This document shows positions 1 to 50,317 of a stretch of DNA of 50,317 nt, in pieces (the first letter of the stretch is position 1; each line of letters starts with the position of its first letter). Both the position numbers and the translations under genes were made by a program. The notes under the pieces are model-generated. The model saw nothing but the letters and a program-made list of their open reading frames with translations, ran no database searches and was not told the origin of the DNA. Source of the DNA: a virus (lineage: Duplodnaviria > Caudoviricetes); the IMG/VR virus record IMGVR_UViG_3300037517_002510, positions 1 through 50,317 of that record. One strand, given 5' to 3'.

Positions 1-127
1 AGAGCTGGGGTTCGGACATCCTGTGCTTCGACAGCATCATGACGAAGACGCGGGCCAAGGAGCACTTCCGTCAGATCATCGACGACATCCTGCGTCCCGC
101 GACGAACTGGATTATGACCTACTACCT
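1..127. repeat. Terminal direct repeat / circular assembly overlap (copy 1)
   Basis: Identical to 50191-50317. The 127-nt length matches a common assembler k-mer, and the capsid ORF reads through the junction. Confidence 0.95.
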
Positions 128-1259
128 TCAGCGCAAGGCGATGGAGTTGGCGGGCGCAAAGTGGTCCGTGGCCGCGGGTCTTCCGGACATCGAGTTCACT
201 TGGGATGCGGGCGGCTACGTCTACCTGAACGTGGACGACGGTGCGGGCAACCCCATCGACGCCACCGGCCGGCTCACCCCGGAAATCCTGAAGTCCCGCG
301 TCACGCGGCAGTTCTTCCTTGGCGCCATCCAAGCGGGCAAGGAGGGCTTCGACAGCCTGCAATTGCACACGGACAAGGACACGTTCGCCTACCTCGGCAA
401 GGAAGTCCCGACACTGTATGACCAGTGGCGTTTCGGCACCTTCAGCCCGGCGGCGAAGGAGTTCTACAAGTATGGGTTCAGCGGCTACGTGGGCGACTTC
501 ATGGTGAAGGTGCTCCAGTTCCCGCTGCGCTTCAACCGTGTGGCGGCTGGCCGTTACCAAGTGGTCCTGCCCTACGTGAACGTGGCGGCGACCGAGGGCA
601 TCCGTTCGGAGTTCAATCCGGACTACGACAACGCCCAGTATCAGATCAGCTACATCAACAACCCCCGTTCGCTCCGCGTCCTGCCCTACCGGCCGGAAGC
701 GTTGAACCCCACCATGCCGTTCATGGTCCGGGATTACGGCGGCAAGTGGCGCTTCGCCACGAACGACCTCGGTGGTGACTGCAATGGCCGGCCCATCGAC
801 AACAGCCGTGGCAACAAGGGCAAGTTCATCGCCGACTTCCAGTTGGCCGTGAAGCCCGAGCACACGGAATGGCTTGAGGTCATCTTCCACAAGGTTGACC
901 GTCCTTGTGTGACCATTGTCGCCACCTGCAATGACGACCCGGGCTATCCCGCCCAGAGCTACGACAGCGTGAACGACACCTGCCCCGGCGTGATTCAGTT
1001 CACCGCCGTCTCCGATGGCGCGAACTTCGTGGTGGATGCCGACGGCATCACCTGCGACGGGAACATCGTTCCCTTGGGCGGTGCCATCACCGACGCAACT
1101 CTGGCGACGTTCGTCTCCGAGCTGCAAGTCGCGTGGGCTGCTGCTGGCATGACCGGAACGTGGACCGTGGCCGATGCCGCCACGAACCTCATCCAGCTCG
1201 CCGGCACCGCGGAGGTTCCGCTGAACTGCACGGACGTTCAGGTTGCGTTCAACCTGTAA
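1..1259 (+). CDS. Major capsid protein, C-terminal part (full gene 49881->1259 across the origin, ~522 aa)
   Basis: ORF 39..1259 is in frame with the ATG at 49881 via the overlap. Size, highly expressed-type codon use and a strong downstream terminator fit a capsid gene. Function inferred from context. Confidence 0.75.
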   Translation, partial: SWGSDILCFDSIMTKTRAKEHFRQIIDDILRPATNWIMTYYLQRKAMELAGAKWSVAAGLPDIEFTWDAGGYVYLNVDDGAGNPIDATGRLTPEILKSRVTRQFFLGAIQAGKEGFDSLQLHTDKDTFAYLGKEVPTLYDQWRFGTFSPAAKEFYKYGFSGYVGDFMVKVLQFPLRFNRVAAGRYQVVLPYVNVAATEGIRSEFNPDYDNAQYQISYINNPRSLRVLPYRPEALNPTMPFMVRDYGGKWRFATNDLGGDCNGRPIDNSRGNKGKFIADFQLAVKPEHTEWLEVIFHKVDRPCVTIVATCNDDPGYPAQSYDSVNDTCPGVIQFTAVSDGANFVVDADGITCDGNIVPLGGAITDATLATFVSELQVAWAAAGMTGTWTVADAATNLIQLAGTAEVPLNCTDVQVAFNL

Positions 1260-1275
1260 GCGCGGCTTACAACAC

Positions 1276-1302
1276 GGGGAGCCCTTTCGGGGGCTCCCCT
1301 TT
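1276..1302 (+). terminator. Rho-independent terminator
   Basis: GGGGAGCCCT-TTCG-GGGGCTCCCC followed by TTT, right after the capsid stop. Confidence 0.8.
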
Positions 1303-1319
1303 CAAAATAGGATGCTAGC

Positions 1320-1586
1320 ATGAAAATGAACGAGCGTGAGATGGATGCGATGGGCCGCATTGGCGGAACGTCATCGAAAAATTTTGAGTTCCCTGTCCCC
1401 GAAGGAGTGGAGCTGGACGGCGAGTCCGGCCGGGCAATGGTGGATTGGGAACTTACCCCGGAGGGCACCCTGCGCGTGATCGCGTTTGACGGCGTGTCGC
1501 TGGCGGAATCTTCCACCCCCACCAACGAAAGCGAGGGTCCGGAGATGGAGATGGATGAAATGGAGGAGGAGGTAGTTTCCGCATGA
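1320..1586 (+). CDS. Small acidic hypothetical protein
   Basis: 88-aa ORF, ATGA-coupled to the next gene. Confidence 0.7.
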   Translation: MKMNEREMDAMGRIGGTSSKNFEFPVPEGVELDGESGRAMVDWELTPEGTLRVIAFDGVSLAESSTPTNESEGPEMEMDEMEEEVVSA

Positions 1587-1990
1587 GCACATTCAACGAT
1601 TTGGTGGAAGGCTGCATCGACTGCCGCCCCGACGGGGAGAAGCTGACAGCCATCGTCGCGCTGCTGGAACGGCAGGCGGGGGCGACCTCTGCCAGCTCCT
1701 ACGCGCAGAATGAGGTTTCCGTGAACGGGAACGACGTTGAGATTCTATCCGCGGCCGGCGCCGGGGTGACGTATCAGCAGGTTGTGGTGCAAAACCGAGG
1801 TATCTATCCGGTGGCCATCAAGTATGGTGCCGGCGCTGATAGCACGGGCGCCAACGGTGAAATCATCCTTGCGGCCGGCTTCGTGGAGAACGACGGAACC
1901 GGGGGCGTGCTGAACGTGGACGGATACCTCGGTGCCATCACGGCCGCCGCGGACAATTTGTCAAAAGTCTCAGTTGTGGTCATCCAGTAA
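1583..1990 (+). CDS. Putative virion structural protein
   Basis: 135 aa, Gly/Ala/Val/Asn-rich beta-type sequence, N-terminal CxxC, in the structural operon. Confidence 0.6.
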   Translation: MSTFNDLVEGCIDCRPDGEKLTAIVALLERQAGATSASSYAQNEVSVNGNDVEILSAAGAGVTYQQVVVQNRGIYPVAIKYGAGADSTGANGEIILAAGFVENDGTGGVLNVDGYLGAITAAADNLSKVSVVVIQ

Positions 1991-1996
1991 CCCATC

Positions 1997-2212
1997 ATGG
2001 GAATGAACATGGTCAACGTCGGGCTGCGAACCGGCCCGGCAAAGCCGAGGCCAAAGGTCCAGATTGGCGTGGTCCGGAGGGCCAGCATGCCGGCAGGGAC
2101 TGTGGTTCCCTTGTTCGGGGACAGTTTCAACTGGTGGTTAAACGGTGCCCCTGTCATGGGTTCCACCGTAACCTTCGATTACGGACTCAACGGCGGACCT
2201 CTAGGAATTTGA
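1997..2212 (+). CDS. Hypothetical protein
   Basis: 71-aa ORF tightly packed between neighbours. Confidence 0.6.
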   Translation: MGMNMVNVGLRTGPAKPRPKVQIGVVRRASMPAGTVVPLFGDSFNWWLNGAPVMGSTVTFDYGLNGGPLGI

Positions 2213-2215
2213 CGT

Positions 2216-3154
2216 ATGGCATGGACAGTTACCACCGGCACCGTAAGCGGCACCGCCGGCTCCCTCATCACCGCCCTCGACCTTGAGCTGGTCACGAACC
2301 GTGGCTGGACCAAGGAGTTCTCGGGCACCAACAAGGCGGCCTACCGCAACAGCGCGCTGGCGCTGGCTCGGAAATACATGCGGGTGGTCGATGATGGCAC
2401 GGCTCCGACCTCCGGCGCTAGGGAATCCCTTGTCCAAGGCTACGCCACGATGTCGACGGTGGATGCCGGCACCGGACAGTTCCCAACCTCGGGCGACGCC
2501 TACATTCGCAAGAGCAGCTTGGCCGACGCCACGGCGCGGACCTACCTTGCGGTGGGCGACGACAAGACGTTCTACCTTTTCGTGCTAACCGGGGACACGG
2601 CCAACCAATACCTAAGCCACGGGTTCGGCGACTTCTACTCTTACAAGCCGGCTGATACGCAGGCGTGCATCCTGTTTGCGCGGCCGGTGAACACCACTTC
2701 CTCGTCCGAGTGGTCCTTCTTCTGGCAATGGAACAACAGCACCTATGGTGCAAATTCAGCCAATTACATTGGCGGAAGCATCGTTGGAGTCCCGGGAGAA
2801 ACGACGCTGTGCAAAACAGTTTCCGGAGCCGTTCAAATCGCAAACTACGGTGCGGAGGCAGTGAACTCGCACATCCCATTCCCGAATGTTGCGGACGGTG
2901 CCATCTGGGTGTCCCCATATCAGATGCTCACCAGCGCGGGCGGAAGCACGGTGGTGGACAAGGTTCTCCGTGGAAAGCTCCGCGGAATTTACTATCCGAT
3001 GCACAACTCCGTGAACTTCAGCGATGGAGACACGTTCAACGGGGCGGGCGACTTGGCGGCGAAATCGTTCAGAATCCTGAAGGGGGTTGGATTTAACGGG
3101 ACTTCTACCTACGTCGGCGCCGTTGAAACCACCGAACCCGAATCCAGCACGTAG
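2216..3154 (+). CDS. Putative tail fibre-associated structural protein
   Basis: 312 aa, Thr/Ser/Gly-rich; GWTKEFSGTNKAAYR resembles segments seen in phage tail-region proteins. Confidence 0.6.
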   Translation: MAWTVTTGTVSGTAGSLITALDLELVTNRGWTKEFSGTNKAAYRNSALALARKYMRVVDDGTAPTSGARESLVQGYATMSTVDAGTGQFPTSGDAYIRKSSLADATARTYLAVGDDKTFYLFVLTGDTANQYLSHGFGDFYSYKPADTQACILFARPVNTTSSSEWSFFWQWNNSTYGANSANYIGGSIVGVPGETTLCKTVSGAVQIANYGAEAVNSHIPFPNVADGAIWVSPYQMLTSAGGSTVVDKVLRGKLRGIYYPMHNSVNFSDGDTFNGAGDLAAKSFRILKGVGFNGTSTYVGAVETTEPESST

Positions 3155-3156
3155 TC

Positions 3157-3618
3157 ATGGCCGCGCTGCCTTACGATGGGACCACGGACAACGGGGTGTT
3201 TGAATCCCGGAGCGCCGTGCTGCTTTCCGCAATCCTTCACCGCAGCGTCCGCACCACCGACGGCGTGCAGTATTGGCTGGGGGCAGGCAAGGACGCCGTG
3301 GTGGGGAATCCGGCACCCGGCTACAAGTTCGAGCGTTACGGCTCGCTCAAGCTGCGGCTGGCCATCTCGTCCGGGACGCACATCGTCTACGCGCAGGTGC
3401 TACAACCGGACGCCTCCGCAACCCGGCCGTTCCTTCGCGTGCTGGCAAACGGCGACATCGGGTTCAACGCACCGCTGACATCAACTGCCGGCTCGTCGAC
3501 CGGGTGGCAGACGTTGGCCGTCTCCGTGACAGCATCGCAGGACGGAGGCGTTCTGGTTGAGCTTTGCAACGCCGACTTGTCAAAACCCTGCTGGTTCGAC
3601 AACGTCACCGTGTTATGA
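3157..3618 (+). CDS. Putative structural/carbohydrate-binding beta-sandwich protein
   Basis: 153 aa; GWQTLAVS...WFDNVTV ending is typical of CBM-like jelly-roll domains. Confidence 0.5.
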   Translation: MAALPYDGTTDNGVFESRSAVLLSAILHRSVRTTDGVQYWLGAGKDAVVGNPAPGYKFERYGSLKLRLAISSGTHIVYAQVLQPDASATRPFLRVLANGDIGFNAPLTSTAGSSTGWQTLAVSVTASQDGGVLVELCNADLSKPCWFDNVTVL

Positions 3619-4637
3619 GCGCCATGACCACCACCATTGGGACCGGCCTTCAGGGTGGCGCCAACCGCTCCGGCTACGTCTACGACGGCCTGACGCAGTA
3701 TCCGGACCTCGCATGGTCGGAAGGCTACGTGTTCCGCGGCGGAACCGGCTGGTGGCAGGAGTGGCTGACGATCTTCCCGACCTACGACGAGGCGACCGCC
3801 AGCGTGACTGGCGCCAATTACGCAACCTTGGGCGGAGGTTCCGTGAACGTCTATGCCAGCAATGCTGGCACTGGATGGACGGAAGCGTTCACGGGCCTGT
3901 TCCCATCCGTTCAGGAAACGGACGCAAACATGGTAGCCTACGTCTACCAACGGGTTAATTTCCGCAACTGCCCTCCGTTCGTGGGCAACAGCGCCCCGTT
4001 CGTGCCGTTTACTTCCGGCGGGCAGTTAACCAACACGCAAAATCGCCGGGCATGCTACGCCCAGACCAATGTCGGGCTTCGTCCAGCTCTGGTGCCTGCC
4101 GCGGTTCCCGATGCGCTGGAGATGAGCTTCGACGGCACAGGCCAGTATTACCTTCGCACCGGGGCCGGGACTAACGGAGGCAATGTCATGGTCCTGTTCC
4201 GGACCACCTCGGCCAACACGCGACTGGCGGCCCACGTTTACGATACCGCAACCCCGGCCAATGTGGGCCTTCAGCTTGGCTGCTCAGGCGGACAGTCGGT
4301 AGTGTGGGCGGCCAAGACGACCGCCCTGACCACTATTGAAAATCCCGGCCCACTGCTGCCTGCGGTCACCGTGAATGACGGCGCAATTCATTCGGTGAGT
4401 GCTTACACAATAGGCAACAGCCCGACTTTCTTGGCCGCGACGGACAGCACGGACCAGACGGCTACCTTTTCCGGTAACGCGGCAATGCCAAGCACTAGTT
4501 TCTCTGTGACGCTCGGTTGTAAAAACGACTTCAGTAATCCGTTCATTGGGGAAATTGTTGAAATTGTTCTCTTTCGCAACGATGCGCCTTTGGCTACTAA
4601 AATAGCCATCAGCCAGCAACTGATCGCCCAATGGTAG
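3615..4637 (+). CDS. Putative receptor-binding protein with LamG/concanavalin-like C-terminus
   Basis: ATG at 3615 overlaps the upstream TGA; C-terminal LG...FIGEIVEIVLFR pattern. Confidence 0.55.
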   Translation: MSAMTTTIGTGLQGGANRSGYVYDGLTQYPDLAWSEGYVFRGGTGWWQEWLTIFPTYDEATASVTGANYATLGGGSVNVYASNAGTGWTEAFTGLFPSVQETDANMVAYVYQRVNFRNCPPFVGNSAPFVPFTSGGQLTNTQNRRACYAQTNVGLRPALVPAAVPDALEMSFDGTGQYYLRTGAGTNGGNVMVLFRTTSANTRLAAHVYDTATPANVGLQLGCSGGQSVVWAAKTTALTTIENPGPLLPAVTVNDGAIHSVSAYTIGNSPTFLAATDSTDQTATFSGNAAMPSTSFSVTLGCKNDFSNPFIGEIVEIVLFRNDAPLATKIAISQQLIAQW

Positions 4638-5359
4638 TCCTCATCTCAGGAACATTTGGAAATGTCGTTTCAACGAAATTCGTGAACACGACTATGGACT
4701 CCTTAACTCGGGCGCTTCCGTTTGGAAGCCAGTGGTCCAAGGTGCGGGTAGGGATTCGGTGCTTGCATGGGTTAGCTACCGCAACCCCGACCCCGGCAGA
4801 GCAAGTCCCGCTTTTCTTCGGACTGGATTCGTCCGCCGCCGCCTACGGTTACCCCAACACGTTCAACACGGTTCCGACCGGCGTGCGGGCGTTGGGGCTA
4901 TGGGTTGGAAACCCGCATCGGACCGGCGTAAGCAACCCGCATTATGACAACACCGCGGCGCAAAACCTGATTATTGACCAGACCGAGGCGACGGTGATTG
5001 TCAGTAGCCAGCTATCAGTTACACCCTACTGGACAGGCGCAACCGCCACCAATCAGGTGCTTGTGCTTGAGTTCACCAAGGGCAGCTCCGCGATTACCGT
5101 CGATGCCTTGTTCCTGAACACGACGGCCACAGCGATATCGGAGGCTACCTTCGACAGCGTAATGGCCGCCGACACGATGGCCGCAGGTCTGGCGTTGCTG
5201 GGGGTTACCTACACGCTGGAAACGCATTCCATTCCCGGAGCCATCGCCCGGGAAGCCGACGGGGCGCTGGACCGAGTGTGCCTTTCCCAATCATTTAACC
5301 CGGCCGGTTCCGGGCAGGAGGTTCAGATGCAAAAACTGGCCATCCGCCGTCTTTACTGA
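4631..5359 (+). CDS. Putative structural protein, paralogue 1
   Basis: 242 aa, similar to the next ORF at both ends. Confidence 0.65.
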   Translation: MVVLISGTFGNVVSTKFVNTTMDSLTRALPFGSQWSKVRVGIRCLHGLATATPTPAEQVPLFFGLDSSAAAYGYPNTFNTVPTGVRALGLWVGNPHRTGVSNPHYDNTAAQNLIIDQTEATVIVSSQLSVTPYWTGATATNQVLVLEFTKGSSAITVDALFLNTTATAISEATFDSVMAADTMAAGLALLGVTYTLETHSIPGAIAREADGALDRVCLSQSFNPAGSGQEVQMQKLAIRRLY

Positions 5360-5361
5360 CC

Positions 5362-6087
5362 ATGCCAGCATACAAGCAGACCAAGACCATTGCCGGGACA
5401 CCCACGGACCTTTTCAAGCTGTCCGCGGACACCTTGGCGCGTGCTTTTGCCATTGGCTCCGACTGGACGCAGCTTCGGTTTGGGTTCCGGGCGCAACTGG
5501 ACGCCGCTCCCGCCGCCGGCTCCGCGGCCATCGTCCGCTTCGACTTCGGCTTGGACCACGAGGCCGGACCGCTTTACCCAAGCACGTTCGACGCCCCAAA
5601 CTCCGGAGCGCATTACATCGTCCAGCGGAACGCCTACCAGCTTGAGAACCGGGTGGCTGGACCACCCGTGGTGTTCTACCCGTCCGCCGGGGCAAACGAT
5701 GACGTGGTGGTGGATGGCCACAACCTCACGGACGACTTCAGTGCCAGCACGGGCCAGTCCCGCCTCAGTGGCAACCCTGACATAATGGGGTGCTACATCA
5801 TCGAAATCACGAAGGGCACCGACTACGAATACCGCTACCTGTTTCCGTCGGCTGACGCGATGGTTCACAAGACCTCCGCAAACCTTGCGACCGCGATGGG
5901 TGTGGCGGACATGGGTCTGGCGCTGCTGGCACTTGGCGGAACTTACACGCTGGCATCCGCCACGATCACCGGGGCCGCCGCACGGGCCACACTTTACGGG
6001 CAGTTAAACCGGGCTTTCGTGTCATGGGCGAAGGACCAAACCGCGCCGATTAACTTCACCGACTTCACCCTCCGCAGGATTGCATGA
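5362..6087 (+). CDS. Putative structural protein, paralogue 2
   Basis: 241 aa; DTLARAFAIGSDWTQLRFGFR aligns with DSLTRALPFGSQWSKVRVGIR. Confidence 0.65.
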   Translation: MPAYKQTKTIAGTPTDLFKLSADTLARAFAIGSDWTQLRFGFRAQLDAAPAAGSAAIVRFDFGLDHEAGPLYPSTFDAPNSGAHYIVQRNAYQLENRVAGPPVVFYPSAGANDDVVVDGHNLTDDFSASTGQSRLSGNPDIMGCYIIEITKGTDYEYRYLFPSADAMVHKTSANLATAMGVADMGLALLALGGTYTLASATITGAAARATLYGQLNRAFVSWAKDQTAPINFTDFTLRRIA

Positions 6088-6497
6088 AACCTGTCTCCAT
6101 TGAGCTGCTGCACGGCTCCCTGAAGCGCGCCGGATTCACGGAGATTCGGTTCGGCGACGAAAACTACGTGGCTCCGTCGAGGTCATGGCTGGGTGAGTTC
6201 GCCAGCTACATCCGGAGCAACGCACCCGCCTACTTCGCCCAGAAGTTCGACTGCGAGAACTTCGCCCGGTGGGCATCCTGCGAGGCAGACAAGGCGCTGT
6301 ATGCGTCTGAGGTTACGGATGCCGGCCACACTTTCGCGGAAGCACGCTGCGTTCTCCAAAAGGACGGTAAATCGCAGATGCACGCGCTAAACGTAGTCCT
6401 GTGTGATGATGAAAAACTTTACGTGCTTGAGCCGCAGAATGGTGGGGTGTTTCTGCTTGATGATTTTGACGCTCTGTGGACCTCTGTGCGGCTGTAA
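6084..6497 (+). CDS. Papain/transglutaminase-like cysteine protease (agglutinin C-terminal-like domain)
   Basis: FDCENFA...HALN...YVLEPQ gives a Cys-His-Glu triad pattern. Confidence 0.65.
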   Translation: MKPVSIELLHGSLKRAGFTEIRFGDENYVAPSRSWLGEFASYIRSNAPAYFAQKFDCENFARWASCEADKALYASEVTDAGHTFAEARCVLQKDGKSQMHALNVVLCDDEKLYVLEPQNGGVFLLDDFDALWTSVRL

Positions 6498-6537
6498 GCA
6501 TGAGCCGGCAGGTCCGCCGATTATGCGGTAACCCACC

Positions 6538-6846
6538 GTGGACAATTACTTTCAACTTTTACAAGACCACAGTGATCTTTTACAAGACCACGGTGAGCAA
6601 ATAGCCGTGCTTCAAATCGAAATGAAGGCCACAAAAACTGAACTCGCGGAGTCCAAGATGCGGGAACGCGACTTGGAAAAGGCTATCAACCATCACAACG
6701 TCACGCTGGCGCAGTGGGGCGTCATTCTCTCGGCACTGGTGTTCGTGGCCGGCACCGTGACCACGCTTGCCGTCCGATCTTCCTATGAATCCGTGAAGGC
6801 TGCCATCATATCGGAAAACGCGAACCGAAACTCACGCCCACAATGA
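6538..6846 (+). CDS. Coiled-coil plus single-TM membrane protein (lysis cluster)
   Basis: Heptad region followed by hydrophobic WGVILSALVFVAGTVTTLAV. Confidence 0.65.
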   Translation: MDNYFQLLQDHSDLLQDHGEQIAVLQIEMKATKTELAESKMRERDLEKAINHHNVTLAQWGVILSALVFVAGTVTTLAVRSSYESVKAAIISENANRNSRPQ

Positions 6847-7031
6847 ACAAACTTTTTGAAATCATCGTTCGTGCCAGCATTCAAGCCGTTGCCGGCGCGA
6901 TGATGTCGAAGGGAATCGTGATTTCAGACGGACACATCGAACAGATTGCCGGCGCGGCGACCATCATCGTCACCGTAGTCTGGTCGGTCTGGTCAAAAAA
7001 CAAGGCAGCCCATGAAAAACCACAAGATTAG
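6843..7031 (+). CDS. Putative holin
   Basis: 62 aa, two hydrophobic segments, basic C-terminus. Confidence 0.6.
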   Translation: MNKLFEIIVRASIQAVAGAMMSKGIVISDGHIEQIAGAATIIVTVVWSVWSKNKAAHEKPQD

Positions 7032-7308
7032 CCTGCTGCTGGCAGTGATGCTGGCAGGCTGCGCGGTGAACCGGCCCCAGTTCTACGAAAAGACCACCGG
7101 GACCAACGGTGTTGTCATGGAGCGCAGGCTGGCCGTGTCCACATGGACGTTCTGGCCGGCAACTTCCGAAATCGGGAAGCAGAAAGCGTCGCTCGGGAAG
7201 ACCTTCAGCCTCGGTCAGTCGGAACTGGACCAGTCCGGCGGCGGAACCAACATGGTTGAGGCGCTGAAGTCCATTGACTCCATCATCGGCAAGCTCTCCC
7301 CAAGGTAA
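7012..7308 (+). CDS. Lipoprotein (possible spanin component)
   Basis: Signal peptide MKNHKISLLLAVMLAG-C with lipobox, next to the holin-like gene. Confidence 0.65.
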   Translation: MKNHKISLLLAVMLAGCAVNRPQFYEKTTGTNGVVMERRLAVSTWTFWPATSEIGKQKASLGKTFSLGQSELDQSGGGTNMVEALKSIDSIIGKLSPR

Positions 7309-7309
7309 C

Positions 7310-8047
7310 ATGGCAACCGCAGCACAACTTCGGGCTCAAGCACTCGCGCTGATCAACATGGCCAGCGCGCAGAACGTCAATGCCGTGCTGGCAGCCGGAG
7401 TCGTGGCCAAAAACGAGGGCACTCCGCTGGACCCGACGCTTTCCACGCAGGAATTGCTGGATGCCTCGGCATATCTCGTGACGCAGCCGCAGAGCGACCT
7501 GAATGCCATCACGGTCCAGCAAGCCTTGGCGCTGCTCCAGAACGCAGGCGGAGTCTCCTCGGTGGTTGCCGGCACGAACGTCACCGTGGACAACACAGAC
7601 CCGGCGAATCCGGTCATCAGCGCGACGGGAGGGGGCGGTGGCGGAGACGTTGCGGTGATTGATGCTGGCACGTTTACCGTGGATTGGGACACCGAGTTCG
7701 GCGGCCTTACCAGCGCGTTACACGGCGGCCAATGCTTTGAGGCGCAGTTCGACCTCATATCCGGATTCTCCGGACCACGGCAGGCCGGTGACGTGCTGCT
7801 GGTCTGGAACACCGACCTGTCACAGGCGGAGGGCAACGGGGGCACGCATGTCTCCAAGAAAATCCCGATCACCGTCGGGCTCCGCGGCGCCACGGACACC
7901 TATGCCGATTTCCGCGTCATCTTTCACACAATGCCATGCCCGGACACGTCGGACCTGACGCCGGGCTTCCGGCCCTACAACTACCACAGTTCGGTGACAG
8001 ACAGCGCCGAGGAGAGTTACGCCTTCGTGGTGCTCAGAACGGCATGA
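7310..8047 (+). CDS. Putative virion fibre-like protein
   Basis: VSSVVAGTNVTVDNTDPANPVISATGGGGG linker, typical of tail fibres. Confidence 0.55.
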   Translation: MATAAQLRAQALALINMASAQNVNAVLAAGVVAKNEGTPLDPTLSTQELLDASAYLVTQPQSDLNAITVQQALALLQNAGGVSSVVAGTNVTVDNTDPANPVISATGGGGGGDVAVIDAGTFTVDWDTEFGGLTSALHGGQCFEAQFDLISGFSGPRQAGDVLLVWNTDLSQAEGNGGTHVSKKIPITVGLRGATDTYADFRVIFHTMPCPDTSDLTPGFRPYNYHSSVTDSAEESYAFVVLRTA

Positions 8048-8072
8048 AAAAACCGCCACGGTTAGGTGGCGG
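8047..8072 (-). terminator. Rho-independent terminator of the minus-strand head-assembly operon
   Basis: AAAAAA-CCGCCAC-GGTTAG-GTGGCGG between convergent genes. Confidence 0.7.
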
Positions 8073-8092
8073 CTGGTGCTAGCAGTGGCAGC

Positions 8093-9367
8093 TTACATCA
8101 TGTCGATGGCGTCTTCGGGATTTTTCGGCGCGGCGGATTCCTTTGCTGCCGTCCGGCCGGAACCCGGCTCCGAACCCGACAGGTCGGACAGCCGCTTCTC
8201 CAGCTCCTTGACCTTCTGCTGAAGGCGGATGGTGCGGAGACGCTCCCGGCCAAAGGCGCGGGCGCGGAGTCCCATCTGGGCTTGGGCGCGTGCCATCATC
8301 TGCCCGCGTTCAATCGGCGACAGGCTTTCATCCAGTCCTTCGCCCTTCGTTCCCATGCGGACTAGCTTCATGCCGGACTCAAGCAGGGAGTTTCCTTCGT
8401 CGTCCCCATCCTCCTTGCCGAACAGCGCGGAGTATTCGGTTTCGGTCGTGGTGAACTCCTCGTCGAACGCGGAGTGCAGTAGCGACACCTGCTGCTGCTG
8501 CTGGGTTTGCCGGTCCTGATCGCGGCCAATCCCCTTTTCCTTCCACTCGTCGATTGCTTTCTGCCGGGCGTCCCGCAGCTCAATCAGCTTGCGACGGTGG
8601 ACCATGATTTCCGGGGCGGCCGGGCCGAACAGCTTTTGCGCCTCAACCGCGGCCTTGCCCGTGGGCATGCCCATGAGGGCAACGATGTCCCGGTGGCTGG
8701 CGGGACGCTCACCGTCGCCATCCTCGACCACGATTCCGTCGATGTCGTCGATGGCCGCCTTCCACGCATTCTTCACCGGCTCCTCGAACCGCTCCTTGTA
8801 GTCGCGGGACCGGGTGTAATCCATGAAGCGGACCTCGGTATCCAGCTCCTCGTTGCGCTTGCGGATGTCATCCAGCTCCTTCTTCAGGGCGGCGGTGGCA
8901 GTCTCAACCTCCTTGCGCGTGCCATCAGCCTTGGCGGCATCCAGCTCCTTGAGCTTGGCGGCAAGCTCGTCGCGCTCTTTCTTGGTCAGCTCGTATTGCT
9001 CCCTGAACTGCCTCATGGAAGTGGGAGCCTCCTCCTTGGCCTTGGCCGCCGGGGCAGGCTGCGGTGACTTCAGCTCGGCTTCCCTCTTGGCCAACCCAAG
9101 CAGGTCGTCCATGACGGGTTTCGGTGAGGTCTTGGTCGGGGCCGCCTCCTCCACCTTGGCGGCCGGCGGTGCCTCCACCTTGGCGGAAGCCTCGGGCGGC
9201 GCGCTCGCCTCCGCGGCCCGCGTGTCGGTCGGAAACACGTCCCCGTCAATCTTGTCGATGGCGGAGAACGCATCGTCGTAATCCGCCCCGCGCTCCGGTG
9301 GCGCCTCCGCGGTTGCGCTGCCGCTGTCTGGGGTGGGAGTGAACAGGATTCGGTGGGTCTTAAACAT
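8093..9367 (-). CDS. Putative scaffolding protein
   Basis: 424 aa, disordered N-terminus, long charged coiled coils, downstream of portal. Confidence 0.55.
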   Translation of the reverse strand: MFKTHRILFTPTPDSGSATAEAPPERGADYDDAFSAIDKIDGDVFPTDTRAAEASAPPEASAKVEAPPAAKVEEAAPTKTSPKPVMDDLLGLAKREAELKSPQPAPAAKAKEEAPTSMRQFREQYELTKKERDELAAKLKELDAAKADGTRKEVETATAALKKELDDIRKRNEELDTEVRFMDYTRSRDYKERFEEPVKNAWKAAIDDIDGIVVEDGDGERPASHRDIVALMGMPTGKAAVEAQKLFGPAAPEIMVHRRKLIELRDARQKAIDEWKEKGIGRDQDRQTQQQQQVSLLHSAFDEEFTTTETEYSALFGKEDGDDEGNSLLESGMKLVRMGTKGEGLDESLSPIERGQMMARAQAQMGLRARAFGRERLRTIRLQQKVKELEKRLSDLSGSEPGSGRTAAKESAAPKNPEDAIDMM

Positions 9368-9629
9368 GAGGCTCCAAGTTTGTTGTCGTCGGCTTCTTCG
9401 GGGCCGACTGCTCCGTGATGTTCGTCAGCTCGTCGATGAACCCACGGGCTCCGCTCCGCCGGCAGTTGGCATTCCAGCCCGCCTGCGGGTTGTCGGAGCC
9501 CGGAAGGGTCCAGCAAAACTGGTTGAACGCCGCCAGTAATGCCGCCTTCATGTCAGGGTCGTCAAGCAGTTGCCTTACTCTGTCGGTCTTTTGCTTGTCG
9601 GCAAGGAATTGCGTCTTGGGTGATAGCAT
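9360..9629 (-). CDS. Hypothetical protein (portal-scaffold intervening)
   Basis: 89-aa helical ORF at the usual position between portal and scaffold. Confidence 0.65.
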   Translation of the reverse strand: MLSPKTQFLADKQKTDRVRQLLDDPDMKAALLAAFNQFCWTLPGSDNPQAGWNANCRRSGARGFIDELTNITEQSAPKKPTTTNLEPHV

Positions 9630-9642
9630 GGTGGTTTTTCGG

Positions 9643-11940
9643 TTATTCCTCCGACTCCGGCTGCGGTGTTACCGCGGTCCGCCGCATGTCCGCGGCGGTC
9701 TTGAGGTCGAGGGAAGCGATGTCGGCCCGGGTCTGCGCGCCCTTGCGCTGCGCGTCGCCAAGCAGGGAGGCGTCCTTGCGCTGTTGTTCCTGCTGGAAGG
9801 CGATTTCTTTCTGCATGCGCTTCTGCTCGGCGTTGGCCGCGGCGATTTCCGCCTTGGACTGCGCGGTGATAATCATGGCCTGAATCTTCGCCTGCGCCTC
9901 CGGGGTGAGCCCGCCTTCCTGACCGGCCTGCTGCTGGCTTTGCGCCATCTCGGCGGCCTGCTGGAAGAACGCCTTCAGCACGTTGGCGATCTGGGTCAGC
10001 GCGTCGCGGAACATCCGCAGGTTCTCCTGCTGTCCCGGGTCTTCCTGAATCAGCATCATCTGCTGCTCAATGTGCTGCATGACGTTTTGCAGCCCGAACA
10101 GCCGGCGAGGCTCGGCGGCTCCACCCATCTGCTCAATGGATTGCACGTCGGAGTTGAGGAGTTGAATCAGGGTGGAGATGTATTCCGGACGGTTGATGGC
10201 AGATGATAGCACGACGGGCTTGCCGTCGATCAGCGTGCCCCAAGCAAGGGTCGCCTTCTCCACCGCCGGGGAAACGGTCCGGCCGGCAACCGGGGCCAGC
10301 TTGTTCGCCAGCAACGGGTCGTCGGTGTTCGCCTCCACATACATGTGGACGACCTCGGCTTGGGCGTCCGGCGTAAGCAGCGGGCGGACTGCCATCAGCC
10401 GGTCGGCCTGCGCGATCTCCAGCATCTTGTTGCCGACGCCCATGACGCGCTCGGGCATGATGTCCCACGCCTCGGAATCGGTGAGCACGGATTCGTCCAC
10501 GCCGTCCGCCATGCAGAGCTGCCGAAACTTGATGCAGTCGGGATGGTTCAGGGTGGCGAAGCGCCGGCAGATTTCCCGGTATTGGAACGTCTGCTGCGCG
10601 TAAGCCTTCGTCAGCATGGAACCCATGAGGGCGTTGCTGCTGTTGACGCGGGCCATGACCTCGGTGGCCGTCAGCTCCTTCGACGTGCCATCATTCACGT
10701 CGGACTGGTAAGAGGCGGATGATTCGGCCATGAGCTGCCGGTGCATGGACATCGCCCCGTTGAGGAGGTTGAAGTCCAAGACGTGACGTTCCGACTGCGG
10801 CACCCACGACAGGCCGTCTGGAATGACGCCCATGTGGAACAGGTCCACCTTCTCCAGCCGTTCGGCGTCCCCTTCCGAGGTTGCCCGAAACATCCACATC
10901 ATCTGCTCAAACACGGAGTCCGTAAACTTGCACCGGAGCCGGTTTTGCAGGTGGCAGACCGAATAAAGCAGGTAGCCGAGGGAACGCACCGAATGCCAGC
11001 GGAACGGGGGCACCACGGCACCGTCGGCGAACTGCGTGTGCATGAGGTGCGCCACGTCCTTGCCGTAGCAGCGGTCCTTCGGGTCGAACAGGAACTGCCC
11101 CGCCGTGTTCATGTTCCCGAACCCAGTGTTATACTGGTCAACCACGATGCGGCGGCGCCACGACGGGCAGTCGCCGGAGGTGTCGAGGAAGTAGAAGTCG
11201 TAGCACCGCAGCACGGGCACGGCGTCACTGCCCCAATAGCCGGCGTTTTCCTTGAAATCCTCCTCCACCTTCTCCGGGAAATACTGCCCCGCCCAATCCT
11301 GCGATTGCTGCTGGATGGCGTCCACCTTGGTCAGGTGGGCTAAGATTTGGTTTACCAGCGGCATGTTCCACCCGTCATCCACGGCGGTCCCACGGGTCAT
11401 CCGAATCAACTCCGCCGCGGTGAACGACGTGTAGATGGCAAAGTGACTGAGGTTTTCCAGTGATGTCAGCGTGTTCGTCGGAATCAGCATGTCTTCGATG
11501 CCGCGGGCGGTCGGGCACCAGTCCTTGTCCCGGAGCCACGTCACCGGCCCGATGCCGTGCAGCACCGTGCCGGCAAGCTGAGATTCCAGCGCGTAGCCAT
11601 ACTTGGAACTGCGCTTCAGGATTCGGTTGAGGTTGCTGGTAATGATGTTGCCCCACGCCGAACGCTTGAACCGCGGCCCCGCCTCAAGGTTTACGGCAAA
11701 GTAGTTCTGCGACTTCAGGAAGGCGTTGGTGAACTGCTGCCGCGCCGAGTGCATGATGCGCGTCCCCTCAAGGAAGTTCACGTTCGTCTCAATGCGGTTG
11801 TCGCGGGCCTCCTCGTCGGTGAACGGCGGGTTGCCGTTGAAGACGGAGTTGATTCGGCTGCGGTTCCGGGAGCGCGGCTGCTCTGCTTGCAGCATCGAAT
11901 CGACCACGTTCCAGACTTTCGAGGCGTCTTTGAAGGACAT
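9643..11940 (-). CDS. Portal protein
   Basis: 765 aa, KELTATEV motif, Gln-rich coiled-coil barrel C-terminus as in P22-like portals. Confidence 0.8.
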   Translation of the reverse strand: MSFKDASKVWNVVDSMLQAEQPRSRNRSRINSVFNGNPPFTDEEARDNRIETNVNFLEGTRIMHSARQQFTNAFLKSQNYFAVNLEAGPRFKRSAWGNIITSNLNRILKRSSKYGYALESQLAGTVLHGIGPVTWLRDKDWCPTARGIEDMLIPTNTLTSLENLSHFAIYTSFTAAELIRMTRGTAVDDGWNMPLVNQILAHLTKVDAIQQQSQDWAGQYFPEKVEEDFKENAGYWGSDAVPVLRCYDFYFLDTSGDCPSWRRRIVVDQYNTGFGNMNTAGQFLFDPKDRCYGKDVAHLMHTQFADGAVVPPFRWHSVRSLGYLLYSVCHLQNRLRCKFTDSVFEQMMWMFRATSEGDAERLEKVDLFHMGVIPDGLSWVPQSERHVLDFNLLNGAMSMHRQLMAESSASYQSDVNDGTSKELTATEVMARVNSSNALMGSMLTKAYAQQTFQYREICRRFATLNHPDCIKFRQLCMADGVDESVLTDSEAWDIMPERVMGVGNKMLEIAQADRLMAVRPLLTPDAQAEVVHMYVEANTDDPLLANKLAPVAGRTVSPAVEKATLAWGTLIDGKPVVLSSAINRPEYISTLIQLLNSDVQSIEQMGGAAEPRRLFGLQNVMQHIEQQMMLIQEDPGQQENLRMFRDALTQIANVLKAFFQQAAEMAQSQQQAGQEGGLTPEAQAKIQAMIITAQSKAEIAAANAEQKRMQKEIAFQQEQQRKDASLLGDAQRKGAQTRADIASLDLKTAADMRRTAVTPQPESEE

Positions 11941-12064
11941 GAGCTGGGTATGTTACAAAGCTGGGGTTTTGGCCACAACAGAATGGGTCATGGCTTCCAA
12001 TTCGGAAACCGCTAACGCGATGCGCTACGATGGTTCCGCCCAGCGTGTTTTGCTTCATGGTTAC

Positions 12065-12655
12065 TTACCGTGTCGCAATCGCAAAATTTCCAACAAGCTT
12101 CTCGACAGTCCAGCCACAGGCGTCGGCGGCTTGGATGGAGTTCCCGTATTGAGGCAACCAGTCATCCATAAGGACGGTTTTGATTCCAAGTGTTTCGCAA
12201 AGCCTCAAGTCTCGCGAGGTTGCTTCCAATGAATGATCACCGTCCACGTAGGCCGCATCAAATTGAATCCCGGTTGCTACAAGCAGCGGATGCGCGACGG
12301 CTGAATCACTAATGATGAGCCGTAGCGAATCGGGGCCGTATTTCTGGATGATTTTTTGCTCACCGGAGCGGACACCTTTTGTGTCATACAACTCGACGCT
12401 CACTACTTTTTTTGCTCCGAGTGACAGCATGAGTGCCGCACTTGTGCCGGCGTTAAATCCAATTTCAAGGATGGTTGGAGTCGGTTTCAAATCCCGCATA
12501 AACTCAATGAATGCGGGGCAGCAATGCGGTCCACTGCCAAACACGGCCGGACCGGCAAAGCAGTCAATTCCGTTGATGGCGGCTTCATACATTGCTTTGT
12601 ATTGTTCAGCATGGCGAACGTGATGCTTGTCGATGAGTTGGAATAAGTCAGACAT
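12065..12655 (-). CDS. Class I SAM-dependent methyltransferase (Methyltransf_24-like)
   Basis: ILEIGFNAGTSA...FDAAYVDGDHS...LMDD motifs; start chosen at MSDLFQ. Confidence 0.8.
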   Translation of the reverse strand: MSDLFQLIDKHHVRHAEQYKAMYEAAINGIDCFAGPAVFGSGPHCCPAFIEFMRDLKPTPTILEIGFNAGTSAALMLSLGAKKVVSVELYDTKGVRSGEQKIIQKYGPDSLRLIISDSAVAHPLLVATGIQFDAAYVDGDHSLEATSRDLRLCETLGIKTVLMDDWLPQYGNSIQAADACGWTVEKLVGNFAIATR

Positions 12656-12671
12656 ACGGTTTTCTATTTTG

Positions 12672-14360
12672 TTATTGTGTCCCCGCAAAGTTGGTTCCGA
12701 GTTTACCCAAAGGATTCCCGCTGAAGAAAGCGCCCCACTTCCGGCGAAGGATTGCATGGGAAGCTGCCAGCATCTTGTTTTTTTCAGTGGTGGTGGACTG
12801 GCTTTCCTCGTGGATTCCCGTGGCCTGCGGGTTGTAGACCACCTTCCAGCCGGCACGACGAAGCTTCATGCACAGGTCAACGTCCTCCGAGTAGCAGTCG
12901 TATTCCTCGTCGAATCCGCCGACTTGGAAGAACGCGGACCGCCGGACCAGTGCGGCGGCGAACGTGACGCACTCCATTTCCGTTTGGACCCGGATGCTTT
13001 GGATGACCTTCTGATGGTCGATGTGACCGTATCCCGCAGTTCCACGGAACATCCCGGCGTGCTGAATCTTGCCATCAGGATACCGCAGCAACGCGCCCAC
13101 CACCGCCACGTCGGCGTTGTTCTTCAACACCGCCTTCATGGACGCCACGGCGATTCCGTCCAAGTAGCAATCATCGTTCAGGAACAGCAGGTATTCGCCA
13201 TAGGTGCGGCGGACGGCCCGCTGGCAGTTCTTCCCGTAGCCAAGACGGGTTCCGGGACACGGAATGGTCCTCACGTCCGAGCCCGATGGAATCTTCACCG
13301 GAACGCAGTCGCCATCCAGCGCAACCACCGTCTCGTAGACTTGATGCCTCACGGCTTCCAAGCACCGATGCAGCCTCGGCGTGTCCTTGTAGACCGGAAT
13401 GATGGCGGACACCAAGCCGTTCGTCAGCGTGTCCAGCTTGGTCGCAGCCGCCGAAAGGATGGCCGATGGATTCACCCACTGGCACGGCGGGGCCGACTTC
13501 ATGCCCGGGATGACGCAGGCGAACTCGTTGCACGGGGAGCATTTCACGTCCGGCGGCACCCTGAGGTAATCCGTCTGGTCGTTGAGCCGCCGGTCGATGG
13601 CGATGGATTGCTCCAAGACCACGATGGGTTTCCCCAGCGCGGCGGCAACGTGCATCGGTCCGGTGTCCGGCGTGATGACCAAGTCACAGCATGCTATCAC
13701 GGCGCAGAACTCACGGAACGTCCTTGCCCAGTCCGTCACCATGACGTTGCCAACCGCCCCGTCGATTGCAATGGCGTCAGGGATGCCCACGAACACCGAA
13801 CCCGGCAGCGCCCGAATGACATCCATGAACGCGCATTCATGCAGCGTCCGGCTTGGCCATGCGACGGAGCGTCGAACAAACACGGTCCAAGGCCGCGGCA
13901 TCTTTGCCATGCGGCTGACGGCCGCGGAAATCTCCTCCTTGGTCAGGACCATGTGCGGCCGGAGGTTGATGGCCTTCTCGGGAATCCCGTGCCTCCGCAG
14001 CTCCAGCGCGGCGGCATCGAAGAACATTTCCCCGACGGACTTTCGCTTCCGGTTCAGGTTTTTCTCGTAGGTGTTGTCGAGGTTCACCGCCGGCATCACC
14101 TCGTCCGTGACGACGTTCATGAACGGGAGGTTGTCCAGAGCCGGGGCGCATGAAATCGACGTGTCGAAGCGGACGGTGAGCCCGAAGTCGGCGAACCGCT
14201 TGGCGAGCGGCGTTGCCATCAGCACGTCGCCAAAGGCTGCCTTGCGCCGGATGGTGACGAGGCTGGACGACTTCGGCGCGGAAAGCTGCGCCATGAGGCG
14301 GCGCGCTTCGCCGGGGGTGCGGACACCCCGCTTGGTCAGGATGCTAGGATGGACTGGCAT
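12672..14360 (-). CDS. Fused GT9 (heptosyltransferase-like) and GT2 glycosyltransferase
   Basis: N-terminal AFGDVLMATP and PDTGPMHVAAALGKP; C-terminal SAIIPVY, LFLNDD, GGFDEEY..YSEDVDLC. Confidence 0.9.
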   Translation of the reverse strand: MPVHPSILTKRGVRTPGEARRLMAQLSAPKSSSLVTIRRKAAFGDVLMATPLAKRFADFGLTVRFDTSISCAPALDNLPFMNVVTDEVMPAVNLDNTYEKNLNRKRKSVGEMFFDAAALELRRHGIPEKAINLRPHMVLTKEEISAAVSRMAKMPRPWTVFVRRSVAWPSRTLHECAFMDVIRALPGSVFVGIPDAIAIDGAVGNVMVTDWARTFREFCAVIACCDLVITPDTGPMHVAAALGKPIVVLEQSIAIDRRLNDQTDYLRVPPDVKCSPCNEFACVIPGMKSAPPCQWVNPSAILSAAATKLDTLTNGLVSAIIPVYKDTPRLHRCLEAVRHQVYETVVALDGDCVPVKIPSGSDVRTIPCPGTRLGYGKNCQRAVRRTYGEYLLFLNDDCYLDGIAVASMKAVLKNNADVAVVGALLRYPDGKIQHAGMFRGTAGYGHIDHQKVIQSIRVQTEMECVTFAAALVRRSAFFQVGGFDEEYDCYSEDVDLCMKLRRAGWKVVYNPQATGIHEESQSTTTEKNKMLAASHAILRRKWGAFFSGNPLGKLGTNFAGTQ

Positions 14361-14712
14361 GTGCTTTTGATTCCTTCGCCACCCAGCAATGTTCCGGCAT
14401 CCCCTTGGCGCTCAGGTGCTCCAGCGGAATCCAAATTTTCAGCGGCAGGTGGCAGTTGCAAACGTCGCAGGTCTTCAGCGCGGACTCGCCGGGCAGGATT
14501 GCTCCGATGGCATGCCGCACCCGTTCCGAGTCGCGGATGACCTTCCCGATGGCGCGCTCCACCGTCTTCTTGTCGATGTTGTGCGGGCAGGTGAAGCAGG
14601 TGGTCATGCGCGCCGCGGCAGTGTCGTGATCGGCCGGCTTCCCGCCCGCACCCAGCCATGCGGACAGGGCGCGGACAGCCTTGGCGTCGGTGGCTATGCG
14701 GGAGAGGTTCAT
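14344..14712 (-). CDS. Cys-rich (zinc-binding-like) hypothetical protein
   Basis: CFTCPHN...CDVCNC...CW; ATGA-coupled to the upstream ORF. Confidence 0.7.
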   Translation of the reverse strand: MNLSRIATDAKAVRALSAWLGAGGKPADHDTAAARMTTCFTCPHNIDKKTVERAIGKVIRDSERVRHAIGAILPGESALKTCDVCNCHLPLKIWIPLEHLSAKGMPEHCWVAKESKAHASPS

Positions 14713-14993
14713 CGGCCACAGAACCCGCATTGTTTCACGGCAGAAGATGATCGGACCACGGCAGGTTTCGGCGCGTTCAGGCCAAGCCTTGCCGCGGTAA
14801 ACTCCACGAGGTCGTTGGCCACCGTTTCCGGACCCGACCTAGCTGCCAGCACGGGGTTCGCCATGCGATGCTTCACGATCATGCTCACCGCCGAACTGAA
14901 GCTGTGGTTCAGCGGTGATGGCAGGCTCCACCCGGTTTCAGGCTGGTAGTATTGCCAGCCGCCGGTCGGAGTTTTGGTCAGGTTGAGTCTCAT
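14709..14993 (-). CDS. Hypothetical protein
   Basis: MRLNLTKTPTGGWQYYQPETGW...CGFCGR; starts 1 nt after the ssb stop. Confidence 0.65.
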   Translation of the reverse strand: MRLNLTKTPTGGWQYYQPETGWSLPSPLNHSFSSAVSMIVKHRMANPVLAARSGPETVANDLVEFTAARLGLNAPKPAVVRSSSAVKQCGFCGR

Positions 14994-14994
14994 G

Positions 14995-15435
14995 TCAGAA
15001 CGGAACGTCATCCCCCTCCCCGTCAAGGTCGCCGGCCGTCTTGTTCGCTGCCGGAGGCGAGGAGTCGCGCTTCGGTGCCGGCGATTCATGCGAGGAGTTT
15101 TTCCCGGTATCGCCGCAGAACTGGAAGCTCTCAACAACAATTCGCGTCGCGCTGCGTTTGGCGCCCGTCTGCTTGTCATCCCATTCCTCGCGGGTCAGTC
15201 GGCCCTCAACCAGAATCGGGCTGCCCTTCCGAAAGAACTTGTTGATGGTTTCGGCGGCGGTCCCGAACGCCTTGCACTCGGCGAAGTAAACGTCCTCCCG
15301 CTGCTCGCCGGATTCGGTCTTCCATTTCCGGTTGTTGGCGATGGACAGGTTGAGGACGGCCGTTCCCTTCGGCAGGTATTTCAGCTCAGGGTCGCGGGTG
15401 ATGTTGCCTTGGATGAAGACTTTGTTAAGGGGCAT
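14995..15435 (-). CDS. ssb: Single-stranded DNA-binding protein
   Basis: LNKVFIQGNITRDPELKY OB-fold start and acidic DDVPF tail. Confidence 0.95.
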   Translation of the reverse strand: MPLNKVFIQGNITRDPELKYLPKGTAVLNLSIANNRKWKTESGEQREDVYFAECKAFGTAAETINKFFRKGSPILVEGRLTREEWDDKQTGAKRSATRIVVESFQFCGDTGKNSSHESPAPKRDSSPPAANKTAGDLDGEGDDVPF

Positions 15436-17194
15436 AGGTGAGTTGGTGTTCTTTCAGAAGTTTCGTGTGCTTGTCAGACATACGTGTAAGCCACTGTGAT
15501 GTCTTGCGCTTTACAATACCGGGCGACGAACCGGCTGCAATCTCAAATCCGTTCCGGCGGGCGATTTCGATGGCGACCACCAGCGAGTCCCACAAGTCGG
15601 GCGAACGACCCATGCGGTCCTTGGTCTTTTCCTTGGGCTCCACGTCGATGAGCCCGGTGCGGGAGATGCCCCACTCGCGCATGGCGCCCTCCTCCGCCAC
15701 GTCCCGCGGCAACTTGCGGAGCTGCTTGCCCTCAATGATGAGGCGGGACGCATACCAGAGCGCGGTGACCATCTTGCCGTAGGCTTCCCGCTCCGTCTTC
15801 TCGTCACCCCTGCGGACCGGCCGTTCCATCGGCCTGCCGCCGAACTCGATGGGGACCACTACCGGGGACCACAGGCGGGCGAAGGCGGACATGAGCGTGC
15901 CGCGGCCGGTGGAGTCGAAGCCAACCCGCTCCGGCGTGATGGACCGCTGCTCGCAATACAGCCGGACGTATTCGGCAATCTGCTCCTCCGCCTGTTGGGC
16001 GCGGGCAGCGGTGATCGGGATGATTGTCGGCGACTCCGAGAATGATAGCAGGATGCTTCCGTCCCGTGCCGGCCCGAACGTCAGGTCGGTGAGCACGCAG
16101 CGGTCACCGCCCACGCCGGAGTAGGCGGCGTCGATTCCCACCACCCGCGTCAGCTTGTCGGACTGGTGCCAGACTGGTTCATCGAAGGCGCCGTTCTGCT
16201 CGCACAGAGACACCGTGACCACCCGGCGCGTCCCGCCGTCCCGCGGAAGGACACCCAAGTTCATCATGGAGAATTGCAGCGAGTCCCGCCCGTAGTAGGC
16301 CAAGTCCGCCTCAATCTGCTCCGGCGTGATGATTCCGCGGAACGGGTTCAGACCCTTCGGATAGTCCTTGTTTGGGGTGTCGAAGCCGCAGAGCTGGACC
16401 GCCACCCCTCCCGGCGCCCGGGTTTTCCACGTCCGCGTCTCCTCCTTGTATTCCAGCCCCTCCCACCCGCCAATGGACGGATGCGGCTCACAGACAACAC
16501 CGAGGGCGTCGGTCCGGTCCTTCGGGTTCCCCATCGCTATCATCTTGAACGATGGATTCTTCCGGAGGTTGGACACGGAGTCCAAGAACCCACGTCCCAT
16601 CAGCGATGCCTCGTCAGCTATCAGCATGACCCGGTCGTTTTTCAGGCCGACGTAGTTGGAAAGGCCGACGAAGGTTCCGCCGACACGGCACGCCACGCCA
16701 ATGATGCCATCACGGAAGTCCCATCCTTCCCCCTCGGCGACCTCGGTGGTCAGGGCGAACTTCGATTCATGGACCTTTCCCGGCAGCCAAGCCCGCCGCT
16801 CCTTTGCCTTGGAATGCAGCTCCTTGATGGCACCCCAGATGCGGAGCTGGAGGCCGTCCCGGGTAGTCGATGACATCACGATGCTGGTGCCCTTCGGCCA
16901 AATGTAATACGTGGCCAGCCCGAACGCGGCGGAACAGAACGTCTTCCCGGAGCTACCCGGACCCATGACGCCGACCTCGTTGTTCTCCACGAAGGTCTTA
17001 ATCAGGAGGTCGGACCAGTGGTGCCACTTGAACCAAGGCCAGAGCGCGGTCATCGCCTGTTTGTAATGGTAGGCCAGCCCGGAACCGTGCCGGACACCGC
17101 CGACTTCCTTGTATCCGCCAGCCTTGATCATCGCCGCCTCAATGAGAAAACGGTCCTTGGTGCTCCACGGCAGCGACAGATACTCCTGATTCAT
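15425..17194 (-). CDS. terL: Terminase large subunit
   Basis: Walker A GPGSSGKT, Walker B LIADEA, coupling motif MGNP, nuclease GIDAA...D...SPDLWDS. Confidence 0.9.
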   Translation of the reverse strand: MNQEYLSLPWSTKDRFLIEAAMIKAGGYKEVGGVRHGSGLAYHYKQAMTALWPWFKWHHWSDLLIKTFVENNEVGVMGPGSSGKTFCSAAFGLATYYIWPKGTSIVMSSTTRDGLQLRIWGAIKELHSKAKERRAWLPGKVHESKFALTTEVAEGEGWDFRDGIIGVACRVGGTFVGLSNYVGLKNDRVMLIADEASLMGRGFLDSVSNLRKNPSFKMIAMGNPKDRTDALGVVCEPHPSIGGWEGLEYKEETRTWKTRAPGGVAVQLCGFDTPNKDYPKGLNPFRGIITPEQIEADLAYYGRDSLQFSMMNLGVLPRDGGTRRVVTVSLCEQNGAFDEPVWHQSDKLTRVVGIDAAYSGVGGDRCVLTDLTFGPARDGSILLSFSESPTIIPITAARAQQAEEQIAEYVRLYCEQRSITPERVGFDSTGRGTLMSAFARLWSPVVVPIEFGGRPMERPVRRGDEKTEREAYGKMVTALWYASRLIIEGKQLRKLPRDVAEEGAMREWGISRTGLIDVEPKEKTKDRMGRSPDLWDSLVVAIEIARRNGFEIAAGSSPGIVKRKTSQWLTRMSDKHTKLLKEHQLTYAP

Positions 17195-17238
17195 TGCTTG
17201 CGTGCCGGTAACACGGGGGGTTGGATTCGGCAAGATTC

Positions 17239-19068
17239 ATGGCAGTCAAAGACGCGAGACTGGTTGACGGGTTCATCACCTGCGAGGCTGGGGTGGACAG
17301 CGGTTTTTCGCCGCTGCTTCTCCAGCCGAATCAACTCTCGTGGGCGGTCAATGCCAGCATGCGGGCGGGGTTCCTGAACTGCCGGCCCGGCTGGTGGAAG
17401 CGGGCGCTGAAGTTCCCGGCGCCGGATACCGGCGGCATCGAAGCCCTGTTCGCCTCTGGCCTGTGGCAGGGGTGCGGAACCTACGTGGCCGACAACGGCG
17501 TGACCTCGTTGGCCGTCAGCATCTCCGGGCGAATCTTCCTCATCAACGCGCAGTCGTTCGTGGTGACCGAGATTACCATTCCCGGGAACGTGAACTCCGA
17601 GGTGGAGCGGCGGGCGTGGTTCCAGCAGGCGGAGCGGTATCTGATCGTCCAGAACGGGCTCAACATTCCGTTCCTTTACGACGGTGCCAACAGCCGGCGG
17701 GCAACCGCGGACGAGGTTCCCATCGGCGGACCGATGGCCTACGGCAAGGGCAGGCTCTGGGTGGCGCGGGGGTCGGTTTACTTCGGTGGCGACCTTGTCT
17801 GGTCGGACATCACCCTCGGCCGCGACTCCATCATCAAGTTCACCGAGAACACGTTCCTCAATGAAGGTGGCGCGTTTGCCGTCCAGAACGGCCCGATTAC
17901 CGGCATGGCGTTTGCCGCCAACCTCGACACATCGCTGGGTGACGGTGACCTCTTGGTGTTCACCGCCAGTGCAACCTATGCCTTTTCGGCCCCGATTGAC
18001 CGGGACGTGTGGAAAGACCTTCAATATCCCATCCAGCGGTTTGCACTCCTGAACTTCGGGTCGCACAACCACGAATCCATCGTGCCGGTGAACGGCGACC
18101 TGTTCTTCCGGGCGCAGGATGGCATCCGGTCGATGATCTACGCCCGGCGTGATTTCACGGAATGGGGCAACACCCCCATTTCCCGGCAGATGGCCCGCGC
18201 CCTTCAATACGACAGCTCGCCGCTGCTCTGGGCGGGCAGCTCAGTCAACTTCGACAACCGCTTCCTGACGACCTTGCAACCGCAGCAGGTCAACGGCCGC
18301 GGCGTTTATCACCGCGGGCTGGCGGTGCTCGACTTCCACCTCGTCTCCGGCATGGGGGCAAAGCTGGCGCCGGCATGGGAAGGTGTGTGGACCGGCTGCA
18401 AAATCATGCAGACGTGCTCCACCATCGTCTCCGGCCAGACCAAGGCGTTCCTGTGGACGCTGGAACCGGGCGGGGAGTTCGGGCTTTACGAGGTCACCAA
18501 GGATGCGCCGTTCGACTATGATGGCACGTCGGACCGGACAACCTCGTGGATTGCCGAGTCCCGCGGGTTCACCTTTGGCGACGCGAACGGGAAGAAGCGG
18601 CTGAACGGGGCCGAACTCTGGTATGACCAGATGCTCGGGGAATGCACCCTCTCGTTGCGCTACCGGTCCAACCAGTCCGCGTGCTGGTCGCCGTGGGGCT
18701 ACTTCGCGGACTGCGCCACCTACCGCTCCTGCGAGGGTTATCCGTGCCACGAAATCACCTACTACAAACCGGCTCAACGTGCCCGCGTCGGGTTCCCGCA
18801 GCCCAACGATGACATCGACCCGCAGACCGGGGGCTTCACGCGGGACGGGTATGACGTGCAGGTTCGCATCGAAGCCACGGGCCGGTTCCGGCTGAAGCGT
18901 TTGCTGCTAGCATCCAAGGTGCTTCAGGAAGACACGTTCGGCGACATCGCCAACGTGCAGTGTGCGCCCACGTCCGGGGCAACTTGCCAAGTCGGCTGCC
19001 TTGCGCTGGAATGCCCGGGTGTCTGCTCGGAGCCGCCAGACTACGACTACCAAATTTCAACCTCCTAA
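17239..19068 (+). CDS. Tail tubular/nozzle (DNA stabilization-like) protein
   Basis: ~609 aa, beta-propeller-like aromatic repeats, first gene of the tail operon. Confidence 0.65.
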   Translation: MAVKDARLVDGFITCEAGVDSGFSPLLLQPNQLSWAVNASMRAGFLNCRPGWWKRALKFPAPDTGGIEALFASGLWQGCGTYVADNGVTSLAVSISGRIFLINAQSFVVTEITIPGNVNSEVERRAWFQQAERYLIVQNGLNIPFLYDGANSRRATADEVPIGGPMAYGKGRLWVARGSVYFGGDLVWSDITLGRDSIIKFTENTFLNEGGAFAVQNGPITGMAFAANLDTSLGDGDLLVFTASATYAFSAPIDRDVWKDLQYPIQRFALLNFGSHNHESIVPVNGDLFFRAQDGIRSMIYARRDFTEWGNTPISRQMARALQYDSSPLLWAGSSVNFDNRFLTTLQPQQVNGRGVYHRGLAVLDFHLVSGMGAKLAPAWEGVWTGCKIMQTCSTIVSGQTKAFLWTLEPGGEFGLYEVTKDAPFDYDGTSDRTTSWIAESRGFTFGDANGKKRLNGAELWYDQMLGECTLSLRYRSNQSACWSPWGYFADCATYRSCEGYPCHEITYYKPAQRARVGFPQPNDDIDPQTGGFTRDGYDVQVRIEATGRFRLKRLLLASKVLQEDTFGDIANVQCAPTSGATCQVGCLALECPGVCSEPPDYDYQISTS

Positions 19069-19071
19069 ACC

Positions 19072-20073
19072 ATGCCAGAAGTTGTCCTGACACCCGGAGT
19101 CCTGCCGCAGCCACAGTGCTACGCGGACGAGCAATCCCGCTTTGAGGCGTATGTGGCGGCAATCATCACGTCGCTTACGGGCGGGCTGCAATGGACTGCC
19201 AGCACGACGGCGCCCACTGACCTGACGCAGTATTGGCTGAAGACCGATACATCGAACCCGGGCGACCCGACGTATGCCCGCGGGCTGGAAATCCTGAAGT
19301 GGTCGGTCCCGGATGCCGCTTGGGTTCGGGTGTTCTCGGTGCCCTCCTCGACGGGCGTCATCGGCGGGGTGGTGAACTCCTTCACGCTGACGCACTCGCC
19401 GCCCTACATCACCGCGGCATCGGCTTACCGGGTGGGGCAGGTTTACGTCTTCATCGCCAACAATGCCATCACGGGTGCCAGCACGCTGAACGTGGACGGC
19501 CTCGGCGCCAAGGCGATCAAGAAGCGGGTCACCGTGGACTTGGCTGAAAACGACATCCTTGAGGACCAGATGGTGTCCGTGATCTTCGATGGCACGAACT
19601 TCCAGATGCTCTCGGAAGCCTCGACCTACGACCTGTCGAACTTTCCGGGTGGGGAGTTTGGGGAGGTGCTGAAAATGGTTGGACCGTATCCAAGCGTGAC
19701 GGTGGATTGGGATAGTTTTGCATTTGCGTCGGATTTGCAGGCATTCCCAGCAACCCAAGGGGCCGCTGCTACGCCGGTTTCCCACAATTTTTCATCCCAG
19801 CCATCATGGTATAGATGGGTAGCGGTGTGTAACACCCCGGAACATGGCTATCTTGCAAACGAGGAAGTTCCTACCGATTGCCTCATTGAGTCAAACGCCT
19901 CCAGCACGACATCGCAGTTTAGCACGCAATGGGTCGACACTGTGAACGGGACTTTGAATTTGCGCCGCGCAAACATTGGCGTGAATACCGTTTACATGCT
20001 GTCCAAAACAGCCGGGGCGCTGTCGGTTTTGACTCCCGGTAGCTGGAGGCTGAAAGTTTACTACGCCCGATAA
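19072..20073 (+). CDS. Tail fibre-like protein
   Basis: TGASTLNVDGLGAKAIKK...VIFDGTNFQML segment, common in phage tail fibres. Confidence 0.65.
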   Translation: MPEVVLTPGVLPQPQCYADEQSRFEAYVAAIITSLTGGLQWTASTTAPTDLTQYWLKTDTSNPGDPTYARGLEILKWSVPDAAWVRVFSVPSSTGVIGGVVNSFTLTHSPPYITAASAYRVGQVYVFIANNAITGASTLNVDGLGAKAIKKRVTVDLAENDILEDQMVSVIFDGTNFQMLSEASTYDLSNFPGGEFGEVLKMVGPYPSVTVDWDSFAFASDLQAFPATQGAAATPVSHNFSSQPSWYRWVAVCNTPEHGYLANEEVPTDCLIESNASSTTSQFSTQWVDTVNGTLNLRRANIGVNTVYMLSKTAGALSVLTPGSWRLKVYYAR

Positions 20074-20076
20074 CCC

Positions 20077-21120
20077 ATGAGGAAAACCCTTCTCCAAGCC
20101 AAGTCTGGGACCATTCCGCAAGCAGTGGGTTATGCCGCCTGTGACAGCAGGTTCGTGATGCTGCTCAACGAGGCGCAGTCCCGCCTTGCTGACATGGGAA
20201 AGTGGTGGGGCACCTACAAGCGCATGCGGATTTGCGTTACCGCAGGCTGCATTACATGGCCCCGCGAGGTGAAGACCGTCGAGGCGATGAACGTGTGCGG
20301 CATGGGGATTCCGGTTCAGAACGGGTGGTATGAGTTCCAGCAGGACGTGCCAGCACCGGGAATCGGGTGCGAATCGTGCGAGCAACGGCAGCTACTTGAC
20401 CGCGGAATGGTGACTCAGTATCGGGATTTTACGGGGCTTTCCAAGGTTCGCATCTACGCCTCGTCAGCAAGCGACTACGGCAAGCGCGTGCTGCTTCAGG
20501 GAATCGACGCCAACGGCGATGCCATAAGGACGTTGGACGCAGTTTCCGGGGACTACGTCTGGGGCGAATACGTCACGCTGGCCGCCGGGTTCGTGGAGAC
20601 GACCAACTCCTTTGCGTCCCCGCTCCTCACCGGGGCACAGAAGGCGGTGACCAACGGGCGGCTCACGGTCACGGGCGTCAACGTGGTGTCGGCGGTTGAA
20701 ACCGAGGTTGCCGTGTGGGAGCCCGCCGAGGAGAACCCGCAGTATCGCCGGACCTACCTCGTCAACCGTCCGACCGGATGCAACGACGGAAGCTGCTCCG
20801 ACGGTGGCGACGGCTGCACCCCGGCGGTCACGGACTGCACCGGGTCGATGATGGAAGCAATCGTCCGGCTGGAGTTCGTGCCGGCGGCGGTGGACTCCGA
20901 CTGGCTTTTCATCGGGAACCTGCAAGGGCTGAAGCACATGATGCGCGCCATCCAGAAGGAGGACCGCAACGAATACAACGAGGCGGAGCGGGAGATTCAG
21001 CTTGCGCTCCGGGCGCTTCGGAATGAACTCGAAGCGTATTCCCCGAAGGAACGAACCGTCGTGAACGTGTTGTCGTATGGAACTGCAAACCCCCGAAAAA
21101 TCTTCTCCGGATTCATCTGA
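20077..21120 (+). CDS. Putative head-tail adaptor protein
   Basis: 347 aa, helical termini (LLNEAQSRL) around a beta core; position in the tail operon. Confidence 0.5.
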   Translation: MRKTLLQAKSGTIPQAVGYAACDSRFVMLLNEAQSRLADMGKWWGTYKRMRICVTAGCITWPREVKTVEAMNVCGMGIPVQNGWYEFQQDVPAPGIGCESCEQRQLLDRGMVTQYRDFTGLSKVRIYASSASDYGKRVLLQGIDANGDAIRTLDAVSGDYVWGEYVTLAAGFVETTNSFASPLLTGAQKAVTNGRLTVTGVNVVSAVETEVAVWEPAEENPQYRRTYLVNRPTGCNDGSCSDGGDGCTPAVTDCTGSMMEAIVRLEFVPAAVDSDWLFIGNLQGLKHMMRAIQKEDRNEYNEAEREIQLALRALRNELEAYSPKERTVVNVLSYGTANPRKIFSGFI

Positions 21121-21601
21121 GGTGCTGGCCACGGCAACGTGGGCGGACTTCATCTTTGAACCGGGCATCAGCTTCGACGAGGCGCTGACTCGCTGGGAAG
21201 CGTTCATTATCCGCACCGGCACGGAGGAGCTGTCGGACGAGGACTGCCCGCTTCAGCACAACTTCCCGGACGGGCTTTACACCCGGGAGCTTTTCATGCC
21301 AGCAGGCTCGGTCATTACCAGCCTTGTCCACCGGTTCGACAACCCGTTCTTCATCCTGAAGGGCAAGGTCACCGTGCTCAGTGAGAACGAAGGCCGGGTC
21401 ACCTACATTGGTCCGTGCTACGGCATCACCAAGCCCGGGACGCGGCGGCTGCTTTTGGTCCAAGAGGACACCATCTGGGTCACGGTTCACCCGAACCCGG
21501 AAAACATCAAAGACGTTCCTACGCTGGAAAACCGGCTGACTTTCGTGAAAGAAAACCCGTATCTGGAGGAGAAAACATGTCATTCATTGCCGTCGGAGTA
21601 G
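21077..21601 (+). CDS. Cupin-fold protein
   Basis: PLQHNFPDGLYTRELFMPAG...VH...PFFILKG...TVH, the phage cupin that typically precedes ejection genes. Confidence 0.75.
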   Translation: MELQTPEKSSPDSSEVLATATWADFIFEPGISFDEALTRWEAFIIRTGTEELSDEDCPLQHNFPDGLYTRELFMPAGSVITSLVHRFDNPFFILKGKVTVLSENEGRVTYIGPCYGITKPGTRRLLLVQEDTIWVTVHPNPENIKDVPTLENRLTFVKENPYLEEKTCHSLPSE

Positions 21602-22344
21602 GGGCTGGACTCCTCGTGGGTGGAACCGCCATGTCCGCCAACGCCGCCAAAAAGAAGAAGCAGGGCATGAACGCGATTGCGAACACGCCCGGCTTGGACC
21701 TTGCCAGCATGATTTCGGAGTCGTCGGGGCTGGCCCCGCAGACGCAGCGGCTGGAGTCGGAACGGAACGTGTTCAACCAGCAGCAGATGCAAGCCATGCT
21801 GGCAGCAGGCATTCCGGGCTTCGCCGAAATGCAGAAGCAGCGCGGCGGGAACGCCCTGTCCCTTCTGCGCGGTGAGCTGCCACCGGACATTGCCCAGCTC
21901 GTTGCCCGGCGCGGCGCCGCGAAGTCGCTGGCCGGCGGCTACGGTGGCAGCCAAGCGGCGTCAAACCTGACGGCCCGTGACCTTGGCCGCACGTCACTGG
22001 ACATGATGCAGCTCGGCAGCCGGGAGGCGCAGGGGTTGATTTCAGGAACCCCGATGCCGCAGCTCGCCAACTTCATGTTCACCCCGGGCGACATTGCCGG
22101 GCTGCGTTCCAGCGAGCGGACGCAGAAGCTCAACATGCAGATGTCCGCGATGGGCATGCCCGGCCCGGGTGAGATTTGGGGCAAGCAGATGCAGCAGACC
22201 GGCGGTGGAATGCTGTCGATGGGGGTGGGCAATCTGGGAGGAGCACCAAGCACCACGCCCGTCTCCATGCCCAGCTACACCCCGATGAACACCGGCTCGT
22301 CCGGCGGTTATTATCCGGGCGGAATCAGCCCTTACGGAGGCTAA
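21577..22344 (+). CDS. Internal virion / DNA ejection protein (small)
   Basis: Hydrophobic Gly/Ala N-terminus MSFIAVGVGAGLLVGG; Gln/Gly/Met-rich. Confidence 0.6.
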   Translation: MSFIAVGVGAGLLVGGTAMSANAAKKKKQGMNAIANTPGLDLASMISESSGLAPQTQRLESERNVFNQQQMQAMLAAGIPGFAEMQKQRGGNALSLLRGELPPDIAQLVARRGAAKSLAGGYGGSQAASNLTARDLGRTSLDMMQLGSREAQGLISGTPMPQLANFMFTPGDIAGLRSSERTQKLNMQMSAMGMPGPGEIWGKQMQQTGGGMLSMGVGNLGGAPSTTPVSMPSYTPMNTGSSGGYYPGGISPYGG

Positions 22345-22348
22345 CATT

Positions 22349-23395
22349 ATGCCAGCAATCCAAGCAAACTTCGGCCTGTCCATGCCCCGCACCGCGGGCG
22401 CTGACGAATACGTGGAGCGTCTGCCCGACCTCGGTGCGGCCTACCGCTCCGGGCAGCAGCTCCAGATGCAGCGGAAGCGGCAGGAGCTTGAGGAAGCCGA
22501 CCTGCTTTACCGGCGTGGCCAGCAGGAGCAGCAACGCCGCGACCAGATGGCACAGCGTTATGGGGACAGCCTGATCATTGACCCCGAGTCGGGTGCCATC
22601 GACGTGCCAGCATCCGAGCGCGCCCTTCAGCAGCGGACCATCAAGGAGAAGGGGGCGTTCCAGTTCGGCTACCAGTATGGCTTGAGCCCGAAGGCTTCGG
22701 TGCTGACGCCGGACGAGGAGATGTTGCTGAACACTCCGCAAGGTCGGGCCGGGCTGGCGTCGGCCATGTCGAAGGCGGCGGAGCAGGACCGGGGGTTCAT
22801 GGACAAGATGGCGATGGATGCAGCGTTGCTCAAGCAGCGCACCGACAGCGCGGAGAAGATTGCACAACAGCGTTCCAACGATGCCTTCGTTAGGACAATT
22901 CTCGGAGGTAGTAGGGGGGCAGGTGGAGCGACGAAGGAGGCCATCTATTCATGGACGGAGCCTGACGGCTCAAAGGGCAGGGGCACCTTGGCGGCGAAAG
23001 AGGCCGCCACGGCGCGGGTAAAACTAGCGGAACAGGAGGCAGACGCGATGCAATTTCTGGATGCCACCGTCACGCACTACGAAAACCAGCTCAAGGCGCT
23101 GCGGGAGTTCAGGGCCAAGGGCATCGACATCGACCTTGAAGACGAGGACACCGACCGCCCGTATGTCGAGGAAAGCAACATGTTCACGACCAGCGACAAC
23201 GCGGCGGAAGCCGAGGCTATTCTCAGGAAGGGACTGGAGAGGGCGCGCAAGGAGCAGAGAAAGGCCCGTTCTGCGTGGTCAAATGCTGGCGTTGGGGTGC
23301 TGAAAAATGATGCTGGCAGCGAAGGTTCCGGCGATACGATTCGGATTGGTGACGATGGTTCGCCCCAAAAGGAAATCCTAGACTCGTTGGAGTAA
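22349..23395 (+). CDS. Internal virion / ejection protein (medium)
   Basis: 348 aa, helical and charged, between the small and giant ejection genes. Confidence 0.55.
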   Translation: MPAIQANFGLSMPRTAGADEYVERLPDLGAAYRSGQQLQMQRKRQELEEADLLYRRGQQEQQRRDQMAQRYGDSLIIDPESGAIDVPASERALQQRTIKEKGAFQFGYQYGLSPKASVLTPDEEMLLNTPQGRAGLASAMSKAAEQDRGFMDKMAMDAALLKQRTDSAEKIAQQRSNDAFVRTILGGSRGAGGATKEAIYSWTEPDGSKGRGTLAAKEAATARVKLAEQEADAMQFLDATVTHYENQLKALREFRAKGIDIDLEDEDTDRPYVEESNMFTTSDNAAEAEAILRKGLERARKEQRKARSAWSNAGVGVLKNDAGSEGSGDTIRIGDDGSPQKEILDSLE

Positions 23396-23401
23396 CACCA
23401 C

Positions 23402-26400
23402 ATGGGCGTCATCCTAGATTTCGGAAAAGAGTTGGGCACGATGGAGCTGCCCGACGACATGACCCGCAAGCAGGCGGAGGAGTTCGCCCGCGTCAACGGC
23501 AAGGAGCTGCGGAAGCAGCGCATCGCCGAGCGCATGGCGGAGCAAGAGCTGGAGACTCGCGTGGACGAGCGCATGGCCGGCAAGCCCAGCCTGTATGAAC
23601 GCCTTGGCGACTTCGCCATCGCCATCCCGCGGTCGGCACAGGAGATGGCTGGCGGTGCCGTGCGGAACGTCGGCCGATACCTAAGCCAAGCGCCGCTGCC
23701 GCAAGACCCGAACTCGTTTGATTCGTTCGTCGCCGAGGAAAACCTAAGGCGTAGGAAGCGCACTCAAACGGAAGCCGAAGCCGAGTTTAACGCCAACCCA
23801 TTCACGCAGGCCGGCGAGGACATCATGGAAGGCGCCGGGGACAGGTTCCCGGTGGTTCCCGGCCGTGAAGGCACGCTTGCGGTGCAAGTCGGCAGCGGCG
23901 TTGGTTCGGTGCTTGGACTGGCCCCGGCGGTTGCCACCGGCCCGATGGCCCCGGTGACTGCCGGCCTGATGTATGGCGCCTCTGCCGGCGAGTCAGCCGC
24001 GATGGACGCGGACCAAGTCATCAAGCAGAAGATTGCAGCGGCGCTGTCCGTGGGCGACACCGGCACAGCCGCCGAGCTGGAGCGCACCCGGTTCCAGAAG
24101 CAGAACATCGCGGCGGCGGTCACCGCCCCCATCGGTGCTGTCACGGAGGCAACCCTTGGCGTCGGCCCGGCGCTCATGCGCCGGATTGCCGGCAAGAAGG
24201 CCGCGGCCGGGATTGGCGTCCGCATTGCCGAGAAGCTGGTCGGCCGGAACGTCCCGGCATGGGCCGCCAAGCGGGCCGGCGGGGCGGTGGAAGGCTTCGG
24301 CCGGGAAATGCTTCAGGAAGGTTCCGAGCAGGGGCTTTCCAACGCGGCGGCGAACATGGTCTATGACCCGGACCGGAACATCACCGACGGCATGGCGGAG
24401 GCCATGATTGCAGGCGGCCTGACCGGCAAGCTGGTAGGCGGCACGTTCGGTGTGGACTTGGAAGCTGCCCAGCAGCTTGCCAGCACGGGCGCAATCCCGT
24501 CGATGCCGCTGCCCAGCTCCACCAAGCAGGTGCTTCAGACCCAGCCACAGCCGGCCGCGGCGGAGGTTATCGAGGTGGAGGCGAAGGTTGTGGCTGAGGA
24601 GGAGGAAGGGGACGTTGTTGGCGCAGAATCGAAGCGTCAGCGCGAAGTGGACGCGGCCATGAAGGCGGCCGACGAATCGCGGAAGGCTGTTACCGGAGAA
24701 ACCGAGCTGGTCATGGACGAGGCAGGGAACGTGACGGCGGTGCCGGTAGAGGCTGCCGCGCCGGTTGCGCCCGCTTCCGCTGTTTCTGCACCTGCAAATG
24801 CAACAAGTTGGACGGTTGAAGAACCCAACTTGGAACTTCAAAGCAAGAATCGGGAAGAATTTTTAGCACAACTTCCAGAGGACGAACGTGAAGAATGGGG
24901 CAAGCAATTTGACCGGTGGGGCGTAGATCAAACGCTTGTATCAAGAGTTGAATACCTTGAAGATGCATTGCAACAGGCCGCAAGCGGTGACGTTCCCCTG
25001 ATTCAAGCAATGCAGGACGAGCAGCGCCGGCAAAAGCTTTCGCTTCCGGAGTATTGGGCCAAGCTGGAATCTGCCTATTCAGTATATTACGACGAGTCTG
25101 GCCTGCGTAAGCCATCGCCAAAAAAGTCAGCGTTGCGGAAATTGCCGGCCCCTGTTCCAACCGAAACCCAACCTGTAGCTACCAATGCCGTTCAAGAACC
25201 GAGCCCAAGTGAAGGCGTGCTTCGCGAAGAAATCCCCGCAATGGGACTGCCGCAAGTGGCTGAAGGAGGGCGGGCTGCCGAAGGAGAAGTCGAAGTCGTT
25301 GGAAAAGAAACGCAGCCCGGAGAAGAACAAGCCCCGGCAGAAACCGCAATAACCCTGAAAGGTCAACAGTGGTTGGCCAGCCCACGCGGTGAGGTTGATT
25401 CAGTAAGCGGAAAAGCTCGCGTCACTCGGTTCAAGGTTCGGAACCCAAAAACCGGCGCCTACGACTACGTTTATGCCCCGGCGGGCGGAAAGGTTTTCGA
25501 TTCGTGGGAGCAGGCTGAAGCGGCTGCCGGCGAGTTCATCACGGAACTCAACAAGCGCGGCGCAAAAACAAGGACGAACGAAAACGGCGAAATCGAATTT
25601 GTCGCAGGGCCGAGTCAGCCGGCGCTGCCAGCAGCAGCCCCGGCGCCGCAGCCTGCCCCGGCTCCTGCCCCCACCCCTGAACGAATCCGTGACGACCTTC
25701 CTGAAGCGCAGCCCATCAAACAGCAGATTGATGAATTGGTGGCTGAAGCTGAACGCCGCCATGCAGCCATGTCGCCGGGGCAGACAAAAGACCTGACTCA
25801 ACCAGTTGATTTGTTGGACGCCGCGGAGAAGGCAAGGCTGAACGCCCTGCAAATGCGGCTGCGCCCAAAGAGCCAAGCAGAAGCCAAGGCAGATGTTCAA
25901 CGGAAGCGAGCCGCTAGGCTCGATGCCCCCGCGGCTCCCGTGGCTCCCGCACCCGCCCCGGAACCCACCGCACCCGCCGAGGACAAGGCGCGGGAGGACT
26001 TCATTGAAACCGTGGAGGATGCGGACTTGAACCTTGCCGAGGCTCCGCGGCTCAAGTCGCTGGTGAAGCAGGCGGTGAAGAAGGGCTACATCACCGAGGC
26101 GGACGCCAACGAAATCCTCCGCATCCAGAAAAGCATTGGTGGCAAGGAGGACACGACCGATGCCTTTGACGAGTTCAAGAGCATGCTTGGCTTGCGGCAG
26201 AAGCAGGCAGCACCGGCTCCCGCTCCTGCCCCCGCCAAGCGCCCCGTCCGCGAGGATGCCGCGGAGTTCGACGCGCTCCTGCTCGAAGCCGGGCCAGAGC
26301 TGGGCTGGGCGGACAACCTCGACGCGCTGGCACCGCAGATGCAGACCGCCAAGATGGATGGCACCACCATCGCGGCGAAGATGGCGCGTTCGACCGAGGT

Positions 26401-29400
26401 GGCCAAGATGCGGAACCGGGCGCTGAAGCAGATGGGGGAAAGCACCGACAAGGCGATGACCCCGACGCGAAAGGCGAAGTTGCTGCCGAAGCTGAAGGCG
26501 TTGGTGGAATCCGAGCGCGCCGCGGCCTCGTTGCAAGACCTCACCACGGAGGCGGAGAACCGGCCGATGGCGATTCCGGCCGGCGAGCTTGGCGTCGGTG
26601 ACGTGCTATCACTGCCGAACAGCCGGACCGCCACCGTGACCGACGTGGATGCGGAGGGCGTGGTCACCATCACCGGGAACGACAACTCTGGTGTTACCGT
26701 TCAGGTTCAGGACGGGCAGACGGTCCACGTCGTTTTCCGCAAGGCCGCGGAGCAGAGCACGGAGTTTGCGCCGAAGGAGGAGGAGCAGCAACCGTGGCAG
26801 ATGACCCGCGCTGAATACGCGGCAGCCGCAAAAACCCGCCCCGAACCGCCATCTATTTTCAAGGCGCTGGATGCAATCTCCAAGCGCAACAACAGGGCAC
26901 CCCACAATCCGGACGCAATCACGGAGCAGGATGTCGCCAAGCTGAAGGCGGACGGGTTGATAACCGGGACAAAAAACTTCAAGCTCACCGAAGATGGACG
27001 CGCCAAGCTGGGTGATTGGCAGATGGACGAGCGCGACAATCGGAACGCAGAGGCGGACGCTTCTGACCGGCATTACGAGCTGGTGCGCGAAGCCGTTGAG
27101 CAGGGCAAGCAGGTGCCGGAGAATGTCGTCGGAGAATACGAAACCCTCGTGCCGCTGGCCACCCCCAAGCCCGCCACTCCGCTGAAGGCTCGCCCGCTTG
27201 AGGTTGTCGAACGGGAAATCGAGGACAACAACGCCCGCATCATGGTCATCGGCGAGGCGTTGCGGGACATCAAGGAAGGCTCCGCGCAGGCCAACGCGCA
27301 GTTCGTGAAGCAGCTTCGCGCCGAGGAGGCAACAAGGCGGAAGACGGTCAAGGATTTGCAGGCGGAGCGGAGCGCGCTGCGGAACCAGCCGACCCCCAAG
27401 CTGGCCGCCGGGGTGAAGCAGGGCGACATGATTGCCAGCACGCAGACCGAGGACTTCGCGCTGGTCGGCGAGCAGGGCACCGACGGAGCCAAGGCGGAGG
27501 CGGAGAAGGCAGCCGCCGCCAAGGCCAAGGCGGAGGCGCAGGCATTGCAGGACAAGCAGCAGCTCGGGCTGTTCACGCCCCGTGAGGAGCAGGCGAAGAT
27601 GGACGCGCTGACGGAGGCGAGCAGTCCGCTTCAGCAGACCGGCCAGAAGGCACTCGACTTCCTAGACAAGCTGGACAAGCAGATCAATCAAGGTCCGTTT
27701 TCCGACCCGCTGTTCCTAGTCCCCATCGCCAAGCTCGCGCTGAAGCTGGCCAAGGCGTTTGTCGCAAACGGCATGAAGCTGGAGGCTGCCATCCGCAAGG
27801 CCATCGCCGATGCCAAGGCGCAGATGCCGAACGAGGAAGTGGACGAGGCGCAACTGGAAGCCGCGTTGCTGAAGGCAGCAGCCGAACCCGAAGCCATCGA
27901 ACCCAGCGCAGCCACGCCCGGGGAACGTGGCGAAAGCCAAGGTGTGTTCGCAGGCAACTACGTCAAGGAGTCGGACGAAGGTTGGGCCAAGCGTGCGAAG
28001 GCGTGGGTGGACAAGTGGCCGGATTTGCTGACGGCCTACGAGAAAACCGTCTCGCCGAAGCAGGCGGAGGCTGGCCTTACCGATGCCATCCGGAAATATG
28101 CGCTGAACGAAATCATGGAGCGCGCCGTGGCCATGCTGAAGGCGCAGAAGAATCCCGTCGAAATGGCGATGGCACGGCAGGTCATTGAAGCATCGGCCAA
28201 GTCATTGCAGTCCATCAGCTCGGATGCCGGCGCAACCCTGTCCGCGTCCAACCTGTCGCAGCGGCGTTACAGCAGCCTGCTCCCGGTGCTGTCACTGTTC
28301 AACCTGATCAACAAGCAGCATCGGAAGCTGTCCTTCCCGGAACTGACCGACGACGTGCTTCGGCAGTGGGCTATCAACACCAAGGCCAAGGCGATTCAGG
28401 AGACGAAGAAGAACCTCTCCGAGGCTGCCGCCATCGTGGCCCGCGAGTTCAAGATTGCCGCCAAGGAACTCGACCTCATCTGGGGTGAGATTTTCAGGTC
28501 TTCACTGAAGAACCAAGATGCCACCAAGCGTGCCATCATGCGTGAAATCCTGAAGCACCCGAAACTTCAGAAGCTATCCGATGACGGTGTGGCCGAACTG
28601 GCCAACCTGCTTGGCCGCGAGTGGGCCAAGGCACACAAGGCGGTCTACCGTTCCGAGTTCTCCAAGCTCATCGAGCTGCCGAAGGTGTCGCAGAACAAGC
28701 GGCTGAAGATGATGAACGCGCTGCCGCGCATCATCATGCTGGCAAACGTCGGCGTGCTGGACAACGCTGCGTTCCGCAACGCCATCGCCCCCGCGTTCGG
28801 GATGCTGACCTTCGACGGCGACCTCGCCAAGCGGGTCATCCAGCTCTCGCAGGAAGCGCAGGAGTTCACGGGCAAGCGGCGCGACCAAGCGGTTGAGAAG
28901 ATTTACCACGAGATGCTGAAGTCGGGTGGCATCAACCCGTGGGAAGTGCTCCGCGACTGGTGGTATGGCGCCGTGCTGTCCGGGTTCCAGACCACGGTGG
29001 ACGATGCGTCGGGCATCCTGAACGGCGGCATTCACACGCTGATGATGGCAGGCATGGCCGGGCGCGGCATGCCCTACGTGTTCAAGGCATACGGCAAGGG
29101 CATGCGGGAGGCGTTGTCCGAGTTCTTCCCGATGCTCTGGCGTGGCGACATGTGGCGGTCCGAGGACTTCAACCAAGAGAAACCGGAGACGGTCCTTGAG
29201 GCGCTGTCCGAAAGCCGGAACCTGTTCAAGAAGGCAATCGGGCAGATGAAATACATGCGCCGCGTGAAGGGCGCCATTGACCACCTGAACGGATTGCCGA
29301 CGCAGCAGGCCGCCATCGCCTTGCTGCTTCACCGCGCTGGCATGACGGCGGAGCTGAAGCGCATGCTGGACCCGACGCCCGATGACATCCGGCTGGCCCG

Positions 29401-30712
29401 CGAACGGGCGGAGGCGGAGGGCACGCCGCCGGAGATGATTAGGAAGCGGGTCCGCGAAATCCTTCAGGACACCGTGCCGGATGAAATCACGCTGGAAGCG
29501 CGGGACATCCGCCGCATGGTTGGCTACAAGAACACGCCCCGCGGTTTCCTTGGCGCGTTTTACAAGGCAATCTCCGAGGGTGAGAAGCGAATCCCGGGCG
29601 CGAAATACTTCCTCGGCACGGCGTTCGTCCGGTTCGCCGCGAACTACGGCAACGACTACCTGAACTACATGGCCCCGGTGGCGGCCGTCCGGTGGGTTAT
29701 GTCCAGCGGCAGGTTTGCTGGCGGAAAGCATGGCCTGCAAATGACCCCGGTGGAGCGCGAGCTGATGCTGGTGAAGGCGTCGCTTGGAACCGTGGCCGCC
29801 GTGGCGGCGGCTGCGTTGTTCCTTGGGGATGATGACGGCAAGGAGCATGACGTGGACATCACGGGCAGCTTCAAGTCGCTGGACCCGACGCAGAAAAACC
29901 AACTGCTAGCACAGGGGAAGAAGCCCTATTCCATCAAGGTTGGAAACACCTACGTCTCTTACCGGCAGTTCGGCATCGGTGCGGTGCTCGGCGTGGTCGG
30001 TGAGCTGCGCGACCGGCAGCTTTACCAGCCGAAGAAGTGGAGCAAGGAGGACATCTTGGACAAGTTCTCCGACGCCATGCTGTCCGGCGTGCTCATGGTC
30101 CGGGACTCGTCGTCCATCGCGGCGCTCATGCAGACCGTGGGCTTTGCGAACGCCTACAAATACGACACCGGAAAGCTGAGGGAGAAGGACATCCCGAAGT
30201 ATTTGGCCGGCGTCATGGGGTCCATCATCCCCAACGTCATCCGGGACGTGGATGCGTGGTCGGACCCGGGGCTGTATCAGGCGAACACGGGCGGCGAATA
30301 CTTTGTCCGGGCGGTCCCGTTCTGGCGGCGCGAGGTTGGGGACGGGCCGCAGCTCAACGTGCTCGGCGAGAAGATCGAGGTGAACCGCTACCCGTGGAGC
30401 CGGTGGGTGAAGTCCCGCGAACCGGACAAGGCGTGGGATACCTTGGGCGCGCTGGCCGCGAAGGGTGTGTTCATGCCCACGCCCGAGGCGGTGAAGGTCA
30501 CCCCGCGGAACGGCAAGCGCCGGGACATGACGCCTGCCGAACTGACCCGCTACCAGAAGGAAGTGGGCGCCGGCTTCCGTGCTTTTCTTGAGAAGGACGG
30601 CAGCCGAATCCTCCGGCTTCGCGACCCGGACAAGATGGCCGATGCCATCGACGACTTGGCCACGCCGGTCCGGCGCCGGGTGCTGGACGACATCAACCGG
30701 CGGGCACGCTGA
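23402..30712 (+). CDS. Giant internal virion / ejection (polyvalent-type) protein
   Basis: 2436-aa ORF, Ala/Gly hydrophobic N-terminal region, PA-rich linkers, helical C-terminus; last gene of the tail operon. Confidence 0.7.
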   Translation: MGVILDFGKELGTMELPDDMTRKQAEEFARVNGKELRKQRIAERMAEQELETRVDERMAGKPSLYERLGDFAIAIPRSAQEMAGGAVRNVGRYLSQAPLPQDPNSFDSFVAEENLRRRKRTQTEAEAEFNANPFTQAGEDIMEGAGDRFPVVPGREGTLAVQVGSGVGSVLGLAPAVATGPMAPVTAGLMYGASAGESAAMDADQVIKQKIAAALSVGDTGTAAELERTRFQKQNIAAAVTAPIGAVTEATLGVGPALMRRIAGKKAAAGIGVRIAEKLVGRNVPAWAAKRAGGAVEGFGREMLQEGSEQGLSNAAANMVYDPDRNITDGMAEAMIAGGLTGKLVGGTFGVDLEAAQQLASTGAIPSMPLPSSTKQVLQTQPQPAAAEVIEVEAKVVAEEEEGDVVGAESKRQREVDAAMKAADESRKAVTGETELVMDEAGNVTAVPVEAAAPVAPASAVSAPANATSWTVEEPNLELQSKNREEFLAQLPEDEREEWGKQFDRWGVDQTLVSRVEYLEDALQQAASGDVPLIQAMQDEQRRQKLSLPEYWAKLESAYSVYYDESGLRKPSPKKSALRKLPAPVPTETQPVATNAVQEPSPSEGVLREEIPAMGLPQVAEGGRAAEGEVEVVGKETQPGEEQAPAETAITLKGQQWLASPRGEVDSVSGKARVTRFKVRNPKTGAYDYVYAPAGGKVFDSWEQAEAAAGEFITELNKRGAKTRTNENGEIEFVAGPSQPALPAAAPAPQPAPAPAPTPERIRDDLPEAQPIKQQIDELVAEAERRHAAMSPGQTKDLTQPVDLLDAAEKARLNALQMRLRPKSQAEAKADVQRKRAARLDAPAAPVAPAPAPEPTAPAEDKAREDFIETVEDADLNLAEAPRLKSLVKQAVKKGYITEADANEILRIQKSIGGKEDTTDAFDEFKSMLGLRQKQAAPAPAPAPAKRPVREDAAEFDALLLEAGPELGWADNLDALAPQMQTAKMDGTTIAAKMARSTEVAKMRNRALKQMGESTDKAMTPTRKAKLLPKLKALVESERAAASLQDLTTEAENRPMAIPAGELGVGDVLSLPNSRTATVTDVDAEGVVTITGNDNSGVTVQVQDGQTVHVVFRKAAEQSTEFAPKEEEQQPWQMTRAEYAAAAKTRPEPPSIFKALDAISKRNNRAPHNPDAITEQDVAKLKADGLITGTKNFKLTEDGRAKLGDWQMDERDNRNAEADASDRHYELVREAVEQGKQVPENVVGEYETLVPLATPKPATPLKARPLEVVEREIEDNNARIMVIGEALRDIKEGSAQANAQFVKQLRAEEATRRKTVKDLQAERSALRNQPTPKLAAGVKQGDMIASTQTEDFALVGEQGTDGAKAEAEKAAAAKAKAEAQALQDKQQLGLFTPREEQAKMDALTEASSPLQQTGQKALDFLDKLDKQINQGPFSDPLFLVPIAKLALKLAKAFVANGMKLEAAIRKAIADAKAQMPNEEVDEAQLEAALLKAAAEPEAIEPSAATPGERGESQGVFAGNYVKESDEGWAKRAKAWVDKWPDLLTAYEKTVSPKQAEAGLTDAIRKYALNEIMERAVAMLKAQKNPVEMAMARQVIEASAKSLQSISSDAGATLSASNLSQRRYSSLLPVLSLFNLINKQHRKLSFPELTDDVLRQWAINTKAKAIQETKKNLSEAAAIVAREFKIAAKELDLIWGEIFRSSLKNQDATKRAIMREILKHPKLQKLSDDGVAELANLLGREWAKAHKAVYRSEFSKLIELPKVSQNKRLKMMNALPRIIMLANVGVLDNAAFRNAIAPAFGMLTFDGDLAKRVIQLSQEAQEFTGKRRDQAVEKIYHEMLKSGGINPWEVLRDWWYGAVLSGFQTTVDDASGILNGGIHTLMMAGMAGRGMPYVFKAYGKGMREALSEFFPMLWRGDMWRSEDFNQEKPETVLEALSESRNLFKKAIGQMKYMRRVKGAIDHLNGLPTQQAAIALLLHRAGMTAELKRMLDPTPDDIRLARERAEAEGTPPEMIRKRVREILQDTVPDEITLEARDIRRMVGYKNTPRGFLGAFYKAISEGEKRIPGAKYFLGTAFVRFAANYGNDYLNYMAPVAAVRWVMSSGRFAGGKHGLQMTPVERELMLVKASLGTVAAVAAAALFLGDDDGKEHDVDITGSFKSLDPTQKNQLLAQGKKPYSIKVGNTYVSYRQFGIGAVLGVVGELRDRQLYQPKKWSKEDILDKFSDAMLSGVLMVRDSSSIAALMQTVGFANAYKYDTGKLREKDIPKYLAGVMGSIIPNVIRDVDAWSDPGLYQANTGGEYFVRAVPFWRREVGDGPQLNVLGEKIEVNRYPWSRWVKSREPDKAWDTLGALAAKGVFMPTPEAVKVTPRNGKRRDMTPAELTRYQKEVGAGFRAFLEKDGSRILRLRDPDKMADAIDDLATPVRRRVLDDINRRAR

Positions 30713-30723
30713 CGGTTTCCTGC

Positions 30724-30751
30724 TTGACATAGACATACTTAGACATACGAT
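30724..30751 (+). promoter_or_regulatory. Sigma70-like promoter with tandem AGACATAC repeats
   Basis: TTGACA-N16-TACGAT; AGACATAC at 30731 and 30741. Confidence 0.6.
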
Positions 30752-30759
30752 GGCGAGGC

Positions 30760-31812
30760 ATGAATGAACCTTCATCCCTCGCCGTGGCGACTGTCCCGGC
30801 AGCCGGTGGCGCAACCACCATCTCCGCCTTCTCCTCCGAGCTCGCCTTTGTCTCCGCGCAGCGGATGGCCAAGGCGCTCTGCTCGTCCACCATCGTCCCG
30901 GAAATTTACCGGGGCGAAGCGAACCTCGGCAACACGATCATCGCGTTGGAGCTTTCGCACCGGGTCGGCGCCTCCGTGATGGCAGTCATGCAGTGCATGA
31001 CCCCGATTCACGGCAAGCCAAGCTGGTCGTCCACGTTCCTCATCGCCACCGTAAACACCTGCGGCCGGTTCTCCCCGCTGCGATTCCGCTGGCAGGGGCA
31101 GGAAGGCACCGACGCTTGGGGTTGCCGCGCCGTGGCCAAGGAGAAGGCAAGCGGCGAGGAGCTGGTCGGCAGCCTGATCACGATTGCGATGGCCAAGATG
31201 GAGGGGTGGTATTCCAAGGCGGGCAGCAAATGGAAGACGATGCCCGAGCAGATGCTTACCTACCGGGCCGCCGCGTTCTGGACCCGGGCCTACGCGCCTG
31301 AGCTTTCGCTGGGCATGGTGACCACCGACGAGGCGCATGACATCGCGGCCACCGAACGCAGGCGCGGCCCGTCCATCGACCAGTTGCGCGAGCCAGCACC
31401 AGCCAGCGTCACCGTGGAATCGACGGTCGTGGTGGAATCCACGCCGGCAACGCATCCGGTGTGGGGTGAGCAGCGGTTGGACACTGCGCCTCCGCAGCCC
31501 GAGCAGGCGGTGGAAGTCGCTGCCGAACCCGTGGCCGTTGCTCCTAAACCCGATGCCGCGCCCACTACTGCCCCGACTCAGCCCGTTTCCGGCGTCCCGG
31601 AAACCGTCGAGGACGTGCTGGCACAGTGCGGCATCACGTATGACCAGCTCAAGTCGCTGGCCACGGATAGCCAGTGGTGGGAGAAGCCCGAGGAATACAG
31701 CGAACCGAAGTGGCTGCCGGCCGAGGTTGTCTCATGGATTCTGCGGAATCACCGCGGGATTGCGCGGGCGGCGAAGAAGATGTTGGCTATGAAGAAGCCG
31801 GAGGCGGCGTAA
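30760..31812 (+). CDS. RecT/Redbeta-like single-strand annealing protein
   Basis: IVPEIYRG...IHGKPSWSSTFLIA...KWKTMPEQMLTYRAAAFWTR; near a RecE-like gene. Confidence 0.75.
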   Translation: MNEPSSLAVATVPAAGGATTISAFSSELAFVSAQRMAKALCSSTIVPEIYRGEANLGNTIIALELSHRVGASVMAVMQCMTPIHGKPSWSSTFLIATVNTCGRFSPLRFRWQGQEGTDAWGCRAVAKEKASGEELVGSLITIAMAKMEGWYSKAGSKWKTMPEQMLTYRAAAFWTRAYAPELSLGMVTTDEAHDIAATERRRGPSIDQLREPAPASVTVESTVVVESTPATHPVWGEQRLDTAPPQPEQAVEVAAEPVAVAPKPDAAPTTAPTQPVSGVPETVEDVLAQCGITYDQLKSLATDSQWWEKPEEYSEPKWLPAEVVSWILRNHRGIARAAKKMLAMKKPEAA

Positions 31813-31839
31813 ACCACCACCTGCTAGCAAAATCAAACC

Positions 31840-32076
31840 ATGAAAAAACCAAACCTGTCCGTCGGACGCGGCGAAAAACTTCCCGTGTCCAAGGGCGCCG
31901 GGCTCACCGCCAAGGGACGCGCCAAATACAACGCGGCCACCGGCAGCAAGCTCAAGGCGCCCGCACCAAAACCCAAGACTGCCGCCGACAAGGCCCGGAA
32001 GAAATCCTTCTGCGCCCGCAGCGCCGGCTGGGATGGCGAGCGCGGGAAGGCGGCACGGAAGCGGTGGAAGTGCTGA
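31840..32076 (+). CDS. Small basic phage protein (DUF6321-like)
   Basis: GLTAKGRAKYN...RKKSFCARS...KRWKC. Confidence 0.7.
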   Translation: MKKPNLSVGRGEKLPVSKGAGLTAKGRAKYNAATGSKLKAPAPKPKTAADKARKKSFCARSAGWDGERGKAARKRWKC

Positions 32077-32143
32077 TTTTGGCGAGCCGCACTGCGCCCA
32101 GCGCAACGGCAAAGAGTAGCCACCGAACGCCGGGCCTAGGCGT

Positions 32144-32229
32144 GACAGCCGGAGAGACGGAACCTTGTCCGCTGGTGAACCGCGGAACGCTGAACGGTGG
32201 AAAGATGACCGAGACAGCCGGAGAGACGG
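32144..32229 (+). repeat. Two copies of the 17-nt GACAGCCGGAGAGACGG
   Basis: Exact copies at 32144-32160 and 32213-32229 in an intergenic region. Confidence 0.85.
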
Positions 32230-32247
32230 CACCAACTCAAAACGCAC

Positions 32248-33027
32248 ATGACACAGGAACAATACCGGGCACACCCGGCCATCAACATCTCGGCGCTCAA
32301 GGCATTCCGCCGCTCGCCTCTGCACGCAAGGCACGGCTTCGAGGAGGAGCACGAACCGTCCGACGCCATGAAGATCGGTAGCCTGCTGGACCACCGCATC
32401 CTCGGCTCCGACTACCTTTACACCACGTCCCCGTTCGATGACTTCCGCACCAAGGAGGCTCGGGCATGGCGCGACGAGCAGGACCACCGCGGCGTGACCG
32501 TGTTCAAGCAGGAGGAGATCGAGCGGGTCAACTGCATGGTGGATTCGCTGCGCGCACACCCGATGGCCATGCGGTTCCTGACCAAGGGCACCCCGCAGAA
32601 GGTGGTGATAGCACCCTACGAATCGCCGGGCGGGAAGACCTGCGACCGCAAGGGCATGATCGACTGGACGCCCGCCGAAATCCCCGTGCTGGTGGACCTG
32701 AAGAAGACGCGCAACGCCTCGCCGTTCGGGTTCTCCCGGCAGGTGATGGACCTGTGCTATCATGCTCAGGCCGCCTACTACCTTGACCTGTGGAAGCACA
32801 CGTTCATGGAGACTCGCGGCTGGGTGTGGGTCTGCGTCGAGGACATGGCGCCCTATGCCGTGGCCGTCTACTCAGCGGCGCCCGACATGCTGGACGCGGG
32901 CGACAAGCTCTGGCGTTCGTGGCTGAACCAGTGGCTTGAGTGCTCGGACACGGACATGTGGCCGGGCTACAACGGCGATGACATCACGGAGCTGGAACTG
33001 CCGGGCTGGGCGAAAGGAAAGGAATGA
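32248..33027 (+). CDS. PD-(D/E)xK exonuclease (RecE/ExoVIII-like, DUF3799-type)
   Basis: YRAHPAINISALK...IGSLLDH...KGMIDW...VDLKKT...YHAQAAYY. Confidence 0.85.
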   Translation: MTQEQYRAHPAINISALKAFRRSPLHARHGFEEEHEPSDAMKIGSLLDHRILGSDYLYTTSPFDDFRTKEARAWRDEQDHRGVTVFKQEEIERVNCMVDSLRAHPMAMRFLTKGTPQKVVIAPYESPGGKTCDRKGMIDWTPAEIPVLVDLKKTRNASPFGFSRQVMDLCYHAQAAYYLDLWKHTFMETRGWVWVCVEDMAPYAVAVYSAAPDMLDAGDKLWRSWLNQWLECSDTDMWPGYNGDDITELELPGWAKGKE

Positions 33028-33473
33028 CCTTTACCACCGGACAAACCATCCGCATCCGGCGCACGCTCCTTGATTCGTCCGTGAACTTCGAGGATTCGCT
33101 GGCCCGCTTCGAGCGTTACGGTCCGTCGGGCATGGTCTACGCCACCCGCGAGGATGGCAGCGATTCCGTGGCGTTCGCGGAGGAATGTTTCCCCTCGTCG
33201 CATGTCGCCGTGATTCGGGCAAGGGCGGTGGCGCCGGAGGCGCGGCCCGTCCCGGGCACGTTCAACTTCCGGAACCACGCGCACACCAAGCGTGATGTTG
33301 CCGGGTATAGCTACATCCAGCTTGCGGACATGGCGGGAATCACGGTGTCAGTGCTGAAAAAAATGATCAGCGCCGGCAAGCTGAAGTCGGAAAGGATTGG
33401 GCCACGCAGGGCGGCGGTCGCATTCGACGAGGCGAAGCGTTGGCTGGAAAGCCGGAAGGGGAAGGAAGCATGA
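33024..33473 (+). CDS. Protein with C-terminal excisionase-like HTH
   Basis: YSYIQLADMAGITVSVLKKMISAGKLKSERIG. Confidence 0.6.
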   Translation: MTFTTGQTIRIRRTLLDSSVNFEDSLARFERYGPSGMVYATREDGSDSVAFAEECFPSSHVAVIRARAVAPEARPVPGTFNFRNHAHTKRDVAGYSYIQLADMAGITVSVLKKMISAGKLKSERIGPRRAAVAFDEAKRWLESRKGKEA

Positions 33474-33715
33474 ATGCGGATAAGACAGGCGGGCCAGCCT
33501 TTCCGGTCCCTGACTCACACGACGCCAACGGACAGGTGCAATACGGAGCGAACGGCATGACCCTCCGCGACTGGTTCGCGGGGCAGGCGTTGGCCGGTTT
33601 GCTTGGGAATAGCTACATCTCGGAAAGATATGGGCAGCCGGCTGCGGAACGGGCAATTGACGCCTACATATTTGCCGACGCGATGCTGGCCGAGCGCAAC
33701 AAGGAGAAGCCATGA
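33470..33715 (+). CDS. Conserved phage hypothetical protein
   Basis: GGPAFP...GMTLRDWFAGQAL...ADAMLAER, a widespread phage family. Confidence 0.8.
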   Translation: MNADKTGGPAFPVPDSHDANGQVQYGANGMTLRDWFAGQALAGLLGNSYISERYGQPAAERAIDAYIFADAMLAERNKEKP

Positions 33716-34074
33716 ACCTCGCCGCCCTCGCCGCTGCCATCATCACCGTCGAGTCCGGCGGGAATGACTTGGCCATCGGCGATGGCGGAAGGTCGGTCGG
33801 CGCCTACCAAATCAGCCGGGGCACCGTGTCGGATGTGAACCGGATTTATGGGACTCGGTTTTCTTGGACCGGGATGACCAACCGGGAGCATGCTGGCACG
33901 GTGTTCCGGCTTTACGTATCCACCTACTGCACGGAGCGCCGGCTTGGCCGGACACCCACGGAGCAGGACGTTGCCCGAGTCTGGAACGGCGGCCCGCTGG
34001 GGCACACGCGCAAGTCCACCGCCGCCTACTGGAAAAGGGTAAAGCGTGAAATTCAGAATCGACGTGATCGTTGA
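33712..34074 (+). CDS. Lysozyme-like (i-type/transglycosylase) enzyme
   Basis: AIITVESGG...GDGGRSVGAYQI...ARVWNGGP. Confidence 0.75.
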   Translation: MNLAALAAAIITVESGGNDLAIGDGGRSVGAYQISRGTVSDVNRIYGTRFSWTGMTNREHAGTVFRLYVSTYCTERRLGRTPTEQDVARVWNGGPLGHTRKSTAAYWKRVKREIQNRRDR

Positions 34075-34219
34075 GGTGTCGCTGCCGTGCGACGAGAAGG
34101 CGGCAGTGGCGGAAGCCGCGAAGATGCGGGACGCCGTGGAGTTCGAGGTGCTTGGGCTTTTCTACGGGCGGGAAACGGTGACCCGAACCCTTGTCAGGGT
34201 GGCACCGGAGGGGAAGTGA
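34046..34219 (+). CDS. Hypothetical protein (57 aa)
   Basis: GTG-start ORF MKFRIDVIVEVSLP..., translated by hand (below the ORF-track cutoff). Confidence 0.5.
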   Translation: MKFRIDVIVEVSLPCDEKAAVAEAAKMRDAVEFEVLGLFYGRETVTRTLVRVAPEGK

Positions 34220-34221
34220 AG

Positions 34222-34298
34222 TGGAGGCGGCGGCCGGACTCGAACCGGCGCAGGCGGTCCTTGCGAACCGATACTCTACCAACTGAGTTACGCACGCC
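34222..34298 (-). tRNA. tRNA-Cys-like gene with non-canonical anticodon arm
   Basis: D arm ACTC/GAGT, T arm GCCGG-TTCGAGT-CCGGC, U73-CCA end; GCA lies in an aberrant loop; bulged acceptor stem. Confidence 0.7.
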
Positions 34299-34306
34299 TT
34301 GGAAAT

Positions 34307-34381
34307 TGGTAGCGGGGGCTGGATTTGAACCAGCGTCCTCAGAGTTATGAGCCCTGCGATCTGCCGCTGATCTACCCCGCT
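34307..34381 (-). tRNA. tRNA-Met(CAT), initiator-like
   Basis: Full 75-nt cloverleaf AGCGGGG...CTCATAA...TTCAAAT...CCCCGCT-A-CCA. Confidence 0.9.
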
Positions 34382-34384
34382 AGC

Positions 34385-34426
34385 AAAAGCCCGCCCCCGG
34401 AAAGCACAACCAAGCCGGGGACGGGC
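34385..34426 (-). other. GC-rich hairpin with short U-tract just upstream of the tRNAs
   Basis: 12-bp stem (one G-U pair on the minus strand), 14-nt loop CTTGGTTGTGCTTT. Confidence 0.65.
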
Positions 34427-34478
34427 AAACCCCAAACGCAAGCAAGACGTATGCAGTCTGCCGGCGGATGGGAAAGTG

Positions 34479-34661
34479 TCAACCCTGACCGCGGGCCTGA
34501 CCACGCACGATGGCGCGGTTGCCGATCACGGTCGGGGCGGTGGCGAGCGGCGAGTTCACCCGGATTCCACGGATGACCACGCGCCGCTTCACCTGTTTCC
34601 GGCGGGCACGCTTAACCGGTTCCGGCTGCAACCCGCCTTGCTGTTCAGTCTCAGTGCTCAT
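34479..34661 (-). CDS. Small basic hypothetical protein
   Basis: MSTETEQ...; preceded by a TTGACC promoter-like element. Confidence 0.45.
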   Translation of the reverse strand: MSTETEQQGGLQPEPVKRARRKQVKRRVVIRGIRVNSPLATAPTVIGNRAIVRGQARGQG

Positions 34662-34692
34662 GTATGCCAAAAGACATACGATGGCGCACGCC

Positions 34693-34878
34693 CTAGGTCA
34701 ACCGTTTTTCGGGTCCGCCCTCCACGCTGAACTCAGCATGGATGATGCGCCGCGGGTGCCGTGACATGACGCCCTCCACGCCGCGCCGGGCCTCGCGTTC
34801 AACCCGCTCGTCGGTCGGCGCCTTGGTGGTCCACTCCACGATGACGTGGAGCCTTGCCTTGCGGGTGCCCGGTTTCAT
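34693..34878 (-). CDS. Hypothetical protein
   Basis: MKPGTRKARLHV..., ATGA-coupled. Confidence 0.55.
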   Translation of the reverse strand: MKPGTRKARLHVIVEWTTKAPTDERVEREARRGVEGVMSRHPRRIIHAEFSVEGGPEKRLT

Positions 34879-35480
34879 GGCAGCGCCCCCATTGCCGCCA
34901 TGCTCATCGCGGTCACTTCGAGGAACTTTCCCTGCTCCTTGGTCATCACGTAGGCCGGGTCGCACGAGACTGCCAGCATGGACAGCCAGCCCTCACGTTC
35001 TTTCATCGTCTCCTCCGCCTTCCTCATGGACTCGTCATCGAAGGCCACGATGGGGTCCAAGCTGGCCTCGCTGATGCGCTTGGCCTGCGCCTGCATTCGG
35101 GGCGGAATCCACCGGCAGAGGTAACCGACGGCCCGCTCCGGGGTGAGCCCTACCTTGGCGAACTCGGGACCGTGGTCCGGATACTCGCCGTAGCCGGCTG
35201 CCATCACGGCGCACCGGCCTGCCAGCAGGCTGAAGCGGGCGTCGCCCTTGAATTGCGGCGCATGCTTTATCAGCCAGAGTTCGTCCGGGAAATCCAGCCG
35301 GCCCTCCTCGTCTATCCACAGTTCAAACACTTCGTCGTGGATGTAGCGTTCGATCAGGCGGGAGTCGCGCTGCCCCTTCAAGACCCAGTCGAACATCTCC
35401 TCCCCGGTCAGGTGCTGGACTTGGATGGTGCGGGTGGCGGGGTCGATGGTGACTACTTGCTTTGCGTTTGTGCTTTTCAT
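34875..35480 (-). CDS. Hypothetical protein (DUF3846-like)
   Basis: VTIDPATRTI...LWIDEEGRL...LAGRCAV. Confidence 0.6.
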   Translation of the reverse strand: MKSTNAKQVVTIDPATRTIQVQHLTGEEMFDWVLKGQRDSRLIERYIHDEVFELWIDEEGRLDFPDELWLIKHAPQFKGDARFSLLAGRCAVMAAGYGEYPDHGPEFAKVGLTPERAVGYLCRWIPPRMQAQAKRISEASLDPIVAFDDESMRKAEETMKEREGWLSMLAVSCDPAYVMTKEQGKFLEVTAMSMAAMGALP

Positions 35481-35484
35481 GGTG

Positions 35485-36171
35485 TTACTGGTTTTGTGCG
35501 TTGATGGACGAAATGATTTCGAGTGCCTGCCACATGGCGGCCTTGCGTTCGGACAGGTTGGCGCGCTCGCCGCCGATGCTTCCAACTTTGATGCGGACCG
35601 CGCCATCGTCCGCCTTGGACATGATCACGTCGGACCCGATGCTCACGTCCCACCCCTTCGCCGAGGTGAGCGCCGCAGATAGCTCCCGGTATTCGTCATC
35701 GACGTGGTCCTTCTCCTCTGGGATTGGCACCGAATACAGCCCGTGAACCTGCGCGTAATCACTGCGGACCGAAAGTTCCACGACGGGCGTCTCACCCTTC
35801 CACGACACCCGGGCCACGCCGTCGGGTGATACCTCGTCGAACTCGCCGGAAACGAGGCGGACGCCTTCGCCAAGGGTGACCTTGCCGCGGGCATACATCC
35901 GGCCTGCCAGCACATATCCACCCATGACGATCTGACTTTCCCACGGGGTAACCTTGCTGGAATCCAAGCGGATTTGGATGGTGGTTTCGTTGGTGACCTT
36001 GCCGAAGAACCGACGGATGAACTCCTCCGTCTCCGCGTTCAACGGGAGAACCCACTTCTTCCCCCTCCACTTGCCCTTTAGCTGGTGATAATTCGCGTTG
36101 GATGCCCCGTTGTAGGGGCCATCGAAGGTTGCGAAGCGCGCATCCGTCGAGAATGTGATTTTGGTTTGCAT
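35485..36171 (-). CDS. Hypothetical early protein
   Basis: 228-aa ORF with an AAGCACAA leader. Confidence 0.7.
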   Translation of the reverse strand: MQTKITFSTDARFATFDGPYNGASNANYHQLKGKWRGKKWVLPLNAETEEFIRRFFGKVTNETTIQIRLDSSKVTPWESQIVMGGYVLAGRMYARGKVTLGEGVRLVSGEFDEVSPDGVARVSWKGETPVVELSVRSDYAQVHGLYSVPIPEEKDHVDDEYRELSAALTSAKGWDVSIGSDVIMSKADDGAVRIKVGSIGGERANLSERKAAMWQALEIISSINAQNQ

Positions 36172-36259
36172 AGTGCTTGTGCTTTAAGGTGACATACATT
36201 GACACCACTCCGCACCACGGAACAGCCCGTCCCGTGGTGCGTGTGTGATGGCACGCTGC

Positions 36260-36742
36260 CTAGTTCGCCGGCAGCAGCAGGGCGATGGGATGCAGCCACT
36301 TGCCCGGAGGATACTCGCCGCGCTCCAGCCGGAACTCGTCGAGGTGATTGGCCAGCACGCCGGCCACGTCGGTCCGCATGGCCACGTCGGCAACGTGGTC
36401 GAGCAGGAACGGGATGCCGAAGTAGGTGCATTCCTCGGGGCTGTCCCATGTCACGTCGATGACGTTGCCCGCGTCATCGCAGAGCCAGCCGTGCTGCAAC
36501 GGGAACAGCCCCGGCCGCAGCGCGTAGCCCTCGCAATAGATCAGCTTCCCGTCCAAGGCATGATGCAGGCTGTTGTTGAAGCAGTGCTTCGGCTTCATGC
36601 GGCGGAAGCCCTTCGGCAACGGGGCCGGCTTGAACGTCCGGCCATGCGATAGCAGCAGGTCCGCCATGCTGGCACGGTCGGCGCACGACAGCTTCTTCAT
36701 CGCCTCGTTCATGCTGGCGAGGTAGTCGCGGACCGCATTCAC
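36260..36742 (-). CDS. Papain/transglutaminase-like fold protein
   Basis: HCFNNS...YCEGYA...QHGW...VIDVTW (Cys-His-Asp pattern). Confidence 0.6.
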   Translation of the reverse strand: MNAVRDYLASMNEAMKKLSCADRASMADLLLSHGRTFKPAPLPKGFRRMKPKHCFNNSLHHALDGKLIYCEGYALRPGLFPLQHGWLCDDAGNVIDVTWDSPEECTYFGIPFLLDHVADVAMRTDVAGVLANHLDEFRLERGEYPPGKWLHPIALLLPAN

Positions 36743-37176
36743 AGCGCCCCCTCCTTCTCGGGTGAGACGAGGACGATGTAGTCCAGCGCGGCCACGTCAT
36801 CCACGTCGATGCCCTCGGCTTCCCACAGCTTCCGAATCTCGGAGTCGTGCTTGTCGGCGATGCCGCATGCCAGCAGCGAGGCGTAGCGCATGGACAGCAG
36901 GTCCGCGCCTTGCGGCCACCTCACCCGCTCCATCAGCATGAACCCGGCGATGTTGTAGACGGTCATCATCTCGGCGCAGACGGCCACGCTTGCCGCGTGC
37001 GGGTGATACTTCCCAAAGTCCTCGCCGAACGACCGGTGCTTGCGCTCGGATTCACGCTCCAGCTTCGCCACCTTTTCAATGGCGCGGTCGAGGTCGGAGG
37101 ACGTGTGAAGCAGGGCAGCGTATGCCTTGCGCGCCAGCTTGATGTGGCGCTTCTGTTCGCTTTGTTGTGCTTTCAT
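36739..37176 (-). CDS. Hypothetical early protein
   Basis: 145-aa ORF, coupled to the downstream gene. Confidence 0.7.
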   Translation of the reverse strand: MKAQQSEQKRHIKLARKAYAALLHTSSDLDRAIEKVAKLERESERKHRSFGEDFGKYHPHAASVAVCAEMMTVYNIAGFMLMERVRWPQGADLLSMRYASLLACGIADKHDSEIRKLWEAEGIDVDDVAALDYIVLVSPEKEGAL

Positions 37177-37276
37177 TGTGCTTTCTGTGTTCCGCAGCCG
37201 TGGTGGCTGCGTTCCCGGAGTTCATCCCCGGTCCAGATGACCCGCCACTCGGGCGGGGCACCGGAACCCGGAACCA

Positions 37277-37381
37277 CTATTCGATGGGGCCGCCGCCTAT
37301 CCAGCCGGCCAGCCAGACCACGGCGGCGAAGACCAGCGCGCCCAGCGCCGCCTTCCAGCCGGGCAGGTCATTGCGGCTCAT
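37277..37381 (-). CDS. 34-aa membrane peptide
   Basis: MSRNDLPGWKAALGALVFAAVVWLAGWIGGGPIE, ATGA-coupled to the vWA-like gene. Confidence 0.55.
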   Translation of the reverse strand: MSRNDLPGWKAALGALVFAAVVWLAGWIGGGPIE

Positions 37382-38226
37382 GCCAGCAGCCTTTCCCGTT
37401 GGGCCGTCATCCAAGCGTTGATGGCCTTCTCATTTCCCAGCAGCGGGGTTAGCTCCGCCATCCGAATCGCCACGCTACCCGTCTCGGCGTTGCGCTTCGA
37501 TGTATCCACGCTGCCGTAGCCGCCGTCGATGCCGTTCAGGCATTCAATCCAGCGGAACGCCACCCGGCGGAACGAACTAGGGTGCATCGCGGCGACCACC
37601 TTGGCCAAGTCCAGCGGGTGATTCGCCCGCTTGACCCAATGTTCCAGCTCGCAGTCAACGCGCCTGCCAGCATCGTCCTTGCAGACGGAGCTGTGCCGAT
37701 ACCGCACCACGAACTCGCAGCGCACGCCGGCAAGCTCAAGGCTGTCGATCAGCGCGCCGACGATCACCGCGGCCTGCATCAGGTGCCGCGCCTTCACTCC
37801 GGCGCTCACGCAGCCGTCGAAGACCACCTGCGCGACGCGGCCGAACGCCGGCACGTCTTCCATCCGGAAATCCAGCATGTTCTCTGGCTCGCCGGCCAAG
37901 TATCGGCCCACGTCAGGTTCTTCGCCGGCCACGTCGTAGTAAGTGACGTGCCGCTCGGCGACGTTGGCTTCCGCCACGGCGAAGACCAGCCGTGCCTGCA
38001 TCTTGCTAGCCTGCTCGGCACCTTCCGGCCAGCCGTCGAGAAGGAGGCGTTCGGCCGCCCCGTAGCCGTTGGTTTCGCAGAACTCATGGCTGCCGGTTTC
38101 GGACTGCCGACAGTGGTGCGACTTGCCGTAGGCGTATTCGTCGGCGGACAGATAATCCGCCGTGCTATCACAGGACAGGGAGTAGGCATTCAGCCCGGCA
38201 TCCCACTTCCAAGGGGAGGCTTTCAT
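37378..38226 (-). CDS. vWA-like partner of the MoxR ATPase
   Basis: DVAGEEPDVGRYLAGEPENM followed by degenerate MIDAS-like FDGCVSAG; adjacent to the AAA gene. Confidence 0.6.
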   Translation of the reverse strand: MKASPWKWDAGLNAYSLSCDSTADYLSADEYAYGKSHHCRQSETGSHEFCETNGYGAAERLLLDGWPEGAEQASKMQARLVFAVAEANVAERHVTYYDVAGEEPDVGRYLAGEPENMLDFRMEDVPAFGRVAQVVFDGCVSAGVKARHLMQAAVIVGALIDSLELAGVRCEFVVRYRHSSVCKDDAGRRVDCELEHWVKRANHPLDLAKVVAAMHPSSFRRVAFRWIECLNGIDGGYGSVDTSKRNAETGSVAIRMAELTPLLGNEKAINAWMTAQRERLLA

Positions 38227-39395
38227 TTGCACCGCGCCTCCACACGCTTCCGGGCGTCGGCGTCCATGCCCTTCCAGAGCAGACCTTCTTCAAGCCAATA
38301 CCGACCCATGCCAGCACGGGCCAGCTTGTCACCGAGGATGGTCGCCCGGGGCGAAACAACCGCCCGGACCTTCTCGGCGGCGATTGCTTCCCGGACCTTC
38401 CCGACGCGGGCGAACCACTGCTCGGTGGAAATCAGCCCGCCGCGGCCGATGTCAACTTCCTCGGATGTCCGGGAGAGCCCGACGCACGCGGCTTCAAGGC
38501 CGGCGTCGATTCCCCATTCGAGGACGAAGAACCGGTCGAGAGTTGCCGCATCCAATTGGTTGCGCCCCACGTATTGACGGTCGGCCCCTTGGCCATAGGT
38601 ATTCGCGGCTGCTATCAGCCGGAACTGCTTGTGCCGGGCGATCATCCCGCCCTGCGTCGGCATCACGTTGCCGGCCGCCGCCGCGTTCATCCCGGTCAGC
38701 ACGCCGGGGTTCCCGGCGTCGATTTCGTCCATCAGCATCACCCCGCCGCTGCCGTAGCAGTCGGCGAACAGCGAACTGTGATACGTGCCCCCGGCGTCCT
38801 TGTAGCCGAACAAATCCGACTTTGAAGTCTGCGGATTAACGCTCAGGCACCCGAACTTCACGCCGAGCGCCTGCGAAGCGGAGACGGCCGCCGAGGTCTT
38901 CCCGGAACCGGCCGGGCCGACCAGCATCACCGGCACGTCGTTGGCGACTGCCAGCATCAGGAGCCCGAACCGGGCATGCTGCCGGGTCATTTCAACCGAC
39001 GGCAGGTCTGCTATTTTCACTTCCAGCTTCGCGGAAGGCAGCTTCGCGGCTTCCTCCGCGGCGATTTCGCGGACGCGGGGCTCGTCGAGTCCCTGCTTGG
39101 GAATGAGCGTCGCAAGCACCGCCTGCAATGCCTGCACCGCGCTGGTCGTGTCAGCCGGCGGAACCGGCACCGTGGCAGGCGCCTCGTGCTTCACCGCTTC
39201 ACCGGGCCAGACGCCAGTTTCCAGCGCCGCGATGCACGTCGCCTTGTTGGCGCCGGCAATCATCAGCGCCGGGCCAATCTTGCGGCGCCGGCAGAGTGTG
39301 CGGAGGTCCGGAACGGAAACCGCCAAGTAATTTGGCGACCCGTCCGGGTTGAGCGGAACATGCGGTTCCGCGGGGTTTTGGAGTTCTAGGTCCAT
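38223..39395 (-). CDS. MoxR/CobS-like AAA+ ATPase
   Basis: GPAGSGKT, LMDEID, AAANT, LDAATLDRF, SPRA. Confidence 0.9.
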   Translation of the reverse strand: MDLELQNPAEPHVPLNPDGSPNYLAVSVPDLRTLCRRRKIGPALMIAGANKATCIAALETGVWPGEAVKHEAPATVPVPPADTTSAVQALQAVLATLIPKQGLDEPRVREIAAEEAAKLPSAKLEVKIADLPSVEMTRQHARFGLLMLAVANDVPVMLVGPAGSGKTSAAVSASQALGVKFGCLSVNPQTSKSDLFGYKDAGGTYHSSLFADCYGSGGVMLMDEIDAGNPGVLTGMNAAAAGNVMPTQGGMIARHKQFRLIAAANTYGQGADRQYVGRNQLDAATLDRFFVLEWGIDAGLEAACVGLSRTSEEVDIGRGGLISTEQWFARVGKVREAIAAEKVRAVVSPRATILGDKLARAGMGRYWLEEGLLWKGMDADARKRVEARCK

Positions 39396-39465
39396 GTTGT
39401 GCTTTGTTTCGGTTCCGATTCATTCGGAACACGTCTGGCGCCTACTTTCGCAGGCGCCGGGCGTG

Positions 39466-39672
39466 TCACGCCAGCATTGCACAAATCCGGTCATCTTCCG
39501 CCGCTTCCCATTCGGCCAGCGGGTAAAAGTCGCACGCTTCCGGGGCAAACCGCACCACCTTCAAACCGTTTTCGTCGTAATGACGTGCCAGCATGGCAAT
39601 ACCGTCCCCGTGAAGTGGGCGTTCGTAAATGGCGACCGCGTCGTGCTTCGTGGCAATTTCGTGGAGTTTCAT
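39466..39672 (-). CDS. Hypothetical early protein
   Basis: 68 aa with an AAGCACAAG-ATG leader. Confidence 0.6.
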   Translation of the reverse strand: MKLHEIATKHDAVAIYERPLHGDGIAMLARHYDENGLKVVRFAPEACDFYPLAEWEAAEDDRICAMLA

Positions 39673-39756
39673 CTTGTGCTTCCTATGTTCTCGCTTCCGT
39701 TCATTCGGCTGCGACTTCGCCCCGTGGTTTCCCGCGAGGCGCGTGTCACGGTCGAC

Positions 39757-40155
39757 TTACTTTCCAGCCTTGAGGCGTTCAATTTCGGCGCGGAGTTCGG
39801 CGAGTTCGGCCGCGGCCTTTGCGGCCTTCGTCTGCCGGAGGGCGCCGACTTTCGGCAGCTTGGCGAACTTGATCACGGCTCCGGACTTCCGGACTTCGGC
39901 GGTGTCGGCCGAATAGCCGGCCGTGGTCAACGTGGCCACAAGTTCAAGGGCCGCGGCCTTCCGGGCGCCGTCGGGAGTGGTGAGCCCGTCTTTGATGAAG
40001 CGACGCCGCGCCGCGCCGGTGAGACCGTTTTCCTCGGCCAAGGTGCGAAGTTCGCGGGCTGACTTGGTGCCAAGGAAGTAACGGGTGCCGGTCTGGTTCC
40101 CACTCTTGGTGGAAACAATGGCGGTGGAACGAAGGGTTGTGGTGATGGTGTTCAT
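39757..40155 (-). CDS. Basic hypothetical early protein
   Basis: MNTITTTLRS... with an AAGCACAAC-ATG leader. Confidence 0.7.
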   Translation of the reverse strand: MNTITTTLRSTAIVSTKSGNQTGTRYFLGTKSARELRTLAEENGLTGAARRRFIKDGLTTPDGARKAAALELVATLTTAGYSADTAEVRKSGAVIKFAKLPKVGALRQTKAAKAAAELAELRAEIERLKAGK

Positions 40156-40605
40156 GTTGTGCTTGTGTTTACGGTGCCAGCATCCGGCTGGCGCGGTTTC
40201 AGCTTTGCGCTGACGTGTGGGCACTGTTTCCAGTGCCAACAAGTCAGCCCGCCGTGCAATGCACGGCGAGCGAAGGGTGAAGCGCGCAACGCGCGCTTGG
40301 GTTTGTTGTTGTCCCGAAGCTGTGAACTCCGGGCTCGGGGCTTGTTCCCCTTCCGGCCAGTCTTTCGACTTGGCCAAGGTGCAGTTGCGTCCCGTGAGTC
40401 AGCAGCGTGTGGCATTCACGCCGCCTTTCCCCGTGGGTAACTGTCGGACCTGTGGTTGCCGCTTCCTTTCGCTCGGGCTTTTCCCCGCTTGCCCCTATGT
40501 CGGGGCTGGCAACTCTGGCGGACTGCCGGACACCTTCCGGTTTCACCGCGGCGATTCAAAGAACGTTGGCAGTAAACACTACCCTTCCCATAGTGGCGAA
40601 AACTC

Positions 40606-40749
40606 AGGGGCGAGTTGCTGGTTTTTAGGGACGAGTTGCTGGTTTTACCAACCCCACAACTGTAAACGGTAGTGTTTCACGGTGTAAACTCACAGGTGTA
40701 ATCTACCCTGAAAGGGGGATAAATTACGGGTGTAAGGTTACGGGTGTAA
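40606..40749. repeat. Cluster of short direct repeats
   Basis: CGAGTTGCTGGTTTT x2 (40611, 40632); GGTGTAA x4 (40681, 40695, 40729, 40743); TTACGGGTGTAA x2. Confidence 0.8.
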
Positions 40750-40750
40750 T

Positions 40751-40766
40751 TGTTCCATGTGGAACA
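40751..40766. promoter_or_regulatory. parS-like palindrome
   Basis: TGTTCCATGTGGAACA is one base from the canonical TGTTCCACGTGGAACA. Confidence 0.7.
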
Positions 40767-40821
40767 TGGTGGAAGCGGTTTCCGGTTGCCAGTGCTGGCA
40801 GTGTATGTCACCTGCTTTGCC

Positions 40822-41178
40822 ATGCCGAGACTAGATGAACTCTCCTCTGCCGCTTTGGCCGGCAAGTCATTGGTGCGCATTGGTGCCCGTAGTGCAAAGG
40901 GTTTGCAATTGCTCAAAGCGACTGAGCCGGCGAAGTCGGCGTTTCGGGCAAGGCGACTTGCGGCGCGGATGTTTGACATCGCCAATGACGCCGAAGTCCC
41001 CGTTGCGGACAGGGTGGCGGCCTGTAAAGCCATGCTGGCAGCACAAGACCAAGTATTGGACTGGCTTTCCTACCCGAAACGGCCCGCTGCTGGCAGTGCT
41101 GGCAGATCGGCAATCCCGATTGAGGCCATCGAGGCCATCCTCGCGACACCACCCGCCGACTTGCCCCTAGACCCCTAG
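40822..41178 (+). CDS. Hypothetical protein, possible terminase small subunit
   Basis: 118-aa helical ORF with DRVAACKAML, lone plus-strand gene next to the repeat region. Confidence 0.4.
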   Translation: MPRLDELSSAALAGKSLVRIGARSAKGLQLLKATEPAKSAFRARRLAARMFDIANDAEVPVADRVAACKAMLAAQDQVLDWLSYPKRPAAGSAGRSAIPIEAIEAILATPPADLPLDP

Positions 41179-41349
41179 TTTACAGTTGTAAAGATTGAAT
41201 ATAATGGTTGTTGTGCAGAGGCCTTTTTCCGAAGGAAAAAGGGATTCCTTTGGGCCGAGGGGGTAGGGTGGTGGTGTAGGGGCAGGGGGGAAACGAAGCG
41301 AGGGTTCCACGTAGGAACCCCCTCTTAAAAACCGCCGTGATTTCCGGGT

Positions 41350-41898
41350 TTAGACCCCGGGCTGGACCTGCCCCGCCCGAATCCGCCAGAGCATCCTGCG
41401 GTTGCTGAACGACCGGACCAGATCGGGCAGCTCCTCGGCGACGCGGCCTAGGATGCGTCCCATCCACACGTCGTTCAGGCGGTGCTTGGCGGTGGCTTTT
41501 GGCAGGAGCTTGAGCCAGCCGCGGGCGCTTTCGGTGAGGTGCAGTTTCCCGGAGGCGACGAAGACGGCCAGCAGTTCCTCGCGCACATCCTTGGCGGCGG
41601 CGTCCTGATTCATGGGGGTGGCGGGCAGCTCGGGTTTGGGCGCCAGCAGGAGCCCGAGGGCCAGTCCGGAATCGAAGGCTGCGGTGGCCACTGTGCGCCA
41701 CTGTATCTTCTCCGGGGTATCAGTCTCCTCGGGAGACATCAGATGGATGGCGCCCTCGATTGGGTTGATTCCAGCCTGAGTCAGCAGCTCGGAAACCCGG
41801 TCCTCCAAGGCCGGTTTGTCATGGTAATTTACCCACAGCTCGAAGCAGGTGTCGCGTAGGGCGTCGATGAGTTCTTTTTCAGTAATGAGTATGTTCAT
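41350..41898 (-). CDS. Hypothetical protein
   Basis: MNILITEKEL..., ~182 aa. Confidence 0.65.
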   Translation of the reverse strand: MNILITEKELIDALRDTCFELWVNYHDKPALEDRVSELLTQAGINPIEGAIHLMSPEETDTPEKIQWRTVATAAFDSGLALGLLLAPKPELPATPMNQDAAAKDVREELLAVFVASGKLHLTESARGWLKLLPKATAKHRLNDVWMGRILGRVAEELPDLVRSFSNRRMLWRIRAGQVQPGV

Positions 41899-41939
41899 GG
41901 TGTGATGGTCCACAACGGATGTATTACTGGTCCCCCGAC

Positions 41940-42160
41940 TGTTTGTCAAACACGAATAGTTTTACCCACCGTTGGCGTCAGGAAAAGCCGTCATTGGTGA
42001 CAGCTCCTTCTTTTGACTATTTATTGATTGAACTTCTTCTTAATCAATCAGTTATAGAAGATAGATGACAGAGTGACAGAGGTTTTAAGGAATTGACGGT
42101 CAGGGTGATGCAGTAGTAGATACACAGGATAATAGTATTGCCTCACTTCCCTAAAGGATA
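41940..42160. other. Candidate replication origin
   Basis: Strongly AT-rich non-coding tract with an ATTGATTG/TAATCAAT dyad and TGACAG repeats, downstream of the primase-helicase. Confidence 0.5.
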
Positions 42161-42225
42161 GGGAGGGGGGGGTGGCACCCGACACCCGTCACCCGGAGCC
42201 ACCCGCCTCGGCGCCTTCCAGACGC

Positions 42226-42253
42226 AAAAAACCCCGGGTGGGATTCCCGGGGT
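42226..42253 (-). terminator. Rho-independent terminator
   Basis: ACCCCGGG/CCCGGGGT stem plus poly-T on the minus strand, after the primase-helicase. Confidence 0.75.
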
Positions 42254-42277
42254 CGCTGGCGCTGCCGACGCAGATGT

Positions 42278-44503
42278 TCAGCCTTGGCTTCGCAGGATGG
42301 TCCAGAGGCGCTTGGTCTTCGTTCGGCGGAAGGAATACCGGTCGGGCTGTTGGACGGCAAGGCGGGCCAGATAAACGCCAAGGCGGGCCACGTTTGAGAT
42401 GAGGTTCCGGGCGTCCCGGCTCCGGCGGCTGTCGATGAGCTTCGTTTCGAGGTCGGACGGGCTGCCCTCCCACGAGGTAATCGGGAACTCCTCCCCGCTG
42501 CTGGCGAAGATCACGTCGGAGATCAGTTCGTCGAGCTGGGTTTCCGGGGAGGTGGCACACAGCTCCTCAAGGACGGACGGGTGCTGGTAGTGCCGGAGGC
42601 CGGTCCGGGGCTCGGCTTCGGTTTCCGGGATTTCGAGCGCGTCAACGAAGGCGGCGAATGCTGGCAGCTCGGTGAGCATGCTGGCATACTCGTCGAACTC
42701 GCAGGTCCGGCCGCCCGTAAGCGGGACCACCCGGCGAATGCAGGACAGGATGATGACCTTGTCCCGCATGGACTCCTCCATCGGGGGCAGGACTTGCAGG
42801 TTTTCCGGCTCGTTGTTGAGGCAGGCGGACATCGCCCAGATCGGCCGGAGGGAGACGGCGTCCCGGCCCTTGGCGTGGCAGGACTGCTGCGGCGAGAACA
42901 GCATTGACTTGATGTTGGAGCCGAACGCCCGGCGGGAATCCATGTCGCGGCCGGGGCAGTCGTCGTCGATGACGAGGTGCTCCGCCCAGAAGTGGTCCCC
43001 GTTGAACGGGGTCTTCTCGGACATGAACGGGTAGGGCTTGGCGGACCGGCCGCCGAACAGCGGGGTGAGGATGCCCGACTGCACGTAGGTCTTGCCGCAG
43101 TTTGCCGGCCCGACGAGGACGAGCAGGTGCCCGGCCCGCCACTGACCCGTCCGGATGGCCTTCCGGCGCAGGTGGACCCATAGCAGGAACCGCCAGTATT
43201 GCGCGTCGTCGGCGCCCAGCATGTTATAGAGGAAGTTCAGGAGCCGCTGGCAGTCGCCCGGGACGGCGATGACCGGGTTGGGGTGCGTCGTGACGAGGAC
43301 GTTCTGGCCGGCGACGGGTCCGGCGCGGTGCCCGGCGAGCGGGCCGACGTAGGTCCACTTGGAGTTTTTCTGTTGGTCGGACAGCTCCCGCTCCAGCTCC
43401 GAGGTGCCGGAGTCGTCGTTGAAGGTGTCCAGCCGGCGCTCCGCCCGCAGCAGCACGCGCAGGGCGTCGAGCGTTATGGTGTTCCACTCCCCGGAGTCGG
43501 CCCGGATGCGATACTTGCCGGCGAACCGGTCGAACGTCCACTGCTCGGCGGATGCTGGCAGCGTGGGCTTGGGGGTTTTGTCCGGCGGGGGCGGCGGGGC
43601 ATCCGCCGACGCGAGGATGCCGGCGACGCTGATGTTTTCCGGAATCTCGTCGGCGATGTCCCAGCCGTCCGGAAGATCAGGGGGCAGGACGACCTGCTTG
43701 GAGCCCGGGTTCGCAGCCCGGATGAAATCCATCGCGGCCCGGCCGGGGGCGTCGTTGTCCGGCCAGAGGATGAGCTTCCGGCCACGGAGCGGGGACAGGT
43801 TGGCCTTCCGGACGGCGGCGGCCCCGCCCTGCCACGTCACGCAGACGAGGTGCGGGAACTGCTTCGCCGCGGCGTCGCAGGTTTTCTCGCCCTCCACGAC
43901 GAGCACGGTGTCGTCCGGCCGGCGGGCCAGCAGGTGCTGGTTGTAAATCGGCCTGCCCGTATTCAGGAAATCCCCAAGCCCATGCTTCCAGTGGGCATCG
44001 TTGTCGCGGTCCGGCTCCCCGCCGGACGGCGGGAAGAATCCCAGCGGCATGACATCCTTCACCTTCTTGCCGTCGGCGTTGATGCGGTCATACCGCAGCA
44101 CGTAAAGGCACGGCGTCCCGTCGGCTTCGTGATAGCACCATGCTTTTGACGGCAGCATGCTGCCCGCCCACTTTTGCAACGGGTCGAACCTCCGCGGCTT
44201 CCCGTCGCCCTTGTATTCCGGCAGCCCAAGGAACTCCCGCGCCCACTTGGCGGCCGGGCCGACCTTTGCGAAGTTCAGCGCGTTCTGGACGAGGGAGAGC
44301 AGGTCACCGCCCTTGCCGGCGGCGTGGTCGAACCACATGCCGGCCTTGGGTCCGACCAGCTCGACGATCATGCTCTCCCCCTTCTCGCCGGCCACGCTGC
44401 CGACGAACCACTGCTTGCCGCGTTGCTGTCCGTTCGGGAGCAGTTCCCGGCAGACCTCCTCGGCGCGGTCGGAAAGGAGGTCGTTCAATTCGGGAAGGGT
44501 CAT
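42278..44503 (-). CDS. TOPRIM primase-helicase fusion
   Basis: VVEGEKT...WQGG...WPDNDAPG TOPRIM domain; C-terminal P-loop GPANCGKT and VIDD. Confidence 0.85.
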   Translation of the reverse strand: MTLPELNDLLSDRAEEVCRELLPNGQQRGKQWFVGSVAGEKGESMIVELVGPKAGMWFDHAAGKGGDLLSLVQNALNFAKVGPAAKWAREFLGLPEYKGDGKPRRFDPLQKWAGSMLPSKAWCYHEADGTPCLYVLRYDRINADGKKVKDVMPLGFFPPSGGEPDRDNDAHWKHGLGDFLNTGRPIYNQHLLARRPDDTVLVVEGEKTCDAAAKQFPHLVCVTWQGGAAAVRKANLSPLRGRKLILWPDNDAPGRAAMDFIRAANPGSKQVVLPPDLPDGWDIADEIPENISVAGILASADAPPPPPDKTPKPTLPASAEQWTFDRFAGKYRIRADSGEWNTITLDALRVLLRAERRLDTFNDDSGTSELERELSDQQKNSKWTYVGPLAGHRAGPVAGQNVLVTTHPNPVIAVPGDCQRLLNFLYNMLGADDAQYWRFLLWVHLRRKAIRTGQWRAGHLLVLVGPANCGKTYVQSGILTPLFGGRSAKPYPFMSEKTPFNGDHFWAEHLVIDDDCPGRDMDSRRAFGSNIKSMLFSPQQSCHAKGRDAVSLRPIWAMSACLNNEPENLQVLPPMEESMRDKVIILSCIRRVVPLTGGRTCEFDEYASMLTELPAFAAFVDALEIPETEAEPRTGLRHYQHPSVLEELCATSPETQLDELISDVIFASSGEEFPITSWEGSPSDLETKLIDSRRSRDARNLISNVARLGVYLARLAVQQPDRYSFRRTKTKRLWTILRSQG

Positions 44504-44519
44504 GCGTTCGGGGTGTGGG

Positions 44520-44765
44520 TCAGGTGTGCTTGGTTGATGTGGCGTGGATGCTCCGCCAGTCGGAAAGGTTGTGCTCGGCGACCACGTTGCCCGGGTTCGG
44601 GACGAGTCGGCAATAGAATCCCGGCATCGTGGACCATGCCCCGGGGTCGGAGACGGTGATGGCGGAGACGTTGGAATGTTCGTTGGCCGCCCACAGGTAG
44701 AAACCCGGGGAGGTGGGGTTTTCCCGGTCAAGCCGGACGCCGTTCCAGATGAGGTATGTGTTCAT
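44520..44765 (-). CDS. Hypothetical protein
   Basis: MNTYLIWNG...PTSPGFYLW. Confidence 0.55.
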   Translation of the reverse strand: MNTYLIWNGVRLDRENPTSPGFYLWAANEHSNVSAITVSDPGAWSTMPGFYCRLVPNPGNVVAEHNLSDWRSIHATSTKHT

Positions 44766-44910
44766 GGTATTTGAAAAAACCCGGGCAGGACGACGGTAAC
44801 TGTCCAAGGTTGTCGCCGCTCGGCCCGGTCACCCCTCACACGAGGGGTGGAAAGTGGTTGGTGGTGGTCTGTTATCCGTTCGCGCCGCAATTTTGCGGCT
44901 CACTCAACTG

Positions 44911-45549
44911 TTAGACCTCGTTACCCCACACGTCCCATCCGTCGCGTTTCCGACGGGCGAACATTTCGAGATACGGGCCGGGTGATACACTCTCCACGAG
45001 TCTTTGGAAGGCTTCCGGCTTGCGGGAGTGTTTTGGGCCGGTGTCCTTTTCTGGCCGCGTCCAGTTCCACCACGTCGAGTCCACACGCTGCTTGGCGATG
45101 TCGAGTCCACGGCGGCAGAACAGGACGTGCTCGGTTGTCTGGACGAACGCGCCACCGAAGCCGAGGCCGCGAGGCGTCTTTGCCCATGTGAGCAGCGCGA
45201 CGGGTCGGAAGCTCCAAGCGCGGGCGAGCGCGTAGGTTTGTTCGATGTAGGCATTGATTGTCCAGATGTAGAGGTGTGCATTTTCGGCGGCGGCGTCGGC
45301 GACTGGCAGAGCTTTGATTTCATCGAGCGTCATTGTGTTGTAGTTCATCGCTGCTGGCGTCCACGTCCCTTTCGGGCTTCCTGTCGAGGCTCTTTCAGCG
45401 CGGCGTGTGTCCTCTCCGAATTTCACATCCCACGGCGGGTCAGCGACGATGGTTGAGTATTCGCCCACGAGGTCTAACAACGCGCTGGAGCGAACGGGGA
45501 TGAGCGCGGGCACGTCCTCGTTGCAATCGGTTGTCATTGGCGCGCTCAT
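44911..45549 (-). CDS. MT-A70 family N6-adenine methyltransferase 1
   Basis: IVADPPW...HLYIWT...TEHVLF...HSRKP...LEMFAR...GWDVWGNE. Confidence 0.92.
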   Translation of the reverse strand: MSAPMTTDCNEDVPALIPVRSSALLDLVGEYSTIVADPPWDVKFGEDTRRAERASTGSPKGTWTPAAMNYNTMTLDEIKALPVADAAAENAHLYIWTINAYIEQTYALARAWSFRPVALLTWAKTPRGLGFGGAFVQTTEHVLFCRRGLDIAKQRVDSTWWNWTRPEKDTGPKHSRKPEAFQRLVESVSPGPYLEMFARRKRDGWDVWGNEV

Positions 45550-45576
45550 CCCCGTCGCTCAGCTTGGTCGTTCGAC
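45472..45576 (+). repeat. attC-like site B
   Basis: GTCTAAC-aacgc-GCTGGAGCGAACGGGGATGAGCGCG...CGCGCTCATCCCCGTCGCTCAGC-ttggtc-GTTCGAC; 5/6-nt spacers and two extra bases in the left arm. Confidence 0.85.
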
Positions 45577-46193
45577 ATTTCTACATCGCTGGCGATTTCG
45601 TTGCCCCATGCGGACCAGCCGAGTCGGCGGGTTCGAGCGAACATTTCCAGACGTGGGCCGGGTGATACTCGCTCAACGAGGTCGTAGAACGCATCCGGCT
45701 TTTCAGAGTGTCGGCCACGCGGCCAGTTGAAGTATGTGCCGCCAGTTGTTGCCGCCACACGCCCGCCCGACCCGAATGGGTTGCCCTCGCGCCTTCCCTT
45801 GCGGCACACCAAGACGTGCTCCGTGTTGCACTGGAAGCGACCGACACCGAGGCCGGGCTTGCACCATGTCAGCATCGTTGCCACTTCATCGAATCCCCAC
45901 GCCTTTGCCACCATGTAGCCCCAGTCCACATGCTGCGTCAGCACCCACAGCCACAGGTGGCATTGTGGCGCGGCGGGCGGAGACAGTTTGCAGATGTCAT
46001 CCAGTAGCATCGTCGGGTAGTGCTTTTGAGGCCCAGCCTTGTCCACCGTTGCGCGGCGTGGGTTGTCCGCGTGCAGAGAGGGACGCCAAGGAGGGTCTGC
46101 GACGATACAACGAAAAGCCGAACAAGGCGCTGCACCTAATGACTGCCCCGCCACGTCTGCCGCGAGTTCGAGAGTCTGATTGAGGGCAGTCAT
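45546..46193 (-). CDS. MT-A70 family N6-adenine methyltransferase 2
   Basis: IVADPPW...HLWLW...TEHVLV...HSEKP...LEMFAR...GWSAWGNE. Confidence 0.92.
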   Translation of the reverse strand: MTALNQTLELAADVAGQSLGAAPCSAFRCIVADPPWRPSLHADNPRRATVDKAGPQKHYPTMLLDDICKLSPPAAPQCHLWLWVLTQHVDWGYMVAKAWGFDEVATMLTWCKPGLGVGRFQCNTEHVLVCRKGRREGNPFGSGGRVAATTGGTYFNWPRGRHSEKPDAFYDLVERVSPGPRLEMFARTRRLGWSAWGNEIASDVEMSNDQAERRG

Positions 46194-46214
46194 AGGTGAG
46201 CTTGGTCGTTCGAC
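46117..46214 (+). repeat. attC-like site C
   Basis: GCCGAAC-aaggc-GCTGCACCTAATGACTGCCC...GGGCAGTCATAGGTGAGC-ttggtc-GTTCGAC. Confidence 0.85.
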
Positions 46215-46462
46215 ATCATCCGCCAGCCACTATCTTTGAGTGGCGCGTAGCAGTTCATTGCCGGGTGTGTGCAGTCCGTGAGATACCAGCCTAACAGTCC
46301 ACGCAGTTTTGCTGTCCGCGTTCCAATGAAGTTCGGATGCGTGATTTCCACTTCCACGTCTTGCGGCGGGAAGGTTTCAGTTGTCCGATGCCATGCCGAA
46401 CAAGGCGCTGGAGCACAACTGCCGCCCCGCGCTTTTGTTTCTAGTATTTGTGTTGAGTTCAT
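46190..46462 (-). CDS. Hypothetical cassette protein (DUF551-like WH..E.FP motif)
   Basis: 90 aa, ATGA-coupled on both sides. Confidence 0.6.
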   Translation of the reverse strand: MNSTQILETKARGGSCAPAPCSAWHRTTETFPPQDVEVEITHPNFIGTRTAKLRGLLGWYLTDCTHPAMNCYAPLKDSGWRMMSNDQAHL

Positions 46463-46522
46463 ACGTTTTTGGTGTCGTCCACGGTCGCCGTCGGCCCGCC
46501 GTCGCTGACCTTATCGTTCTCC
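46395..46522 (+). repeat. attC-like site D (arms poorly matched, likely chimeric)
   Basis: GCCGAAC-aaggc-GCTGGAGC...GCTGACC-ttatc-GTTCTCC. Confidence 0.6.
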
Positions 46523-46659
46523 CCCGCGCACTCCGCGCAAAGGTTGTCGCCGACGCAGTTCAGGTGCCGGCGCCATGCCGTCCGCTGCCGTTCGTCCTCG
46601 CGGCACAGCTCGTCGGCAATCGGGTCGGTGTCCTCGATGGGCTCGGGTTCGGGTTTCAC
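46459..46659 (-). CDS. Hypothetical protein
   Basis: GTG start overlapping the upstream TGA; CxxC; C-terminus encoded in attC D. Confidence 0.55.
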   Translation of the reverse strand: MKPEPEPIEDTDPIADELCREDERQRTAWRRHLNCVGDNLCAECAGENDKVSDGGPTATVDDTKNV

Positions 46660-46895
46660 GGCTTTCCCTTTTTGGCTTGGTCCCATTCTTCAACCGCCAC
46701 CTCGTCTTCCGTGAATACGGATTCACGCAGTCGGAAGGCAATCTCATCCCCCGCCGACTCCAGCCGGCGGATGCGCTCGCGGGCCGCGGCCAGCTCGCGT
46801 TCGAGTTGCTCAAACGATTTGGCCGCAACCACCCAGCCGCCATTGTCCGACCAAAACTTTTCCGTATCAGTCCTCGGTGTTGGTGTGTCGCTCAT
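46656..46895 (-). CDS. MSDTP-family coiled-coil protein
   Basis: MSDTPTPRTD...LERELAAARERIRRLE. Confidence 0.7.
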   Translation of the reverse strand: MSDTPTPRTDTEKFWSDNGGWVVAAKSFEQLERELAAARERIRRLESAGDEIAFRLRESVFTEDEVAVEEWDQAKKGKP

Positions 46896-47116
46896 TTCAA
46901 CCTCCGTTCCGCGTCTTCGATCATCGCAACCAACTGTTTCGCGTTATCAAATGCCCAACGCTCGGTTTTGATCGTGAAGTATTTTCCAGCGCCTCCGTCG
47001 TGAGATTCGATTTCGATGTATTGGCCAATCGTGCTGTCGTCGCAGCAGTCGTTTTCCTGCCCATAGGTCAGTTGCCCGGCTTCCATGACCGGCTCTTTTT
47101 TTGGTGTGTCGCTCAT
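46892..47116 (-). CDS. Hypothetical protein with MSDTP N-terminus
   Basis: ATGA-coupled, 74 aa. Confidence 0.65.
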   Translation of the reverse strand: MSDTPKKEPVMEAGQLTYGQENDCCDDSTIGQYIEIESHDGGAGKYFTIKTERWAFDNAKQLVAMIEDAERRLK

Positions 47117-47325
47117 GCTTTTGCCTCCTTGGCTTTGGTCCATTGGTGAGTTTGTAACGTCGGGTGGTGAAATTGCTGGAATAACGCATCCCCCGCCTGC
47201 TCCAGCCGGCGGATGCGCCCGTTGGCCGCGGCTAGCTCGCGTTCGAGTTGGCGGGCGAAGTCAACGGAGACGCGCCCTGTTCCAAATTGCGCCTCATTGG
47301 TCCTTGGTGTTGGTGTGTCGCTCAT
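47113..47325 (-). CDS. MSDTP-family coiled-coil protein
   Basis: MSDTPTPRTN...FARQLERELAAANGRIRRLE. Confidence 0.7.
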   Translation of the reverse strand: MSDTPTPRTNEAQFGTGRVSVDFARQLERELAAANGRIRRLEQAGDALFQQFHHPTLQTHQWTKAKEAKA

Positions 47326-47474
47326 TCCTCCTCCTGTTGGTTCATTTCCCATTCCTTTGCCTCCAGCCACGCGATGCGCTGCTGCTCCGGGGTCGGCGTG
47401 CTGATTCCGCAGAGCACCCCCAGCCGCTCCTCGTAGCGGTATCTCGCCTCGGGTTGCAACGTGTCAGGGTCCAT
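47322..47474 (-). CDS. Hypothetical protein (50 aa)
   Basis: MDPDTLQPEARYRYEERLGVLC..., translated by hand, ATGA-coupled. Confidence 0.55.
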   Translation of the reverse strand: MDPDTLQPEARYRYEERLGVLCGISTPTPEQQRIAWLEAKEWEMNQQEEE

Positions 47475-47489
47475 GTAAGTCAATGTATG

Positions 47490-47834
47490 TCACCTTAAGT
47501 CTAGGTTGTCAACCCCGTCCGCCCGGACGGCGATTCCCCCGTGCTCCCGGACCACGCGCATCCATGTCTCTTGGTTCGGCCGGAGCCCCTTTCCCGGGCG
47601 CTTTACCTCGACGGACAGGAACACGGCGAGCTTGGTCCCCACCATGTCCGGGGTGACCGTCACGGACTTCCACCCGATGAGGTCGCCGGAACCGGGATGC
47701 AGCCCCATCGTGACGGGCCGGTGGTTGGGCGGCTCGCCGACGAAGCCGAAGCCGACTTGGTTGCGGAACACGCGCACGTCCGTCCGGCCGCCGAGGGCAC
47801 GCATGACGACGGCTTGGATTTGGGCTTCGGTCAT
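47490..47834 (-). CDS. VRR-NUC nuclease / Holliday junction resolvase-like
   Basis: EAQIQ...FRNQVG...GSGDLIG...VEVKRP...Q..W...GGIA. Confidence 0.85.
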   Translation of the reverse strand: MTEAQIQAVVMRALGGRTDVRVFRNQVGFGFVGEPPNHRPVTMGLHPGSGDLIGWKSVTVTPDMVGTKLAVFLSVEVKRPGKGLRPNQETWMRVVREHGGIAVRADGVDNLDLR

Positions 47835-48049
47835 GGGTTCCTTAGCTTGGTCCATGCGGCGACCGCCCGGAGCGACCGGACGATAAAGCTGCCATCATCG
47901 GTAGCCGTCGTCCCGATTCCATTGGCAACTCGCGCCACCTCGTCGCCGGCCTGCTCAAGCTGCGTGATGCGGTCCTCCATTCGCTTCACTTCCTCAACCA
48001 CCCAAGGGGCGGCTTCACAGTTCGGCCGGATTCGTTCTGATAAGCTCAT
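47831..48049 (-). CDS. Hypothetical protein
   Basis: MSLSERIRPNCEAAPWVVEEVKRME..., shares LEQAGD with the MSDTP family. Confidence 0.65.
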   Translation of the reverse strand: MSLSERIRPNCEAAPWVVEEVKRMEDRITQLEQAGDEVARVANGIGTTATDDGSFIVRSLRAVAAWTKLRNP

Positions 48050-49425
48050 GCCATCACCTTTGCCTTCCTCGCGTTGAACCTGAACCACGCCCACCCGGGC
48101 TTGTGGCCACGTTCGCGCCCAAGTTTCTGCCAGTCCTCCAGCGTCCGGCAAGCCCCCTCCTCCCGGCGCCGAGCCACGATTTGCGCCATGTGCTGAAAAT
48201 CTTCGGCCGTCAGTCTTTGCAGCTCCCCGTCTACCTCCTCCGTCTCGCGGGCCTTCGGCTCCGGGCGATGCTGGCATTGCGGGCATTGCGGACCACCGTA
48301 GATGGCGAAGCACTGCGGGCAGGTCTTCACCTCCATGAGCTTTTCCTTCTGCTTGCGCTTCCCCTTGCCTTCCAAGCTCCACTCGCGGTCCTGCTCGGCA
48401 AGCCCGTGCCGCATGCAGTTTCCGGCGTGGTCCAAGATCACCGCCTCCTTCTTCCCGGGGAACACCCGCAGCGCCCGGCCAAGCTGCTGAAGGTGCATGG
48501 ACAGGGAGGCGGTGGGGCGGAGCAGGATGGCGGCGTTGACCGTGGGCAGGTCGAACCCCTCGGAAATCAGCTCGCAGGACGTGAGCACGAGCACCTTCCC
48601 GGACTTCAGGTCCGCGACGGTCTGCCGGCGGATGTCCTCCTCCATGCCGCCGTCGATGTGCGCGGCCGGGATGCCAGCATCGTTGAACCGCTGCGCGACG
48701 TGCTGCGCGTGCGCCACCGAAACGCAGAAGGCCACCGCCCGCTGGCCGGGGCAGAGGCGCTGGTAATGCTTCACCGCATCGCCCGTGATGGCAGGCCGGT
48801 CCAGCGCGTCCGCCAGCTTCCCCTTGTTGAAATCCCCGCCGACCATGCCGATGCCCGACAGGTCCGGCGGGGCAACCCTTGACGCGTAGTAGACCGGCTT
48901 GGCAAGGAACCCTTCCCGTATCAGCCACGACACGGACGGCCCGAGGGTCATGCGCTGGAACAACGTGCCCAGCCCGGAACCGTCCAGCCGCTCCGGCGTG
49001 GCCGTGACACCAAGGAAGCGGGCCTTCTGCCAGCAGGCGAACATCTGGATGTAGGTGGCGGAGACGCTGTGATGGGCCTCGTCGACGATGACAAGGTCCG
49101 GCTCCTCCACGGTGTCCATGCGCCGCGCCAGCGTCTGCACGCTGGCCACCATGACCGGCCGGTTCATCGGCGACTTCCCCGCCTGAACAAACCCGTGCTT
49201 CACGCCCACCTCGGTCAGGGTGGCGGAAATCTGGTCCAAGATTTCGCGTCGGTGCGCGACGATGAACACACGCTGCCCACGTTCGGCGGCGCTCTTGGTG
49301 ATGAAGGCGAACAGCACGGTTTTGCCGCTGCCCGTGGGGCTCACCGCGAGCTGCCGGGAGATGCCGGCACGGTATCCGCCCCGCAAGTCCTCCACCAAAT
49401 CGGTCTGATACGGACGAAGTTCCAC
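48046..49425 (-). CDS. SF2 DEAH-box helicase with C-terminal zinc finger
   Basis: LRPYQ, PTGSGKT, DEAH, TATP, EGFD, QQLGRALR, CxxC...CxxC. Confidence 0.92.
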   Translation of the reverse strand: MELRPYQTDLVEDLRGGYRAGISRQLAVSPTGSGKTVLFAFITKSAAERGQRVFIVAHRREILDQISATLTEVGVKHGFVQAGKSPMNRPVMVASVQTLARRMDTVEEPDLVIVDEAHHSVSATYIQMFACWQKARFLGVTATPERLDGSGLGTLFQRMTLGPSVSWLIREGFLAKPVYYASRVAPPDLSGIGMVGGDFNKGKLADALDRPAITGDAVKHYQRLCPGQRAVAFCVSVAHAQHVAQRFNDAGIPAAHIDGGMEEDIRRQTVADLKSGKVLVLTSCELISEGFDLPTVNAAILLRPTASLSMHLQQLGRALRVFPGKKEAVILDHAGNCMRHGLAEQDREWSLEGKGKRKQKEKLMEVKTCPQCFAIYGGPQCPQCQHRPEPKARETEEVDGELQRLTAEDFQHMAQIVARRREEGACRTLEDWQKLGRERGHKPGWAWFRFNARKAKVMA

Positions 49426-49444
49426 GGCTCCACTTTGGAAAAGC

Positions 49445-49482
49445 TGCTTGACGTGTCAAGCAAAAGACATAAATGGATGTCT
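49445..49482. promoter_or_regulatory. Divergent promoter/operator region
   Basis: Palindrome GCTTGACGTGTCAAGC supplies -35 boxes on both strands; AGACAT-N6-ATGTCT dyad. Confidence 0.55.
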
Positions 49483-49483
49483 C

Positions 49484-49654
49484 ATGTCGCATCGCAAAAG
49501 CAAGCGGGTCATCCGCCGGGTCAGCTACCGGCTGCCCAAGGACGTGAAGGACGCCCTCGTGAAGGAGTCCGTGAAGTCGTGCCGGACGGAGACGGCCGCG
49601 CTCATCATCGCCATCCGCCTTGCCTACGCGGAGCATTTCACGAAAGAGGGTTGA
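49484..49654 (+). CDS. Arc/ribbon-helix-helix DNA-binding protein
   Basis: RRVSYRLPKDVKDALVKES...RTETAALIIAIR. Confidence 0.65.
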   Translation: MSHRKSKRVIRRVSYRLPKDVKDALVKESVKSCRTETAALIIAIRLAYAEHFTKEG

Positions 49655-49880
49655 CAGCCCGGCGCTTCGGGCGCACAACGCGAACGACAGCACCACTGCG
49701 ATTCGTCACCGCAGCGCGATTCATGCGCGTTACCATGATGGCATGGACCCCAAGGGGTCCGCCGGTTCCACGGCTCGGGTTCGCCGCCGAGGTTGGATTC
49801 TGGTCCGCACGGACCTGCAATCTGCCTCGTTTCGTCTTGTAGGGGTGGGTCAAGCAGCCACAAGACGAAGGAACAAAGTT

Positions 49881-50317
49881 ATGCCAGCAGGCAATGTGAT
49901 TAGCTGTAAGCAGTTCCAGAACTTCCTCGTCTCGCAGGAGCCGGTTTACGACAAGGAGATTCTGAAGGATGTGCGCCCGTTTGACGGCCTCATCGGTTAC
50001 TACCAGACCGGGAGCTTCGATGCTTACTCCGGCACCACCCACACGTTCGACCGCTTCAACAGCGTGTTCCCGAACGTGACCGTGCCTTGGGGCGAGTTCT
50101 CCGGCGCGGCCTGCACGGGCCAGCCGTGCGACCCCGACGAGAACAAGATCGGCTGGGGCTACACCCGCGACACTTACTCGCTGGAGCGCCAGAGCTGGGG
50201 TTCGGACATCCTGTGCTTCGACAGCATCATGACGAAGACGCGGGCCAAGGAGCACTTCCGTCAGATCATCGACGACATCCTGCGTCCCGCGACGAACTGG
50301 ATTATGACCTACTACCT
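49881..50317 (+). CDS. Major capsid protein, N-terminal part (continues at window start)
   Basis: ATG at 49881 (MPAGNVISCKQFQNFL...) is open to the window end and in frame with ORF 39..1259. Confidence 0.75.
   Translation, partial: MPAGNVISCKQFQNFLVSQEPVYDKEILKDVRPFDGLIGYYQTGSFDAYSGTTHTFDRFNSVFPNVTVPWGEFSGAACTGQPCDPDENKIGWGYTRDTYSLERQSWGSDILCFDSIMTKTRAKEHFRQIIDDILRPATNWIMTYY
50191..50317. repeat. Terminal direct repeat / circular assembly overlap (copy 2)
   Basis: Identical to 1-127. Confidence 0.95.

Follow-up and report, generated by a model that had tools for sequence, protein, structure and literature searches.

Reversed, protein-coding attC-type sites at gene junctions in a phage genome and in related loci

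Genes and sites at the locus

The window, meaning the whole stretch of 50,317 nucleotides analysed here, is a complete 50.3-kb phage genome (IMGVR_UViG_3300037517_002510), in which no match to a tyrosine recombinase or integron integrase (intI) was found anywhere. Two methyltransferase genes and a gene of unassigned function lie head to tail on its minus strand, with hairpin-forming sites at their junctions. Cassette boundaries were placed at crossover points read from the sequence, between the second and third bases of AAC (written AA/C below). The features are:

44911-45549, minus strand: ORF of 212 aa, MT-A70 methyltransferase 1 (Pfam MT-A70, E 3e-18)
45546-46193, minus strand: ORF of 215 aa, MT-A70 methyltransferase 2 (Pfam MT-A70, E 7e-15)
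46190-46462, minus strand: ORF of 90 aa, function unassigned (no Pfam family)
46459-46686, minus strand: ORF of 75 aa, phage gene upstream of the array (ORF list)
45468-45579, minus strand: attC site B, the bottom strand being gene sense (32.5 bits, E 1.6e-8, model R1)
46113-46217, minus strand: attC site C (93.9 bits, E 1e-29, model R1)
46395-46520, minus strand: attC site D, hybrid or decayed (both core triplets, non-complementary arms)
44911-45570, minus strand: cassette 1, 660 bp, remainder of attC B and methyltransferase 1
45571-46208, minus strand: cassette 2, 638 bp, remainder of attC C and methyltransferase 2
46209-46516, minus strand: cassette 3, 308 bp, remainder of attC D and the 90-aa ORF (46190-46462)
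44900-44916, minus strand: array end, a gene-sense core with the TAA stop of methyltransferase 1, then an attI-like junction

The two methyltransferases share 40% identity, and the core of the second (residues 27-200) is 83% identical to a phage methyltransferase in another locus (L001) that has no attC and has other termini. No relatives of the 90-aa ORF were found in viral contigs. At all three junctions the stop and start codons overlap by four nucleotides, as ATGA (45546-49, 46190-93 and 46459-62).

Site B (112 nt), with its R' triplet AAC at the complement of 45570-45572 and its R'' core at the complement of 45472-45478, covers both the methyltransferase 1 start codon (45549) and the methyltransferase 2 stop, and contains a 15-nt perfect inverted repeat (I3). 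Site C (105 nt; R' AAC the complement of 46208-46210, R'' core that of 46117-46123) likewise covers the methyltransferase 2 start (46193) and the point where the 90-aa ORF stops. In site D, the AAC of R' lies at the complement of 46516-18, and the complement of 46395-46401 forms the R'' core; the ATGA overlap is in the middle of the site. Both methyltransferase start codons fall within the 5' arm of the stem, and around 25 N-terminal residues of each enzyme are encoded by the loop and the 3' arm. Conversely, the last 8 codons and stop of methyltransferase 2 lie inside the attC of cassette 1, and attC D, through its 5' arm and its loop, supplies the last 19 codons of the 75-aa ORF. Read on the minus strand, each of the GTT triplets (45570-72, 46208-10 and 46516-18) is an in-frame AAC (Asn) of the upstream ORF, 8, 6 and 19 codons ahead of its stop.

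Sites B and C are intact, with full stems and both bulges, and it is the minus (gene-sense) strand that carries the two bulged bases in its 3' arm, the feature by which the bottom strand is defined. Both fold better than shuffled sequence, with RNA parameters (z -5.42 for B and -4.18 for C, 0/200 shuffles each) and with DNA parameters (z -4.5/-5.8 and -2.5/-2.5), and the ATGA starts sit inside stems of -49 to -56 kcal/mol. Site D shows no fold above shuffles (z +0.30 RNA, +1.0/+1.1 DNA), and covariance model R1, which was built from the phage elements, gives only a 56-nt partial match there (46391-46446, 16 bits). Over 27 nt, the 5' arm of D shares 96% identity with another attC, in locus L080, and homology between the window and that locus is confined to attC sites, the cargo not being homologous. 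Rfam matches to hairpin B were sub-threshold and miRNA-like only, and were dismissed.

The sites are also evident as repeats. A 16-mer is identical at 46117 and 46395, with a three-mismatch copy at 45472; six window matches to it were found at up to 3 mismatches, against 1.35 expected, and none of 100 shuffles reached six. An 18-mer is identical at 45561 and 46199 (2 matches, 0.07 expected). The array end contains 13 nt that are perfectly complementary (I8) to the sequence flanking R'' of attC B, at a distance of 545 nt, and its triplet and the 7 bases past the crossover are identical to the junction adjoining intI in a phage contig, G006; in the window, the attI-like junction has no intI beside it.

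An earlier note, made from the sequence, had proposed much of this arrangement, and most of it held. The plus strand is the attC top strand, the bulged bases being on the minus-strand 3' arm; all cargo ORFs of the window are minus-strand, antisense to normal cassettes, a layout that related arrays do not universally share; and the three ATGA overlaps lie within attC sites. As claimed, the AAC of the core reads in frame as Asn at sites B, C and D, while methyltransferase 1 instead ends with its own TAA in the core. The claim that the sites are attC-type held for B and C, on architecture and on their integrase-linked relatives; D is a hybrid with unpaired arms.

The array stretch is present in 18 lake-water sequencing runs, and positions 44000-47600 are identical in contigs of four lake runs dated 2020-2024, in which no joints at cassette boundaries were found. 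The unchanged array therefore gives no indication that shuffling is under way; as rare variants are lost from contigs, the identity of these is uninformative on excision. Two joints were listed, 44323/44574 and 44471/45281, with sides of 21 nt and in low-depth contigs, and RNA runs contained only small shares of the stretch. A BLAST search of GenBank phages with 44800-47400 gave no match. Close relatives of the phage were sought via its primase and none was found, the best long match being 32% over residues 86-365, with a 63-residue stretch reaching 50%; there was thus no homologous array for comparison.

The wider family: structure, frame and integrases

The element recurs in 49 other loci, comprising viral contigs and MAGs, often as arrays, and in 106 metagenome stretches. 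Two to five sites are present in 25 of the 50 loci, all on the same strand in 24 of these 25. The model search produced 136 rows, which fell to 95 once opposite-strand rows overlapping a stronger match had been removed by hand; with the three window sites this made 98, and 93 after duplicate contexts were dropped.

Covariation was assessed in an alignment of 44 sequences, A2, to which site C belongs. Its inner 10-bp stem is invariant by construction of the search pattern. Beside this fixed stem, all eight variable pairs change on both sides and remain 97% paired, giving a covariation score of 0.268; shuffles score 0.130, with 0/500 as high, and slid partners 0.05-0.10. Within the AAC of R', T is the partner of the two A columns in 33 and 38 of the 44 rows, and G that of the C column in 31. 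Nine pattern matches in genome contigs were left out of A2 and of later counts: six look like chance or terminator palindromes (L072, L074, L078, L081, L084, L086) and three are a different perfect palindrome (L075, L085, L088). Two loci with exact 18-mer matches to the 5' arm (L029, L030) were also dropped, the word lying inside an unrelated gene with no hairpin.

Divergent copies keep the same layout despite unrelated stems: a 7-nt R'', a 5-nt spacer, 3 bp, a bulge, 5 bp, a bulged T, then stem and loop. AAC is recognised in 87 of the 93 non-redundant sites. The extended RYYYAAC/GTTRRRY consensus is matched by R'' in site B and by the terminal R' of cassette 1; in C, D and most family members, AAC is preceded by G and GTT is followed by C. 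One locus (L028) has no 5' R box, and another (L032), like site D, joins arms of different types. Folding with DNA parameters does not favour the bottom strand, the other strand giving a slightly better fold in 53 of 83 sites; G-U pairs favour the gene-sense strand, 46 vs 8. Apart from L028, no sites were found by motif scan and model search in the MT-A70 relatives L001-L028 (L028 itself is absent from the model search, the same contig having been searched as L035), and the element is therefore not tied to MT-A70.

Pfam assignment of 61 gene-sense cargo ORFs gave 14 N6_N4_Mtase, 3 MT-A70, 3 C-5 DNA_methylase, 2 Dam and 1 Mom, these families overlapping. This Pfam-confirmed cargo, mostly DNA methyltransferases, lies in bottom-strand sense with the attC at its 5' end. 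Opposite-strand ORFs of related arrays have Pfam matches in 2 of 10 cases, hence the reversed orientation is not universal.

The reading frame across the core is conserved. In 59 of 73 cases, including by hand tally about 30 of 34 divergent sites, the AAC reads in frame as Asn; the other 14 upstream frames are not AAC+0. Of the 63 upstream frames that stay open over 40 or more codons in phase with the AAC, 62 have their stop within the site. The family includes 51 ATGA-linked starts, with a Shine-Dalgarno-like tetramer at only one of them. This lack of a Shine-Dalgarno sequence may reflect a habit of the host phylum.

Cassette behaviour was seen at the crossover. Homology starts or stops at the 5' AAC in six of seven locus pairs that share one flank only, the remaining left breakpoint lying at ATG rather than AAC (L057), and the informative right ends also stop at AAC (2/2). 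When the two cassette ends were compared as partners of the R'' flank in 40 cassettes, the distant end paired better in 21 and the adjacent end in 10, with no difference in 9; paired runs of at least 5 occur in 17/40 with the distant cassette end vs 5/40 with the adjacent end.

The link to integron integrases comes from both bacterial and phage sequence. In a Verrucomicrobiae MAG (L099), R1 gave six matches (E 5e-8 to 1e-4) and one weak one, all on the integrase strand, with an IntI gene (352 bits against a cut-off of 265) no more than 11 kb away; two other IntI-bearing stretches of 11-12 kb from those MAGs gave none and one weak match (E 0.38). The identity of the bulges and their 5-bp spacing in the phage-type sites match the sites beside this IntI, and the bacterial array has the canonical layout, with genes on the other strand from the bottom strand. 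Of ten other array-bearing viral contigs tested, two encode an IntI over the cut-off, G006 and G010, and in both the array is directly upstream of intI and in the same direction. Both recombinases score best as integron integrases, at 281 and 319 bits vs 96-140 for Xer models. G006 carries a terminase (E 6e-112) and a tail fibre protein and G010 head proteins (PHROGs), though the terminase family phrog_2 was not found in either.

These surveys bear on the general claims of the earlier note. That ORFs start inside attC sites held on sequence, through the ATGA-linked starts, as did the claim that the upstream ORF ends inside the same attC. The antisense overlap with a conserved frame, for which it proposed to look, was found in related arrays, and some relatives encode an integron integrase. 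The proposal of frame-standardised modules is supported, the frame at the core not being random; stop-start coupling and the avoidance of polarity remain inference in the absence of expression data.

Interpretation and rival explanations

Positions 44900-46520 are likely a three-cassette integron-type array without its own integrase (a CALIN) in the early operon of the phage, with recombination being inferred. The CALIN call rests on two intact sites and one hybrid within 1.1 kb, found with our own model R1 and not with IntegronFinder. The sequence comparisons show that the sites have an attC-type architecture, covary and are homologous to sites next to integron integrases, that the cassettes have their boundaries at AAC, that the genes are reversed and that the frame is conserved.

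In this layout, each gene runs along the strand whose folding gives the recombinogenic attC bottom-strand hairpin, and so the attC is located at the 5' end of its own gene. The attC encodes the start and about 25 N-terminal residues of that gene, together with the last residues and the stop of the gene upstream. Crossover would occur at AA/C in the 5' R box, inside the in-frame Asn codon in most family members, and because this point is in a standard frame, any joined cassette would terminate inside the next attC, usually at ATGA. Movement of cassettes is inferred to depend on an integron integrase supplied by the host or by a related phage, the latter being plausible because two related phage contigs encode one directly downstream of the array. 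In the mRNA, the hairpin may hide a start codon that has no Shine-Dalgarno sequence, such that translation would depend on the ribosome finishing the previous gene. The system as a whole is inferred to shuffle DNA-modification (anti-restriction) genes.

A bolder reading, which may as readily prove wrong as right, is that phages of Verrucomicrobiota-type hosts run their own mirror-image integron, shuffling DNA-modification genes against restriction. A standard phase across AA/C would leave any order made by the integrase correctly terminated and stop/start-coupled, intI would be the last gene of the operon in some phages, and the cassettes would be silent in a bacterial integron.

The best-surviving alternative, itself unlikely, is that the array is a fossil of ancestral integron recombination that no longer recombines, with the coding overlap a tolerated compaction without coupling. 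It is favoured by the missing integrase and the attI-like junction without intI, by the broken site D, and by the identity of the array in the 2020-2024 contigs. Against it, sites B and C keep both bulges and full stems, the frame and ATGA layout are conserved across divergent sites (62/63), and related phages have intact IntI genes.

It is about as unlikely that the hairpins are only mRNA structures for coupling or stability, attC-like by convergence, with genes swapped by homologous recombination within the conserved hairpin. In support, the hairpins enclose starts without a Shine-Dalgarno sequence, the G-U pairs favour the gene-sense strand, L032 and site D mix arm types as if exchanged inside the site, and the phage may carry a recT gene, mentioned in unchecked notes on its sequence. 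However, the same model recovers arrays next to integron integrases, in the strand orientation expected of them, and the breakpoints cluster at AAC and not within the conserved stem. Moreover, cassette ends pair with their own distant R'', which a circular intermediate needs and an RNA hairpin does not.

Repeats left by tandem duplication of a methyltransferase gene, with no site function, would account for the paralogous enzymes (40% identity) and the 640-690-nt spacing of the repeat copies, but this is all but excluded, as the 90-aa ORF has the same flanks around a different body, the element also stands ahead of unrelated genes at 49 other loci, and the homology between the window and L080 lies in attC sites, not cargo.

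Relation to known systems and significance

Integron attC sites carry AAC in the bottom-strand R', extrahelical bases near L'' at about 16 and 23/24, and a 5-6-nt spacer, and span 57-141 bp (Nivina 2016, PMC5027507). The phage-type sites share with them the imperfect hairpin with AAC/GTT R boxes, the unpaired spacer, the two L''-arm bulges, the variable loop and a length of 56-140 nt, as well as same-strand arrays with gene-sized spacing, unit boundaries at AA/C and homologous sites beside IntI. They differ in that the gene is preceded by its own attC and reads in the sense of the bottom strand, and in that the attC is translated, providing a start, an N-terminus, and the C-terminus and stop of the neighbour. 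In addition, the first bulge is C or T and not the usual G, the bulge spacing is 5 bp and not 6, and the R boxes are mostly GAAC/GTTC rather than RYYYAAC/GTTRRRY.

The earlier note had also supposed that this may be an undescribed phage-adapted cassette class; phage attC clusters as such have already been published. Phage-borne clusters, some with an integrase, have been described with five DNA methyltransferases in the cargo, read as restriction protection (Qi et al. 2023, PMC9892861). The cassettes of those phage CALINs were reported to be 'oriented in the same direction, typical of bacterial arrays', whereas no mention of reversed genes, coding attC sites, a fixed frame or stop/start overlaps was found in the relevant sections of that paper, supplementary tables excluded. 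The reversed, coding layout was likewise not found in the open-access literature searched.

Three other systems invite comparison. ORF-11 of attI1 in class 1 integrons crosses the recombination point, takes its stop from the core of the inserted cassette and couples the next gene (PMC8876359); it is a single leader ORF at attI in the normal orientation, whereas in the window each cassette gene spans a crossover point, and does so on the opposite strand. Synthetic attC sites have been embedded in protein-coding sequence, as linkers and lacZ segments (Nivina et al. 2020, PMC7439510); these were engineered, while the present family is natural and located at gene junctions. The PeSL (promoter-stem-loop) cassettes in hyperplastic regions of T4-type phages are non-coding promoter elements swapped by homologous recombination. 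Like the present elements, they are short conserved hairpins flanking swappable accessory phage genes; they are not known to have AAC/GTT cores or an integrase.

Integrons are usually viewed as bacterial gene-capture devices with non-coding sites, one promoter and one direction. Here, a natural site family doubles as protein-coding sequence on the recombining strand, which was formerly shown only by design, and a fixed phase across the crossover would act as a common standard by which shuffled genes stay expressed. The comparison of methyltransferase 2 with its cassette-free counterpart, 83% identical except for the attC-encoded termini, bears on the origin of cassettes. If the interpretation is true, phages gain a private pool of anti-restriction cassettes, which would mirror the anti-phage defence cassettes that chromosomal integrons have been reported to store (preprint 10.1101/2024.07.02.601686).

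Genes, junctions and strand of the array

Direct terminal repeats bound the 50,317-bp window, a complete virus record that encodes a large terminase, a DNA helicase and a primase/helicase. The minus strand carries four successive ORFs, each joined to the next by a 4-nt ATGA overlap:

46459-46686, minus strand: 75-aa ORF, first of the four
46190-46462, minus strand: 90-aa ORF, second of the four
45546-46193, minus strand: 215-aa ORF, an MT-A70 DNA methyltransferase (methyltransferase 2)
44911-45549, minus strand: 212-aa ORF, an MT-A70 DNA methyltransferase (methyltransferase 1)

The two methyltransferases share 40% identity. Immediately upstream of the array (46656-47370, minus strand), three small ORFs of 79, 83 and 85 aa have a common repeated start region, and 64 nt are 91% identical between two of them (repeats D2 and D3); their products are paralogues with no link to attC.

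Two words, one of 16 nt and one of 18 nt, are repeated at the ORF junctions far above shuffle frequency. On the gene-sense strand, the junctions at 45546-45549 (site B, 45468-45579) and 46190-46193 (site C, 46113-46217) each lie in a long imperfect hairpin (-56.3 and -48.8 kcal/mol; z -5.4 and -4.2) that none of 200 shuffles equalled, and the third junction (site D, 46395-46520) showed no fold (z +0.3).

As described by Nivina et al. (2016), the recombinogenic bottom strand of attC is 57-141 bp long, with a 5′ AAC in the R′ box and a 3′ GTTRRRY in R″; its spacer of 5-6 nt is unpaired, and the L″ arm carries extrahelical bases, as a rule near positions 16 and 23/24. Read from its 3′ end, the gene-sense strand begins with an R″ of 7 nt and a spacer of 5 nt; 3 bp then lead to a bulge at position 16, and a further 5 bp to a bulged T at position 22. 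Since this layout of R″, spacer and bulges fits the published definition, gene sense corresponds to the attC bottom strand. The earlier note had proposed antisense cassettes with attC sites coding on the bottom strand: its strand call held, from the bulge and core layout, and its observation was borne out at sites B and C, but at D only in part. There, both core triplets are present, but the site is a hybrid that cannot fold: 27 nt of its 5′ arm are 96% identical to the compared locus L080, which places that arm with one attC type, and its 3′ arm resembles another.

A family of sites and its integrases

Scans of DNA with the element pattern returned 8, 39 and 19 stretches from viral and genome contigs, and 106 from metagenome contigs. 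An alignment of 44 distinct copies was assembled, in which the 10 inner pairs are set by the search pattern and so are uninformative. The next eight pairs, outside this fixed stem, all vary on both sides and are 97% paired; the covariation score was 0.268, against 0.130 for shuffled alignments (none of 500 as high) and no more than 0.10 when partners were slid. In the window, the covariance model derived from this alignment scored 93.9 bits at site C and 32.5 bits at site B (E 1.6e-8); in site D it made only a 56-nt partial match. Applied to 78 loci, it gave 136 rows, reduced to 98 sites at 50 loci once opposite-strand shadows were removed by hand. Half of these loci (25/50) hold two to five sites, which share a single strand in all but one of them (24 of 25). 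The model matched nothing in 27 MT-A70 relatives (L001-L027). Divergent copies have unrelated stems and 30-70-nt loops but keep the plan: after AAC come a short internal loop and 3-4 bp, then a one-base bulge with 5 bp separating it from a bulged T; the main stem and loop follow, and GTT closes the 3′ end.

Other stretches related to the element were observed. The site-C type of the window recurs almost unchanged on contig C59 of MAG G003 (L097, 12049-12154), at a distance of 6 kb from fragmented integrase genes. This copy lacks the 5′ AAC and has one extra loop base that puts the ATG out of frame; it looks like a decaying element in a bacterial chromosome. Perfect long palindromes in Chthoniobacterales and Terriglobia MAG contigs (L075, L085 and L088) have the same 10-nt inner stem with other flanks, and look like a different repeated palindromic element.

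The Verrucomicrobiae MAG G003 encodes an integron integrase that scores 352 bits (cut-off 265); in the 11 kb after it come six model matches (E 5e-8 to 1e-4) and one weak match, all on the integrase strand. The plausible genes of this stretch, including an FGE-sulfatase, lie on the strand opposite to the sites, which is the canonical layout. The window family differs from class 1 integron sites in its bulge identities, 5-bp spacing and GAAC/GTTC boxes, in all of which it agrees with the sites beside this integrase. Two further 11-12-kb stretches from the same MAGs, each with an IntI match, gave no model match and one weak match (E 0.38), respectively.

Among ten other array-bearing viral contigs searched, two carry an integrase above the cut-off; the search of the window found none. 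The proteins of contigs G006 and G010 score best as integron integrases (281 and 319 bits, versus 96-140 for Xer models). G006 also encodes a terminase (E 6e-112) and a tail fibre, and G010 head proteins. The G006 array, at 33.5-35.6 kb, lies directly upstream of intI (31668-32591) in the same direction; in G010 two sites precede intI. These integrase-adjacent arrays are independent support for the attC-type identity. One strand of G006 (L115, 14642-16640) carries in order the array, an AT-rich attI-like spacer of ~45 nt, intI, a helicase and a primase; judged from sequence alone, intI would be the final gene of the cassette operon and share its transcript.

Cargo, reading frame and translation

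Cargo was defined as 61 non-redundant gene-sense ORFs starting within a site. Pfam families, whose counts may overlap, comprised N6_N4_Mtase (14), MT-A70 (3), C-5 DNA_methylase (3), Dam (2), Methyltransf_11 (4) and Methyltransf_25 (4), with one each of Mom, PAPS_reduct, DUF1643 and HNH. The longer open frame is in gene sense in 28 of 41 cassettes, and two of ten opposite-strand ORFs tested had Pfam matches, to YunG (the MAG locus L083) and Clp protease (L059). Gene-sense orientation is not universal in related arrays. The L083 stretch (249-6885 of a Verrucomicrobia MAG contig) has five sites on one strand of a bacterial contig and mixed cargo, a gene-sense methyltransferase-like ORF and the opposite-strand YunG-family gene.

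AAC is a codon of the longest upstream frame at 59 of 73 sites (other phases, 12 and 2), a rule followed by ~30/34 divergent sites in a hand tally. Where at least 40 codons are open upstream in the AAC frame (63 sites), that frame stops inside the site in 62, with an ATGA overlap to an ORF of at least 40 codons in 37. The downstream frame is less uniform (phases 51, 21 and 12 of 84). A Shine-Dalgarno-like tetramer precedes only one of 51 ATGA-linked starts. Translational coupling, also claimed by the earlier note, is an inference from geometry and absent ribosome-binding sites, held with less confidence than the structural reading.

For methyltransferase 2, all candidate starts before the catalytic DPPW motif fall within site C; across its core the protein matches L001, a phage enzyme with other termini and without a site, at 83% identity. 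For methyltransferase 1, later TTG/GTG starts just beyond site B remain possible.

Only its first 25 residues are common to methyltransferase 2 and a relative from an AT-rich phage (L028), the remainder being a different enzyme class. At this locus, also listed as L035 (3990-4845 in L028 coordinates), the attC leader is carried by a GC-rich methyltransferase of N6_N4 type, flanked by AT-rich genes that belong to an unrelated phage; an ATGA overlap links it to the upstream gene, and its 5′ R box is absent. This is a lone cassette in a foreign genome.

Inferred cassette movement, the array end and known systems

All-against-all comparison of sites yielded nine pairs with only one flank in common, seven of them distinct. 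At the left breakpoints, homology begins or ends at the 5′ AAC in six of the seven, one of which joins the same upstream gene to two different attC-plus-cargo units; the seventh (L057) breaks at the ATG, not the AAC. Both informative right breakpoints end at AAC, and the rest end in diverged cargo or at a contig end. A circular cassette also requires its 3′ end to pair with the R″ of the attC belonging to that unit, a partner that lies hundreds of bases upstream in an array. Among 40 non-redundant cassettes, pairing was better with this distant partner than with the adjacent one in 21 and worse in 10, with 9 ties; uninterrupted runs of at least five pairs occur in 17/40 versus 5/40. Cassette 1 of the window ends (44909-44921) in 13 nt perfectly complementary to the R″ flank of site B (inverted repeat I8). 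Homology between the window and L080 is limited to three attC sites (83%, 80% and 96%), with unrelated cargo in a different order. Movement of the units as cassettes is inferred from breakpoints and end pairing, with no recombination observed; the array is the same in contigs of four lake runs (2020-2024), a result as compatible with activity as with its absence.

On the end of cassette 1 the earlier note is not followed: the cassette's own TAA sits within the core. Past the crossover (44900-44916), seven bases and the GTT triplet (+ strand) are identical to the intI-side junction of G006, and 4/7 of these bases are in common with the G010 junction. Two small hairpins and then a primase gene lie downstream, with no integrase. 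Because of the identity to the G006 junction, the window seems to retain the attI side of an integron whose integrase was lost, an attI remnant inferred from sequence alone. The last cassette gene of G006 likewise reads through the crossover, its stop being supplied by the attI side, mirroring ORF-11 of class 1 integrons.

From phages, Qi et al. (2023) described 17 attC clusters together with some integrases and a cargo that included five methyltransferases, and showed that IntI1 recombined phage attC sites; phage-borne attC arrays with methyltransferases were therefore already known, and synthetic coding attC sites already exist. No paper in the literature searched described bottom-strand-sense genes, translation of attC sites or a constant reading phase across the crossover. 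The feature is real, and its structure is most likely that of an attC-type array that is reversed and coding.
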